Assembly (NCBI GenBank): GCA_030704615.1
Contig: CM060733.1
Coordinates: 47,740,001 to 47,804,000 of the forward strand
Length of the DNA stretch: 64,000 bases
Origin: Takakia lepidozioides
Lineage: Eukaryota > Plantae > Bryophyta
Reading direction: 5' to 3'
Position 1 is the first letter of the stretch; every line of letters starts with the position of its first letter. Under the pieces are notes generated by a model. The model made no database searches, was not told the origin of the DNA, and worked only from the letters and a program-made list of their open reading frames with translations. Both the position numbers and the translations under genes were made by a program. This document shows, one piece after another, positions 1 to 64,000 of the stretch.

Positions 1-554
1 TGTAGAAGGCCTTGTTTAGTACCTGCAGAATCCATGAAAATGTAGAGATGGCTCAACGTGCAGCAATATCTATCCTCAAGTGGAATGAACAGGATGCCGC
101 GACTTATGTTGCTATCAAACATCTATGCTGCAGCTGGCAGGTGGGTTGATACTGTAAAGGTGAGAAGAATGATGAAGGTCAGAGGGGTTGAAAAGGAGCC
201 AGGTCGCTGTGCATCCCAGAATTAAGGAAATCCATGCTCAGCTGAGAAGATTGTCTGGGAAGATGAAGAGGCGGGGTATGTGCCTGACAGGCGCTTTGTA
301 TTGCATGATGTGGGAAGGAGGAAAATGAATTTTCTCTTTGCCACCACAGTGAGAAGCTGGCCATTGGTTTTGGGCTGATCAGCATGACCCCTAGGACGCC
401 TCTCCGTCTCATTAAGAATCTTCGAGTGTGTGGTGACTACCACACCTCCACCAAATTCATCTCAAAGATTGTTGGCCGAGCAATTGTTGTACGGGACGCT
501 AACCGCTTTCACCACTTTGAAGATGGGATTTGTTCTTGTGGTGATTACTGGTGA
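1..554 (+). pseudogene. 3' end of PLS-class PPR protein (E/E+/DYW deaminase domain), disrupted
   Basis: Manual translation across frameshifts gives ALFSTCRIHENVEMAQRAA...(L)SNIYAAAGRW..VRRMMKVRGVEKEPG...[13 protein letters not shown]...[69 protein letters not shown] (TGA 552-554). Lesions: TAG at 3-5 where W is expected, several frameshifts, a deletion after the PG box, and CxxC changed to CGDY. Confidence 0.9.
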
Positions 555-1330
555 AAGGATGTCTTTTTGGAAAGATGCGAGTGTCTTGCTTCATTCATTG
601 ATCTGTGACTTAGCTACTCACACCATCCACCATTTCCCGAAAGTATTGACCATGATGTACTGTTGAGTGCATTTCCTGTGCCATAAATCCACAGGAAATG
701 ATAGTGGGGTCTACCCAGCATAGGTGGGAAGTCAGCCCATAATTGCACTTGACTGAAGGGGTGATTTTTGACTGATTCTGGTGACAGTGGATGGAAATTA
801 GAGTGCCTAATTCTAGGTTTGGGTGGTGGAGCTTCTCCAAAGCTTCAAGATGGAAGTGAATACGAATTTTAATGAGCTTGATGAGAGGGGCAGCCCTGTA
901 CACAAGTTTGTTCAACATCTTAAATTTGGACATGTGTTTGTTTCTTGTGGTGGTTTTGGATGGAGCCCTTGATGAACTTGCATGAATATTGTCAAAAGCT
1001 AGCCTTAACCCACCAAGATCCAATCCCATGGTGGATGCTTGAAAGTTCATACAGTGAATGTAAGGGTATTTGGGTATGTTGTTATTGATTGATGCGGCTT
1101 GTGAAAATTGAATATTGAAATGCAGATCTGCCATTTGTTTTCCAGAAAAAAACAAAACATGGGATCTCTGCATGTACCACTGTGGGGATGACCCAGCCCT
1201 TTTTTTGTGAAAAATTGAACATAGTTCTCAGAATTCGTCGCTACTAGTGCGGAGCCACGCGAAGCCCTAGTATATATATACATGTTATCAATAGGTAATT
1301 CCCCTTCATTCATAGAAAATGGAACAACCA

Positions 1331-1400
1331 GTCGGTATAGCTCAGGTGGATAAAGCGGTGAGTGCCAGGTGATTCTGGGTTCAAATCTTGCTACCTTGTC
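1331..1400 (+). other. tRNA-derived (SINE-like) head with Pol III A and B boxes
   Basis: A-box-like TAGCTCAGGTGG at 1338-1349 and B-box-like GGTTCAAATC at 1378-1387 with tRNA-like spacing; no convincing full cloverleaf. Confidence 0.4.
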
Positions 1401-1415
1401 GGGTGTAGTATAATC

Positions 1416-1789
1416 CAGTGTTGGGTGGATATAGAGAGGATATCAATGTATCCGGATGCGGAACACGGCATTTTTTAGGATCCGGGCTAGATGCGTAACC
1501 CGGCGGAAGGAAGAAAAAAGACTTTTTTTCCTCTCCCGCTTTGTTCGCTTCGGCTGTAGATGAAAAAAAACTTCTCTACCTGGTGTAGTACCCGGCGGAT
1601 ATCGGCCAATATCCATCAAATACATGGTGGATCTCAGCCCCAAACTTGATAACCGGATGCGTATTGCATACCCGGATCTGCTGTTTGTCATGTTGGTAAT
1701 ACCCACAACCGGCAGATATCTAAGACCTAAAGTTTTTAATACCCGAAACCGGTGGATATGGAAAAAAGTTAAATATCTGCCCAACTCTC
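1416..1789. mobile_element. Non-autonomous hAT-type element (MITE), 374 bp
   Basis: Imperfect TIRs CAGTGTTGGGTGGATAT / ATATCTGCCCAACTCTC (13 of 17 match). 8-bp TSD GTATAATC (1408-1415) / GTGTAATC (1790-1797). Many internal ATCCGG/CCGGAT subterminal motifs. Confidence 0.75.
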
Positions 1790-1826
1790 GTGTAATCTTC
1801 TCCCCCTTCTCTTGGGCGGTGGCGAG

Positions 1827-2023
1827 GGTTGGTATCCTATGAGCAAAGCATGAGCATGCTCACGTTATATGTATAGGGTAGGGCCATGAGGGGAGGGTAT
1901 TACGGAAATTGAGGTACACAGCCTAGGGCGGGAGGTTGGTATCCTATGAGTAGAGCAGGAGCATGCTCACGTTATATATATATAGGGTAGGGCCCTGAGG
2001 GGAGGGTATTACGGAACTTGAGG
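1827..2023 (+). repeat. Two-copy direct repeat, period about 107 bp
   Basis: GGTTGGTATCCTATGAG...GAGCATGCTCACGTTATAT...GAGGGGAGGGTATTACGGAA.TTGAGG at 1827 and 1934. Confidence 0.8.
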
Positions 2024-2519
2024 GTAGGGCCCTACCCTACCCTACGTAAAGAATTTCTAATAATTCTAAAAAGAAAAACAGAGAGAGGTGTGCATTACGA
2101 CTAACATAATCGGCAGATTTGGAGAACCGGTGCATTATGGACACCATATTGCACTGGTGGCTCAGGCGGGACATTATGAATATTAACGGACATATATTAA
2201 CAAACAAAAATTATTAGAAAACAAAATAAAACCATAGGCAAGTATAGAGAACTGGTGCATTTGTACATCTACGCCAATTCAGCGAGGCGAAACCTTCAGT
2301 AGTGTAGCCAGAAAGAATTTCGCATTGCCGAATGATATGTGATATGGGCACAAACCTAAGCAGCGGTGGGTTTCGCATTGAGAAACCCTTAGTGGTATAG
2401 CTTTGAGTCAAAACTTTCTATACGAAATCCCATCGCCCAACAATCCCACATCCAAAAGGAATGGGTGGGGGCTTTAAAAGTGACACATTCATCCTTTTAG
2501 CTACAGTGTGATGTCGATT

Positions 2520-2677
2520 GAAAACTGAGACCATGGATGGCGTTTTAAATGAAAACTCAGCTGCTGCCATGGATGAAAATTGAAAATTGAGTCCACGGAT
2601 GCCGTTTTAAATGAAAACTCAGCCGCTGTCATGGATGAAAAGTGAAAACTGAGTCCATGGATGACGTTTTAAGTGAA
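2520..2677 (+). repeat. About 62-bp tandem repeat (2.5 copies) with GGATGAAAA motifs
   Basis: GAAAACTGAG.CCATGGATG.CGTTTTAAATGAAAACTCAGC repeated. The same GGATGAAAA motif family occurs at 10780-11330, 12990-13340 and 38940-39290. Confidence 0.7.
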
Positions 2678-4786
2678 TATCATGTTTAGATTTGTTTTCT
2701 ATTTTATATTTGTTTTTCTAATTTTCAATTCAAATTAGGCACTCTTGTCAAAAATAATTTATTCTGATTAGGCAACTTTTTTTCGAATTAATTTCTGCCT
2801 AGCCGGCTATCCCACTACGGTACCTTTGACAGAGGAAAAAAAAATTTGTAATTTTCTTTTTAAAGAAAAGGGATTGGAGACCCATTTAACTTTATAGAAA
2901 GGTGTGGACATAAAGTCCAAGATTACAAGAGGAAAAAATAACTTCGAAAAGGGTGCCATAGAGGCTGATAAAGGAAGGCAATGCTTCCTTACCAAGAGCA
3001 GCAGCCTGCAGAGAAAGATAAAGAGAGAAGGCTAAAAAGCCTGACGTCTAGAAGACACTAAGGGAGATCAAGAGGTGATCAAGAGAGATCAGCTGCAGAC
3101 TGCAGCAACTTGGAAGCAGGGTCTTCCTAGATCAGCCTCTATGACACCTGGTTGATGAGGTTATTTTTTCCTCATGCTCTGTCTTGTGTTTTATCCCCTT
3201 TTTATGAATAAAGTATTTAAATTTTATTTTATTTTTAAAAAGGAAGGAGATCACTGGAAAAAGAATGAACTAAGGATCAAAGCAGGGGTGGTGAAGCTGG
3301 AGCCACAGAGGGCAGCTTCATATCAGGGATAGGCAACTTAAAAAGGAACATGTAACAGCAGAAAGCCTAAAGTAGACTCTCTGAAAACCAAAGGACCAGA
3401 ATGTAATTTGATCTGATTGAGAATGTCAATGAATGAATGAATGAATATCCCATATCCCATGATTCACCATTTAAAATAATATTGATTATATATTCTGGAT
3501 ATATCGATCAATCAGCTTTATAGGGCCACATTGAATTATTTATATATACATATATTCTGCTTGGCGGGAGCCGGATGAAATTAGTCGTAGACAAGAGCTG
3601 ACGATGTTCACCTACACATGATCATCCATCCAGTCGGGAAAAGCATGCCTATATTTGCCACCGGCGAAACCGACTGCCGCCGGTACTTTCGGCGACATAA
3701 TTACGCGTGCAGAACGTGCTGCTCATGTTCCCATTATGGGAACATGTTCGCAAGAAGTCAGGTGGATGGATAGAGGATGCAATCGGGTAAATCTGAGCCG
3801 CTGCCCATGTCTCTTTGTTGCTGTGCAGAGACGAGGATGGAATCCCAGAGAGAACAGGTCGTTCTTATCAATCCTAGCTTCCATCTAGTAGAGAAAAAGA
3901 GAGCTCCAGTAAGTTAGGTATGTGCTCGTAATCTTGCCTCCTTCTCATTGAGAGAGTATTGAACAACGGGACTCTGCATCGCGCTTGTTGCGCAACCAAG
4001 TTCTCAACATGACCAATAGAACGTTCCAATATAGTCTCCAAGGTTTCAAACGCCGCCTTGATCCTGCACAAAAACCACAATCTGCAGGGAGCCTCAACCA
4101 ACATTCTGCTTTTCCGCCGTGTTTTCAGCAAGATGAAGAAATGTAAGACAAATTCTGCCCAAGTTGTGGAATTCTAATTTAGGCCAGTGAAGTACAATCT
4201 ATATTCACATGTAGGATACTACTCTCTGCCAGGAGTAATCGAGAGTTCACATGCATGCAAACTCATGAGCTCTGGCTTCCCGACGCAGATTATATTACAT
4301 ACACATAAATTACTTGTGTTGATTTCCACATGTCCCAATTCAATCTCTAGTTCCTGAAAATACTTCTCAAGGGCAGGTGAGCTACACCAATTTGAGAGTT
4401 GTGAATTGACTTCTGAATCTGCAGAGACATATCAGTAATTCTGTACTATAGAGTAGGCAGTGGCTCTTAGTTATCTCTCTCTCTCTCTCATACTTTTCCG
4501 GCTTTTCTTGTTATGCCAAATTCCAATGGTTCAATCCACCAATTGGTCTCACAAAGATCTCTACCTTCCCACTAGAAAGCAGTCGCCCTTTGGAGCCAAG
4601 AGACATTATAATTTACGCACCAACATTTTCCCCCTTCCCTTGGGCAGTGTCCCATGCGAAAGCCTTCACGGCAAGGTTACTCTGAAAGAGGTTATTTTAA
4701 TTTCCTCTCACTATAATTAAGGGGCCTTTGTGAGCTGTCGCTCCCAAGTGTTTCTTTCTAAAACAAAAATAAATAAATAAAATACG

Positions 4787-5865
4787 TTTTGTTTTTAAAT
4801 GAACAAGGGACAGAGGCCCTGGGAAACTTTATTTGGGGTTATTGGAGGGAGAGAAAAAAAAAAAAAACAAACAAACAAAAAACAAAAAACCCTCATATCA
4901 CACCATGAGGCACACACACCGTAGTCAATGAATACACGAACCTTGCTACTTTATGAAGAGTAAATACGACTATGCCACTTTGTCAGAGAATAATGTGATT
5001 TTTATACTAGTTGTAGCTAGAGTAAATGTGAGCTTGCCACTCCTAGCAAAGTAAATGTTGAAGCACCGGATGGCCCTGCTTAGAGAAAGATCGTGGAGAT
5101 CAGCTGAGATTTGTAGGAAAAGTACAAACTGTATGAGTGAGACCGATGAGAAGTCATCATTAACGGAAGTGTAGCCTTGATGGCCTTGATGCTTGTTTGA
5201 CGTGTTTCCAGTTCACATCTCTATCGAACTCCGGCGAGGTGGTGGATTATACCATTGAGGTTGCTCCAGCTTGCAGGCGGCTGCCTGTTCCATTCACAGT
5301 GTTCAATGGCGGAGCTGTGGCAAATGACTCTTTGATGGGCCTAGGTAGCTGTAAAGACGGAGTGGAGTTGCCCTCCATTGCGAGGGGATCTTTTAATGTC
5401 AGCGTTGAGCTAATCCCAAGCTTTCATGGATTCTGTGAGGAGGACATTATAGACAAAAGAGATGAGAGCAGAGATAGAGCAGGTTGTTCCCGAGAATATT
5501 TTGGTGTTTCTTGCTCTCCAGATATGCCAAAGGGCTAAGCTTCTGAGGGTGTCATAGATCGGGCAGTCAATGGATTTTTGTTTGTTGGTCTGGTCATAGT
5601 TGAGCAATATTGATAGCGGTGATGTGGTCTGGGGATTCGAAGAACGGTAGAAGCCACGAATGTGGGGCCAGATCGTTGAGGAAGCATAGCAGTGTAACGT
5701 CAAACAATGCTCTAGAGATTCAATGGTTGCTGAGGATCTGTGAGGCCTGAGTAAGCTTGTTTGGTAGTGTATGAGAAGAATGGAGAGGGTGTTCGTCTAA
5801 AAGGCCATGTCCACTCGTTGGGGTCGAAAGGGAGATCAATGGTCTGCCCAATATCCATACAAATC
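4787..5865 (-). mobile_element. 5'-truncated L1/Tx1-clade LINE (ORF2 C-terminus plus 3' UTR)
   Basis: Minus-strand peptides WTWPF...FFSYTTKQAY and LALWHIWRARNTKIF are typical of the zf-RVT region of L1-clade ORF2. AATAAA at 4828-4833 (minus) is followed by an A-rich tail at about 4787-4796. Confidence 0.7.
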
Positions 5866-8090
5866 GACTCAGCGCTATCCGATGAGCCTGATGACTCCGC
5901 GCCCTTTGCCAGAGCACGTAAATGAGGCGGCGTTCCCCTAAGTCCCACAGAGCTCTCATCCAATCCCTAGGCATGACCCTCGACCTCATCCATACTAGTG
6001 CCCTGTAGTGCACTCATCCCCTCTGTGTTGGCCATGTTCTTCATGAGGGATTGCCAACCATGCTCCTTGGCTTAGTTGTACTCTACCGGAGATGGCTTCC
6101 TCTCAAATGCGCGTTGCTACACATGCCACAAATTAAAGTCAGTTCTTCGCGATAATGGAGCCAGAAGGAAGACATAACAAAATCCATAGGGAAGTACGAC
6201 TTACAAATCGCAAGATAAAACCCGTGGATCCGCCGGCGCCCCACTTGTGTGTGGATTCGTGCTTGTCAAGGCAGACTGTTGTTGCTTCACGTGCCCGGTC
6301 AAATTTGGCCTTGTTTGCGGCAGCAGTCTCTCCCGCAATGAGTGCATCCCACGATACCTATGCCCCCCCCCCCCCACACAATTAGTGAATTACACACATA
6401 CGTTGCATCGAATCCACCTCATTAATGCACATGCGACAAATGGAAGGTGACATGATTCAGGATTTGCCAACCTGTGTAATTCCATAAGGTGGTTTGGGTA
6501 TGGCCCCCTTTTCCATTGCCCTCCGAATGATCTGTCTAGCACGGTACCTCCTGTCCTTCAAGTTTCGCCCCACCATCTCCATCACCCTTGTGTCACTCCA
6601 ATTGCTCGGAAACCGGCGGTCTAACTCACGGGCATACGCCCGCTTCGCGCCAAAGTGCTGATCAGCCCACTCGATGTGCAAAGGGAACCACCTCAATGCG
6701 AGTTCAAAGGCTGGATTCTTCATAGCCTCCCAGAACGCACCGCAAGGGTCACTTTGGCGATTCACCTCCACCGGTGGCACCACAATCTTTGCCAACTCCA
6801 CGTCCTGTATCGCCAAGGCCATCCCACCCTCTCCCTTCTTTGTAGCCTCCTTCCCCTGCTCCTTTGTTACCCCACTGCCCTCCCCCGCATGCACACTCCC
6901 CTTCCTCTCCATGGGACTTCTTTTTCTTCTTCTTCTTTTCCTTCCCCTTCTCCACGACCATCTCCTTCCCCTTCCCCGCTACTTCCTCTCTCTCCTTCTC
7001 CCTCTCCCTTCTCTCTCTATCCTCGGCAGCCCCTTCATTGATGGTAAAAGGGATCTCGGGAGATCGAGGCCTCTTCTTCTTACATTTGGTGTTCGGGTCC
7101 TTCATGAACACCACGTGCTCTCCCTCATTGGCAACCCCACTGGACTGCACCAATGAGGCCAGCCATGTTGCTTCCTCCTGAAGACAAATAACCCCTCCAA
7201 ATTCAAAAAAAAGAAACAAACAACAAAGAAAATCATGCATGCAAAGGAAAGGATAAATCATGGAACAAGGTGCGACAGTTGTACCTTTGCAAGCTTGTCC
7301 GACTCGCCCCTGCTGTCACCCGATGTGGGAGGAGTCCCCATTTCCGGATGTGCCCGCTCTATCCCCTCCCAGAGCGCCACTGGAAGTAGATTCCAGATGT
7401 GGATCATAGCCGCCGCCGGCGCCCCGTAGTCCAGGCCCTTCTTTGCTGACCACTCAGGCTCAGGGGGCGGTGTCGCTGATCGGCTAGGCTGCTCTAAACC
7501 GGCCCATACCTCCTCCTCTTCCCCCCCCCCCCCCCCCAAATGTGTATCAGGGTAGAAGCCCTCACCCAGCTTGACTTCTTTGAGGCGCTTCCCTATCTTG
7601 GCCACTTCATTGGCCCTCCTCGTCTCCTCCTCCCTTGTCGACAACAATGGGCTGGCAATGGAGGCTTTCAAAGGCCCTTGAACCTGACGTTGGGCCTTTG
7701 CAAGTGCAGCCTTTGCTGCGGAGGAAGGGGTCGCTATGGGGGTGACATCCAAAAGTTGCCCATACCGGGCCCCCAAACCGGTGATGTGCTTGCCAAGGTA
7801 CATTTCACCCGTCTTGGTGGCCGGGGGTGTGCTCAACTGAGCATCCGGCTCAGCAACAACCTCCCAAATAGGAGAGCTGGTTGAGCCGGCCCCTGGCGCA
7901 TCCAAGATGTGGACAAGAGGGGGGGTACTGGCCTCGGGGGGCAGACGAGCCCTCCGGCTGCGGCTGTCGACGGGGCTGGTTAGCCGTGAGACGCCCTGGC
8001 GCGTCACACGTGCCGGTAGAGCAAACGGATTGTCCGCCCCTTTCTTTGGGGCAGGGACTTCTTCTCTTTCCCCATAAGCTGGCACCTGTC
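5866..8090 (-). pseudogene. CACTA TnpA/Ptta-like (Transposase_24-like) multi-exon gene, copy A
   Basis: Spliced exons: MPAYGEREE..., then ...FWEAMKNPAFELALRWFP...NLKDRRYRARQ...KPPYGITQ|GT, then VSWDALIAG...KFDRAREA...HESTHKWGAGG...F|GT, then QRAFERKPSPVEY. The W...HxxG...REP pattern matches En/Spm ORF2. It has premature stops, the 3' end is replaced by the LINE, and there is a close paralog at 24378-38612. Confidence 0.55.
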
Positions 8091-8419
8091 ATGCAAACCC
8101 ACAAATTGCCCTCATTAGGAACATTCCAGATCAAAAACAAAAAAAACCAAGCATGTCGGGGGCTGAGAGCAGCAAGTGCTCGGGGTCTCGAGAGGGGGAA
8201 ACAAAGAGAAAAGAAAAAGGTGGGGGGGGGGGGGGAGTGACTGAGCACCACGGGCTCAGTCGTTCCCCCCCCCCCCCCCATTTTTCTTTTTTTTGGTTTC
8301 CTGATCTCTGTCCCTCTCTCCATCTCCCTCTCTCTCTCTCTCCCTCTCTCTCCCTCCATCTTTTTTTCGCTGTTCACAAAAGTAAACAAACCACAAGGGA
8401 GAGAGGGTGCAGAAAAAGT

Positions 8420-9145
8420 TAAAAGATTGTACTCATAAGACGTTGTTTGCCGTAGCCTTGTGGCCATTGACCCCGCGCCCAGTTTGAGCGGAAACAAAAG
8501 GGACAGAACCTGCCTCTGTCAGGGGCTGACGTTGGTAGTAAGACTTACCTTCATATATAGAATTAATCTGGGTTTTCCAGATATCCTCTAGAAATCCCTT
8601 CACACAAGCATCAAACTGTTGTGTGTGATTTGCCCAATAACTAGGCCTCAGGAGGGCCTGGGCTTTTGGCTCAGCCTTGAGACTTTCAAAGTTGGTAAAC
8701 AGAGGTACAGGCACAATTCCCTTGATAGATTTGAAGAGAGCGTCTCTTTGGTGAAAGAACCCCGGACAGTGTATCAGAAAATGTGTATTGTCTTCAGATT
8801 GCCCACACAACGGGCAATTGCACTCTCCCTTTCCTCTCTGCTTCTGTTTGCTGTTCAAAGGTAGGCTTCCTGCCCTGAGTTTAAATTTCAGTCTAGTGCC
8901 GAGAGTGGGTAGACCCTTGAGGTCATCCAAGATGTCCTCCCCCATGTCACTGACTGGAAACAAGTTCAGGGAAGTTTTTTGCCTTACTTCATTTTCATCA
9001 GACAATCTCATGGCAACAGACATGGCTTTGGACACTACAGCCTCTAAGTCAGATTTATCAACCCATACTGCAGATCCATACTCCAAGGCAGGTCTAATAA
9101 TGCGACAAAGCATGGTTTTCTTAACCTCAGAGTTGACCCCTCTAC
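8420..9145 (-). mobile_element. Non-LTR retrotransposon ORF2 C-terminal module (internally deleted)
   Basis: ORF 8433-9113: IIRPALEYGSAVW (late RT/thumb motif) joined directly to LKFKLRAGSLPLN...CPLCGQSEDNTHFLIHCP (CCHC finger of RTE/L2/CR1-like ORF2). Confidence 0.75.
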
Positions 9146-10778
9146 AGAAAAAGTTAAAAAGAGAGAGGGAAGATATTCACGTCATGTCAAGACATGGACA
9201 AGACCCATAAGGGTCATTGTCAATTAAAGACATAAACAGCCCTGGATAGGGCACTATCTCACATTTCCAGTCTTGTCAAATCATCCCAAAAGACACCACC
9301 CAATCATCCAAGACAAAACAGGGTGGGAGGGCGGGGTTTGTTCTTGTGTGGGACAAGATAAGATATTGTTGTCCCTGTGCATGTTGCAAGGCCTCTTGGT
9401 TCAGCCTGTACATATACCAGCAGCTTACCAATTCAGCCATTAATTATGGCAGGTCATGCATCAGCCAAGGCATAAGGACCAGCCTGCATTTTGTCAGAAT
9501 CTCAGTATCCCACCAAGCAGTCCAACTTGATCCAAATGAAGTAGATTCCATATCATTTGTATTCACCCCGAGATATGTGATCATACAAGGTATCAAGGGA
9601 ATGTGAATGCAGCCTGTCAGATTGAAGGTTCAAGACTTGTACCAACAAACAGCATGAACAACCGAGATCCAGCCTCCTTTGTATAAAAAACAGATGGCAG
9701 GTCATAGGCCTGATGTCATGACAGATCCAAAACAGTAGGTAGGATTCCATTGCAGCTTACCATCCTCATCCTTCAGGAGTTCCATGCTAAGACATGCAAA
9801 GAACACCTTACTACGATCCAGTACACATCAGAAGTAGGCCTAACAAAGAGCAGGGCAGTACCCTACCAGGCTGCCGCCTTAAACTTCAAGGCCATCAGAT
9901 CCATAGTTACCCAAAACCGCCAAAAACATACCACCAAAAACCAGATCCTCTTTGGCCAAAATAACTTACAACCTAGCTTAGTAATCCGGAGGCTGTGCTG
10001 TCAAAGATTAAAAGGTAGGGTGTGGTTTGTATGCAAGCCTCAGGAAAGAAGCCCGTCAGGCCGAGCTGCGCATCGGCGGCAGAACGACAAAGGCCAGAAC
10101 GCAGGCTGGAGCATATCAAGTCAAGGGCAGTTGGGTTGAAATCGGGGCTGCAGCCAGCAGCCACCTCACAGCGCGCACAACCCTAGGTCTCCTCAGCCCA
10201 TATCCCAATCTGCATGCTCAAGAAACTTCAAAGTAGGTGAGGATCCTCACCTGGTCCCATCACAAGCCCCCACAAAAACCAACAGGTTAGTGAGGATTGT
10301 GGAACCCCAGGTGAATCACAGACCCTCACACTTGTCATCGATGTCAACTAAGAACCTCAAAAGCAAGAGAAAGAGATAAGAACATGAGAATCCCTAAACT
10401 CCAAAGGCACCTTAAGCGATTGGGGAAGAGGGTTATGCGCCATCACCACCCGCAGCAAGCCGCCTCCACAAAGCACATAAGCAATGAAGCAAAGCAAGCA
10501 CAAACGCAAGGCACTAGAAAAGAGGGAGAGAACTTCCCATCATAAGCATCCTTGCTAAGCACAGAAAAAGCCAGAGGAGGGAAGATGTCACTGCTTTCAT
10601 AGCGGTGTTTCCCGCTGCAAGAGAGACAAGGCGCCGCCTTCGCGCCCCCCCAGGCGCTCGTCCAGCATGGGTACGACACCACAAACGGGGCAGCCACCGA
10701 AGCACGTCCGCCATAACATTCTCCTCGTGAGCTCAGAAGCACATCGATCGCGTGCTTTTGACAGCGGGAGAGACGACA

Positions 10779-13343
10779 TAGGGTTATCCCCGATTTTTCA
10801 TCCATGGATGAAAAACGGTAGAACGAATCCATATACCCTGACGGATTTCATCCATAGCAAGGTTAAAAATAGGTTTTGGGGTAGGGGTTAGGGTTTCCAC
10901 CGTAATTAATCATAATTAGGGGTAGTAAAGATCAATTCCAAGTCATAATCACATCACCCATAGACAGCTCACTTGTGTCAGGATGAAAAAGTATGGAATA
11001 TCATCCGTGGCAGTGCCTTACCTCCATCTAGGTAATTCTATCATTCCTTTCCAAACCATCCGGTATGGATAACAAGAGTCAATAAAAGAGGAATGAAAAA
11101 TTATCACCCTGGTAGTTTTTCATCCGGTACGGATGGGAAAACAGGATGTTGTTGGCAACCTCCATAGAGGTAATTCTTTTCTTCCATGGTGACTCATCCG
11201 GTATGGATGAGAGTCAATAGAGGAGGAATGAAAAGGCCAAAAGAACCATCCTAGAGGTAATTCAATGTCCATCCTGGTGGCTCATCCGGTATGGATGAAA
11301 AAGCCTGATAGAGGAACAAAAAATCTACACTGATAGGAAACTGCCAATTCCCAGTAGAGAGGGAGACAGAGGGAGAGAGGGGGCAACAATGAAAAAAAAT
11401 GGGTTGGGGGGGGGGGGGTGTCAGATGGTGGGGTCAGCTGCAGCATATGTCCAACACCAGATATCCTAAGTTAATCGACTCTATATCTTGGAAACAGGAC
11501 CGCCCACCGACCTGTCAAACAGGCTAAGTCCTGGCAGAAGACAGTAGAAGAGATTCTCAAGGACCTGGACCTGGAACCGCAAGTCTTCACCCTACTGGAT
11601 AAATCTGACTTAGAGGCTGTAGTGTCCAACCATGTCTGTTGCCATGAGATTGTCTGATGAAAATGAAGTTCGGCAGAAAACTTCCCTGAACTTGTTTCCA
11701 GTCAGTGACATGGGGGAGGACATCTTGGATGACCTCAAGGGCTACGCACTCTCGGCACTAGACTGAAATTTAAACTCGGGGCAGGAAGCCTATCTTTGAA
11801 CAGCAAACAGAAGCAGAGAGGAAAGGGAGAGTGCAATTGCCCGTTGTGTGGGCAATCTGAAGACAGTACTCATTTTCTGATACACTGTCCGGGGTTCTCT
11901 CACCAAAGAGACGCTCTCTTTAAATCTATCAAGGGAATTGTGCATGTACCTTTGTTTACTAACTTTGAAAGTCTCCAGGCTGAGCCAAAAGCCCAGCCCC
12001 TTCTGAGGCCTAGTTTTTGGGCATCTCACACACAGCAGATTGATGCTTGTGTGAAGGGATTTGTAGAGGATATCTGGAAAACCCGGATAAATTCTATATG
12101 TGAAGGTAAGTCTTACTACCAACGTCAGCCCTTGACAGAGGTAGGATCTGTCCCTTTTGTTTCCCCAAGAAAGGGGGCAACAAAGAAATGTGGGGGGGAG
12201 GGAGTGACTGGGCAGCAGCAGCTCCTTCTGTGCTGCTCTCTTTTAAGCTCCCGACGAGGTAAATTCAAGGTCAGATGGTGGGTTCAGCTGCAACATATGT
12301 CCAACACCAGATATCTTAAATTAATCGACTCTGTATCTTGGAAACAGGACCGCCCACCGACCTGTCAAACAGGCTAAGTCCTGGTAGAAGACAGTAGAAG
12401 AGATTCTCAAGGACCTGGACCTAGAACCGCAAGTCTTCACCCTGTTGGATAAATCTGACTTAGACTCTGTAGTGTCCAACCATGTCTGTGGGCAACCTGA
12501 AGACATTATTCATTTTTTTGATACACTGTCCGGGGTTCTCTCACCAAAGAGACGCTCTCTTCAAATCTATCAAGGGAATTGTGCATGTACCTCTGTTTAC
12601 TAACTTTGAAAAAGTCGAGGCTGAGCCAAAAGCCCAGCCCCTTCTGAGGCCTAGTTTTTGGGCACTCACACACAACAGATTGATGCTTGTGTGAAGGGAT
12701 TTGTAGAGGATATCTGGAAAACCCGGATTAATTCTATATGTGAAGGTAAGTCTTACTACCAACGTCAGCCCCTGACAGAGGTAGGATCTGTCCCTTTTGT
12801 TTCCCCAAGAGAGGGGGCAACAAAGAAAAACAGAGAATGTGGGGGGGGGAGTGACAGCAGCAGCAGCTACTCAGTCACTCCCCCCCCCCCCACCTTCTTT
12901 TCTTTTCTTTGTTGCCCCCTGATGTCTCCCTCTCACTCCCTCTCTCTGTCCCTCTCTCTCCCTCTCTCCCTCTCCCTCTATAAATCTTTGGATTTCATCT
13001 GGCCTTAACTTTTTGAGGTTATTTAGTTTTTCATCCCAGCCTTTTTCATCCAAATCTGGATGATTTTATGATAGGGTGATGAAACTTAATATACAGAAAG
13101 CTGGATTTACCATCTATTTCTTTCATCTAAACTGGATGATCTACATAAATAATGGTTACCTATTATAAAATCCAAGAGAATAATAAAACTACCATCATAA
13201 ATGATGGCAGTTATTAAACCTAAGCCTATTCCATAACCCTAAAAGATACATTTCTATGGGATGTCATCCATTGACAAATTGCCTCTCTTGGTAAAATGAG
13301 ATTTTCATCCACCCTGGATGAAAAATCGGGAAGTTTTGCCCTA
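10779..13343. mobile_element. Putative non-autonomous TIR element with GGATGAAAA subterminal repeats, carrying LINE fragments
   Basis: Left end TAGGGTTATCCCCGATTTTTCATCCA; right end (reverse complement) TAGGGCAAAACTTCCCGATTTTTCATCCA. Repeat arrays at 10780-11330 and 12990-13340. No clean TSD found. Confidence 0.45.
11420..12806 (+). mobile_element. Two tandem LINE ORF2 C-terminal fragments (11420-12165, 12230-12806)
   Basis: High identity to the reverse complement of 8490-9060 (CNCPLCGQSEDSTHFLIHCP...YYQRQPLTE). The second copy has a further internal deletion at about 12490. Confidence 0.8.
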
Positions 13344-14649
13344 AGCAGGCCGACACACTTCACTGCACTGAACTCGTGCTTCAGTGAACCTTGATGATGC
13401 GTCGTATAAACCTGCTCCCCTGCTGCTACATGGTACTCGTGATGGCTGGCTCTTGGGATGCGCATTGGTGGTTAAACAGATTCTTCTCTGGCAGACGACA
13501 AAGCGGTGATCGCTTTGATCAGAAACTCATGGTTCTTTATTTTGCAGCGGCGCTTTTACTCCTTGTCGGGAAGTACTCTATCCCTATTTATCTACAGATT
13601 ACATGTTGCTCTCTTTTTGTGTATGAGCCATTCTCTATCTGTGAACGCTTCTACTCTGATTGCGTTCTGTTGGAGACGATCTGTTGGACGCCATGGCGCA
13701 GGGCATACCACAAACACTCAAGGTTTTTTGAGTTTACCCTTGCTTGAATTGTGATCTGTACTTGCTTTAGAATTCAACACTGACATGGATAGCAACTGTG
13801 AAGACCTGCCATTTACCTGCTACATCCTCACTAACACACATCGCTATGTGGTGGTTTTTGGGACGGGCACAGGTGAGGGTCTTCACTTGTCTTGATTTCT
13901 TGAAGCTTGCAGCTCCTGTTCTTGCAAATGTGGATTTTGCTGCTGCCTATGCTGCTGATGCCATTTGATTTTTCAAACTGCCACCATGCCGCTTCAGACC
14001 TGCTTCAAGATGGCTCCAATGAGGATCTGCTTCTCTCCTTACCCCTGTTTATGGTTTTTTACAACCACATTCATGTGTAGGAGTTAAGCTATGAAGGGTA
14101 CAAGGATACAAAATAGCAGTTATTACTCTGATTGCTTTGATACTTGGCTCTGAAATGAAACTTCTTGGTATGACTCTGATGGATCAAAAGGATAGGCTTT
14201 GACAGATAACACACATTCTTCAAGGCCCTCATATCATTTTTGGTTTCATGGCTTGATAACAAACAGGGGTTTCTGAGCTGCTCTTTCACCTTGGCAGAAC
14301 TATTTTATGAGGCCTTAAAATACCATTCCATGCCTATACCTGCTTAAGGGAGCTCCACCCTGCTGTTTCTTCTTCATTTTTAAGAATCTTGCTTATATCT
14401 TGGTTCTAAAACATCATCTTCAAACCAAACCTGCAATCTGGTTTTTGAAATGAGTTTGAAATGAATTTTTGAGATGATGATGCATACTATGGTGCTTTCA
14501 TGATATGAATGACCTGGGATCCCACCCTCCCGTCCTGTTTTTTCAGAGACCCTGAAATGTAATGGGGTATGCAAATGAGATTGTAAAAATGAAAGGGAAT
14601 GTTAGATGGTGCCCTGTAAAGGGTTGTTTTGTCTTTCAATGACAATGAC

Positions 14650-15145
14650 CTTAGCGGTCTTGTCCATGTCTTGACATGACATGTATATCTTCCCTCTCTT
14701 CTGTGCTGTTCTCTTTTAAGCTCCCGACACCCTAAATTCAAGGTCAGATGGTGGGTTCAGCTGCAACATATGTCCAACACCAGATATCCTAAGTTAATCG
14801 ACTCTATATCTTGGAAACAGGACCGCCCTGTCAAACAGGGTGAGCCCTGGGGAGAAGAGAGTAAAAGAGATTCTCAAGGATCTGAATCTGGACCCGCAAG
14901 ACTTGACCTTGCTGGTGACTTAGAGAGTGTAGTGTCCAAAGCCATGTGTGTTACCAGAAAATTGTCCGATGAAAATGAAGTTGGGAAGAAAACTTCCCTG
15001 AACCTGTTTCCAGTCTGTGACATGGGGGAGGACATCATGGATGCGCTCAAGGGTCTATCCCACTCTTGGCACCAGACCTAAATTTCAAGTCAGGGCAGGA
15101 AGACTACCTTTGAACAGTAAACAGAAGCAGAGAGGAAAGGGGAGT
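14650..15145 (+). mobile_element. Diverged LINE ORF2 fragment of the same family
   Basis: MSNTRYPKLIDSISWKQDRP...LSDENEVGKKTSLNLFP matches 11446-11830 and 8850-9060. Confidence 0.75.
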
Positions 15146-15531
15146 GAAATTTCCCTGACGTACCTCTGCTGCTGATGGTGCTTGAAGCGAGCTGGCACGG
15201 CGAGCTGCTGCGGTGCCTGTCGCGGCTGCCAGCGGTGCGGGTCCCCGCTGCTGCAGGGCGTCTCTCCCGCTCACCACGGCTCTCTCTCTCTCTCTCTTCA
15301 GCTCGTTAGGTCGCGCCTCTGCGCGGCGTTCCTACCACACCATCAGCCCGTAGTGTGCTTAGTAGTGTGAGCATCCTGAAGATAGAACGAGAGGAAGGAT
15401 TTATTGTCTTGGGCTCTAGCACCATAGGGATGCTCCGCCTTTGGTTACCAATTTTGAAACCCGAGGCTGAGGCATAGGGTTTTTTTGCCAACGGTTTTTG
15501 AGAAATGAAAGTGTTGGTGGTGTGTTAATTA

Positions 15532-15920
15532 GGATGGGATGGTGAGGAAACATCGACCGTCTCCCTCGAGGATGGGGAGGTAGTACCACATATCGATTGT
15601 GGCCCTAGAGCGACCATTTTTCGTGGCGAGGAGGCACCCATTGCACCTGATCCAATACAGGCTGCCGGGCACAATCGTAGAAGGGACCGGGGCCAAATTT
15701 CAGGTGATGCGGAGGATGTTGACACTCCGGGATCGAGTCGGGCGCGCCGCGGGTTGCCCCTCGCGGGCCACCCCGTCCAACCACGTCCACCTTTGAGGAT
15801 TGAGTGTTGGTGCACTAAGTGTTGGGAACGGATACCGCCGGGCGGCACCAGACCACCGAGGCGGCGACCGCATGTTGTCGAAAAACATTACAAGAAGAAC
15901 AAGATTGCGGATGCGGCAAG
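15532..15920 (+). CDS. 5' exon of CACTA gene with a transposase-associated Zn motif (CxCxxC...H)
   Basis: Open frame GWDGEETSTV...PPLRIECWCTKCWERIPPGGTRPPRRRPHVVEKHYKKNK, ending at a canonical donor AAG|GTGAGT (15921). Resembles the Transpos_assoc motif at the N-terminus of En/Spm transposases. Confidence 0.5.
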
Positions 15921-16062
15921 GTGAGTGTTTTTCCCACCCCTCTCATTAACATTCATTTAAGGTACATTTAGGTTTATCTAATAATATAGTATGATTGGTA
16001 AGCATACATGAATCAAAATTACGACATAAGTATTGATGCGTCGTTCACTACGCACATTGCAG

Positions 16063-17216
16063 CCACGACTTGATGCCCAAGCTCGCAATCACATTGCACA
16101 GGAGGCATTTCGCGCCGGTCTACTTGCAGAATTTGTGCCAGAGCATGTGCCCGATGTGACCAGTTGGTTCCCCCAGCAGCACGTAGATGAGATGCGTAGG
16201 GTCGAGGGGTATCGTAGGTGTCGTAGGCGTTATGGCCGGCGACGAGCAGGCCCCCCCCCCTCCAGTTTCCTCAGGCGGTCCCCCTGATTGTGGCCTCCCC
16301 CCCCCCCCCGTCTGTTTCTTTGCCTGATCCACCTCCGGTTGTACCTGATCCGGACGTTGTACCCCGGCTGCACCTCCGACATTACATCCTCAACCACCTC
16401 CACTTTCATCTCCTCCGCCAGCAGTACCACCTCCACCTCCACCTCCACGTGCATGTGCCCCCCGAACCCCTAGGAGGGGTCGGCTTCGCCCTAGGTTTCC
16501 TCCCCTTCGGCTTGGGCGGCCTGAGCCGGATCCTCGCCCCCGATGGGAAGCGCATAGGACTATGTTACTGAGGACCGTCCAGCCTCGTTGTTGGGGGAAT
16601 CATCTCGACCCTCCCACCCCCATCCGAGAAAATGTGGAGTTCGAGTATTGGGGGAGACGGTATGTTGTGAGCCGCTTACAGACCTGCTATGGGTCGGGGT
16701 TTATTCACGGTCAATGATATTGTGGTTCCTCCTCGGAGAAAAAATGGTGGACTTGTTTCCCTACTACGGTCCATACTACACCTCCGCGGAGTTCCGTACA
16801 TTACGCCTCGAAGCCCCATACATCCTACCCTACATTTTGTGTGTCAACGGACAGGATGTACGTAGACGGGGGTTGTCTCCCATTGAGATCAGATTTTGTG
16901 ATGGTGACCCCGACATCTTCGGCAATGTTGCTGGGCTGGTCAATAGTTCTTTTGGTCATCCTAGGAGAACCAATGTAGTATGGGACGAGCGAAGCGATGG
17001 GCATGAGAGCTTTTGTGGTCATACGTCAGTATACTGTGAGGGATGCACATGTTTGTGATGACATGTGCTAGTAGGACTATTAGGGCTGGCAGCGAACTAT
17101 TTGCATCATACGAGTTCTCCCGGGATGATTGGGACCTCCGATTACAGCGTGAGTGGGATGTGTATGATAGAAATAGGGTTCCTTTGAGACAGGGATCGCG
17201 TAGAGGGGCATTGTAG
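16063..17216 (+). CDS. SET-domain protein exon (Pro-rich linker plus SET), frameshifted in this sequence
   Basis: Across 1-2 nt frameshifts: AAYRPAMGRGLFTVNDIVVPP...DLFPYYGPYY...YILCVNG...FCDGDPDIFGNVAGLVNSS..HPRRTNVVW...MFVMTCASRTIRAGSELFASYEF...RRGAL* (TAG 17214-17216). Contains GxGLF, YxG, GNxAxxxN(S)S and IxxGxELxxxY SET motifs in the correct order. Confidence 0.75.
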
Positions 17217-18189
17217 ATATTCTCATGATGTACTTGTATACATCCGATTAATCGATTGATGTAAAATTTTTCTTGTTGCTCGTGTGGGTTGCAACTTTGC
17301 ATATGTGATCTAAACATACTTATGCACATGTGGACCAAATATGAGCTTGAACCAAGTTGATTCAATGGGTCATTCTAGTGTTGAACGCAGCTACGTGTCA
17401 TAGAGACGGAAAATTGTGTTTCGGCAGATGATTTTTTTTTATTCCATTTTCAAGCCATATGCTTAATGATAGCATATGCAATGTGTGCAAAATTTGGGAG
17501 TAAACAAAAGTCATTTGGACCCATAACCAGATTTTGTTCTCTCATTTGCACTCCAAAGTTGAGTTATCTTCAACTTCATGCACTCTTCATAGAGAGTTTT
17601 GCAAAAGTGACCCTAGAAAACACACTTATTTATTTTTCCATTTTTTTTTGTCCCATTTGTTGCATGGATGTAGTGGTGCAAAGCCCGATGTCACAGAACA
17701 AAATAGAGCTAAAAATAAAATCATTACGCCCCTCAAAAACGCAATCATATATTTTTAAATGATTTTTTTTTAAATTCGATTTAATTCAAAATTGGTGCAA
17801 GGGTGAGTGCGTCGTTGGGGAGGCTTTTTTTTTTTTTTTTTCCTGCTGGATCTTTGTACAGGTGTTGCACACATATTTAAGCACATGTAGGAAAAAATGA
17901 AGCTTGAGCCACATCCGTTTGTTGGGTGCAATGGCATGAGAGGATTTTCTTTCACATTAATAAACAAAAATTGGTTGATAGGGTGAATGCGTCATTGGGG
18001 GGGCAAATGATTTTGTTTGGGTTTGAAACTTTGCATGCGTGTACGTTGCGCACATACATGTAATTATTGAATGACATATTTGATGCACACACACATTGAA
18101 GGTTGTTGTTTGCATTTCGCTTATAATGAAGTGTATGGTTGCAAGGACACATTATAATATATGTCCCTATGTTCATTTGTTCGTATCAG

Positions 18190-21100
18190 GACTTTGTCCA
18201 TCCCTTCCCGGTCTTTTCTCTTGGCACCCCATCCGAAAACAACCCAAGTACATCAGGCGGGAGCCGGGCGAGACGCCCCCCACGGTACCGGACGATGATG
18301 ACGATGACAGTGATAGTGACAGTGACAACAACAATGAGCATGGAATTAACCAGGAGGATGTGCAAGCCATGGAGGATCTCTTAATGCATCATGTGGGCGC
18401 TGATGCATCCCATGAAGAGGGAACCCGGCCAATCGATGATCCTGAAATGGCCCCCTCAAATGACATGGAGAGGGAGGCGAGAACTCCCTTGTACGAAGGG
18501 GCGAAAGTGAGTCGACTTTCAACAATCTTACTTTTGCTCAATCTTCAAATTCGATTTGGCATAAGTAATGTTGGGATGTCTGCCATAATGCGAACTATTG
18601 CAGACTATATCCTTGCTCCACACTTGAAACCCAAGATGCCACGGTCGCGGAAAGAGGCGCGCGAAGTCTTGGACTCTGTGGGGATGGGCTATAAGATTTT
18701 TCATGCATGTCCATGTGATAAAACCCTATACTACGGAGAGGATTCGCATCTCACCAAGTGCCCAAAGTGCAAGAAAGACCGATATCGGGATGATGTCCAA
18801 GGGAAAAAAGTACCACGCAAGGTATAAGCACCATTCCCCTCGCATGAGATTATTAGAGAGTAGTACTCATGCAAGATCTGATTGTGGTTTTGGAAGGAGT
18901 GAGTGAGGAGTGGAAGGAGCGACGTTTGGTTTGACCATTCACACCCAAATGAGGGAGAGGCTGCATAAAGGGAAAGACATAAGGGTGTTGTATTATGTGT
19001 GCTAATGGGATGATTACATGTGGGGGGCGTGGGGTATTTCATCCTAGAAAATGCATTACTTTCCGATCATCCCGCGATTGAGGGCACAGTACCGAAGCCC
19101 CGAATTGGCCAGACTCATGAGATGGCACGCCTCGCATCGGAGCCCCCCGGGAAAGGTGTGCGGGCCACAAGATTCACAAGCATGGAGGCATATTGAAGAG
19201 ATGTGGCTTTTCTCTTGGAGGACCCACGACATGTCCACCTCGGCTTCTCCTCGGATGGGGTCAACCCATTCTCTGTCCAGTCATGTAGTCATTCCACTTG
19301 GCCGGTGACCATGGTGAATTACAACATCCCTCCGTATCTTTCAATTAAAAAAGGCCATATCATGTTGGCTGCCATTGTGCCAGGTGAGTGTACTCATTTC
19401 ATGTTTATTATTGCCTTCGACTTTACATTAAACTTCTGATCTTTGACGCAATTCGGATGCAAGATTGATGAGTGACATAATCATGGAGTAAGACGTGTAA
19501 TTCATTTTGTAGTATAATCTGCATATGGTGGAGCATTGAAACAATGATGTGAATGTCTCATAGGGAAAAAACAAGTGGCAAACATGGACACGTACTTGCG
19601 ACCTCTTGTTGATGAACTTAAAGAGCTATGGAGGGGGGTCCCGCATTGGATGCTTCACTTGACCCTATGGCCGGACAATTTTCAGATGAGAGGCATCTTG
19701 CTTTGGACAATGCATGATTATCCAGTATATTATGTTCCCCATGAACAACCCGCGTACATTCACTTGTCAATGCCGGATGATGAGGATTGGGATTGATTGA
19801 AGTAGCGGCGACAGTCTTGTGCACCGTAGTGGGGTAGATGGCATTATGGGCCATGCACATGACAACTTTTGTTTTTGCTAATGTGGCGGGATGTGTAGTA
19901 CAGACTAACTGTTTGCTCGGGGCTAAGCACCAAAGGGTACCATGCATGCTTGCATTGTGGCGATGATCTTGATGCACATAGCTCCCGCCATCTTCACAAG
20001 ATGGTGTATCCCAACTACCGCAAATTTCTTCCTATGAGCCATCGATGGAGAAGAAGAGAGAAACACTTGTTTGATGGCAAAGAGGAAGTACGTCCCCCCC
20101 CTATGACACCGTCCGGGCAGTTTTGGGAGGACCGATGGAAGGAGGCCATGCGGGCACGGACGGTGAAGTGGACGTGCCGGCATGAAACGACTTTCAATCT
20201 TCTACGAGTTGTCATATTGGGCGGTACATATTCCACAAAAACACCGTCAATATCCCTATGCATGCATGTGATATTGCACATTTGGTATGCGTTGCATTGT
20301 CACTTTCACGTAAAAAAAATTTGTGTAAGTCTTTGTGGGTGGGGATATATGTAGGACCTGAAGATTCGCCATCTAGATCCCATGCATATTGAGAAGAATG
20401 TCTGCTCGTCCTTTTTCGGGTTCTTCATGGCACGCCGCAAAGAAGGGAGTGGCTGCAAAAAGGAGATTCTCTCGGTGTTAGAAAGGAGCTTGAGGAGCAG
20501 GGTCGCATGCGCCATCTATGGGCCGAACAAAATGGTGTGGACCCAAAGGGTGTTGTACGGTGGAAGTATAGGCGCGCACCTTGGCAATGGACAAAGGAGG
20601 AATACAAGAAAGTGATAGCCACCATAAGTGTTGTCCGAACACCAACTGGTTATGGGTCATCCCTCCGTACGAAGTTCAGCGAAGAAGACGGGGTCCATGG
20701 TTTGAAGTCTCATGACTACCACAATCTATTGCAAGACATCTTGCCCATTGCAGTACGTGGGACATTGACTCCCGAGGTTCGTGAGACAATCTATAGATTG
20801 GGAGGCTTGTTCCGGTGGATTTGCTCCAAAGAGTTGGAAGAAGCAGATTTTCCACGCATGAAGAAGGAGGAGGCGGAGGTAATGTGTGTTGGAGATGCAC
20901 CTTCCTCCCTCCTTCTTTGACATCCAAGTGCACTTGGTAGTGCACTTAGTGGAAGAGGCTTCGATTGCCGGCCCCGTTCATTCTCGGTGGATGTACTTCC
21001 TTGAGCGTTATATGAAGACTTTGAAAGGATTTGTAAGACAAATGGCGCACCGGAGGGTAGCATGGCGGAGGGGTATACGTTGCAAGAAGCTATGTTCTAT

Positions 21101-22284
21101 TGCACGGAGTACATGGCAAGGGTGGATGAGGAATCCCCTCGGATGTGGAAGGAAGAGGAGGATGCACGAACCAAGACATCGTTTTGCCCAAAAAATCGAA
21201 GAGGGTAAAATTGCCGACCTTGGTGATTGAGCAAGCGCATGACTTCATACTGAAGAACACCCCATCCATACATGAGTGGGAGGCAAGATACAATAATCTT
21301 GTTCAGCAACGAGAGGAGGAGACGCTTGCATGGAGGCGGAACCATCCAAGGCCGGTTACTAGACGCCCACGACGAGGAGCGGGCCGCCGGAATGTTCCTT
21401 CACAAAATTTGCCCATGGAATTGCAGCCTCTAAGTTCATTCCAACAGTGGCTTCGGACTTCAGTTTATGACGCCGTTGCTCAAGGAGGTGGTTTCAGATT
21501 TGGTGCAAGACATTGCAAGGGGCCCCTCTCAATTCGCGACCTCATACACGGCGGTTTGGGTTCACGGTCGTCATTTCCGCATTCGTGCTCTTGACATGAA
21601 GCGCAAAACAACCTTTGATTCTGGCTTGTGTGCCACATATTGGCAAGACTCCGTGTGGGGCAAGGGAGATACACGACCTGCTATGAGCAAACTTGAGTAC
21701 ATTGGAGAGCTTGAGAGCATACTCCAACTTCAGTATACAAGGTACCGGCCTCTTCTCTTCAAGGGAAGGTGGTTCCAGCCACATCTTGTGGGCCCTCCGC
21801 AACACTAGTGCAAGATGATTGTGGTTTCATGCGCGTCAATGCAGATAGGCTCAACCCTACTCATCGTCCCTCCGATGAGCCTTTTTCACGGCCTTCAGAC
21901 ATGGAGCAAGTTTTTCTCCGATGACAAAACAAGAGGGGGGAATTGGAAGGTGGTTGTGCATGCTCAGCCAAGAGGAAGACGTATATCATGGTCTCGGATC
22001 TCCATGGGGTGAGGCAATTGCGGTGGACGGAGAGACTGGTCATAATGATGCTGATGATGGAGGTTGGGTAGAGGGGGTAGAAGAGGATGATGACGCCCGG
22101 ACAATGCATCCTGGACCCTAGAGAAGGAAGAGACGAAGACACGGCCATTGACAACGAGGTGGAGGATGATTCGGAGGTGCCTTTTGAGGGCCGGGCCATT
22201 TATGACGATGACTCCGATGACCAAGAAGACTTGCAGCTTGATGAGGATGAAGAGGCTCCGGATGATGATGTTCAAGTTGATTAG
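18190..22284 (+). pseudogene. CACTA transposase (Tnp2/Transposase_21 + DUF4218 + DUF4216-like), 5 exons, many 1-nt frameshifts
   Basis: Motifs: PLYEGAKVSRLS, FHACPCD...CPKC...RY, MHYFPIIPRL...LMRWH, DGVNPF...STWPV...YNIPP, YLRPLVDELKELW, WTMHDYP, LDPMHIEKNV, GLKSHDYH, FDIQVHLVVHL...GPVHSRWMYFLERYMKTLK, LFKGRW. Approximate exons: 18190-18821, 19048-19383, 19564-19725, 19903-20223, 20355-22284. Confidence 0.93.
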
Positions 22285-23265
22285 ACACAAAATCAAAGCT
22301 ACATAACAATTCTCGCACCGAACTGGACCCATCCCTTCGATTGATTGTACATGTACATGCATATTGTACTTTATTTCTATGATTCATCAAATATGGCTGT
22401 GGCTGGTAGTCTTTCAAGAAAGAAGGCAGAGGCAATGAATATGTTGGAGCAACACATACAGATGTGGTATCAAGAGAATTATCAAAATGAATGTCACAAT
22501 CTACAAGAAGGTCCACAACAACAAGCTAAACCATAAAGAAAAACAAACACCCTACCCCAGTACCATATGAAAAAAAAAAAAAACTAAGAACCCCCAAAGG
22601 CCCTAAACCTAAACCTAGAAAGCCCTGCCGTCGCCTCCTGCGACCCCACGCGTCGCCAACTGCGACGCGTTTTTGGATTTAAGGCCGGGGGTCGCAAACG
22701 GCGACGGCCAACCGTCGCCAACTGCGACCTGTTTTTTTTGAATGGATTTATGAGGCCGGGGGTCGCAAACGGCGACGGCCAGCCGTCGCAAACTGTGACA
22801 TGTTTTTTTGTTTTGAAAGAATAGGGCAGCCGGGCAGTTTGCGACGCCCGGCCGTCGCAGGGGCCTTTTGCCCTTCATGCCACCATGCGACGGCCGGGCG
22901 TCGCAAGAAAGGGCTGATGAAAGAAAAGGCAAGAAATGGTTTTTTTTTTCCGGCGTGCGACGACCGGCCGTCGCCAGAAAGGGCTGCCTTCTGCCCTTCG
23001 CTGGGGGACGCTTGGGCGTCGCACGGAAGGGCTGCCATTTCCCTTCATCATTCCGTGCGACGGCCAGGCGTCCGCCTGGCCCCGGCGCCAGGTTTCACTC
23101 CCGCGGGGTTTGGCTGCGACGGGCCCGGCGTCGCAACACGCTCCGCGGGGGGTTCGTCGCATGCTCGATGCCGTGCAGGGCGTGGGGGTGCGGCTGACGT
23201 CGCAAACCCCCCCCATTTGCTGTAGTGTGATATCAATGATGTATAAATTTAATAGCCTGGTATGG

Positions 23266-23400
23266 TATGTGGAATTGACGCCACAAGAAAAACAAAGACG
23301 GCGTTCAATGGGTTATGCTCTATTGCGGAGAAGAAGATCACATAGCATTAAACTACCCCAACAAGAGAAGATTCAAAGCTCGGGGCGCAACTCAAGTGTT
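23266..23400 (+). mobile_element. Gag C-terminal zinc-knuckle fragment of a chromovirus-type (Tcn1/sushi-like) gypsy element
   Basis: LTPQEKQRRRSMG(L)(C)LYCGEEDHIALN(Y)PNK with one frameshift; matches the LTxEEKxRR...LCLYCG..GH pattern. Confidence 0.65.
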
Positions 23401-23402
23401 CG

Positions 23403-24200
23403 CACTACAGGAAAAGGGGGACCTTTGCGACGCCCGAGCCACGCTGCAGCGTCGGGAAAACGCCCTTTTCAGGCAGGGGTTAGGCGCAGAATTTGCGACG
23501 CCAGGCCGTCGCCCGGCAGTCGCATGGGCGTCGCCAAAATGACGTCGCAAAAATGCGACGTATGGGGGTCGCGATCCCCGCCCGACTCCTGCGACTACCC
23601 GACATCGCTTTTCAGGCCGTCCGCGCCGATGGCAGGGGCCACCGTCGAGCGACGTCTCGCCGTCGCGGCCCTCCAGCCGACGGCGTTGGTGGGGCGCCGG
23701 CGCGGCGTCGCATCCTCTTTTTTTTCTAACCTGCCCGGGAGGGGAGTCCCATCATAAAACCCAAAAACACGTGGCATAAGCCGGATGGTACGCCAAGCGA
23801 CTAGGGGCGTGGCAGAAAAACAGCAGGAGCAGGAGCCAGGCTCCGTCACGCCCGGGCGTGGTTTTTGGCGTCGTTTTTTTTAATATTTATTCTTTAAAAT
23901 AAATAAATAATAAAAATGTGGCGCAGGTAGGGGTGGCGGGCTACGCGACACCAAGGCGTCGCGACTTGCGACCCCCGGACCAAAAAAACACGTCGCAGGG
24001 GGGGTTGGCGGGGGTTGCCGCCCGCAAATGGGATTGGCGACACCCGACCGTCGCGGCGTGCGACCCCCGCCAAAAAACACGTCGCATTGACGACGTCCTG
24101 TAGTCGCGAGGGCAGCCTGGTGGGGGGGGTTTGGGGGTGATTTGGGGTGAATTGGGGGTGGTTTTTTTTTTGCCTGGTTTTTTTTGGGGATGGGAGACCT
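23403..24200 (+). mobile_element. CACTA terminus with subterminal repeats (same TIR family as element 1)
   Basis: Begins CACTACAGGAAAAGGGGGACCTTTGCGACG, compared with the element 1 TIR CACTACAGCAAATGGGGGGGGTTTGCGACG. GCGAC/GTCGC array to about 24110. No matching partner end found. Confidence 0.85.
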
Positions 24201-25041
24201 TACAGTTCCATTTCTCTGATTTAGCAGGTACACAATTGAGCAAGCATGAATCGAGGGTGAGGACGGTGCGACACATGAATAAGATGAAAGATGGAAAGAT
24301 GGAAATATATTTACAGGAAATGAGCTGAAAAGCTCAAGGGTTCAGTAGGCTGACCCTAGGACCTACATGGACTAGGACTAGTCATCCTCATCCTCATCCT
24401 CAGTGGAGGACTCAGAGCTATCCGATGAGCCTGATGACTCCGCGCCCTTTGCCAGAGCACGTAAATGAGGCGGCGTTCCCCTAAGTCCCACAGAGCTCTC
24501 ATCCAATCCCTGGCCATGACCCCCGACCTCATCCGTACTAGTGCCCTGTAGTGCACTCATCCCCTCCGTGTTGGCCATGTTCTTCATGAGGGATTGCCAA
24601 CCATGCTCCTTGGTGTAGTTGTACTCTACCGGAGATGGCTTCCTCTCAAACGTGCGTTGCTACACATGCCACAAATTAAAGTCAGTTCTTCGCGATGATA
24701 GAGCCAGAAAGAAGACATAACAAAATCCATAAGGAAGTACGACTTACAAATCGCAAGATAAAACCCTTGGATCCGCCGGCGCCCCACTTGTGTGTGGATT
24801 CATGCTTGTCAAGGCGGATTGTTGTTGCTTCGCATGCCCGGTCAAATTTGGCCTTGTTTGCGGCATCAATCTCTCCTGCAATGAGTGCATCCCACGATAC
24901 ATATGCCCCCACCCCTTCCCCCCCCCCCCCCCCCCCCCCCCCAATAATTAGTGAATTACACACATACGTTGCATTGAATCCACCTCATTAATGCACATGC
25001 GACAAATGGAAGGTGACATGATTCAGGATTTGCCAACCTGT

Positions 25042-25939
25042 TATTAAAGGGCTGTTTGAGACTTAGACGCTTTTACGGGTTCTGTGGGGTACCCTTAATT
25101 TTGTGCAGACTTACAGATGGTAGACTTAGGCCACACAGGTTTAGGGGTGGTAGACAGGCTCACACAGTCAAGTCATGGATTATCACAGCCCGACACAGCC
25201 CGACACAGCTTTGCACAGCCAGTCACAGCCCGACACAGCTTTACACAGCCAGTCACAGCTCGGCACAGTTATAGCCCAACACAGTTTGGCACAGCCCGTC
25301 ACAGCGCACAGAGGGATCGGTTATCATTAGCAGGGAACTATTGTGTGGAAACGACGTCTGCAGAGGGAACATGTTACTTCAGGGGTGACAATTAGTTAGT
25401 TAGGCAGTTGGAACAGCTCGCAGGTAGTTTAGGCAGGGCAGCACCAGGTAGGGGTGACTTCACGGAGAGCGATTCTTGGTCATGCATGGGAGGAGATCAG
25501 GCGGAGAGCAAGAATGGGAGCAAGGATGGAGGAGGAAAGATGAACAGTAGATGTTTGTTACATGTAAAGCTGTAGTGATATTGTAGGGCAGATTAGAGCC
25601 ACCATGGCATTGGCCTGATACCTGATAAATCATAATCTGATACTTATTCAATACAATCACACTGTGTAGAGAGACATGAGTGAAGTTGTGGAATGAATGG
25701 ATGAGTGAATGGAACTTGGTAGATACTGAAGAAAACTGATGCTTCAATATACACAGCAAGGTAAATTGCTAACTTGAAGGCAAGAAGAAATACAAATAGG
25801 AAGCACAACCATGATTCACTAGCTATAGGTCATGACTGATTGTTCTGAGCGGGCTGAGTGCTTAGAGATATCCAACTCTTCTATCTTGGAGTTTCCACCT
25901 CGGATAGCGAAGGGATGGGTGAGTAAAAGCTGTTCGACA
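25042..25939 (+). repeat. 5' LTR
   Basis: TATTAAAGGG (TG mutated to TA) ... GTTCGACA. Aligns with 36247-37187 and contains a CACAGCC short-repeat array at about 25180-25310. Confidence 0.95.
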
Positions 25940-27299
25940 TTTGGCGACCATTATGGGGAACTGGGTCATCAACAACCAGATGTGACAGGCATCTGGTGGG
26001 ATCATGGTGGTTGGAGAATTAAAGAATTTGATGTGAATCAAATTCCCTGTGGAACTGAGAAGGAAAAATTGTCCAAACAATTCTTTCAGAGGTTCTTGGA
26101 ATTGCCAGACGGTTGTAAAGAAAATATTCTTAAGAGAGTGCATGATGCTGACCCTGAGTGGGGTCTGGAGAAAAGAGTGATAAAGATTTATCAGGTGGCC
26201 TGTAGAGGGAGAGCACGTTGGTTACCAACACTGGTTTATGTGATAGCATTGCTATCCATTAAGCGAGTAGAGTTTGAAGGCTGGGAGGAAAGAAAAGTGA
26301 ATGTTTACACTCATATGCATGAAGAGCTTGTACTGGTAAAGAATGGGATTCCTAAAGATATCATGTGGATCAAACTGACACCAAGAACGGCTTTTCAGAC
26401 GTGCTTGCCATATGGATATATGGTAACAGAGACCTCTAGTATAGCCAAGGGTGCATTGAAGCTTGAAAGAAACCGGCATATACGAGAGATACTACAGGAG
26501 AGAGTTTTGGTTATTGCCTCATTAAAGATATGAAAGACATGGGACATGAGTGATGAAAGAGAAGCTAGACTCCAGAGATATTCAGCAAAAAGAGAAAGTT
26601 GTCTGAAAGCTAATTATCCATATCTTTGGGAGAGAGGAATAGACATAGGGGAATCATCTGGACCTCTCACACCATTAAGATCAGAGAGTACATCACCCAT
26701 ACCAGAAGAACTAGAGTTGGATGCCACTCCTTCTTATTCTTTACAAGAAAGGTTAAGGGAATTGGTACAGGAAGAAGATCAGCCACGAGGGGAGAGATCT
26801 GAGGTACATCCTTGGATAAAAGATTTGACAGAAATCTTTGATAAGAGTTGGCATGGAACACCAAAAGCAGGAACTCCCAGTTCTGAACGGAGACGTAGAA
26901 GGAGGAGAGGATGTGGCAGAGCCAACGGAGAGTTCAGACTCTCCAATACCATTGCAATTGAGTTACATGAGTGAAGAGAAGAAACCCAAGGCAGAACTTG
27001 GAAGATGAAAAAAGAGAGAAGAAATTGGAAGATGAAGAGTATGAAGAAGTAGACCCAACAGTTGAGGTTGAGACTATGACCAGGACATCCCAACTTGTTG
27101 GACCTGGATCAAGTGGAGCACTTGGATCACAGGCCAACGAGGTGTCGGCTCAGGGGGATCAGGCGGGTAGCCTGGATCTGGCTCTGGGGGGACAGGGATT
27201 GTGGGAAGTAGTGCAACTGGAGCTGGTAATACTGTGAATATAGTGGGGCCAATAGCAGGGAGTGCTCAGGGGCCAGCACCTGGTGGGAGTTCCACCACT

Positions 27300-28600
27300 A
27301 CTACAACAGGTCCTCAAGGACCAGCACCAAGGGGGACCAGCACCTGCCAGTGGCAGGGGTGTAGGGCCACAGATGGCGGTACAACCAACACGGGCAAAAC
27401 CACATTTTCCAATATATGCAGGGAAAGGGGATCCTGATGTACACATAGCCAATTTGACCACATGTGTATCGTGAACAATGAAAATGGCGATGATGCCAAG
27501 ATGAGACTGTTTTCATGTTCACTTATTAAGAAAGCAAGTGAATGGTATGCAAGATTCCCTGATAATCATTTCCTGACCTGGAATGGCCTTAGTACGGCAT
27601 TCCGAAATAGGTTTAGGACAAGCAAAACTGAGGACAAAGTGTATGGAAGTTTACAACAGTTAAGGCAAAACAAGCATGAAACTGTTGAAGAGTACATGAA
27701 AAAGATTGAATTAATGATGAAAAAGCTGGCTGCTGTACCAGCACCAGGGTTACAGAAGACTTGGTTTGTGAGTGGACTAAGACCAGAGTTGCAAAAGAAA
27801 GTGGATATGCTACCCCATAATACAGTGGAGGAGGCATTTGAAACAGCTAACAGAATTGAGCAATTGGGAATGCTCAGGAGAGAGAAGAGGGATGATGAGG
27901 AGGAAGAGCAAGAGCTCAAGTTGAAGAGTAAGAAGAAGGAAAAGTTGAAGAGGGATAACTATGAGAAAAGATTGGAAGAGATCTTGAAGAAGTATGCCAC
28001 AGAGGCTGCAACACATTGGAGGAAGGGTGTTTGGTGTGCAAAATGCCAGAATGAAGGCCATACCACAGCTGAATGCCACATGAAGGAGAAACACTGTACT
28101 ATCTGTAAAATGGATAACCATTCCACTGAGAATTGTTATTACAACAGAAGGACAGCTGCAAGAGAACCTAGGCAAGTAAGGGTGCATCAAGTGCAGCCCC
28201 AGCCAAGAAGAAACAGTGATCAGGACCACTATGGTAGGCCTGGTGGTTATAACAATGGTATGGAAGGGAGAGGTAATCCAAGAGGGAATTACCAAGGCAA
28301 TCCCAAGGGCAACTATCAGGGTAATCCAAGGGGGAATTACCAGCCAGGGAATCAGGATTATAGAAATAATCCCAAAGCAGATCAAGGGCGAGGACCCAAT
28401 GGTGAAGAACTGTGTTACTATTGTAATCAGGCAGGACATCGCAAGGCAGCCTGTCCATTCTGGATTAGACACCAGAATGAGATGAGAGCTCCTGTGAATG
28501 AGGGGCCAGTGGTGGCAGCTCACATGGTTAGGCCATGTTTTGTACCAGAAGTGAGTACGATGATAGTAACCAGAAGCAAAGCAAACTAATACCTCCAGTA
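27300..28600 (+). pseudogene. gag (Retrotrans_gag plus three CCHC knuckles)
   Basis: FPIYAGKGDPDVHI; LFSCSLIKKASEWY...TWNGLSTAFRNRF; LRQNKHETVEEY; FVSGL; knuckles CAKCQNEGHTTAEC, CTICKMDNHSTENC and CYYCNQAGHRKAAC. Confidence 0.92.
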
Positions 28601-28819
28601 GATGAGGAAGATGATGATAATGAAGATGGCAGTGATTTGCCTGAAGATGATGAGGCTTGGAGAGATGAGAAGGAACTACACAAGGAAGTGGCTGATACCA
28701 TAAGGAAAATGCAGAAGAGTACTGATATCCGTATGGCAGATTCCTCTGATTCTGAAAGAGACGATGAAGTGAAGAAAGAAGCTGCACAAGTGCAGGGTAA
28801 TGAAGGGACTTTGCTGAAG

Positions 28820-31800
28820 TAATATGCCAGTCCAAAGCGGAGATTACCATTGGACAGCTATTGGCTATGGCACCTCATTGTAGGCACAGGCTGTATCAAG
28901 CAATCAATCAGATTGCCCATGTGACAGGGAACACAGACCTGAACAGCAAGGACAAGTTATACTGTGAAGCCAGAAGGGCGAGAAACAGTCATGGACTTTG
29001 ATGATTCTATGCCAGTAATCCAATTGAGAATTGGAAGCACAGACTTGACTGATGTACTGATAGATGGAGGCTCTGGAGTGAATATCATGATAGACCAATT
29101 AAGGCAGAAGCTTGGTCTAAGTAACATGAAACCAGCCCCATTCACAGTAACAATGGCGGATCAAAGAAGTGTTCAGCCATTAGGCTTGATAAGAGGAGTT
29201 AAGATACAGATTCAAAAGATGATCTTTAAGATCATTGAAAATGGATGATGTCATGGAAGCTTACTCCTTATTGCTGGGTCGACCATGGCTGAAACAGGCC
29301 AGGGTATTCCATGACTGGAATTCCCAGTTACTAACTGTGCATGATGGGAAGCGCAAGATACAAATCACCACTAAGAAATCTAGTAGACTACCTGCTCGAG
29401 AAGACCTCGAGGAGTCAGAGGTATGACTGGAGAAAATGACTTGATGAGAAGCAGGAAGCTACCCTATTCGCTGCACACCCAGAGTGGGAGCAGGTTGCAG
29501 AAATGCAACTGGAAGGCCTAAGTTGTTTAAAAGGTATCTGCTGTGGTGTAGTAACAGCAACACCAATTGAGGGTGAAACAAGCAGTTACCCACCACATTT
29601 CTATGAGGAAAGAGAGGGAGAAATGGAAATCCTAGAAGAACCAGCCACTGTAAGTTTACAGGATGAAGTAGTGACTGGTTGGACAATCACAGCTGATGAG
29701 CAAGTGAGAAAATGATGGGGAACTGAGAAGAAAGAACGAGAATGGTGAAAGTAGGGGCTGACTTGGAGCCAGAATTCTTTGAGGAAGCTAAGAGTCTGTT
29801 CATCAAATACAGAGATGTATTTGCTTGGAGCTATGAGGATCTGAAAGGGATACCACCTAAGATCTGTCAGCATAAGATTGAACTGGAACCAGGGTCAGTA
29901 CCAATCAAACAGGCAGGGTACAGAATGAATCCCAACTATGCACAGAAGGTTGGGGAAGAGATCAAGAAGTTGGCTGAGGCTAAGTTCATATATCCGATAG
30001 AGTATACAACTTGGTTGTCACCCATTGTGATAGTTCTCAAGAAGAATGGTAAACTGAGAGTTTGTGTAAACTATAAGAAGTTGAATGCTTGTACAAGAAA
30101 AGATCCAGTCCCTTTGCCATTCACAGAAGCGGTACTGGACACTGTGGCAGGCCATGAGATGTATTCATTCATGGATGGCTTCAGTGGATATAACCAAAAG
30201 GCAGCAGAAGAAGACCAGGAAAGACAGCTTTCATCACAGACTGGGGTGCCTATGCATATAAAGTCATGCCTTTTGGACTTTGTAATGCACCAACAACTTT
30301 TCAGAGAGTGATAAGTGAATCTTTCCATGAGTATCTGGATGATTTCATGCAGGTGTTCTTAGATGACTTCAGTGTGTACAGTTCTAAGAATGAGCACTTG
30401 CATAAATTGGAGTTATGTTTGGCCAGATGCAGGATGAGAGGTCTGGGCCTGAATCCAGAAAAGTGTACTTTCTGTGTGAACTCAAGGGTACTTTTGGGAC
30501 ACATTGTGGGTAAGAGGGGATTGCTTGTGGATCCCAGAAAGACAGAGGCTATTAAAGCCTCTCCACCACCAGGAAATGTTAAGAGTCTAAGGAGATTCCT
30601 TGGACAAACCAGTTATTACAGAAGATTTGTCAGACGGTATGCACAGATAGCAGCACCATTGAGCAAGCTTCTGAAGAAAGATGCAGTGTTTGCATGGACA
30701 GCTGAATGTCAACAGGCTTTTGAGGAACTTACATTGTTAGTAACAACTACACCTGTGCTGATTAACCCTCACTGGCATGTAGTATTTCATGTTCACTGTG
30801 ATGCCTCAGGAGAAGCATTGGGAGCAGTGTTAGCCCAAAATGTTACAGGAAACATAGATTCACCTGTGTAGTATGCTAGCAGGTTGATGAACAGTGCTGA
30901 AAGGAACTATAGCACAACTGAAAGAGAAGCATTGGCAATGATATATGCAGTCAAGAAATTCAGGCATTACCTATTGGGAAGGAAGTTTATGTTTTATGTG
31001 GATCATCAGGCTCTGATTTATCTGGTGAACAAGCCTTTGATAAGTGACATGATAGCAAGATGGTTAATAATCTTGCACGAGTTTGAGTTCAAAGTTGTTT
31101 ACAAGCTTGGCCATTTGCATCTTGTGGCAGCTCACTTGTCACGCCTACCAACAGGAGAGGCCGCCACGGGAGTAGACGACCAACTACCTGATGCGAGTTT
31201 ATTTGCAGTGGAGGTGCAGGGAAGTGCAGATGATGGTTAGATTGGCAGTGGCCAATCAGATACTACCTTACTCATGGTCAGTGCCCACCTAATTATGGGA
31301 AGGAGCAGAGGAAGAGAATAGCTATCAAGGCTTTACCTTACACTATGATAGGGGGCAGAATGTATAAACTAGGACCTGATGGAGTTCTTAAACGATGTTT
31401 GTACCACCATGAAGTAAATAAAGTTTTGGAGGAAGTTTATAAAGGAGTGGCTGGAGGTCATTTTGGAGAAGAGACTACCAGTAGAAAGATACTACTTGCA
31501 GATTACTGGTGGCCTACATTGTTCAAGGATGTACACAAATATTGCAAGAGTTGTGATGAGTGTTAGAGGCTAGGACCATTGCAGAGATCTGGGAAGGTGG
31601 CTTTGCATCCTACGATGCCTACTGAACCATTTCAGAAATGGGGACTAGACTTTGTTGGACCAATTAACCCACCAGCCAGAAATACATAGAACAAGTATAT
31701 AATCACAACCACTAATTATACTACAAAGTGGGTGGAAGATAAAGCTCTGAGGGACAACACAGCTAAGTCTACAGCAAGGTTCCTGTATGAGAACATACTT

Positions 31801-32500
31801 ACAAGATTTGGTTGTCCCCTGGAATTTATCAGTGACCAGGGAAGTCACTTCATTAATGAGACCATAGAATTATTGACTAAAGAGTTCATGATTGTGCATA
31901 GGAAGAGTACAACCTATTACCCATAGGGTAATGGGCGGCAGAGGCCACCAACAAAATACCATGTACTATCTTGGCTAAGATAGTCAATGCAAACAGAACA
32001 AATTGGGTTTCAAAGCTGCTGACAGCTTTGTGGTCATACAGGACTTCATATAAAGTCACCACTAAGTATACACCATTTCAATTAGTTTATGGTATGGAAG
32101 CTTTACTTCCAGCGGAGTTCTTGTTACCTACCATGAGAACTGAATGGGGAAGGAGAATGGAATTGGAAGATTCAATAAGGTCAGGAAACATGAATTATAC
32201 CATGTGGAAGAAGTACGTGCTGATGCAGCAGATAACATGACCAGAATTTAGATGATGAGGAAGGATCAGTTTGATGAAGGTAAATTAAAGACTTTTAAGA
32301 CGGGAGATTTGGTACTGTGGTTGCAGAAGAAGGGAAAGATTAAAGCTTCTAAGCTTAAATCACCATGGAAAGGACCTTATGTCATACAGAAGATGTATGA
32401 TAACAACACAGCCATATTACAAACCATTAACAAAGAGATGCTGGAAAGAGTCAATGCCAATAAGTTGAAGGAATACAGTGGTATCCATGACAAACCATTG
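28820..32500 (+). pseudogene. pol: aspartic protease, RT, RNase H, integrase (stops and frameshifts)
   Basis: PR: VLIDGGSGVN...LLGRPWL. RT: WLSPIVIV.KKNGKLRVCV, MDGFSGYNQ, MPFGLCNAP, VFLDDF. RH: CDASG, ERNYSTTEREALA. INT: GGHFG...CDEC, WGLDFVGP, ISDQGSHF, WKGPY. Confidence 0.97.
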
Positions 32501-33325
32501 CGACACGATTTGCATGTTGAAACACAGAAACAGTCACGGGTTGCACCGGTGATACCAACGGAGTATGGAGCACTTGTTATTAAGCCGAGTGTGTATGGCC
32601 AGGGCGGAAGGTACAGGTGTTCGCATAGCTATCACAACCCACCATAGTGTGACCCAGTCTATCACAGCCCACCACAGTGTCACACAGTCTATCTCAACCC
32701 ATCACAGCATCACACAGCCTATCACAGCTCGTCACAGTGTGACACAGCCTAACACAGCCCACGCGGGTTGCATAGTCCATAGGGTTAGTGACAGGTGGAG
32801 GTGGGTTAACATCAGAAAAGTGGTCGGCGGGTGAAAGGACAGCTTGGAAGTCAAACTCGGAGAATGTGCCACGCGGACAGGGGAAGACGGAGGCATGTCT
32901 AAAAACGAACACGTGGCCACTAGGGCGAAGCACACCGCGGTGCATATATTGCAAAAGTGGGTGTCATCATGCAAGAGGACAAACTGGGCCGTCAAAGTAC
33001 CTAACTGGTACATCAGCCAAAACTATTTGTGGGCCCATTAATGCATTTAGGGCAAAAGTAACGGAACCTTCAGTACATAAAATGGGGACTTTTGCCACAT
33101 GTACTGTCCTAGTGGACATTCCAGGTGGGAATGTCCACTAAGGGGGGTAAAATTAAGAAGTTACCCAAGGAGGCAACAACCAATTAGGAGCGAGAATTTT
33201 ATGCAGGTGGTTCCCTCCACGAAACAAGAACAAGAATTTAGAAGAGTTATGAGCGGAAGAGTCGGGGTGACTCCGAATAACAGTGTTTCGACGGGAGGGG
33301 CAATCAAAGCTATAGCTTTGTAGCT

Positions 33326-36208
33326 ATGGCGGATATTACAGATTATACGCTCGCTTTACTTCTTACGCAGTGGCGCAAGGACGGACGGGGTGAGAGTACA
33401 TTCTCTCTCACAGCTGCAAGGCAGCCTTGGTGTCCTCCAACTCTTTCTATAACTTGAGGTTGGCCTCCACATCTACCTTATTTGCACACTCAGTGGCAAT
33501 TCTAGCCTCAAATTCCTGCTTGAGTTCCTCCCTCAAAGCTGCCAATTGTGTAGATGGAACATGGGATTTCACATAAGTGCCCAACAAATTGAGTGTCCTG
33601 CTTATGGAACTCATAAGCATGGCCTGTTGTGGATCTTCATGGTGAACTTGCTACTATTCTTCTATCACATGCACAGCAGGGATTTTCCTTGTCAAACTCT
33701 GTACCTTTAGTACCACTGGTTCCCTGACCAAGCCACAGTTTCATAGAGAAGGTCACCCTTCTCAATTTCTGCCACGACCTGCTCTGTAGTGGGAATGTCC
33801 AAACCCTCTCCTTCCAGAGCAATAGGCTCTGGTGCAACAACATGTACTAACTGAGGGACCTCTGAGACAACCGAGTCAACTGGCTGTGATGGTTGTGGTA
33901 CCGAAGAGACTTCTTCTTCCCTTTCCAAAGGTCGTGCTTCCAGTAATAACAGCCTTTGGTGCTGTTGTTTCCCCATCTTGCACAAGAGCTATGGAAACAT
34001 CATCATTTCGCGGTTTCCTTGAAGCTAGTGGATCTGCCACTATAGTCGTGTCCCTCCTTTGTCTCTTAGACTGGTGCCACCTTTCCTTTCCAATTCCCTT
34101 CTTGGAAAAAATTGCCTATCTGCAATCTTGCCCTGTGCTCATCGACATTTAACGGCCTGATGGCAATTCAAAACAATTGCTGCAAGTATTGGGGAGTAAT
34201 CTCTCTATTAATCTACTTATGAAACTCCCGTCTGAGGTTCAAAGTTCTGAATGAATTGTATCGTGAAGGATAAATTGCAGGAGGTAAAGGTGCTTCATAT
34301 AGAGTTGGAAGCAGTTCATCAGAAAATGACCATCCAATGCGCCACGCTAACAACTGCTCTGCAACAGACTGCAGCAGAAGTTAACAAACAAGGAGAGAGG
34401 TGTATGATAGTGGGGGCCGAGACAGTGGAGCAAAGGAAACTCATTGCTGAGTTGACGGCTACTATCCGTGGCAATGAGGATACCTTTTGACAATACAGTC
34501 GGATGGAGGCAGAGAAAGAAAGGTACATCCTGGAGTTGCAGCAAAATCTCACGGGCCAGAAGAATGAACTTTCTGTGGCTAACAAGGCTTGGAAGGAAGC
34601 CAATAATTTGGCTGCTGCCTATGCAGCCCTGGTTGACCCTCATGCAAAGCGCATGGAGGCTTTATAGTAGCAGTTAGATGTGTACAGACTTAAGGAGGAG
34701 CAGACTCTCAGGGGTGCTACGCAAGACTTGGTGGATAATCATCTTATACAAGTATGGTTAACACAAGGGACGGTGGAAGGGAAGGCACCATGCAAGCTCA
34801 CCCAGGGGGAGATGAATGATCTCAGGTTGTAGGTCCAGAACATTGCCACAACTACTATAGACAATGTCTATAGTAGAATAGCTGAGTTACAGGATGATAT
34901 AGAAGGGCTGCAGACTCAAGTGGATGACCTGAGCTCAAACATTGACAACAGAGCTTTAGTTCCTGAAGAGCAGCTCATGGCTACTTATCTGCAGGCCAGG
35001 ACTTTGATTTTCCAATCTTCATCACATGAGGTGCAAGAGTTGCCAGCAGTAGGAGGGATAGCGGCGGCAATATCACAACCTCCACAGCAGGTTGTTGTGC
35101 AGGTGACTGACACTGTTAATACCATGACGCAGCCACAGTCTGAGGTTTGGGGGGATGCTGTTTTCAACCCACCTAGAACTCCTGCTGCACGAGAGTACAA
35201 TCGAGCTATGATTATGCATTTCAACCAAATTCCCATTGTGATGGATTTGGCCTTCAGTCCTCCACAATCTCTAGCACATTATTACCAAATCATGCGCATT
35301 TGGTTGCCAGTGGCAACTCGGACTAAGGTTCTTCCAAACAATCGACCCATTGAGGATCATCACTTTGCAAGGTATTGATCTGAGGCAGGCACCATGCTGA
35401 AGGAATTAATTGTCTTCCAGGTTGTTCATGGGTACATCTACACCAAGACCAAGGAGATATCTAGTATTGTCATGGGCTGTGGATTGTACTATGCTGCTTG
35501 TTTATGGCACGTTATCACATTGAGCAACAGAAGATGCAATCACGATTTTTGAGTTATTCCAGTGGGGATCATTGGGTCTTACCTTCAGTTCCGCCCCATA
35601 TGTATCTCTATGATGCAAAAGTCATGATGCAGAAGGATTCCCAACTTCGTTCATGGTTTAATTTGGCTTGGAACATCTTGGTCAAAGAAAAATTGGGCCC
35701 TGATGATATTTTCTATAAGGGACATGAAGCTTGGAAATACTTACACTGTTTCAAAGTCATTGGCACACCTCTCACCTATACGGCCAAGGAGTTCAGGGAG
35801 TTCACTCATTTTGCTTGCAAGCGTTTACAGCAAGTAGTATAGTTTAAGCTTCCAGACATGGTGGGCCAACATTGTATGCCACGCAGGATTCCGGAGGAGC
35901 CACTTAAAGTTAGGCCGCCAAAACACCTCAGGGAGGAAGATGATTCTGATACTACTGGTTCTTCAGAGGAACCTTTTGACATGACGGAGGACTATGCACT
36001 CCAGATGGCACAGAGGAAATGACGGGGATCTCCTATACCTGAGAGGTTACCTCGTTATCAACCACAGGCGGATCAGACATTTCCATTTGGTGCTCAATCA
36101 CCTCCATCAGCCAGTGACAGGGCTCGAGCTCGCACACAGAACCCTTCAAGAGACTCTCACCGTCAGAAGGGTGCTCGCTCACAAAGGTTTGCTGATCCTA
36201 AGCAGTAA
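33326..36208 (+). pseudogene. Long 3' extra ORF (about 960 codons after correcting an internal inversion), function unknown
   Basis: Starts ATG 33326 (MADITDYTLALLLTQWRKDGRGESTF), continues on the inverted segment 33399-34253, then through a coiled-coil-like region and a conserved C-terminal region to TAA 36206-36208. Homolog in uninverted orientation at 47290-49341. Confidence 0.75.
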
Positions 36209-36246
36209 ACCGTGAGGACACGGCTTTTTGAGAGGGGGAGGAATAA

Positions 36247-37187
36247 TGTTAGAGGGTTGTTTGGGACTTAGACGCTTTTACGGGTTCTGTTGGGTACCCT
36301 TAATTTTGCGCAGACTTACAGATGGTAGACTTAGGCCACATAGGTTTAGGGGTGGTAGACAGGCTCACACAGTCAAGTTATGGGTTATCACAGCCCGACA
36401 TAGCCGTCACAGTCTATCACAGCTTATCACAGCCCGACACAGCTTTGCACAGCCAGTCACAGCCCGACACAGCACGACACAGCCCAACACAGCTTTACAC
36501 AGCCAGTCACAGCTCGGCACAGTCACAGCCCAACACAGTTTGGCACAGCCCGTCACAGCGCACGGAGGGAACGGTTATCATTAGCAGGGAACTACTGTGA
36601 ACAACATCTGCAGAGGGAACGTGTTACTTCAGGGATGACAGTTAGTTAGTTAGGCGGTTGGAACAGCTCGCAGGTAGTTTAGGCAGGGCAGCACCAGGTA
36701 GGGGTGACTTCACGGAGAGCAATTCTTGGTCATGCATGGGAGGAAATCAGGCGGAGAGCAACAATGGGAGCAAGGATGGAGGAGGAAAGATGAACAATAG
36801 ATGCTTGTTACATGCAAAGCTGTAGTGATATTGTAGGGCAGATTAGAGTCACCATGGCATTGGCCTGATACATGATAAATCATAATCTGATACTTATTCA
36901 ATACAATCACACTGTGTAGAGAGACATGAGAAGCTGTGGAATGAATGGATGAGTGAATGGAACTTGGTAGATACTGAAGCAAACTGATGCTTCAGTATAC
37001 ACAGTAAGGTAAATTGCTAACATGAAGGCAAGAAGAAATACAAATAGGAAGCACAACCATGATTCACTAGCTGTAGGTCATGACTGATTGTTCTGAGCGG
37101 GCTGAGTGCTTAGAGATATCCAACTCTTCTATCTTGGAATTTCTACCTCGGATAGCGAAGGGATGGGTGAGTAAAAGTCGCTCGACA
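36247..37187 (+). repeat. 3' LTR
   Basis: TGTTAGAGGG...GCTCGACA with canonical TG...CA ends; the CACAGCC array is longer than in the 5' LTR. Confidence 0.96.
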
Positions 37188-38939
37188 CCTGTGTAATTCC
37201 ATAAGGTGGTTTGGGTATGGCCCCCTTTTCCATTGCCCTCCGAATGATCTGTCTGGCACGGTACCTCCTGTCCTTCAAGTTTCGCCCCACCATCTCCATC
37301 ACCCTTGTGTCACTCCAATTGCCTGGAAACCGGCGGTCTAACTCACGGGCATACGCCCGCTTCGCGCCAAAGTACTGATCAGCCCACTCGATGTGCAAAG
37401 GGAACCACCTCAATGTGAGTTCGAAGGTTGGCTTCTTCATAGCCTCCCAGAACGCACCGCAGGGGTCACCATGGCGATTCACCTCCACCGGTGGCACCAC
37501 GATCTTTGCCAACTCCACATCCTGTATCGCCAAGGGCATGTTCTTCTTCCCACCCTCTCCCTTCTTTGCAGCCCCCTTCCCCTGCTCCTTTGTTACCCCA
37601 CTGCCCTCCCCCGCATGCACACTCACCCCTTCATCTCCATGGGACTTCTTCTTCATTTCCTTCCCCTTCCCGCTACTTCCTCTCGCTCCTTCTCCTCTCT
37701 CCTTCTCTCTCTTCCTCCTCGGCAGCCCCTTCATTGATGGTAAAAGGGATCTCGGGAGATCGAGGCCTCTTCTTCTTACCTTTGGTGTTCGGGTCCTTCA
37801 TGAACACCACGTGCTCTCCCTCATTGGCAACCCCACTGGACTGCACCAATGAGGCCAGCCATGTTGCTGCCTCCTAAAGACAAATAACCCCTCCAAATTC
37901 AAAAAAAGAAACAAACAACAAAGAAAATCATGCATGCAAAGGAAAGGATAAATCATGGAACAAGGTGCCTTCTTTGTTGACCGCTCAGGCTCAGGGGGCG
38001 GTGTCGCTGATCGGCTAGGCTGCTCCGAACCGGCCCATACATCCTCCTCTCCTCCCCCCCCCCCCCCCCGCAAATGCGTATCAGGGTAGAAGCCAACTGA
38101 CTTCTTCGAGGCGCTTCGCTATCTTGGCCACTTCATTGGCCCTCCTCGTCTCCTCGTCCCTCATCGACAAAAATGGACTGGCAATGGAGGCTTTCAAAGG
38201 CCCTTGAACCTGACGTTGGGCCTTGGCAAGTGCAGCCTTTGCTGCGGAGGAAGGGGTGGCTATGGGGGTGACATCCAAAAGTTGCCCATACCGGGCCCCT
38301 GAACGGGTGATGTACTTGCCAAGGTACATTTCACCCATCTTGGTGGCCGGGGGTGTGCTCAACTGAGCATCCGGCTCAGCAACAACCTCCCGAATAGGAG
38401 AGCTGGCTGAGCCGGCCCCTGGCGCATCCAAGATGTGGACAAGAAGGGGGGGGGGGGGTACTGGCCTCGGGGGCAAACGAGCCCTCAGGCTGTCGATGGG
38501 GCTGGTTAACTGTGAGACGTCCTGGCGCGTCACACGTGCCGGCAGAGCAAACGGATTGTTCGCCCTTTTCTTTGGGGCAGGGGACTTCTTCTCTTTCCCC
38601 ATAAGCTGGCACTTGTCATGCAAACCCACAAGTTGGCCTCATTAGGAAACAACCTCTACATTCCAGATCAAAAACAAAAAAAACCAAGCATGTCGGGGGC
38701 TGAGAGCAGCAAGTGCTCGGGGTCTCAAGAGGGGGCAACAAAGAGAAAGAAAAAGGTGGGGGGGGGGAGTGACTGAGCACCACGGGCAGTCGTTCCCCCC
38801 CCCATTTTTCTTTTTTTTGGTTTCCTGATCTCTGTCCCTCTCTCCCTCTGGAAACTGTGCTTATGGAATTGTTGTCCCGACTTCCATCTTTGAGGAAATT
38901 GGAAAACAAATTGAAAAATTGGGTTGCAGGGAATTTTGG

Positions 38940-39307
38940 ATGTTTTTCATCCAAAATACAAATTTTTCCCTAGTGAATTCTTCACTAAAATACCTGTGAG
39001 CTGCAAAACTCCTGTCAATTTCTACTTTTTCAATCCAACCTGGATGAAAAAAGGACTTCATCTGACAGGACCTAAATACGGGGCAAGACATGTATAAACC
39101 CCCGATGTTTTTCATCTAACCTAGATGAAATACGGACTACATCCGTTTAGTGCAAGACAGGATGAACGCACGATGTCTTTCATCTTCCGCGAATGAAAAA
39201 TGGACAACGTCCGTCGGGCGTACAGGCTAGCGGATGTTTTTCATCCTGAGAAGGATGAATGACGGGCCAGACGGGGGAAAACTCTCAAAGTGAAAATCTG
39301 ACTAGTA
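38940..39307. repeat. GGATGAAAA subterminal array ending in a degenerate CACTA-like terminus (…AAAATCTGACTAGTA)
   Basis: Repeated TTTTCATC/GATGAAAA. The last bases match the reverse complement of CACTAGTCAG except for the terminal base. Confidence 0.4.
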
Positions 39308-39901
39308 TGGTATTAAACAAAATTTTAAAAGTCATACCAGCCTGGTATGTGCCAGGGTCTGGTTTTTTAATTAATTAATTAATTAATTAAAAAGGACGGA
39401 GACCCTTTAAATCATATTAAGATTTCAACTATTCACCTCCCTCAAAAACTGTTGTTGAGGTAATTTTCTTTAAGAGAAAAACATAATGGTTTTGAAACAA
39501 ATATTACCTCAACAGTTATTTTTTACCTCCCTCAAAAACTATTGTTGAGGTAATATCTGTTTTCAAAACAAAGCAAAGCAAAGCAAAACGGCAGCAGATG
39601 CACATTTAAGAAGAGGAAATCTGACTGAAAACCCTACCAAACTTCTAGACGCCATGCAAAAATGCCTCCCAGCGCCACAATCTCGTCAAATCTGCCTCAA
39701 ATCTGCGCCTCCATCCTCATTGAAGTGCCCTCTTGAAAACGCTCTATGTAGTTAGTATCCCTAATGAAAACTACCCTAAACCCTACCCCTACATCCGGTC
39801 CCTCAACCGACGCATGCAGGGTATTGGAGTGGTAGTGCGAGGAAGAAGACCAGACTGGTATGTTTTGCGCCAGGGTTTTAGAAGTCTATGTATCCTACCC
39901 C

Positions 39902-40230
39902 ACCAGGGCTCTCTTCAAATCTATCAAGGGAATTGTGTATGTACCTCTGTTTACCAACTTTGAAAGTCTCAAGGCTGAGCCAAAAGCCCAGGCCCTCCTG
40001 AGGCCTAGTTATTGGGCAAATCACACACAGCAGATTGATGCTTGTGTGAAGGGATTTCTAGAGGATATCTAGAAAACCCAGATTAATTCTATATATGAAG
40101 GTAAGTCTTACTACCAACGTCAGCCCCTGACAGAGGCAGGTTCTGTCCCTTTTGTTTCCGATCAAACTGGGCGCGGGGTCAATGGCCACAAGGCTACGGC
40201 AAACAACGTCTTATGAGTACAATCTTTTAT
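39902..40230 (+). mobile_element. LINE ORF2 3' fragment, near-identical inverted copy of 8420-8745
   Basis: ALFKSIKGIV.VPLFTNFESLKAEPKAQALLRPSYWANHTQQ...GRGVNGHKATANNVL*. Confidence 0.85.
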
Positions 40231-40847
40231 ATTTACCTTACTGTGTCATGAACTTTGATTTTCAGCTGTAGCAAGAAATAAAGGTATATGGGTATTCTGG
40301 AAAACTTACCAGACATATCCACCTCCCCTATGGGGGCAAGCTGTGCTGCACACCAGTCTAAACAAATACTGGCAAGGCAAGGTATTTAGATCTGAGGTAT
40401 CCAAGTGTTCCTTTCTTTTTTAAGAAAACCCTCCATGACACCCATGGGGTTTTAGTAAGTATGCTTGGATTATAGCTTGCAGACAGTAAATCTGTATGAT
40501 TATTTGACCTGCACCACATCAAGGCCAAAATATGGCCAAGTACTCGCCATCCCACCCAGACCTCTGAAAGTGTATCATGATCATGACTGGTGGTCAATCA
40601 GCATCAGTGGCATACTCTTTGGGTTATGAATAATACTGACATGAATACATTACTGTGCATGGGTGTAATTCTGGATTTTCTAAGCTTGATGATTGATGGT
40701 GCCACTGTTAAGTGGCTGATATGTCTGTTTATTCTTTCAAGTCAACGACCCTAGGGGTCATGTCTTTGTCTTGACATGACAAAAAATATCTTCCTTTTTT
40801 TTTTTGCTGCTCACAAAAATAAACAAACCACAAGGGAGAGAGGGTGC

Positions 40848-41432
40848 AGAGAAATTTGATGGGACAAGATCAAGATTTCGCGGTTTTGTTCAACAAATAC
40901 GACTGTTCCTACAACTACATCCACAACGCTACCCCGATGAAGGTATTCAAATGGGATTCGTTGGCACCCTTCTATCAGGCACTGCCCTATCTTGGTTTGC
41001 ACCGCTATTAGAAAAAAATTCGCATTTACTATACAATTTTGAAACATTCATGTCCGAGTTCACTGCAACGTTTGGAGAAAATGATAGGGAGAGAGTTGCA
41101 GAGACAAAGATGCGAAATCTTCGACAAGGAGCACGTCCTGCTTCCGGTTATGCTGCCGAATTTTGACAGCTTACGTGCGACCTCGACTGGAATGAGAAGA
41201 GCCTCAGTAGTCAGTTTCGATGTGGGCTAAAGGAGGATGTAAAAGATTTGTTGTTGACAATGCCAAACGTGAGCACACTGAGCGAATTCATCACCAAAGT
41301 CATTGCATGCGATAATCGTTTGTTCGAAAGATGTCAAGAGAAGCGATCTGGATGGTCGACGACGCATCATGCCGCTGCTACTACGGCACCAAACACAACG
41401 ATCCATCAGACATCCGGTAGTGATCCTGTGCA
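40848..41432 (+). mobile_element. Chromovirus (Tcn1/sushi-like) gag fragment
   Basis: EKFDGTRSRFRGFVQQIRL..QLHPQRYP...FVGTLLSGTALSWFAPLLE...LRQGARPASGYAAEF*QL..DLDWNE...F..GL.EDVKD; a DUF4939/Retrotrans_gag-type pattern. Confidence 0.85.
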
Positions 41433-41539
41433 GAGGCGTCGGCGCCGGCTATGCTCCACATCCGGAATCTACTTCCAGTGGCGCTCCGGGAGGGGATAGA
41501 GCGGGCACATTGAAGGAAAGATATTGACATTTAAGCCAT

Positions 41540-42520
41540 TGAGGTGGGGGTTGAAGTTCAAGGCCTATGCAGCTGCCTCATGTGATTCAAAGAACCCCCT
41601 GAAGAACCCCCTACCTTTTGCATGACAAAAATGTTAATGTTTCAATTCACCTGATCATCCCATATGACGAATGGCCCACTCTCTCACATAACCCACTTTT
41701 CTTCCAGGGAAGTGAACTAGGATTCCCCTCTCTTCCATGTTTGTCATTCCCTTGTGCAGCTCTGCGATATTCATGGCGATCATTGGAAAATTCATGTCCA
41801 TCGCCTCTTGCTCCTCCACATTGTCAATGATGTGGTCCAACTGATCAGTTTGGGGAGGCAGGTCCATAAATGGTTGGATTTCCGCCGTTGACCTGCTAAA
41901 TTCAAGAAGCGCTTGACTGGCAGGTGCGTTGAGGCAGGCGGGAGGGGTGGGCTCCAGCAACTGCGGGCAAAATGGGATGGTGGATTGAGCCTGGTGGGCT
42001 AGGAAGAAGCCCATTCCCGATGAGGGTTGGGGGCGAAACGAGTGAGGAATTCTAGAGGGCCCGGATATGGAGCGCTTCCACTACTGGTTGTTGTTCCTGA
42101 GTTGGGATGAACTGAGCGGCCCCATTTTGAGGGATAGAGAAGAGCGGGATGAGAGAGGAGAGATTAGAGTGAGAGGGAGACCAAAGCAAGGAAGAGAAGT
42201 GTGCAAGAGTGAGGACTAGAGCTGAGGACGAGAGAGCGAAGGAAGATAGAGGGGGTATATTGGCAGGATGTGGGGAGATGGCGGCTGGGTGAGCCGACCA
42301 AGTGGCAAGGGGTGAAATTATAGGACTTGAAGTTGACATAGGACCCACCTCTGAAATGGGGCAGTAGCCGTAGGGCGAAGTGGCTCTTAATTACGCCAAT
42401 CTCGACCGGTGTCTTCTCTCTCTCTCTCTCTATGAAGTTGATGGTGATAGCTGGGGCGTGGGAAGCCCAAAGCTGATGAATGGCGCCGCATATTTGCAAT
42501 GGAGTTAAGATAGCAGGTCA
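41540..42520 (-). mobile_element. Highly degenerate LINE ORF1-like fragments
   Basis: Minus-strand KGRGFF..FFESHEAA..AL (RRM/DUF4283-like) and a decayed knuckle PCHL.GSPSRHLPTSC. Weak evidence. Confidence 0.25.
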
Positions 42521-43310
42521 CGCCGATGAAGGGGTGATTTAGTGGCGGAATGATGAAATGCAAGTGCAAAATCAACTGAAACCTGTACAAAGAACACTAA
42601 GAATAGGGTAGGAATATGAGCATAAAGGAGTTGCTAGTGCAGTCGAACCAAATTGATCGCGAGAGAGATGCAGCAAGAGATGAAGAGACCGTTGGGGGCC
42701 TCTCTCTCTCACCGCAAACTGCGGAGCTCCTACATTGATCACTCCAATCCCGCGTAACTTCAATCCCCTCATGTACTTATTTTAGGCAGGCCCTAGTTGC
42801 ACGAGTACATAAATTTAGTGTATCTTGGAGTGATTTTGAGGTTGTCATATGTGAATATCATCCCAGTCCTTGGCCGTGATGACGACTAAGGGGATGACAT
42901 GCTAGTGTCTAAAGATTCAGATTCTCTATTTATGTTATATTAATTATCCCCGTAGACTGACAAGAGTTGAGCAGGCAGACCCTATATAAAGTGTCTAGAG
43001 TGCTTCATTGGAGTATAGAGCACAAGTATTTCATGTGCTCTTGGGAAGACCTTTATCCCGTGTCTTACGTATTAGGTGAAGTCCTGCAACGAGGGCTTTA
43101 CGCTATTCAAGATTCCATAACTGAGGTTTGGAGGCATTTTGCCTACGTGGCAACGTTTAATTAGTCATGGACAGGCCTGTCACCCGCCGTAGCCCGCCAC
43201 CGCCAGCCAATACGTCCAGAAACATCGGTTATGTCCCGTAGACGGGGAGGCTATCTATCGCGTCTCTGCACTCTTGGTGTCCAGCTACACGCCGTAGCCG
43301 GTCTCGCCTA

Positions 43311-44581
43311 GGGAATTCCAAAAAGGCCATGATGTGAAATGTAACGCAATTCAGTTGATTAACCCCCTAAAAGTGCGCAATTCAATTGAATTGCTAAACC
43401 TAGCTTGAAAACAACCCTAATTTGCAATTCAATTGAATTATCGACGCTAGTTGATAATTCAATTAAATTGTTGACTACAATTCAATTGAATTGTAAATTT
43501 GCAATTCAATTGAATTGTCAACTCGTAATTCAATGGAATTGTAATCTATAATTTTTAACTTATTTTTGTATATAATATATATGTGTATGTATATATTCAA
43601 GTTATACCACATATGAGAGTATAAGCTAAAGATACATGTTGCCCGTCTATTCTTGCTGCCTGTCTATGTTGTGCCCTTGAGGAAATCGTGGAGTTGTGAA
43701 GCCAGCCTCAGCGAGAGGAGAGCCAGAGAGGGAGCTAGAGAGGGAGCTAGAGATCAGCAGCTTCCTGTGATTTACTGGCAAAAGAAACATGGCTGGCTCT
43801 GAAAGAAACAGACAAAATCGAACCTGATGAAAGGCTTCCCTGCATCATCATGTAGTCCCTTGGCACTAGTATCTGCCCCCAAGACACAACCCTAGAGAAA
43901 ACAAATGATATGTTCATCTTGAGAATTATAAAAAATAATACTGTTTCGATACCCTTACCAAGGTATCATGTTGTTCCATACAAAGTTTAATATATCATAC
44001 TCTTATACGTTGATACTCTTACATTGGTATCATGTTTGCAATATGTACATAGCCATATATTGGCACAAAAAGTGCTTGGCAATATGAACAAGGTGGATTG
44101 CTAAAGAGGGAGCCATCCAACATCCACAAAGAGGGACATCCGCCAATCCCGCTTTTAGGGCAAGCGCTTCTTCTCTCTCTCCCTCTCACGCTCTCCCTTA
44201 GGCTTCACGACTCCTCTCGTACTCAGACCTTACCACGGGCAAAGGATAGAGAGACAGGCAGCAAGATTAGACGGGCAACATGTATTTTTAGCTTATATTT
44301 TTGTATACATATATGTATAATTTGAATATATACATATATATCCACATTATATAAATTATATATTACAATTCAATTGATTTTTTTAAAATTGAATTGTAGT
44401 CAACAATCCAATTGAATTGTCAACTAGTGAATTGCCAATTCGCAATTCAATTGAATTACAAATTAGGGTTGTTTTCAATCAATTTAAATTGCAAGGGCAA
44501 TTCAATTGAATTGCGCACTTTTAGGGGGGGTGATCAAGTGAATTGCCATGCATTTCACATCAAGGCCTTTTTGGAATTCCC
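43311..44581. mobile_element. Foldback/MITE-like element with about 350-bp inverted arms
   Basis: GGGAATTCCAAAAAGGCC... / ...GGCCTTTTTGGAATTCCC, flanked by TA on both sides. The arms (43311-43665 and 44252-44581) carry many CAATTCAATTGAATTG palindromes. Confidence 0.85.
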
Positions 44582-44983
44582 TACTCGCGTCCCCGGCTAC
44601 ATAGTCCATAGCCCCGAGGGCGGTAGCATCTTGAATAGCGTAAAGCCCGAGTTACAAGACTTTACCTCACGTAAAAACTGAATGCATATCTAGAATATCC
44701 AGAATTACAAGGTTACAAGGTCCTGAATTACTGGCGTAATTTGAGATTACGGGCCCAAGCCCATGGGCTCAACGGCGTAACCAGATTTACGGGAATTATG
44801 CTTTTTAAAGCCCCACAAAATACACTAGTTTTTTCCAATGAGGTTTTTACTCGTGTAGAAGCGCTATATCATCTTCATCGAGGGGAACCCAACTGCAACT
44901 TGGGAGGGGCAAGAAATTATTTCCCGTGCTCATTTGGTGTGTATGTGGAAGGACTCTCGAAGGACCCCTGCAGATCGCTTGAG

Positions 44984-46886
44984 ATGTTGACATTGGAGCA
45001 GTTTTATTATGTACTCAGTGCAGTGTTCCTACTATATGTTGCGTTAGTCCTTGGATATGGGTCGGTGAGATGGTGGAACATCGTTACTGCTGATCAATGC
45101 CGGGGGCTCAACAGTTTCACGTCATATATCGTTTTTCCTACACTTTTGTTTCAGATACAGGCCCTCAACGACCCCTACACAATGAACTGGCGTCTTATTG
45201 TAGCTCACAGTCTTGCCGCCTTTCTTATTCTGGGTAAGCTCGACCAAAGCTATGTACACATTCCTTTATAGATTGCACGCAATACACGTGATCACTTTAG
45301 ACTCTTTGATGGGAGACACGACTTCAGATAGGGGAGGTTTGTTGAATTTTAAACTTGTTAACTATTTCCTTTTACTTGTGAGGCTCGCACGGATTTATCT
45401 TTAGCCCTGGAATGGAATATAGGGATCTGGATGATCGTTGAATTCGGGATTTAGACCTTTTCAAGTACTTTCAGATCTTGGAGTCTTCACATTGTCTCAA
45501 TACTTGGGGCATGAGCTTTTCCAATCGGGTACATTAATGTGAAGGATCTTATTTTTGAAACGATGGAAATGTGAATTCATATCTTAGGATCAAAGCCTGG
45601 AGATTTCATAATCAAGTTCACATGCTCTTTTGGAAAGTACATGTGTTGTTTCCTAACCATAGATAGAAATTCTTGAGGATTTCTTCTAGTTTAAAGACCT
45701 TACTATGAAAGCATAGAGCCAATCAAACTTTGTCATATATATTGCGAGATTTCAAGTGACTATGTAGGCTTATGTAGGAAGGTTAACCAGCATCCACCAA
45801 GAGACCATTACTCTAGCTGCAGGCATATGCACGTCTGGCAAGATACTCGAATCATTTGAACATGAATATTACTATGTAGTTTTCTGATCAGAAGAAAACT
45901 TGTGCGTACGTTTTAAAAACCTCTCCCAGCGCTCTTCTCGAGTCAAGTGTTGCCCTTTTCTTTTCTGCTTGTCGGTCACTAACTAGTGCAGTTCCCTATC
46001 ATATTAAATAAAGACGGTCCGAGTTATTTCCTCGTACATAACACGACGGTATGGATCTGCAAATTGTGGTTGGTTATGAGTCCATCTTCTATATGTCTTT
46101 CCCACCTGGATATTCTGTCCTCATCTCATCTCCATCTTATAAGCGTTTTTAGTTGACATCTTCCGGATAATCGAGATCCGAGCCGATTCTGTGGTTCGCT
46201 TCTTCCAGTCATATTTGGATCGAGGCGATTGCCAATCCTGAACTTCCCAGAACTCGTTGTTTGTAGTCTAGCCATTTTTCGTATCACATCACGAATATCG
46301 CAAATCAGTAGATTTGTCTCAAGGACTTATTTTTCTACTACCAGACAGCAGACTTTCCATGTTGAGCCTGTTGTAACTTGCGGATATTTTCTAAGTTGTA
46401 TGTTTACATACAATCCATTCATCGACATTTATGTTGAATAATGCATATATGTGCCTTCCAGGTATCCTTTGTGGGTGGGCATGGTTCACAGATGACAGCA
46501 TCGACTGGGTCATCACACTCCTGCAGCTTGCAGTAGTGCCCAACAATATCATTATTGGTATACCTATTCTAATGCCGCTCTACACTGGTGCTACTAAGGG
46601 AATTGCAACTCTCTTCATTGGATATGTGTTGTCGATCAACGTGTCTCTAATCCTCTATGAAACTCGCAAAGCTCTTCTTGATATCTCCGCAAAGGCAGAG
46701 CCATTTGTTTCAAAGGGTGTGAAGAGCGTCAAAGGTAGCACTGCTGATGCGGTTGTCGTTGGCAGATCCTCAAGTGAGGAAGCCCAATTCCGCAATTCTT
46801 GTACATTATCACATCGAACGGAATCCTCACTGCCTCAAAGCCAAGGGATTTCTGGTACTTATTCACCGGGATCACTGAAGTCATAG
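44984..46886 (+). pseudogene. PIN: Divergent (non-canonical) PIN auxin efflux carrier, N-terminal half only; exons 44984-45233 and 46462-~46854/46886
   Basis: Exon 1: MLTLEQFYYVLSAVFLLYVALVLGYGSVRWWNIVTADQCRGLNSF...NDPYTMNWRLI. In-frame phase-1 GT-AG intron. Exon 2: SIDWVITLLQLAVVPNNIIIGIPILMPLY...LILYETRKA. No TM6-10 exons found in the window. Confidence 0.85.
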
Positions 46887-47289
46887 TATGTTTCTGTTGA
46901 CTCAATGTGGTACATCATGCATAAACTTTTGGTTATCTCAAACTCGGCATAAATTCAAACTACTCGTCTCCCCTCACCCCTTCGTTACTTCTATCCTAAT
47001 CATGCTTCATGGCAAATCAAGACAAGCAGAATATGCTTAAGTCACCTTCTACACATTTCCCCTGCTCATTCCCTTGCCCACAGCACTCTCAGGGCCTCCC
47101 CGATATTGCATCCGCGATGACAATGAAAGCACATCCATCCATCGAGAGAAATTCGTTTATCCAATGAATGAAAAACCCACTGGGCACGACTTAACCCCTT
47201 TCACATTGGTACTGGGTCCCTCTCTTGAATACAAACAACTCAATGAGCAACAATAAAGTTTTAAACTGCCCCCACTACATTCACACTAC

Positions 47290-49926
47290 AGTCCACCCAA
47301 GGAAATCCCTACTGTGCAAGTTATGCCCAAAACTGTGATAGAGGTTGAAGGGGTAAAGGGCAAGGGTACTGCGGCACCTGTAGAAGATGAGGTTGCTCAG
47401 GAATAAGATCTTGTGGGATATGGCCTGATTGGTTTGTGAAACATCAAACTGTGGAGAATTAGGAAGAACAGCAGCAGGTTTTCCATGAAGACCCACAGCA
47501 GGCCATGGTTATGAGTTCCATAAGCAGGACTCTCAACCTGTTGGGCACCTATTTCAAGACTCATGTTCCTTCCACTCAGTTGGCAGCATTGCGGGAGGAG
47601 CTCAAGCAAGAACTTGCGGCAAGAATTGTCACTGAGTGTGCCAACAAGGTCGATGTAGAGGCCATCCTCAAGTTGCAAAAAAAGTTGGAGGACATTAAAG
47701 CTGCCCTACAGCTTGCATAGGAGAATTTAATTGATGCGGGTCTTGAGCAGGAGAAGTTGCATGAAGTGCATAAGCAGTAGCTATATCACATACAGGTTCA
47801 GTTGGAGACTTTACAACAACAGTTGAAAACATACAGGCTCAAGGAGGAGCAGGATCTCCGTGGTGTTACACATGACTTGGTGGATAATCATCTTTTGCAA
47901 GAATGGTTAACACAAGGGCCAGTGGAGGGGAAAGCACCAAGGAAGCTCACCCAAGACGAGATGAATGATCTCAGGCTACGGGTGCAGAACCAATCCACAA
48001 CCACTGTAGACAATGTCTATAGTCGGATAGCTGAGTTGTAGGAGGATGTGGAAGGGCTTCAGACTCAAGTGGATGACTTGAGTTTCAACATTGAGAAAAT
48101 GGCATTTTCGTGAGAAACAGCTCATGGCTACTTACTTGTGGGCAAGGATTTTGATTTTTCAATCTTCAGCGCAGGAAGTGCAGGACTTGCCAACATCAGG
48201 AGGGACTGTGGCAACAACATCACAGCAGCCACACCACGTAGACAGTGTTGATATCATAACACTGCAACAATCACTGTCTGAGGTTTGGCGTGATGCTTCT
48301 TTTAACCCACCTACTATACCTGCTGCACTTGAATACAATCGGGCTATGATTCTACCCTTCAACCAAATTCCCATTGTTATGGATTTGGCTTGAAAAGAAT
48401 TCAGTCCTCCAGAGTCTTTGGCACACTATTACCAGATTATGCGCAGTTGGTTGCCAGTGGCAACTCGGACTAAAGTTCTTCTAACTGACAGATCCATTGA
48501 AGATCACCATTTTGCGCGGTATTGGTTTGAGGCAGGAACCATGCTGAAGGAATTAATTGCCTTCCAGATTGTTCATGGATTCATCTACACCAAGACCAAG
48601 GAGGTACCTAGTTTGGTCATGGGTTGTGGGCTGTATTATGCTGCTTGTTTTATTTTACGCTACCACACTGAGCAGCAGAAGATGCAGATGAGGTTTCAGA
48701 CTTATTCCAGTGGGGAGAATTGGACGTTACCTCCAGTTCCACCACACACACATCTGTATGATGTAAAGATCATGCTTCAGAAGGATCCCCAACTCCGTTC
48801 TTGGTTTACTTTTGCTCTGGAGAACTTGGGTCTTGACCACATCTTTCCCAAAGGGCATGAAGCCAGAAAGTGGCTACACTTTTCCAAAGTCATTGGCACC
48901 CTACTCAGCTATACAGATGATGAGCTGCGGGCATACACTAATCTTGCCCGAAAGAGGTTGACACAAGTCTTACAGAATAAGCTTCCAGACATGGTGGGCA
49001 TACACTGTATGCCAGTCAGGATTCCTGAGAAGCCACAGAAGGTCAAGAAACAGCACGGCCAACGGTGGGAAGATCATTCGGATACTACTGGTTCTGTGGA
49101 AGGGAATTTTGACATGGCTGAGGATTATGAAATACAAATGGCGGAGAAGAAACGACGGGGATCTCCTATGCCTGAGAAGTTGCCTTTATATTAGTCTAAG
49201 GCAGAGCAGTCAACTCCATCTAGTCGACAATCATCCCCACTAGCCAAAGACATGGCTCGGGCTCACACACAGAGCCCTCCGAGGGACTTTCACTAGCAGA
49301 AGGGTGTTCGTTCACAAAGGTTTGCTAATCCTAAGCAGTAAACCGTGAGGACACGGCTTTTTGAGAGGAGGAGGGATAATGTTAGGGGGCTGTCTGGGAC
49401 TTAGACAGTTTTACGGGTTGTGTGGGATACCCTTAATTTTGCGCAGACCTATGGGTAGTAGACTCTGATAGACACAGGCCTTAACGGTGACAGACAGGCT
49501 CACACAGTCAACAGTCACAGTCTGGCACAGCCTATCACGGCCTGACACAGCCTAACATAGTCAGACATAGCCTAACACAGCGTGACGCAGCCCGACACAA
49601 TCAGTCACAGCCCGTCACAGCGTTCACAGGGAACGGTTATCATTGGCAGGGAACGACTGTGTAGGAACGACATCTGCAGAGGGAACGTGCATTCTGTCTT
49701 GGATGACAGTTAGTTAGTTAGGCGATTAGAACAGCTTGCAGGTAAAATAAGCAGAGTAGCGACATGGAGGGGATCACTTCTTGGACATCACTTCTGGGAT
49801 CGCTTCTGGTATCACTGCGGAGAGCACGATCTTGGAGGACAGGGATGGAGATTACACAGAGGAGGAGATATGACCAGATGATGCTTGATACATGCAAGTT
49901 GTTGAGATGTACGGAAGATTGGACCA
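47290..49926 (+). mobile_element. 3' fragment of a related gypsy element: extra ORF, PPT and partial LTR (from 49380)
   Basis: Protein homology to 33400-36208, the same stop context (CCTAAGCAGTAA), hairpin CCGTGAGGACACGG, PPT, and TGTTAGGGGGC LTR start with a CACAG array. Confidence 0.9.
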
Positions 49927-49959
49927 AAACAAAATGAAAAAAATTAAATTAAATTAAAT

Positions 49960-50222
49960 TAAAAATTAAAAAATTATTGGGTCACTATTGCAGAACTCTC
50001 TAGAGTGCATGAAGTTGAAGAGAACTTAATCTTGGAGTGCAAATGAGGGAAGAAAATATGGTTTTGGGTCCAGACGATTTTCTTTTGCTGCGAAATTTTG
50101 CACGCACATTGCACACGCTGTCATTAAGCATATGGCTGGAGAATGGAACAAAAAAAAAATCATGTGCAGGCGAAACACAATTTTCCGTCTATTCGACACG
50201 TAGTTGCATTCATCACTTGAAT
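49960..50222 (-). repeat. Duplicate of CACTA intergenic segment (also 51830-52070 and, inverted, 17390-17635)
   Basis: GGGTCACTATTGCAGAACTCTCTA...GAGAACTTAATCTTGGAGTGCAAATGAGGGAAG... is shared between the copies. Confidence 0.85.
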
Positions 50223-52228
50223 GAGTATGTTTGCTTGCTTCCCACCAACCCTGAATGCAACCTTAAATGATCTGAATGGAAACCCGTACCTTGAGCTTTA
50301 TGCCTGATTTGTGGAGGGTTATCTCTGCCCCCCTCCCCCCCAAACAATCCCTGAAAATAGCAATAGCACCTTCATGCCATTTGCGTTGGGTTGCCATAGC
50401 ACTGAGAAGTGAAATGCAATTGTGTATACAGAGAAGCTGTTCCCCAATGCTACAAACCGTGCACTAGAATTGAAGTTTGTCTGCGTGTGATCCCTATCAA
50501 ACCCCAAACATGTCTGATCATAGTGACAGATTAAAATGATACAATATTGGTTCAATGCACGACTTCTGATGGACAATAGGTGTCGGCTCTTGCTACCACA
50601 AATATAGGAATAAACTGCTTTATACACATACAGTGGGTATCTGAAAATTTGGATGGCCTGACATGTACCTCAATCTCGTTCTCTGAAATGGGTGTAAGAA
50701 TCTTGGGAGTTGTTCACACCAAATTCCACCTTCTGCACATTTTCATGACCCAGAAGTGAGGGCATGCACATTGTAGACGCTGTCATTAAGCATATGGCTT
50801 GAGAATGGAATTAAAAAAAAATCAAGTGCAGTCGACCGGATCTGACACCCTACACATCGTTGCCAAACACAGTTGGGTTATCTTGAAACCCAAATAAAAC
50901 TGGCAGCGACCGCCCGGGCGTCGATGGCACTACCCCAGGAAACATGGCGAAAGAAAAAACACCTACGACCCCCTCATGGTCGCTGTTAAACACCCCCAGT
51001 AAAATATTTGGGAACTACAATCGATGCCCAGGGAGTCGCGACTCGCTGGTAGTACCCCACACAAATATGAAAAAAAACAAAACAACAACAGCAAGCGACT
51101 TCCAAGGGGACGCTGTTAAACCGCGTAGAGACATATACCGACCCCCAGGGAGGCGCTGATAGCACCCCAAGAATATTTTACAAAAAAACTCACAGCGACC
51201 CCCCATGGGTCGCGGTTAATCAGCGTCGGTTATTGTTTAGGGACTTGAAGCGACCCCCAGGAAGGCGCTGATAGCACCCCAAAAAATACTTGCAAAAAAT
51301 CTGACAGCGACCCCTAGGGGGTTGCAGGTAACTGGCGTCAGGTTATTTTAATTGTATGGACTTGTAGCGACCCCCCTGAAGGCACTGATCGCACCCCAAA
51401 AAATATTTTGCAAAAATACTCATAGCGACCCCCCATGGGTTGCTGTTTAGCAGCGTCGAGTTATTGTTAGGAAGTTGAACCGACTCCCAGAAAGGCGCTG
51501 ATAGCACCCCCCAAAATATGGACAAAAAAATCTGACAGCGACGGCCTAGGGGTCGCTGTTAACAACGTCGGGTTATTGTTTAGGGACTTGAAGCGACCTC
51601 AGGAAAGCCCCAGGGAGTCACTAATAGAACCATTTCTGATTGCATATAATTTTAATGAATTTTAAATAAGTATTATGATTTAGAATATCTAGGATTGTGG
51701 ATTTGAGGGGCGTAATGATTTAATGTTTTGCTCTTTTTTGTTCTTTGAATTTAGACTTTGGACTACTACATCCATGCAAAGGATTGGACCAAAAAAACAA
51801 TGATTTTTTTTTTTTCTTTTTCTTTTTCTTGGGTCACTATTGCAGAACTCTCTATGAAGAGTGCATGAAGTTGAAGAGAACTTAATCTTGGAGTGCAAAT
51901 GAGGGAAGAAAATATGGTTTGGGTCCAGATGATTTTTTTTTGCTGCGAAATGTTTCACGCACATTGCACACGCTGTCATTAAGCATATGGCTGGAAAATG
52001 GAACAAAAAAAAAATCAGGTGCAGGCGAAACATAGTTTTCCGTCTGTACGACACGTAGTCACTTGAATGAACCATTGAATGACCTTGATTCAAGCTCATC
52101 TTTGGTCCACACACATGTGCTTAAGTATGTTCAAATCACCAATGCAAAGTCGCAAAAGATGAGCATCAAGAAGAAATATTCACATCAATTGGTTAATCAA
52201 ATGTATCCAAAGTGCATCATGACAATAT

Positions 52229-52412
52229 CTACAATGCCCTTCTACGCGATCCCGGTCTCAAAGCAACCCTAGTTCTGTCACATACATCCTACTCATGTTG
52301 TATCTGGAGGTCCCAAGCATCTCGCGAGAACTCGTGGGATGCAAATAGCTCGGTGCCAGCCCTAATAGTCATACTAGCACATGTCATCACAAACATGTGC
52401 ATCCCCTCATAG
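52229..52412 (-). pseudogene. C-terminal fragment of SET gene, element-1 type
   Basis: EGMHMFVMTCASMTIRAGTELFASHEFSRDAWDLQIQHE*...RRRAL*. Nucleotide match to 17038-17216, continuing into sequence matching 17216-17760. Confidence 0.85.
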
Positions 52413-52629
52413 TATGGGGATAAATGGAGGCTAAACTGGAGTGCAAGTACTTCAAAACCATATTGACTAACCAAAAAGACGTCTATCACTATGATATACA
52501 ACAATTTGCAACTGTTCTTGTCATATTGGCAAATTGTTGTACATCATGGTGGGAGACATTCTCTTGGTTGGTCAATTTGGTTCCGAAGTAGTTGCCATGT
52601 TCGCCTTGTAACAATGTGCCGCGTAGGTA

Positions 52630-55600
52630 CTACATCATGTCATCGGGAGGGACATCATCTTCCTCATCAAGCTCCAACTCCTGTCTATTGTCCTCATCGA
52701 AGTCATTATATTGACCCCTCTCAAGAGAGTCCTGATCAGAAGCCGAATCATCATCCATATATTCATATGGCTCTTGCACGACGGGAGGGTCAATAGGAGG
52801 CGGCACAATAGGATCTTTCTCTTCTTGTACATCCTCATTGTTATCGTCATCCTCATCCTCGTCATTATCCTCATCATCATCCTCGTCTTTGACCTCCTCC
52901 TCCTCCTCCGGCGCAATATTCGCATCAACCACTTGATCTCCTCCAACATTGTTCAAGGTAGTGTCTTCAATTGCCTCTATCCACGAAGCATCATCTCCCG
53001 CATCCGCATCGGCCACCTGATCGGCCACCTCGTCCACCTCGGTCGCTTCGGCCACTTCGGCCGCATCACCACCCCATCCCTCGCCATGGTAAATGCGTCT
53101 GAGCCCTCTTGGCCTAGCATGCACAACCGCCTTCCAATTTCCCGATCTAGTCTTGTCTTTGGAAAAAAAGACTTGTTCCATGTCCTTCGGCCATGCAAAT
53201 GGTTCATGGAGATGCGTGTAGAGGCGTGATCCGTGGAAGTGTTGACCCGCATGACGCCACACTCGTCAGGCAAGAGGGTTGCATTCGGGCCTGCAATGTG
53301 GGGTTGGAACCACCTCCCCTTGAAAAGAATATGGCGATGGTGATCATACTCGAGTTGCAAAATGGCATCAAGCTCCCCAATATATTCAAGCTTGCTTCTC
53401 TCGGGTCAAATGTCCCTTGTGCTTGACATGGAGTCTTGCCAATATGTTGCACACAAATCGGAGTCAAATGTGGTCTTCCGACGCATGTCAAGAGAACGGA
53501 TGCGGAAATGACGACCATGAATCCAAATTGAGGAGAATGAAATGGCATATTGAGATGGGCCCCCTCTCGCAAGCTCTTGCACTAAAGGCGGCACCACCTC
53601 GCCCGCGGCCATCGCAGCCTGAACTCCACTCCGGAGCCAATGGCGAAATGGTCTCAATGGCTGCATCTCCATGGGCAAATCACGCGCCCCCGATGGGGCC
53701 GAGCTCATGGATCCGCGCCGTCCTCGTGAGGCTCGCAATTCCCTCGCACGTGTGCGTCTCCAGTACCCTTGTACTTGCAAAATGTTGTGGTAGTCATGAG
53801 ACTTCAAACCATGGATAGTGGTGGCATCCTCAAATTTGTTGTGTAGAGATGCGTCATACCCGGTCGGGGTCCGGATAGCTTGTATTGTGGTCCGCACTTG
53901 CTTGTATTCCTCCTTTGTCCAAGTCCAAGTTGGCGCCCTATACTTCCACTTGGGAGCATTGTTCATGTCCACACCATCAGCTTCAGGCCATAGTCGTGGT
54001 ATACGGTTTTGGGCTTGGAGCTCTCGCCTCATACCAAGGGAATCACCGCCGCGTTTCTTCTTCCCCCCCGTTAAGTTTGTCAGTACACGAATAAGTGATG
54101 AACACACATTCTTCTCAATATGCATGGGATCAAGGAGGTGCCGGATTTTCAGATCCCGCGCATCATGAAATTTCCATGTAATTTGTCATAAACCTAGAAC
54201 TCGGTGCAATTTCATATGAATATGTCATGACATTCAATGAAATATGTATGGTCCAATGCATTTCGGACTTGTACCTCCCAATAAGGCAACTCGTAGAAGA
54301 TTGAGAGCCGGGACATGCCACACCTCTTGAGCCGGCGTTTTTTATCCAACACCTCTTGCCACTGGGCTTTCGAAAATGACCCAGGGGGACGCACGGGTGG
54401 AGGTCTCCTCTCTGCAGTCCCATCAAATAATTTCTTGCCTCTCGTTCTCCATGGATGGTTGAGAGGAAGAAATTTCCGGTAGTTGGGATAGATCATTTTC
54501 ACGACGTTCTTCGAATGCTTTGCATCAAGGTTATCCGGCCCACAACATGAACATGTTGTGTACCCCTTTGTGCTTAGTCCCAAACAAACTGAAAGCCCTG
54601 CACAAAACCATGAATTTAGTTGGGATTTAACATTCGTCGCCTCATATAATTTCAATGAACCGAGCAAAAACATGAATTGCTAAAGAAAAATCATGACGAG
54701 CACATATAAACACATGATATACGGTAGAATATATATATTATAGGTAATATCAAATTAAAATGTACCTGGATAGTCATGCATTGTCCATAGCAAAAGCCCT
54801 CGCAAGAGAAAAGAACATTGGCCAGTGGGTGCCGATGCATCATAAGCTGGAACTCCATTCCATAACATATTGAGTTCGTCAACCAATGGACGCAGATACA
54901 CATCCATATTCGCAACTTGTTTTTCCCCTACAACTCAGATTATTTGCAATATATGTAAGATCGTTTCAAATTCAAACAGAACAAATGATATTCTTAGTTC
55001 CATATATATTCGACATTGTACTACCACGTACATCCTAAAGCAACAAAAAAGAGTTGTGTTATTCACCTGGCACAATGGCAGCCAACATGATTTGACCCTT
55101 CTTGATAGCAAGATAAGGAGGGATGTTTAGTTAACCAAAGTCACAGGCCATGTTGAATGGCTACTTGACTGGACTGAATGTGGGTTTACAACATCCGCGG
55201 AGAAGCCGAGCCGAACATATCTTGGATCGTCCTTCAAAAAAGACCATTGTTCCTCGGTGTGTTTCCATGCCGGCGAATCATGAGGGCCACACATCTTTCC
55301 GGGAGGGCTCCAATGCTCCGCATGCCACTTCATGAGTTGGGCAAATGATGGACTCTGAAATTGTGCTTTCAAGCGCGGGATGACTGGAAAATAATGCATT
55401 TTCTAACCTCCCCCACAAACACAACAAATATATCAATATTTATTTTCCGTCATTTGGATCCACATATTGTACGTAAGAGAGGGTATATATTTGCAAAGGT
55501 TTGTATGGAATATTTGTAAAGTCTACATTAGTTGAAGGATTCATATAACCTATATGCATACCCTAATAGCATCGGAATGATACAACCTCTTAAACCCTAC

Positions 55601-56302
55601 ACCCTAAAATGATACATTAGTTGGTGGACACATGTATATATGTATATAAATATAGAGAACATTAGAGAAACGTACCTTTTGTGGGATCTTCTTTCCTTGA
55701 ACATCATCTCGGTATCTAGATTTTTTTTGCACTTGGGACACGTAGTAGCACGTGCATGCTCTCCATGGTACAAGGTGCAATCACAAGGACATGCATGGAA
55801 AATTTTGTAGCCCATCCCCACTGTGTCTAGAACTTGTCTTGCCTCTTTTCGAGAACGTGAATTTTATGCTCCAAATGGGGGGCGAGGATGTGGTCCGCAA
55901 TTGTGCACATGATTGCAGACATGCCAATGTTGCTTATGCCGAACCGGGATTGCAAATTAAGCAACAACAGTATAGTGGAAAGTCGACTCACTTTTGCTCC
56001 TTTATACAAGGGTGTTTTTGCCTCGGCTTCCATTGGATTTGGGTCGGCATCTTCATCCAATGTGGCCGAGCGAGCCATATCCTCCCCAATTTGTTGTCCC
56101 TCCCCCAAGTGGTTCATTAACAAATCCTCCATGGCTCTCACATCGTCACTGTCCATATTGTGTTCATTTTTCATCTCGTCACCGTCTTGCGCAATATGGT
56201 CGTCTGGGCCTTGTTCTCCGCGGCCAATACCAGTATTGTTGTCCACCTCGGCCTACGTGCCCCTTAGAGGTTCGCTGACCTCATTTGCTCTTGTACTTGG
56301 AT
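52630..56302 (-). pseudogene. CACTA transposase, multi-exon, DUF4218 region deleted at about 53775
   Basis: PLYKGAKVSRLS, FHACPCD, MHYFPVIPRL, STWPV, MHIEKNV, GLKSHDYHNILQ joined directly to downstream sequence, LFKGRWFQPH. Intron positions match element 1. Confidence 0.93.
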
Positions 56303-56477
56303 CTATAAATACATTCACAATTCATTTAATATACAATGGTTGGGAATTGCTTCATTTGCATCCAAAAAATATATGTACATTTGCACATTCAGCCTAAAAC
56401 CTAAACCCTAATCACCAATCCCTACCGGTGCCACAATAGGGCCACGATATGTGTACATGACTAATCACCATCTCCTA

Positions 56478-57100
56478 CTACAAGTTTCCTCGGCGGCCGC
56501 GGGAGTGACGTTTGTAACGTTTGTCAAACTCGCTCCACTCCAGATGGACTCTCTCATCCCAAGCCTTATAAGAGAACTCATAAGAGGCGAAAAACTATGA
56601 ACCAGTGGGAATCGTAGTACATGCACATGTCATAACAAAATTTGATATCGATTGTGCTAGCCTAACATCCCCGTCATGTCGCTCATCCCACAATATATTG
56701 GTCATTTTAGGGTTACCAATTGAACTATTGATGAACCCTGCAACATTCCCGAACACATCGGGATCTCCGTCACATATGACCCTTGTTCCAGGGTCCAACA
56801 CCCGATTGAAGACATCGAGGTCATTGACACAAAGACCATAAGGTCTTACCCAATGGGCTACCCGTCGCATTTGCGTCTAGTGGAACCACATGTAGTATGG
56901 GCCAAAGTAGGGAAATAAGTCCACTGTCTGCCCTCTCCCCTGGAGGAACCACAATATCCTCCATTGCAAATAGCCCACGACCCATGGAAGGGTTGGTGGC
57001 GGCTTTCACACATCAATATGCCGACCCCAAAACTGAAATGGTTGGCTTTGAGGAATGGGGACCGGAGGCACTAGTGCACGCCAAAGGCTAGGCCTGAATG
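56478..57100 (-). pseudogene. SET-domain gene of CACTA element 2
   Basis: VKAATNPSMGRGLFAMEDIVVPPG...DLFPYFGPYY...YGLCVND...ICDGDPDVFGNVAGFINSSIGNPKMTNILW...FVMTCACTTIPTGS*FFASYEF...RRGNL*. Confidence 0.8.
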
Positions 57101-57409
57101 GTGTCTGCAACATCGTCCTATACTCCTTGTCAGTAACCCTAGGATCATTGGGCCGTCGTACCTCATTGTTTTTCTAGAAGTATAAAAACCTATAATCTTC
57201 AATGGCTAGGTGTCATATTGAAAGTTTTTTGTAAACTCTAATTTTTAGTTTTTCATAATTTCTCTAAATAATATACTAAAATGTTTAATGAATTATATCT
57301 TTAATATTTGGGGTAGTACTCTTTACTAAATATGTTCAGTATACCATTATCTATCACTAAAAAAATATTTTGGGATAGTATCCTCTATTTTATTTTATTT
57401 TTGTCATGG

Positions 57410-60268
57410 AGCAGGATTTGCCGTTTTTGGTCCACTCAACCCTGCAACTGCCCAGCATTGTAAGTTGTGCAAAGAGTACAAAGATGCCAAATCAATGGCG
57501 GAGGCGAATACATTGTTCCACACAATTCGTGCCTGGTGGTTCTCTTCAGGAGCAGCATTGCTTGAGAGTATGAGAGCGTTGGAAGATTGGTTGGCGTTTT
57601 GGCACTTCCGGTACAGATACTGGGGAACATCCATGACAACGGTACGTCTCTAGTATTGCATGCATTTTCCATCTCGTTCCGTGTTGTAGATCTGCATTTG
57701 CTTCGGTGGTGTTATAACCTCTTTGGTGTTCTGAAGTGTGTTTTCCACTTTGCAGAAGATGTCCATTGAGGAAATGACAGACATGCCATCTTGCAATTTG
57801 GCAGAAATAGTGCACAACGCATGGTTGCAACAGTCCAGGAAACGAGGTCGGGATTTGTATGTGGCAACAACAGATGATCTCACACGTGCACTCCAACAAC
57901 AAACCAGATATCGTGACTTCTTGAGAGGAGGCATTGGTGGGAAGGGTCCGGACAAACAAGAGTTGATGTTGCATGCTGCAAACAGATCAGGGGATCCAAA
58001 CAAGATAGCACGGGCGTTGGATATGTATTCCAAGGGAACACCTCTTATGTCTAGAGTTCCACATCTAGAAGGGGAGGAGAGATTCGGCTCCTGCAAGAGA
58101 AAATTGAACACCTGTCCTGGTTCGGATTTTGATTCGCATAGGGCAGACCGTGATAACTTCTCCACGCCTCGTGTTCCTAGACTACATGAGAGATATATAT
58201 GCGGACCATCCCTTCTTGAGGAACTTGCGATAGGACGGCGGACTCTAATATATTCCAACCCCATTGCAATGATGCAAGAGAGAAATTTGCTCCCTGAAAT
58301 TGTGGAGTCCATGTGCCCCGACCAAATTTGGCACATAGAGCGCACAACTGCAGGGTCTCGTGTCAAATGTACGGCGATCAGGGCAACCAATTTTGACAAA
58401 TGCACTTCTTCCATATCCAGAGGTGGTGCCCGCACTCCAACTCCAACTTTCACTAGTTTGATGCGCCGTATGGGCAGCCAGAAGCCAAGAACCACAAGTT
58501 CTAGTTTTGTGCAAACGATTGTAGGAGATGTGTGCATGGAACTATGCGACCTTCCGTGGTGATGAAGCCAAGTCCACCAGCTGTTTGGCCCGTGAAGTTG
58601 GGAACAAATCTCACAAATCAGGAGATTGCAATACTGAAAGAGGCAGGATTTTCCCTTGCAAGACAACCCTGTGTGCATGCATTTGCTTCCAGTTCTGGGA
58701 GTACAAGGGTCCCTCTGCTAGATGTTCATTTGTGGCCAACAAAACGAAATGGAAAGCTTGTTCGGCGTTTCCCACTTCGGCAAGGTATGAAGCCAAGTCC
58801 ACCAGCTGTTTGGCCCGTGAAGTTGGGAACAAATCTCACAAATCAGGAGATTGCAATACTGAAAGAGGCAGGATTTTCCCTTGCAAGACAACCCTGTGTG
58901 CATGCATTTGCTTCCAGTTCTGGGAGTACAAGGGTCCCTCTGCTAGATGTTCATTTGTGGCCAACAAAACGAAATGGAAAGCTTGTTCGGCGTTTCCCAC
59001 TTCGGCAAGGTAGAGTCCGCTAGAATGCTCCAAGCTCGTGTTTCCAGCACGATGGAGGTGCCCGATCCTAGGTATGGTCGGGTGTACACAATGATCACCT
59101 CGACATCTGTTGTTCACGATAGGGCGTACGACATCACTATTTCCAATTTTCCCAAATTGCACTTGTCCTGATTTTGTTGGGATGCTATCAACCAGTTTGG
59201 GCAAGAGAGGTAAATTCGTACCCTACAAACATTTGTACTTCATCTTTGTGAAGAGGATGGTTTGTGATCCCAAACGTGACAACTTCATTCACCAGGCGAC
59301 AATGAGTTTCAACGAGATCAATACTCTCTTGCAACGAGATATAAGCACATAGGTAGATGACTTGCTGTTTCTGGAATGTGGTGAATGTTCAATCCGGTAT
59401 TGCAAATCTGAATTCAGGTTGGTTTCAAGTGTGAGTATGCAAAGGGTACAACCATTATGCGTAATGTGTAGTTGGAACATTGTCACTATAAAACATTTCA
59501 ATTCAATAGAAGCATTCGTGAGGTTGTTGAATGATATGACAGGCCTTCTCCCTCCATTATGCTTCCAATTGTATTATATGTGTGCTCTCTTTGGCAATTT
59601 TATGGAGCTCATGCATCATTGGTCCTGTGGATGTCTACATGTGTTTCTTTCCAATGTTATTCAAATTGTCAATGTTATTTGGGGAGAGTCAGGGTGTTCC
59701 TATGTCGTCATGTACGCCACTGAATTTGTGAGGTTAGTTTGTCGTCCTAGTAATTGTAATTGTCAAAATTACAGTATTAATCTCACTTATTCTGGAATGG
59801 ACGCCACAGTTGTGGGCTTATTTCCCATTTCGGATGTTCCATGGTAGTTTTCATATTATTCACCAAACTACTGCCCAAGTTAATCCCACGGTCATAGGAC
59901 CCTGGGAATAGGTTCCTTATGTTTCCGTTGACGTGGCGGATGCTGACGTGGTGCCACCTCAGCACCCAACTCCATGTCAGCTTGTTGACATCAGGCTCAC
60001 GCCACGTCAGCAGGACTGTGGGTTCACGAATCAGCAGGCGTGAGCGTATGCTCACGCCACGTCACCAATGTGTAAGCGTACGCTCACGCATTCACGTGCA
60101 AGGCTCACGCTGTTGCGTCATTGGCCGGCCGGATGATGTGCAGACAAATTGCAATGTGCTTGAGCAAGGGATCAAGGATTTTTTTTGTCGGAAGACAATA
60201 TGATTGATGAATATGAGGACCTCATTGCAGATGCCGGCACACTTGATGAGGCTTGCAATCAGTTTTCT
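57410..60268 (+). mobile_element. 3' part of a Mutator-like element with SWIM-finger transposase
   Basis: Spliced ORF with WLAFWHFR...W, CNLAEIVHNAW (resembles the MULE catalytic-Glu motif), and SWIM YDITISNFP.CTCPDF...(C>Y)KHLYFIF, ending TAG 59352. CCACGT/ACGTGG-rich terminal region at 59870-60268 ends ...GCAATCAGTTTTCT. Confidence 0.6.
58562..59011 (+). repeat. 225-bp in-frame tandem duplication
   Basis: ATGAAGCCAAGTCCACCAGC...CGGCAAGGT at 58562-58786 and 58787-59011; no differences seen by eye. Confidence 0.95.
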
Positions 60269-60404
60269 TTTAACTCACTTTGCATACTAAAACCTGCAAT
60301 TTTGCAACAGAATATTTAATTTATTTGTGAAATCAAGTATGCACTTCTAAATTCAATTAAAGATATTAATAATTTAATGATTGTTTTAATTCTAATTTTA
60401 ATTC

Positions 60405-60622
60405 TTCATATCCGGGTTGATATCCAGCTGATACTATGATTGGAATATCCATCCTATTGATACCCCTCCACAAATAAAAAATCATGCTACTATTAAGGAC
60501 CGGCGGATATTAAAATTAAGTGAATCTTCCAATACTATGGAGCCGGCTGGTATTGAAAAATAATTTTTTTTCAATACCAGAACCCCGATGGTATTTAAAA
60601 AAGTAATACCCGCCCAACACTG
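60405..60622. mobile_element. Right end of a hAT element related to the 1416-1789 MITE
   Basis: TIR ATACCCGCCCAACACTG ending at 60622 plus CCGGCGGATAT/ATCCGG subterminal motifs; left end not found. Confidence 0.6.
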
Positions 60623-60875
60623 GTCTGAACCTAAAAAAAATTGGCCATTGACAATTTGACACGCTCACCCCCTCACCTACTCACCGCCGCTCATCCCCCA
60701 TCAACCATCTACAGATCATATTGTATTCTACGTTGGCAACAGTATAATGTCGTGGAAGAAAATCCATTTGCGGGGGTGATGGTTCCTAGGCTTGGGCAAT
60801 ACGCCTAGTCTACATAACTACCAAGTTGTTTGTCTAAGTATGAGTATGTTTTGGCAACACTTAGCAAATAGAACA

Positions 60876-63857
60876 ATGGATTCCCAGCCGTCTGTGCTTT
60901 TCATGAGCTGCCTCTTTCTTCTTGTACTACTACGAGCCAACTCATCGGGTGCCACCAACAACTATAGCCATGGGACAAGACGCACATTTGTGTTGGATGC
61001 TTCAATACCTAGAGAGCTGGTTGAGATCAATGCCACCCAACACGGTGTATCCCTTGCACTCACCCACGTCGACTCACCCCACTCCCCTTTGAGGCCCGCT
61101 CATTGTCGCAAAGACGATGAGGCGTGCGTGCGTGCAGCTAGGAGGGCTCGGCACAATGCTGTAGCGTTGGGCTCTTCCACACGCAACAAGTTTCCTGGCC
61201 GAAACCTGAAACAAGATGCTTTTCTCTCCACGATCCGGCCAGAAATAACGTACGGTTCGCAATTAGAATATTTTACAACCATCAAAGTGGGCTCCAATGT
61301 AGGACAAACCTCCCAATACGTCCTCTTAGACACCGGCACCGACTTCACTTGGATCCAAGCCTACCCATGTGATGTGAGTACATCTGCCTCATTCAATATT
61401 TTTGGAAAATGCATCATGTTTGACATGAATTAGAGAATAAATATGGTTTGACGAGAGTGTACACACTTTTTCCAGGGATTGTGTAAAGACAAATATGATG
61501 GCATGACATTTTGTTTTGGTTGTGCAGTTTTGTCAACCACAAACATCACCTGGTTATTCACCTTGGACCTCGTATACTTCAAGAAATATTTTGTGCTGTG
61601 ACGTCGAATGTTTGAAGTTATATGCAAATGGCGACTTTCACGGTTGTGATGAACATAATAATGATAATTGTTTATACAAAATTTTGTATAACGACCGGTT
61701 GCACTCGCAAGCAGTCAACGATCAATACAGCTTGGGTCGACTTGCTACTGAAACCATAGTATTGATGAATCAAAATGGACGCCAAGTCACCATTCCAAGT
61801 ATACATGTTTGGTGACTCTTCTTGTTTTGAAATGCTTTTGGGCATGTAACATTTTTATCCATTGTTAGATTGAAAAATGTGATACAAAAAACAATAGGAA
61901 TTTTGTAAGAACTTAATGCACATGTGCAATCTGACCATTCATGCGCCAGATGTAGGCAACGTAAGCTCCTCCAGCGGGCCCTCTTATAGATTCTCCGTAG
62001 GGGCGCACTTACCCAAACATCACTATTAAATACTTTAGAATGAAAGAGGTTGGTAAGTAGTGGTGAGTAGCCCATGGGTAAGGTTTGGTGATGGGGTGGA
62101 GGTTGTGGGATGGTGTCAACCCCCTACGTCTCGTGTAACTCCTCTTAGTGCATTGTATATTTAGCCAAATTTGGACAGTCCAATTGCGAAGCCAAGTGGG
62201 AGTTATTCCAAGTAGTCTTTACACTCCTTTCAGTGTCACCGATTGGAGTTACATTCCCTTCTATGTAACCCAATTGACCGTTATCCCAACTTATGTTCAA
62301 TATCACTCTCGAGAGCCGTAAAAAAGATTTGATATGCTAGAAATTGACTTAGCGTCATGTCAAACAATCACACATATGCTGCTAAGTTCTTACATTATTC
62401 CTAGTATTCGTCAGTTGATATCATTTGTACTGTTGTTTGTTTTTCAGAGGTTATGATGGGATTCGGGCAAGAACAAACACTATCCATGAATATGTTGGCT
62501 GCCGGCATCTTGGGCCTTGGAGGTGGAGGGAAATCTGAGTTCTCCATGCCAGCCCAATTCGTCCTTCATGGTGGACCACTAATGACCAATCAATTCTCCT
62601 ATTGTTTGCCAAAACCCCAGAGTCATCACAACGGATTATTGATCTTTGGTTCCCCGTCGATAATCTCATGTACGTTCAATTTTTCCTCTTTTGAAGTTGC
62701 CAAATTGTTTTGGAGATCATGAATCTTATATACATATTTTTCATTTCCTTTAAGTGTATATTTGAAACAAGCATCGACCAACAAACCATGGTCCAAATAT
62801 TAGGGCATCAGTCCGTCTTTACAAGTGGTCATGTGTTCAGATCCACATAGGTGCATGTTGGATATCACATATTATGGCCAATTTAGCTGCAAAAGGGGTT
62901 ACCTGGATCGATGAGTAGAAAGCATTATGTATGGATATGTGGGGATTTAATTTGAGTCCTAGCTAGGGAGGGGAGTGCAACTGCATTGCCTTGTTTTCGG
63001 CCATTAGAAGATGTCAACTTTCCAAACTGAAGGCAATAGTCACCCGGGTGAAGCCCGACACCAGAAGTTGCGCTTGCTTTGACAAGAGTCTTTCTTCTTT
63101 ATCTCACAGATATATTACGAGTCACATTTTTGTCATGAAAAGTATGTAAAAAGGACATTCCACATTAGGATTTTGACTCAAACTTCTTTTGGGGCCATAA
63201 TTTTATTTTATACAATATATATATATATATAAGACGTTATCTTAACAATATTCTTTTCCACAATACATTGCAGTTCCTGACGCCACCTTTGTGCAAATGC
63301 CGGATGGAGGGGTTTATGGAATGAGTACATATTATGTTCCTCTCACAAGAATTCTAGTGGATGACCAAGAAGTGCCTAATATGCCTCTTTACATCTTTGA
63401 CATCGACGGGGAAGGTGAAGGAGGTGTGATAATTGACACCGGCACTAAATACACAACCCTCACTACAGAAGCATATTTGCCATTTAGGGCTGCATTTATT
63501 GATGCAGCATCACGAATGGGGAATGGGCCTCTAGGCCCGCCTCACGATGTCATCCAGACATACCAGTACTTTGACACGTGTTGGGATGTGGATCCTGACC
63601 TGCATTTTCCCGACTTTCCAGTAGTGACATTTGTGTTTAACGACGTTGAAACAACTTTGAACTGGAGATTGAGTCTAGAACAAACTATGTTCTATGAAGG
63701 AGACCCTGAATTAGACACAATACTCATGTGTTTAGCTTTTAGCTGTCGTAGTCAGCATCAAGCGAGTTTTCTTGGCGCTTGGCAACAACAAAATATGCAA
63801 GTTCTGCTCAATTTGCCTCAGAATGAAATTGGAATTTCTCCAAATCGTTGCCTATAA
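60876..63857 (+). CDS. Secreted A1-family aspartic protease (nepenthesin/CDR1-like, TAXi_N/TAXi_C); exons 60876-61373, 61528-61798, 62448-62669, 63274-63857
   Basis: Hydrophobic signal peptide, LTHVDSPHSP prodomain motif, EYFTTIKVG...LDTGTDFTWIQ, GILGLG, QFSYCL, YYVPL, IIDTGTKYTTL, FLGAWQQQNM. All three GT-AG introns splice in frame (phases 0, 1, 1). Confidence 0.93.
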
Positions 63858-64000
63858 GATTAATGGTCAATAAATTTATTGTAATTCATCTTTTTAGTCA
63901 ATTCTTCAAAAACATTTGTTGTAAGTATACAACCTATTTGACGGATAATGGAATGATATTTATTGTTTATTGTTTATTTTTTCTATGTCATTTGATAAAC

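Follow-up and report, generated by a model that had tools for sequence, protein, structure and literature searches.

A CACTA transposon lineage in Takakia lepidozioides with a SET-type exon, probably flanked by a zinc-finger exon and Tnp2 transposase exons

The window, the whole 64,000-nt stretch of Takakia lepidozioides DNA analysed here, contains on its plus strand a CACTA element (element 1) with the following order of parts: a putative first coding exon carrying a zinc-finger motif (15529–15920), an intron (15921–16062), a SET exon consisting of a linker (16063–16552) and a SET-type domain (copy 1; 16553–17216), a non-coding spacer (17217–18189), the Tnp2 transposase exons (18190–22284), and the 3′ subterminal repeats with the 3′ terminal inverted repeat, or TIR (22640–23227). 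A second SET copy with its own transposase and a third, truncated SET fragment are located on the minus strand of the same window.

The SET-type domain of copy 1 is distributed over four colinear frame pieces: 16553–16672 (P..I..WGRRYVV), 16674–16736 (GRGLF..DIVVPP), 16738–17043 (LFPYYGPYY..DGDP..GNVAGLVNSS..NVVW), and 17043–17213 (FVMTCASRTIRAGSELFASY), the last of them closed by the stop codon at 17214–17216. The SET motifs are spread over three reading frames, with breaks at about 16672/16674, 16737–16743, and 17039–17043. All the motifs listed in the original prediction are present at the proposed place on the plus strand, within 16690–17111: GRGLF..DI at 16692–16724, YYGPY at 16765–16779, DGD..GNVAGLVNSS..N at approximately 16903–16980, and IRAGSELFASY at 17079–17111. 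The first part of the exon, delimited from open reading frames and their translations, is a proline-rich linker of low complexity that contains poly-C runs at 16247–16311. A comparable Pro/Ser-rich linker precedes the SET domain in the homologues from Riccia.

Exons and frame pieces were searched separately, and the only joined reads were frame pieces connected with X at the breaks. Six single frame pieces of the window gave no match to Pfam. A family profile, A3, was built from 15 intact homologues, all from outside the window, and when run against the 64 kb it matched at three places only, all beside CACTA sequence. On copy 1 it matched four colinear pieces, with a best E-value of 4e-21, and the X-joined copy 1 was recognized as a single domain (A3 positions 84–254) with an E-value of 4e-42. 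This value, like that of 1.5e-33 for the X-joined copy 2, refers to the A3 family profile and not to PF00856.

Downstream of the SET stop, the transposase of element 1 is evidenced by tblastn homology to an intact metagenomic transposase (locus L007) over 18420–21988, by a Transposase_21 domain (PF02992) at 19950–20351 on the plus strand (E 3.9e-8), and by an open reading frame for an acidic tail that ends at 22284. The homology starts about 1.0–1.2 kb past the SET stop and on the same strand, which bears out the proposal that the SET region lies about 1 kb upstream of the Tnp2 exons. A stretch covering the end of the SET exon and much of the spacer (17031–17763) recurs at 52415–51675 on the minus strand. 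The 3′ subterminal repeats consist of GCGACG..CGTCGC units, for which 27 matches were observed against 0.07 expected, and begin at approximately 22640; the earlier estimate of about 340 bp between the transposase stop and these repeats was therefore about right. The element ends at 23227 with a TIR, whose reverse complement reads CACTACAGCAAATGGGG...; on the minus strand the end reads CACTACAGCAAA, with the inverted repeat CACTACAG.... Neither a CACTACAG end nor subterminal units were found in the window upstream of 22700. As no 5′ end was thus located for element 1, it may contain a further gene upstream. A second element of the same family follows element 1 at a distance of 176 bp, with a 5′ TIR (CACTACAGGAAAAGGGGG...) and subterminal repeats at 23403–24107 on the plus strand, and is cut off at about 24409.

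SET copy 2 (57119–56481, minus strand) belongs to a divergent CACTA family. It was detected by A3 with an E-value of 2.5e-13. Its mid piece has 55% protein identity to copy 1, and DNA column identity between the two copies is about 74%. With two frame breaks and two in-frame stop codons it is genuinely decayed, and the sequence upstream of it yielded no zinc-finger exon. The Tnp2 transposase of element 2 (52633–56250, minus strand; homology 56024–53098) is located directly downstream of this copy, with a Transposase_21 domain at 54212–54670 on the minus strand (E 1.9e-10). The third fragment is truncated at its 5′ side and comprises a SET C-terminus (YYEGMHMFVMTCAS..ELFAS) and the spacer (51675–52415, minus strand), which are 80.6% identical to 17031–17763. 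The A3 match here, at 52292–52543 on the minus strand, covers the C-terminal part of the SET domain, and the fragment is followed by subterminal-type repeats at 51640–50890.

The state of copy 1 was assessed by aligning contigs from public sequencing runs to positions 15800–19300. In other family copies, GC is present behind position 16743, accompanied by the substitution 16742 A>C, and a G behind position 17039; the additional letters at these two places close the second and third breaks of copy 1. An extra A behind 15917, present in most other copies and in run X5, brings the junction of the finger and SET exons into frame. The frame break of the transposase at 19206/19221 is closed by a C behind 19206, which occurs in 100% of the X5 depth and extends 14 nt to 15 nt, exactly what is needed for a five-residue gap relative to the intact transposase. 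The X5 contigs show zero substitutions relative to the window and differ from it by extra letters only, so that the window assembly probably contains errors of the deletion type and its frameshifts may be assembly deletions. At least two of the three frameshifts of copy 1, and the one at 15917, are absent from other copies. The small frameshifts said to hide the SET domain are thus present in the window sequence, but judging by the other copies and X5 they may be private to copy 1 or else assembly deletions, and copy 1 could be less damaged than it appears.

The putative first coding exon contains a CxCxxC...H zinc-finger motif, found by motif scan and starting at 15805, and is followed by a donor GT at 15921. 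It occupies the position of the Transposase-associated (PF13963-like) finger. This exon of the window gave no Pfam match and no BLAST similarity to the finger exons of other loci, and its putative assignment is based on motif, position and splicing. The 142-nt intron with GT..AG borders links it to the SET exon. The corresponding joint (15920|16063) is found in contigs of X8 and X9, two runs from different studies whose RNA origin is a guess, and it is absent from the joints listed for the DNA runs X1 and X5. The spliced contigs originate from related copies, not from copy 1, and the joined form contains the extra A (GCG-CAAAG|CCACGAC). An X8 contig of 912 nt covers 16318–17224, while an X9 contig has a spliced joint, 18819|19046, within the transposase. 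The finger-to-SET junction is also contained in a gene model of Riccia (P0016). An ORF with the CxCxxC..H motif is located 200–500 bp upstream of SET in nine of the ten loci scanned, the window included, and in none of these ten is such a finger found between SET and the transposase.

The relation of this finger to the transposase is indicated by loci outside the window. In metagenome locus L007 an 82-aa finger ORF matches PF13963 with an E-value of 4e-5, below the gathering score. A GTATGT donor closes the L007 finger exon in phase 0. One acceptor for this donor is in frame with the SET ORF, and a different AG of the same phase coincides exactly with the opening of the L007 transposase ORF. 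Relatives of the transposase at 44–47% identity contain the finger and the transposase core within one ORF. Locus L016 has a fused finger-transposase ORF and no SET, while in locus L017 the finger is absent from the transposase ORF and a SET ORF is located just upstream. Because SET follows the finger that SET-less relatives fuse to the transposase, the SET exon looks nested in the transposase unit. The description of SET as a gene upstream of the transposase is therefore correct as to position, but a simple separate gene is not what the arrangement behind the finger exon looks like. For the ORFs on the opposite strand of L007, one of which has a DUF8039 domain, neither the window nor the Riccia loci contain a relative.

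Such an organization would suggest that alternative splicing joins the finger exon with either the SET exon or the transposase, a reading that we favor to a moderate degree from the sequence comparisons. The junction seen directly is the finger-to-SET one, and the finger-to-transposase junction is inferred from the phase in L007 and from the fused relatives. Under this shared-exon model the spacer at 17217–18189 would be the remainder of the first transposase intron. It is also possible, although less probable, that SET and the transposase are independent genes lying side by side, with the finger-SET product being a TnpA-like regulator and the transposase working without a finger. Consistent with such independence, gene callers separate SET and the transposase in the Riccia and metagenome loci, the SET exon ends in a stop codon, and the only splice of the finger seen is to SET. 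It does not fit well, however, with the lack of a start-proximal finger in the SET-adjacent transposase ORFs, whose relatives have the finger in the same ORF, nor with the exact opening of the L007 transposase ORF at an AG in phase with the finger donor. In its general form, the arrangement itself, an old CACTA/EnSpm lineage with the SET exon between a zinc-finger first exon and the Tnp2 exons on one strand, is likely.

The assignment of copy 1 to the SET proteins was examined by several searches. Phmmer with an 89-aa core (16738–17004) against 1.8 billion representatives retrieved ten proteins only, with E-values from 2e-6 to 5e-4, and three of these are deposited proteins of the liverwort Riccia sorocarpa. 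A length-windowed word-index protein search with a 102-aa core piece retrieved no relatives, whereas phmmer and the profile search did retrieve some; a protein atlas search gave generic SET clusters only. Four homologues (P0001, P0002, P0004, and P0008) pass the PF00856 gathering score of 22.4, with 23.5–35.6 bits, and a precomputed PF00856 match exists for many small relatives from the profile search. Since the window pieces alone stay below Pfam SET, membership of PF00856 rests on the homologues and the family profile. The homologous proteins are 120–565 aa in length and consist of a zinc finger, a linker, and SET. Cys-rich pre-SET or post-SET modules are absent, and neither the window pieces nor the homologues contain an N6-adenine DNA methylase domain (PF01555).

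The fold was examined on the homologue P0009 rather than on the window protein. Its AF2 model (pLDDT 68.9, pTM 0.68) was compared with the PDB by Foldseek, and all 50 of the 50 matches listed are SET methyltransferases with a probability of 1.0, including MLL1, SETD2, SETD8, EZH2, PRDM9, G9a, and LegAS4, with target-normalised TM values of at most 0.69. Comparison of the family profile with PDB sequences gave weak matches (E 0.06 or worse), every one of them a SET protein; given this weakness they are a lead and not proof. Of the checks proposed for the predicted SET domain, that by fold turned out in its favor for P0009, whose model finds SET methyltransferases only among the matches listed; as to profiles, homologues from outside the window pass PF00856, and X-joined copy 1 matches A3. 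As judged from profile similarity, copy 1 belongs to a SET family in which proteins from outside the window score above the Pfam SET cut-off and one is predicted to fold as SET.

Residue conservation was analyzed across 59 family members. The glycines of the GxG motif are conserved in 39 of 43 (G115) and 42 of 44 (G117) members, the two residues of GN in 48 of 55 and 55 of 55, the asparagine at profile position 210 in all 56, and the final tyrosine in 38 of 39; P.G..Y, DGD, and E-L are likewise conserved. In the X-joined alignment both window copies carry the conserved SET motif residues. At the position of the canonical NHS histidine, all 55 members covering this column have Ser; the Asn of the same motif is Gln in 12 of 55, and Gln is the residue of the Riccia branch. 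The NH>NS change pointed out in the original prediction is present, but with Ser in every member covering the column, and with Phe at the His position in the Legionella protein LegAS4 (YINFS), it is not a sign of decay.

This Legionella protein, LegAS4/RomA (5czy, 8sr6, 8swi), is the PDB sequence that the family profile matches best, although at an E-value of 0.06 only. It shares with the family GxGLF, Y.G..Y, GN...YIN.S, and ..L..Y, and likewise lacks the NHS His, but it differs in being a bacterial effector that contains other domains, and common descent is not claimed. LegAS4 is an active enzyme. An invariant Ser in place of His, together with Gln for Asn in 12 of 55 members, means that catalysis is not assured; LegAS4, however, also does without the His, so that we consider the chances of a catalytically active finger-SET protein, as predicted from its sequence, to be about evenly balanced. 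The protein might instead have a true SET fold that is catalytically dead and function in binding or as a decoy, occupying for instance histone tails or a host methyltransferase partner, with no writer activity. The replacements in the NHS motif would agree with such a role, as would the lack of Cys-rich pre- and post-SET modules and the weak PDB sequence match. Against it, the GxG glycines, GN, N210, and the terminal Tyr are kept across the 59 members, as a working SAM pocket requires, and LegAS4, the best PDB sequence match and an active protein, aligns YINFS to the NHS motif. A dead domain of this kind is accordingly a minority reading, though one to be taken seriously.

The linkage of SET to CACTA transposases is conserved beyond the window, where SET precedes a Tnp2 transposase twice, each time on the same strand. 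SET is located 0.4–1 kb upstream of Transposase_21, on the same strand, in loci L001, L002, L004, L005, and L006, and the order SET-then-transposase is found in five of six Riccia and Logan loci (four of five from Riccia and one Logan contig); in the Riccia locus L003 SET has no transposase within 10 kb. In the metagenome loci L007–L014 SET likewise lies 0.4–1 kb upstream of the transposase on the same strand and encodes small members of 119–212 aa, whereas the contig of L015 ends right past the SET ORF. As L007–L015 are places of two proteins, one family each, they represent two observations and not nine. In the NCBI contig L017 the SET ORF is directly upstream of the transposase, on the same strand and within the same range of distances. 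The proposed association of SET homologues with CACTA transposases has thus been found in Riccia, Logan, metagenome and NCBI contigs, with L003 as the exception.

SET and the neighbouring transposase have also diverged together: their pairwise distances are correlated (Mantel r 0.95, p 2e-4) across nine elements, which include within-genome paralogues. Between copies 1 and 2 the differences at codon positions 1, 2, and 3 number 75, 72, and 118, respectively. The dN/dS ratio is 0.20 by the NG86 method and 0.28 by LWL85, and about 1.4 in both wrong frames; because dS is saturated, these values are rough. Evolution between the window copies is not neutral, as the dN/dS comparison suggested for the prediction indicates, and the SET reading frame has evolved under purifying selection. 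The central claim of the original prediction, a CACTA transposon with a SET gene of its own, is supported by the profile and fold analyses, linkage, co-divergence, and purifying selection, and the SET exon is very probably cargo of a CACTA lineage.

These data bear on the possibility that a single CACTA copy recently picked up a fragment of a host SET gene by accident, in the manner of Pack-type transduplication, with no function for the element. Plant DNA transposons often take up fragments of host genes, and the window copies are indeed broken. The order finger-SET-transposase, however, is found in two diverged families of the window, in Riccia, and in unrelated contigs, SET and transposase have co-diverged, and dN/dS is about 0.2–0.3; in addition, Riccia is, among the profile matches listed, the only plant with a named SET protein. 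Conserved linkage, co-divergence and dN/dS lead us to reject recent accidental capture and neutral decay, and a captured fragment is very improbable. That the motifs resemble SET by chance and form no SET domain, as the lack of Pfam matches for single pieces could suggest, is next to inconceivable in view of the E-value of 4e-42 of the X-joined copy to a profile built from outside sequences, of homologues that pass PF00856, one of them with a SET fold, and of the restriction of A3 matches to three places in 64 kb, all beside CACTA sequence.

For the SET exon as cargo nested in the transposase unit, the following mechanism can be envisaged. The first exon would be spliced either to the SET exon or past it to the transposase, yielding a pair of proteins with a common zinc finger. 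One of the pair, finger-SET, would be an active SAM-dependent lysine methyltransferase, and the common finger would bring it to the sites of action of the transposase, where histones or the transposition machinery could be methylated to the benefit of the element. In its complete form this proposal states that one unit yields a transposase and a SET lysine methyltransferase with the same finger, that the finger targets the element's own DNA or the transposition complex, that the resulting protein or histone mark controls the activity of the element, by counter-silencing or by self-limitation, and that the arrangement has been kept since before the split of liverworts and the Takakia lineage. 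Taken as a whole it is a tentative model with a less than even chance of being correct, and an anti-silencing role specifically is still more doubtful.

In the maize element En/Spm, TnpA and TnpD are produced from a single transcription unit by alternative splicing, the first TnpA intron housing the transposase ORFs; a SET domain is lacking from TnpA. The Takakia elements resemble En/Spm in belonging to the CACTA superfamily, in their subterminal repeats, and, as proposed here, in giving two alternatively spliced proteins from one promoter. They would differ in that the Takakia SET exon sits in the first coding intron of the transposase; the shared coding finger exon is inferred.

SET cargo in transposons is already known, including relatives of CACTA elements in red algae. 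The Plavaka elements (EnSpm/CACTA) of red algae contain an accessory gene, PAG2, with a SET domain (PF00856) and a proposed action on chromatin (bioRxiv 10.1101/2025.02.11.637652). Like the family described here, Plavaka is a CACTA-superfamily DNA transposon with a SET gene as long-term cargo. PAG2 combines an N6-adenine DNA methylase with SET and is one of three accessory genes, whereas the Takakia family has no DNA methylase; its SET exon is placed behind a transposase-type finger and upstream of a Tnp2 (Transposase_21) transposase, and its hosts are land plants. The comparison of the Takakia SET with PAG2 is one of descriptions and not of sequences. SET genes have also been recorded in HarbingerS, in MuDR families of Phytophthora, and in Helitrons (Kojima and Jurka, 2014, Repbase Reports, as cited in PMC12730594 and bioRxiv 10.1101/2025.02.11.637652). 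As far as these citing papers describe them, they too are DNA transposons encoding a SET protein of the histone-lysine-methyltransferase type, but they belong to other transposase superfamilies, and their SET is encoded by a gene of its own, not by an exon within the transposase unit.

A functional parallel had been drawn in the original prediction to the VANC anti-silencing proteins of VANDAL (Mutator) elements (Hosaka et al., 2017, as cited in PMC12730594). From what is cited there, VANC too is an accessory protein encoded by a transposon and considered to influence the epigenetic state of its own element; it has no homology to the SET family, belongs to another superfamily, and lacks a methyltransferase fold, so that the analogy would be one of function and is speculative. 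A search of the full-text literature, which did not cover Repbase Reports, retrieved no SET exon in a land-plant CACTA element and none nested behind a transposase finger exon.

Transposons with their own chromatin enzymes are rare and represent natural experiments on mobile DNA versus host silencing. The Takakia case contributes a land-plant CACTA lineage with an enzyme-type exon that probably lies inside the transposase gene and shares its DNA-targeting finger. The family is amenable to testing, owing to intact copies in Riccia and in metagenome contigs, conserved motifs, and apparent transcription. In the Riccia genome record its members are labeled "SET domain-containing protein" or "hypothetical protein" and with such labels could pass for host chromatin regulators in annotation.

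Both window copies shift frame on both flanks of the GRGLF block. A shared, possibly programmed, frameshift at this block was considered and rejected, as the events in copies 1 and 2 differ. In copy 1, 2 nt of the inferred GTG-AAA-GCC are missing at the first site, where copy 2 has an additional TG; the second site again has 2 nt missing from copy 1, against one additional G in copy 2. These differing indels at both flanks indicate that the events were independent.

The 3' end of the first CACTA element, at 23227, lies 176 bp from the 5' end, at 23403, of a neighboring CACTA element of the same family. The spacer between these two ends (23228–23402) resembles the zinc-knuckle region of a retrotransposon Gag protein (..YCGEEDHIALNYPNKRR..), suggesting that two adjacent CACTA insertions hit an older retroelement. 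On its truncated 5' side, the first element meets, at 15155, a repeat block (8420–15155) whose units, in direct and inverted orientation, measure about 640–850 nt and share 83–95% identity; one of these units occurs again at 39908–40229 (98%). The entire CACTA region is flanked by a 2.5-kb direct repeat, with one copy at 5866–8325 and the other at 24409–25041 and 37187–38849 (90–92% identity). The 2.5-kb repeat is the insertion site of an LTR retrotransposon (25044–37187), whose LTRs of about 0.9 kb (25044–25939 and 36249–37187) are 90% identical and which carries gag, zinc-knuckle, RT, and RNase H ORFs at 27462–30871. The 2.5-kb direct repeats may have arisen by segmental duplication, or they may be LTRs belonging to a very large element.

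Contigs of X5, an independent public DNA sequencing run, aligned to positions 15800–19300 of the window with no substitutions, yet repeatedly contained one or two additional letters, for example at 15917, 17039, 17233, 17431, 17484, 18929, and 19206. The window assembly therefore seems to contain deletion-type errors, and frameshifts elsewhere in the Takakia lepidozioides genome should be read with caution.

Beside the second, minus-strand CACTA element lies a fragment from a third CACTA family, truncated at its 5' end (52415–49974, minus strand), with a SET C-terminus and spacer matching 17031–17763 at 80.6%. These are followed by subterminal-type repeats (CAGCGACCCC..GGGGTCGCTG) at 51640–50890, beyond which the spacer is present again at 50224–49974. 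This fragment may be an internally deleted derivative adjoining the second element. Directly past the stop codon of the second transposase is an inverted repeat (52443–52595) with 67-nt arms, 81% complementary, and a 19-nt loop. Upstream of the second SET copy, on the minus strand, a perfect 225-bp tandem duplication occupies 58562–59011. The window also contains a host gene (60792–63857, plus strand) encoding a xylanase-inhibitor-like aspartic protease, with a TAXi_C match (E 7e-26) and a weak TAXi_N match.

Additional genes were found near SET-CACTA copies elsewhere. In L007, an intact metagenome element, the finger-SET-transposase unit is preceded by six more ORFs that run on the opposite strand (1155–5637, minus strand), one with a DUF8039 domain; such ORFs also occur in the metagenome locus L008. 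No relatives of the L007 opposite-strand ORFs were found in the window or the Riccia loci. At the Riccia sorocarpa locus L001, a gene for a 977-aa Peptidase_C48 (ULP1-like) protein (16473–19574, minus strand) lies 5 kb from one SET-CACTA copy and may be cargo of that element or of a neighboring one.
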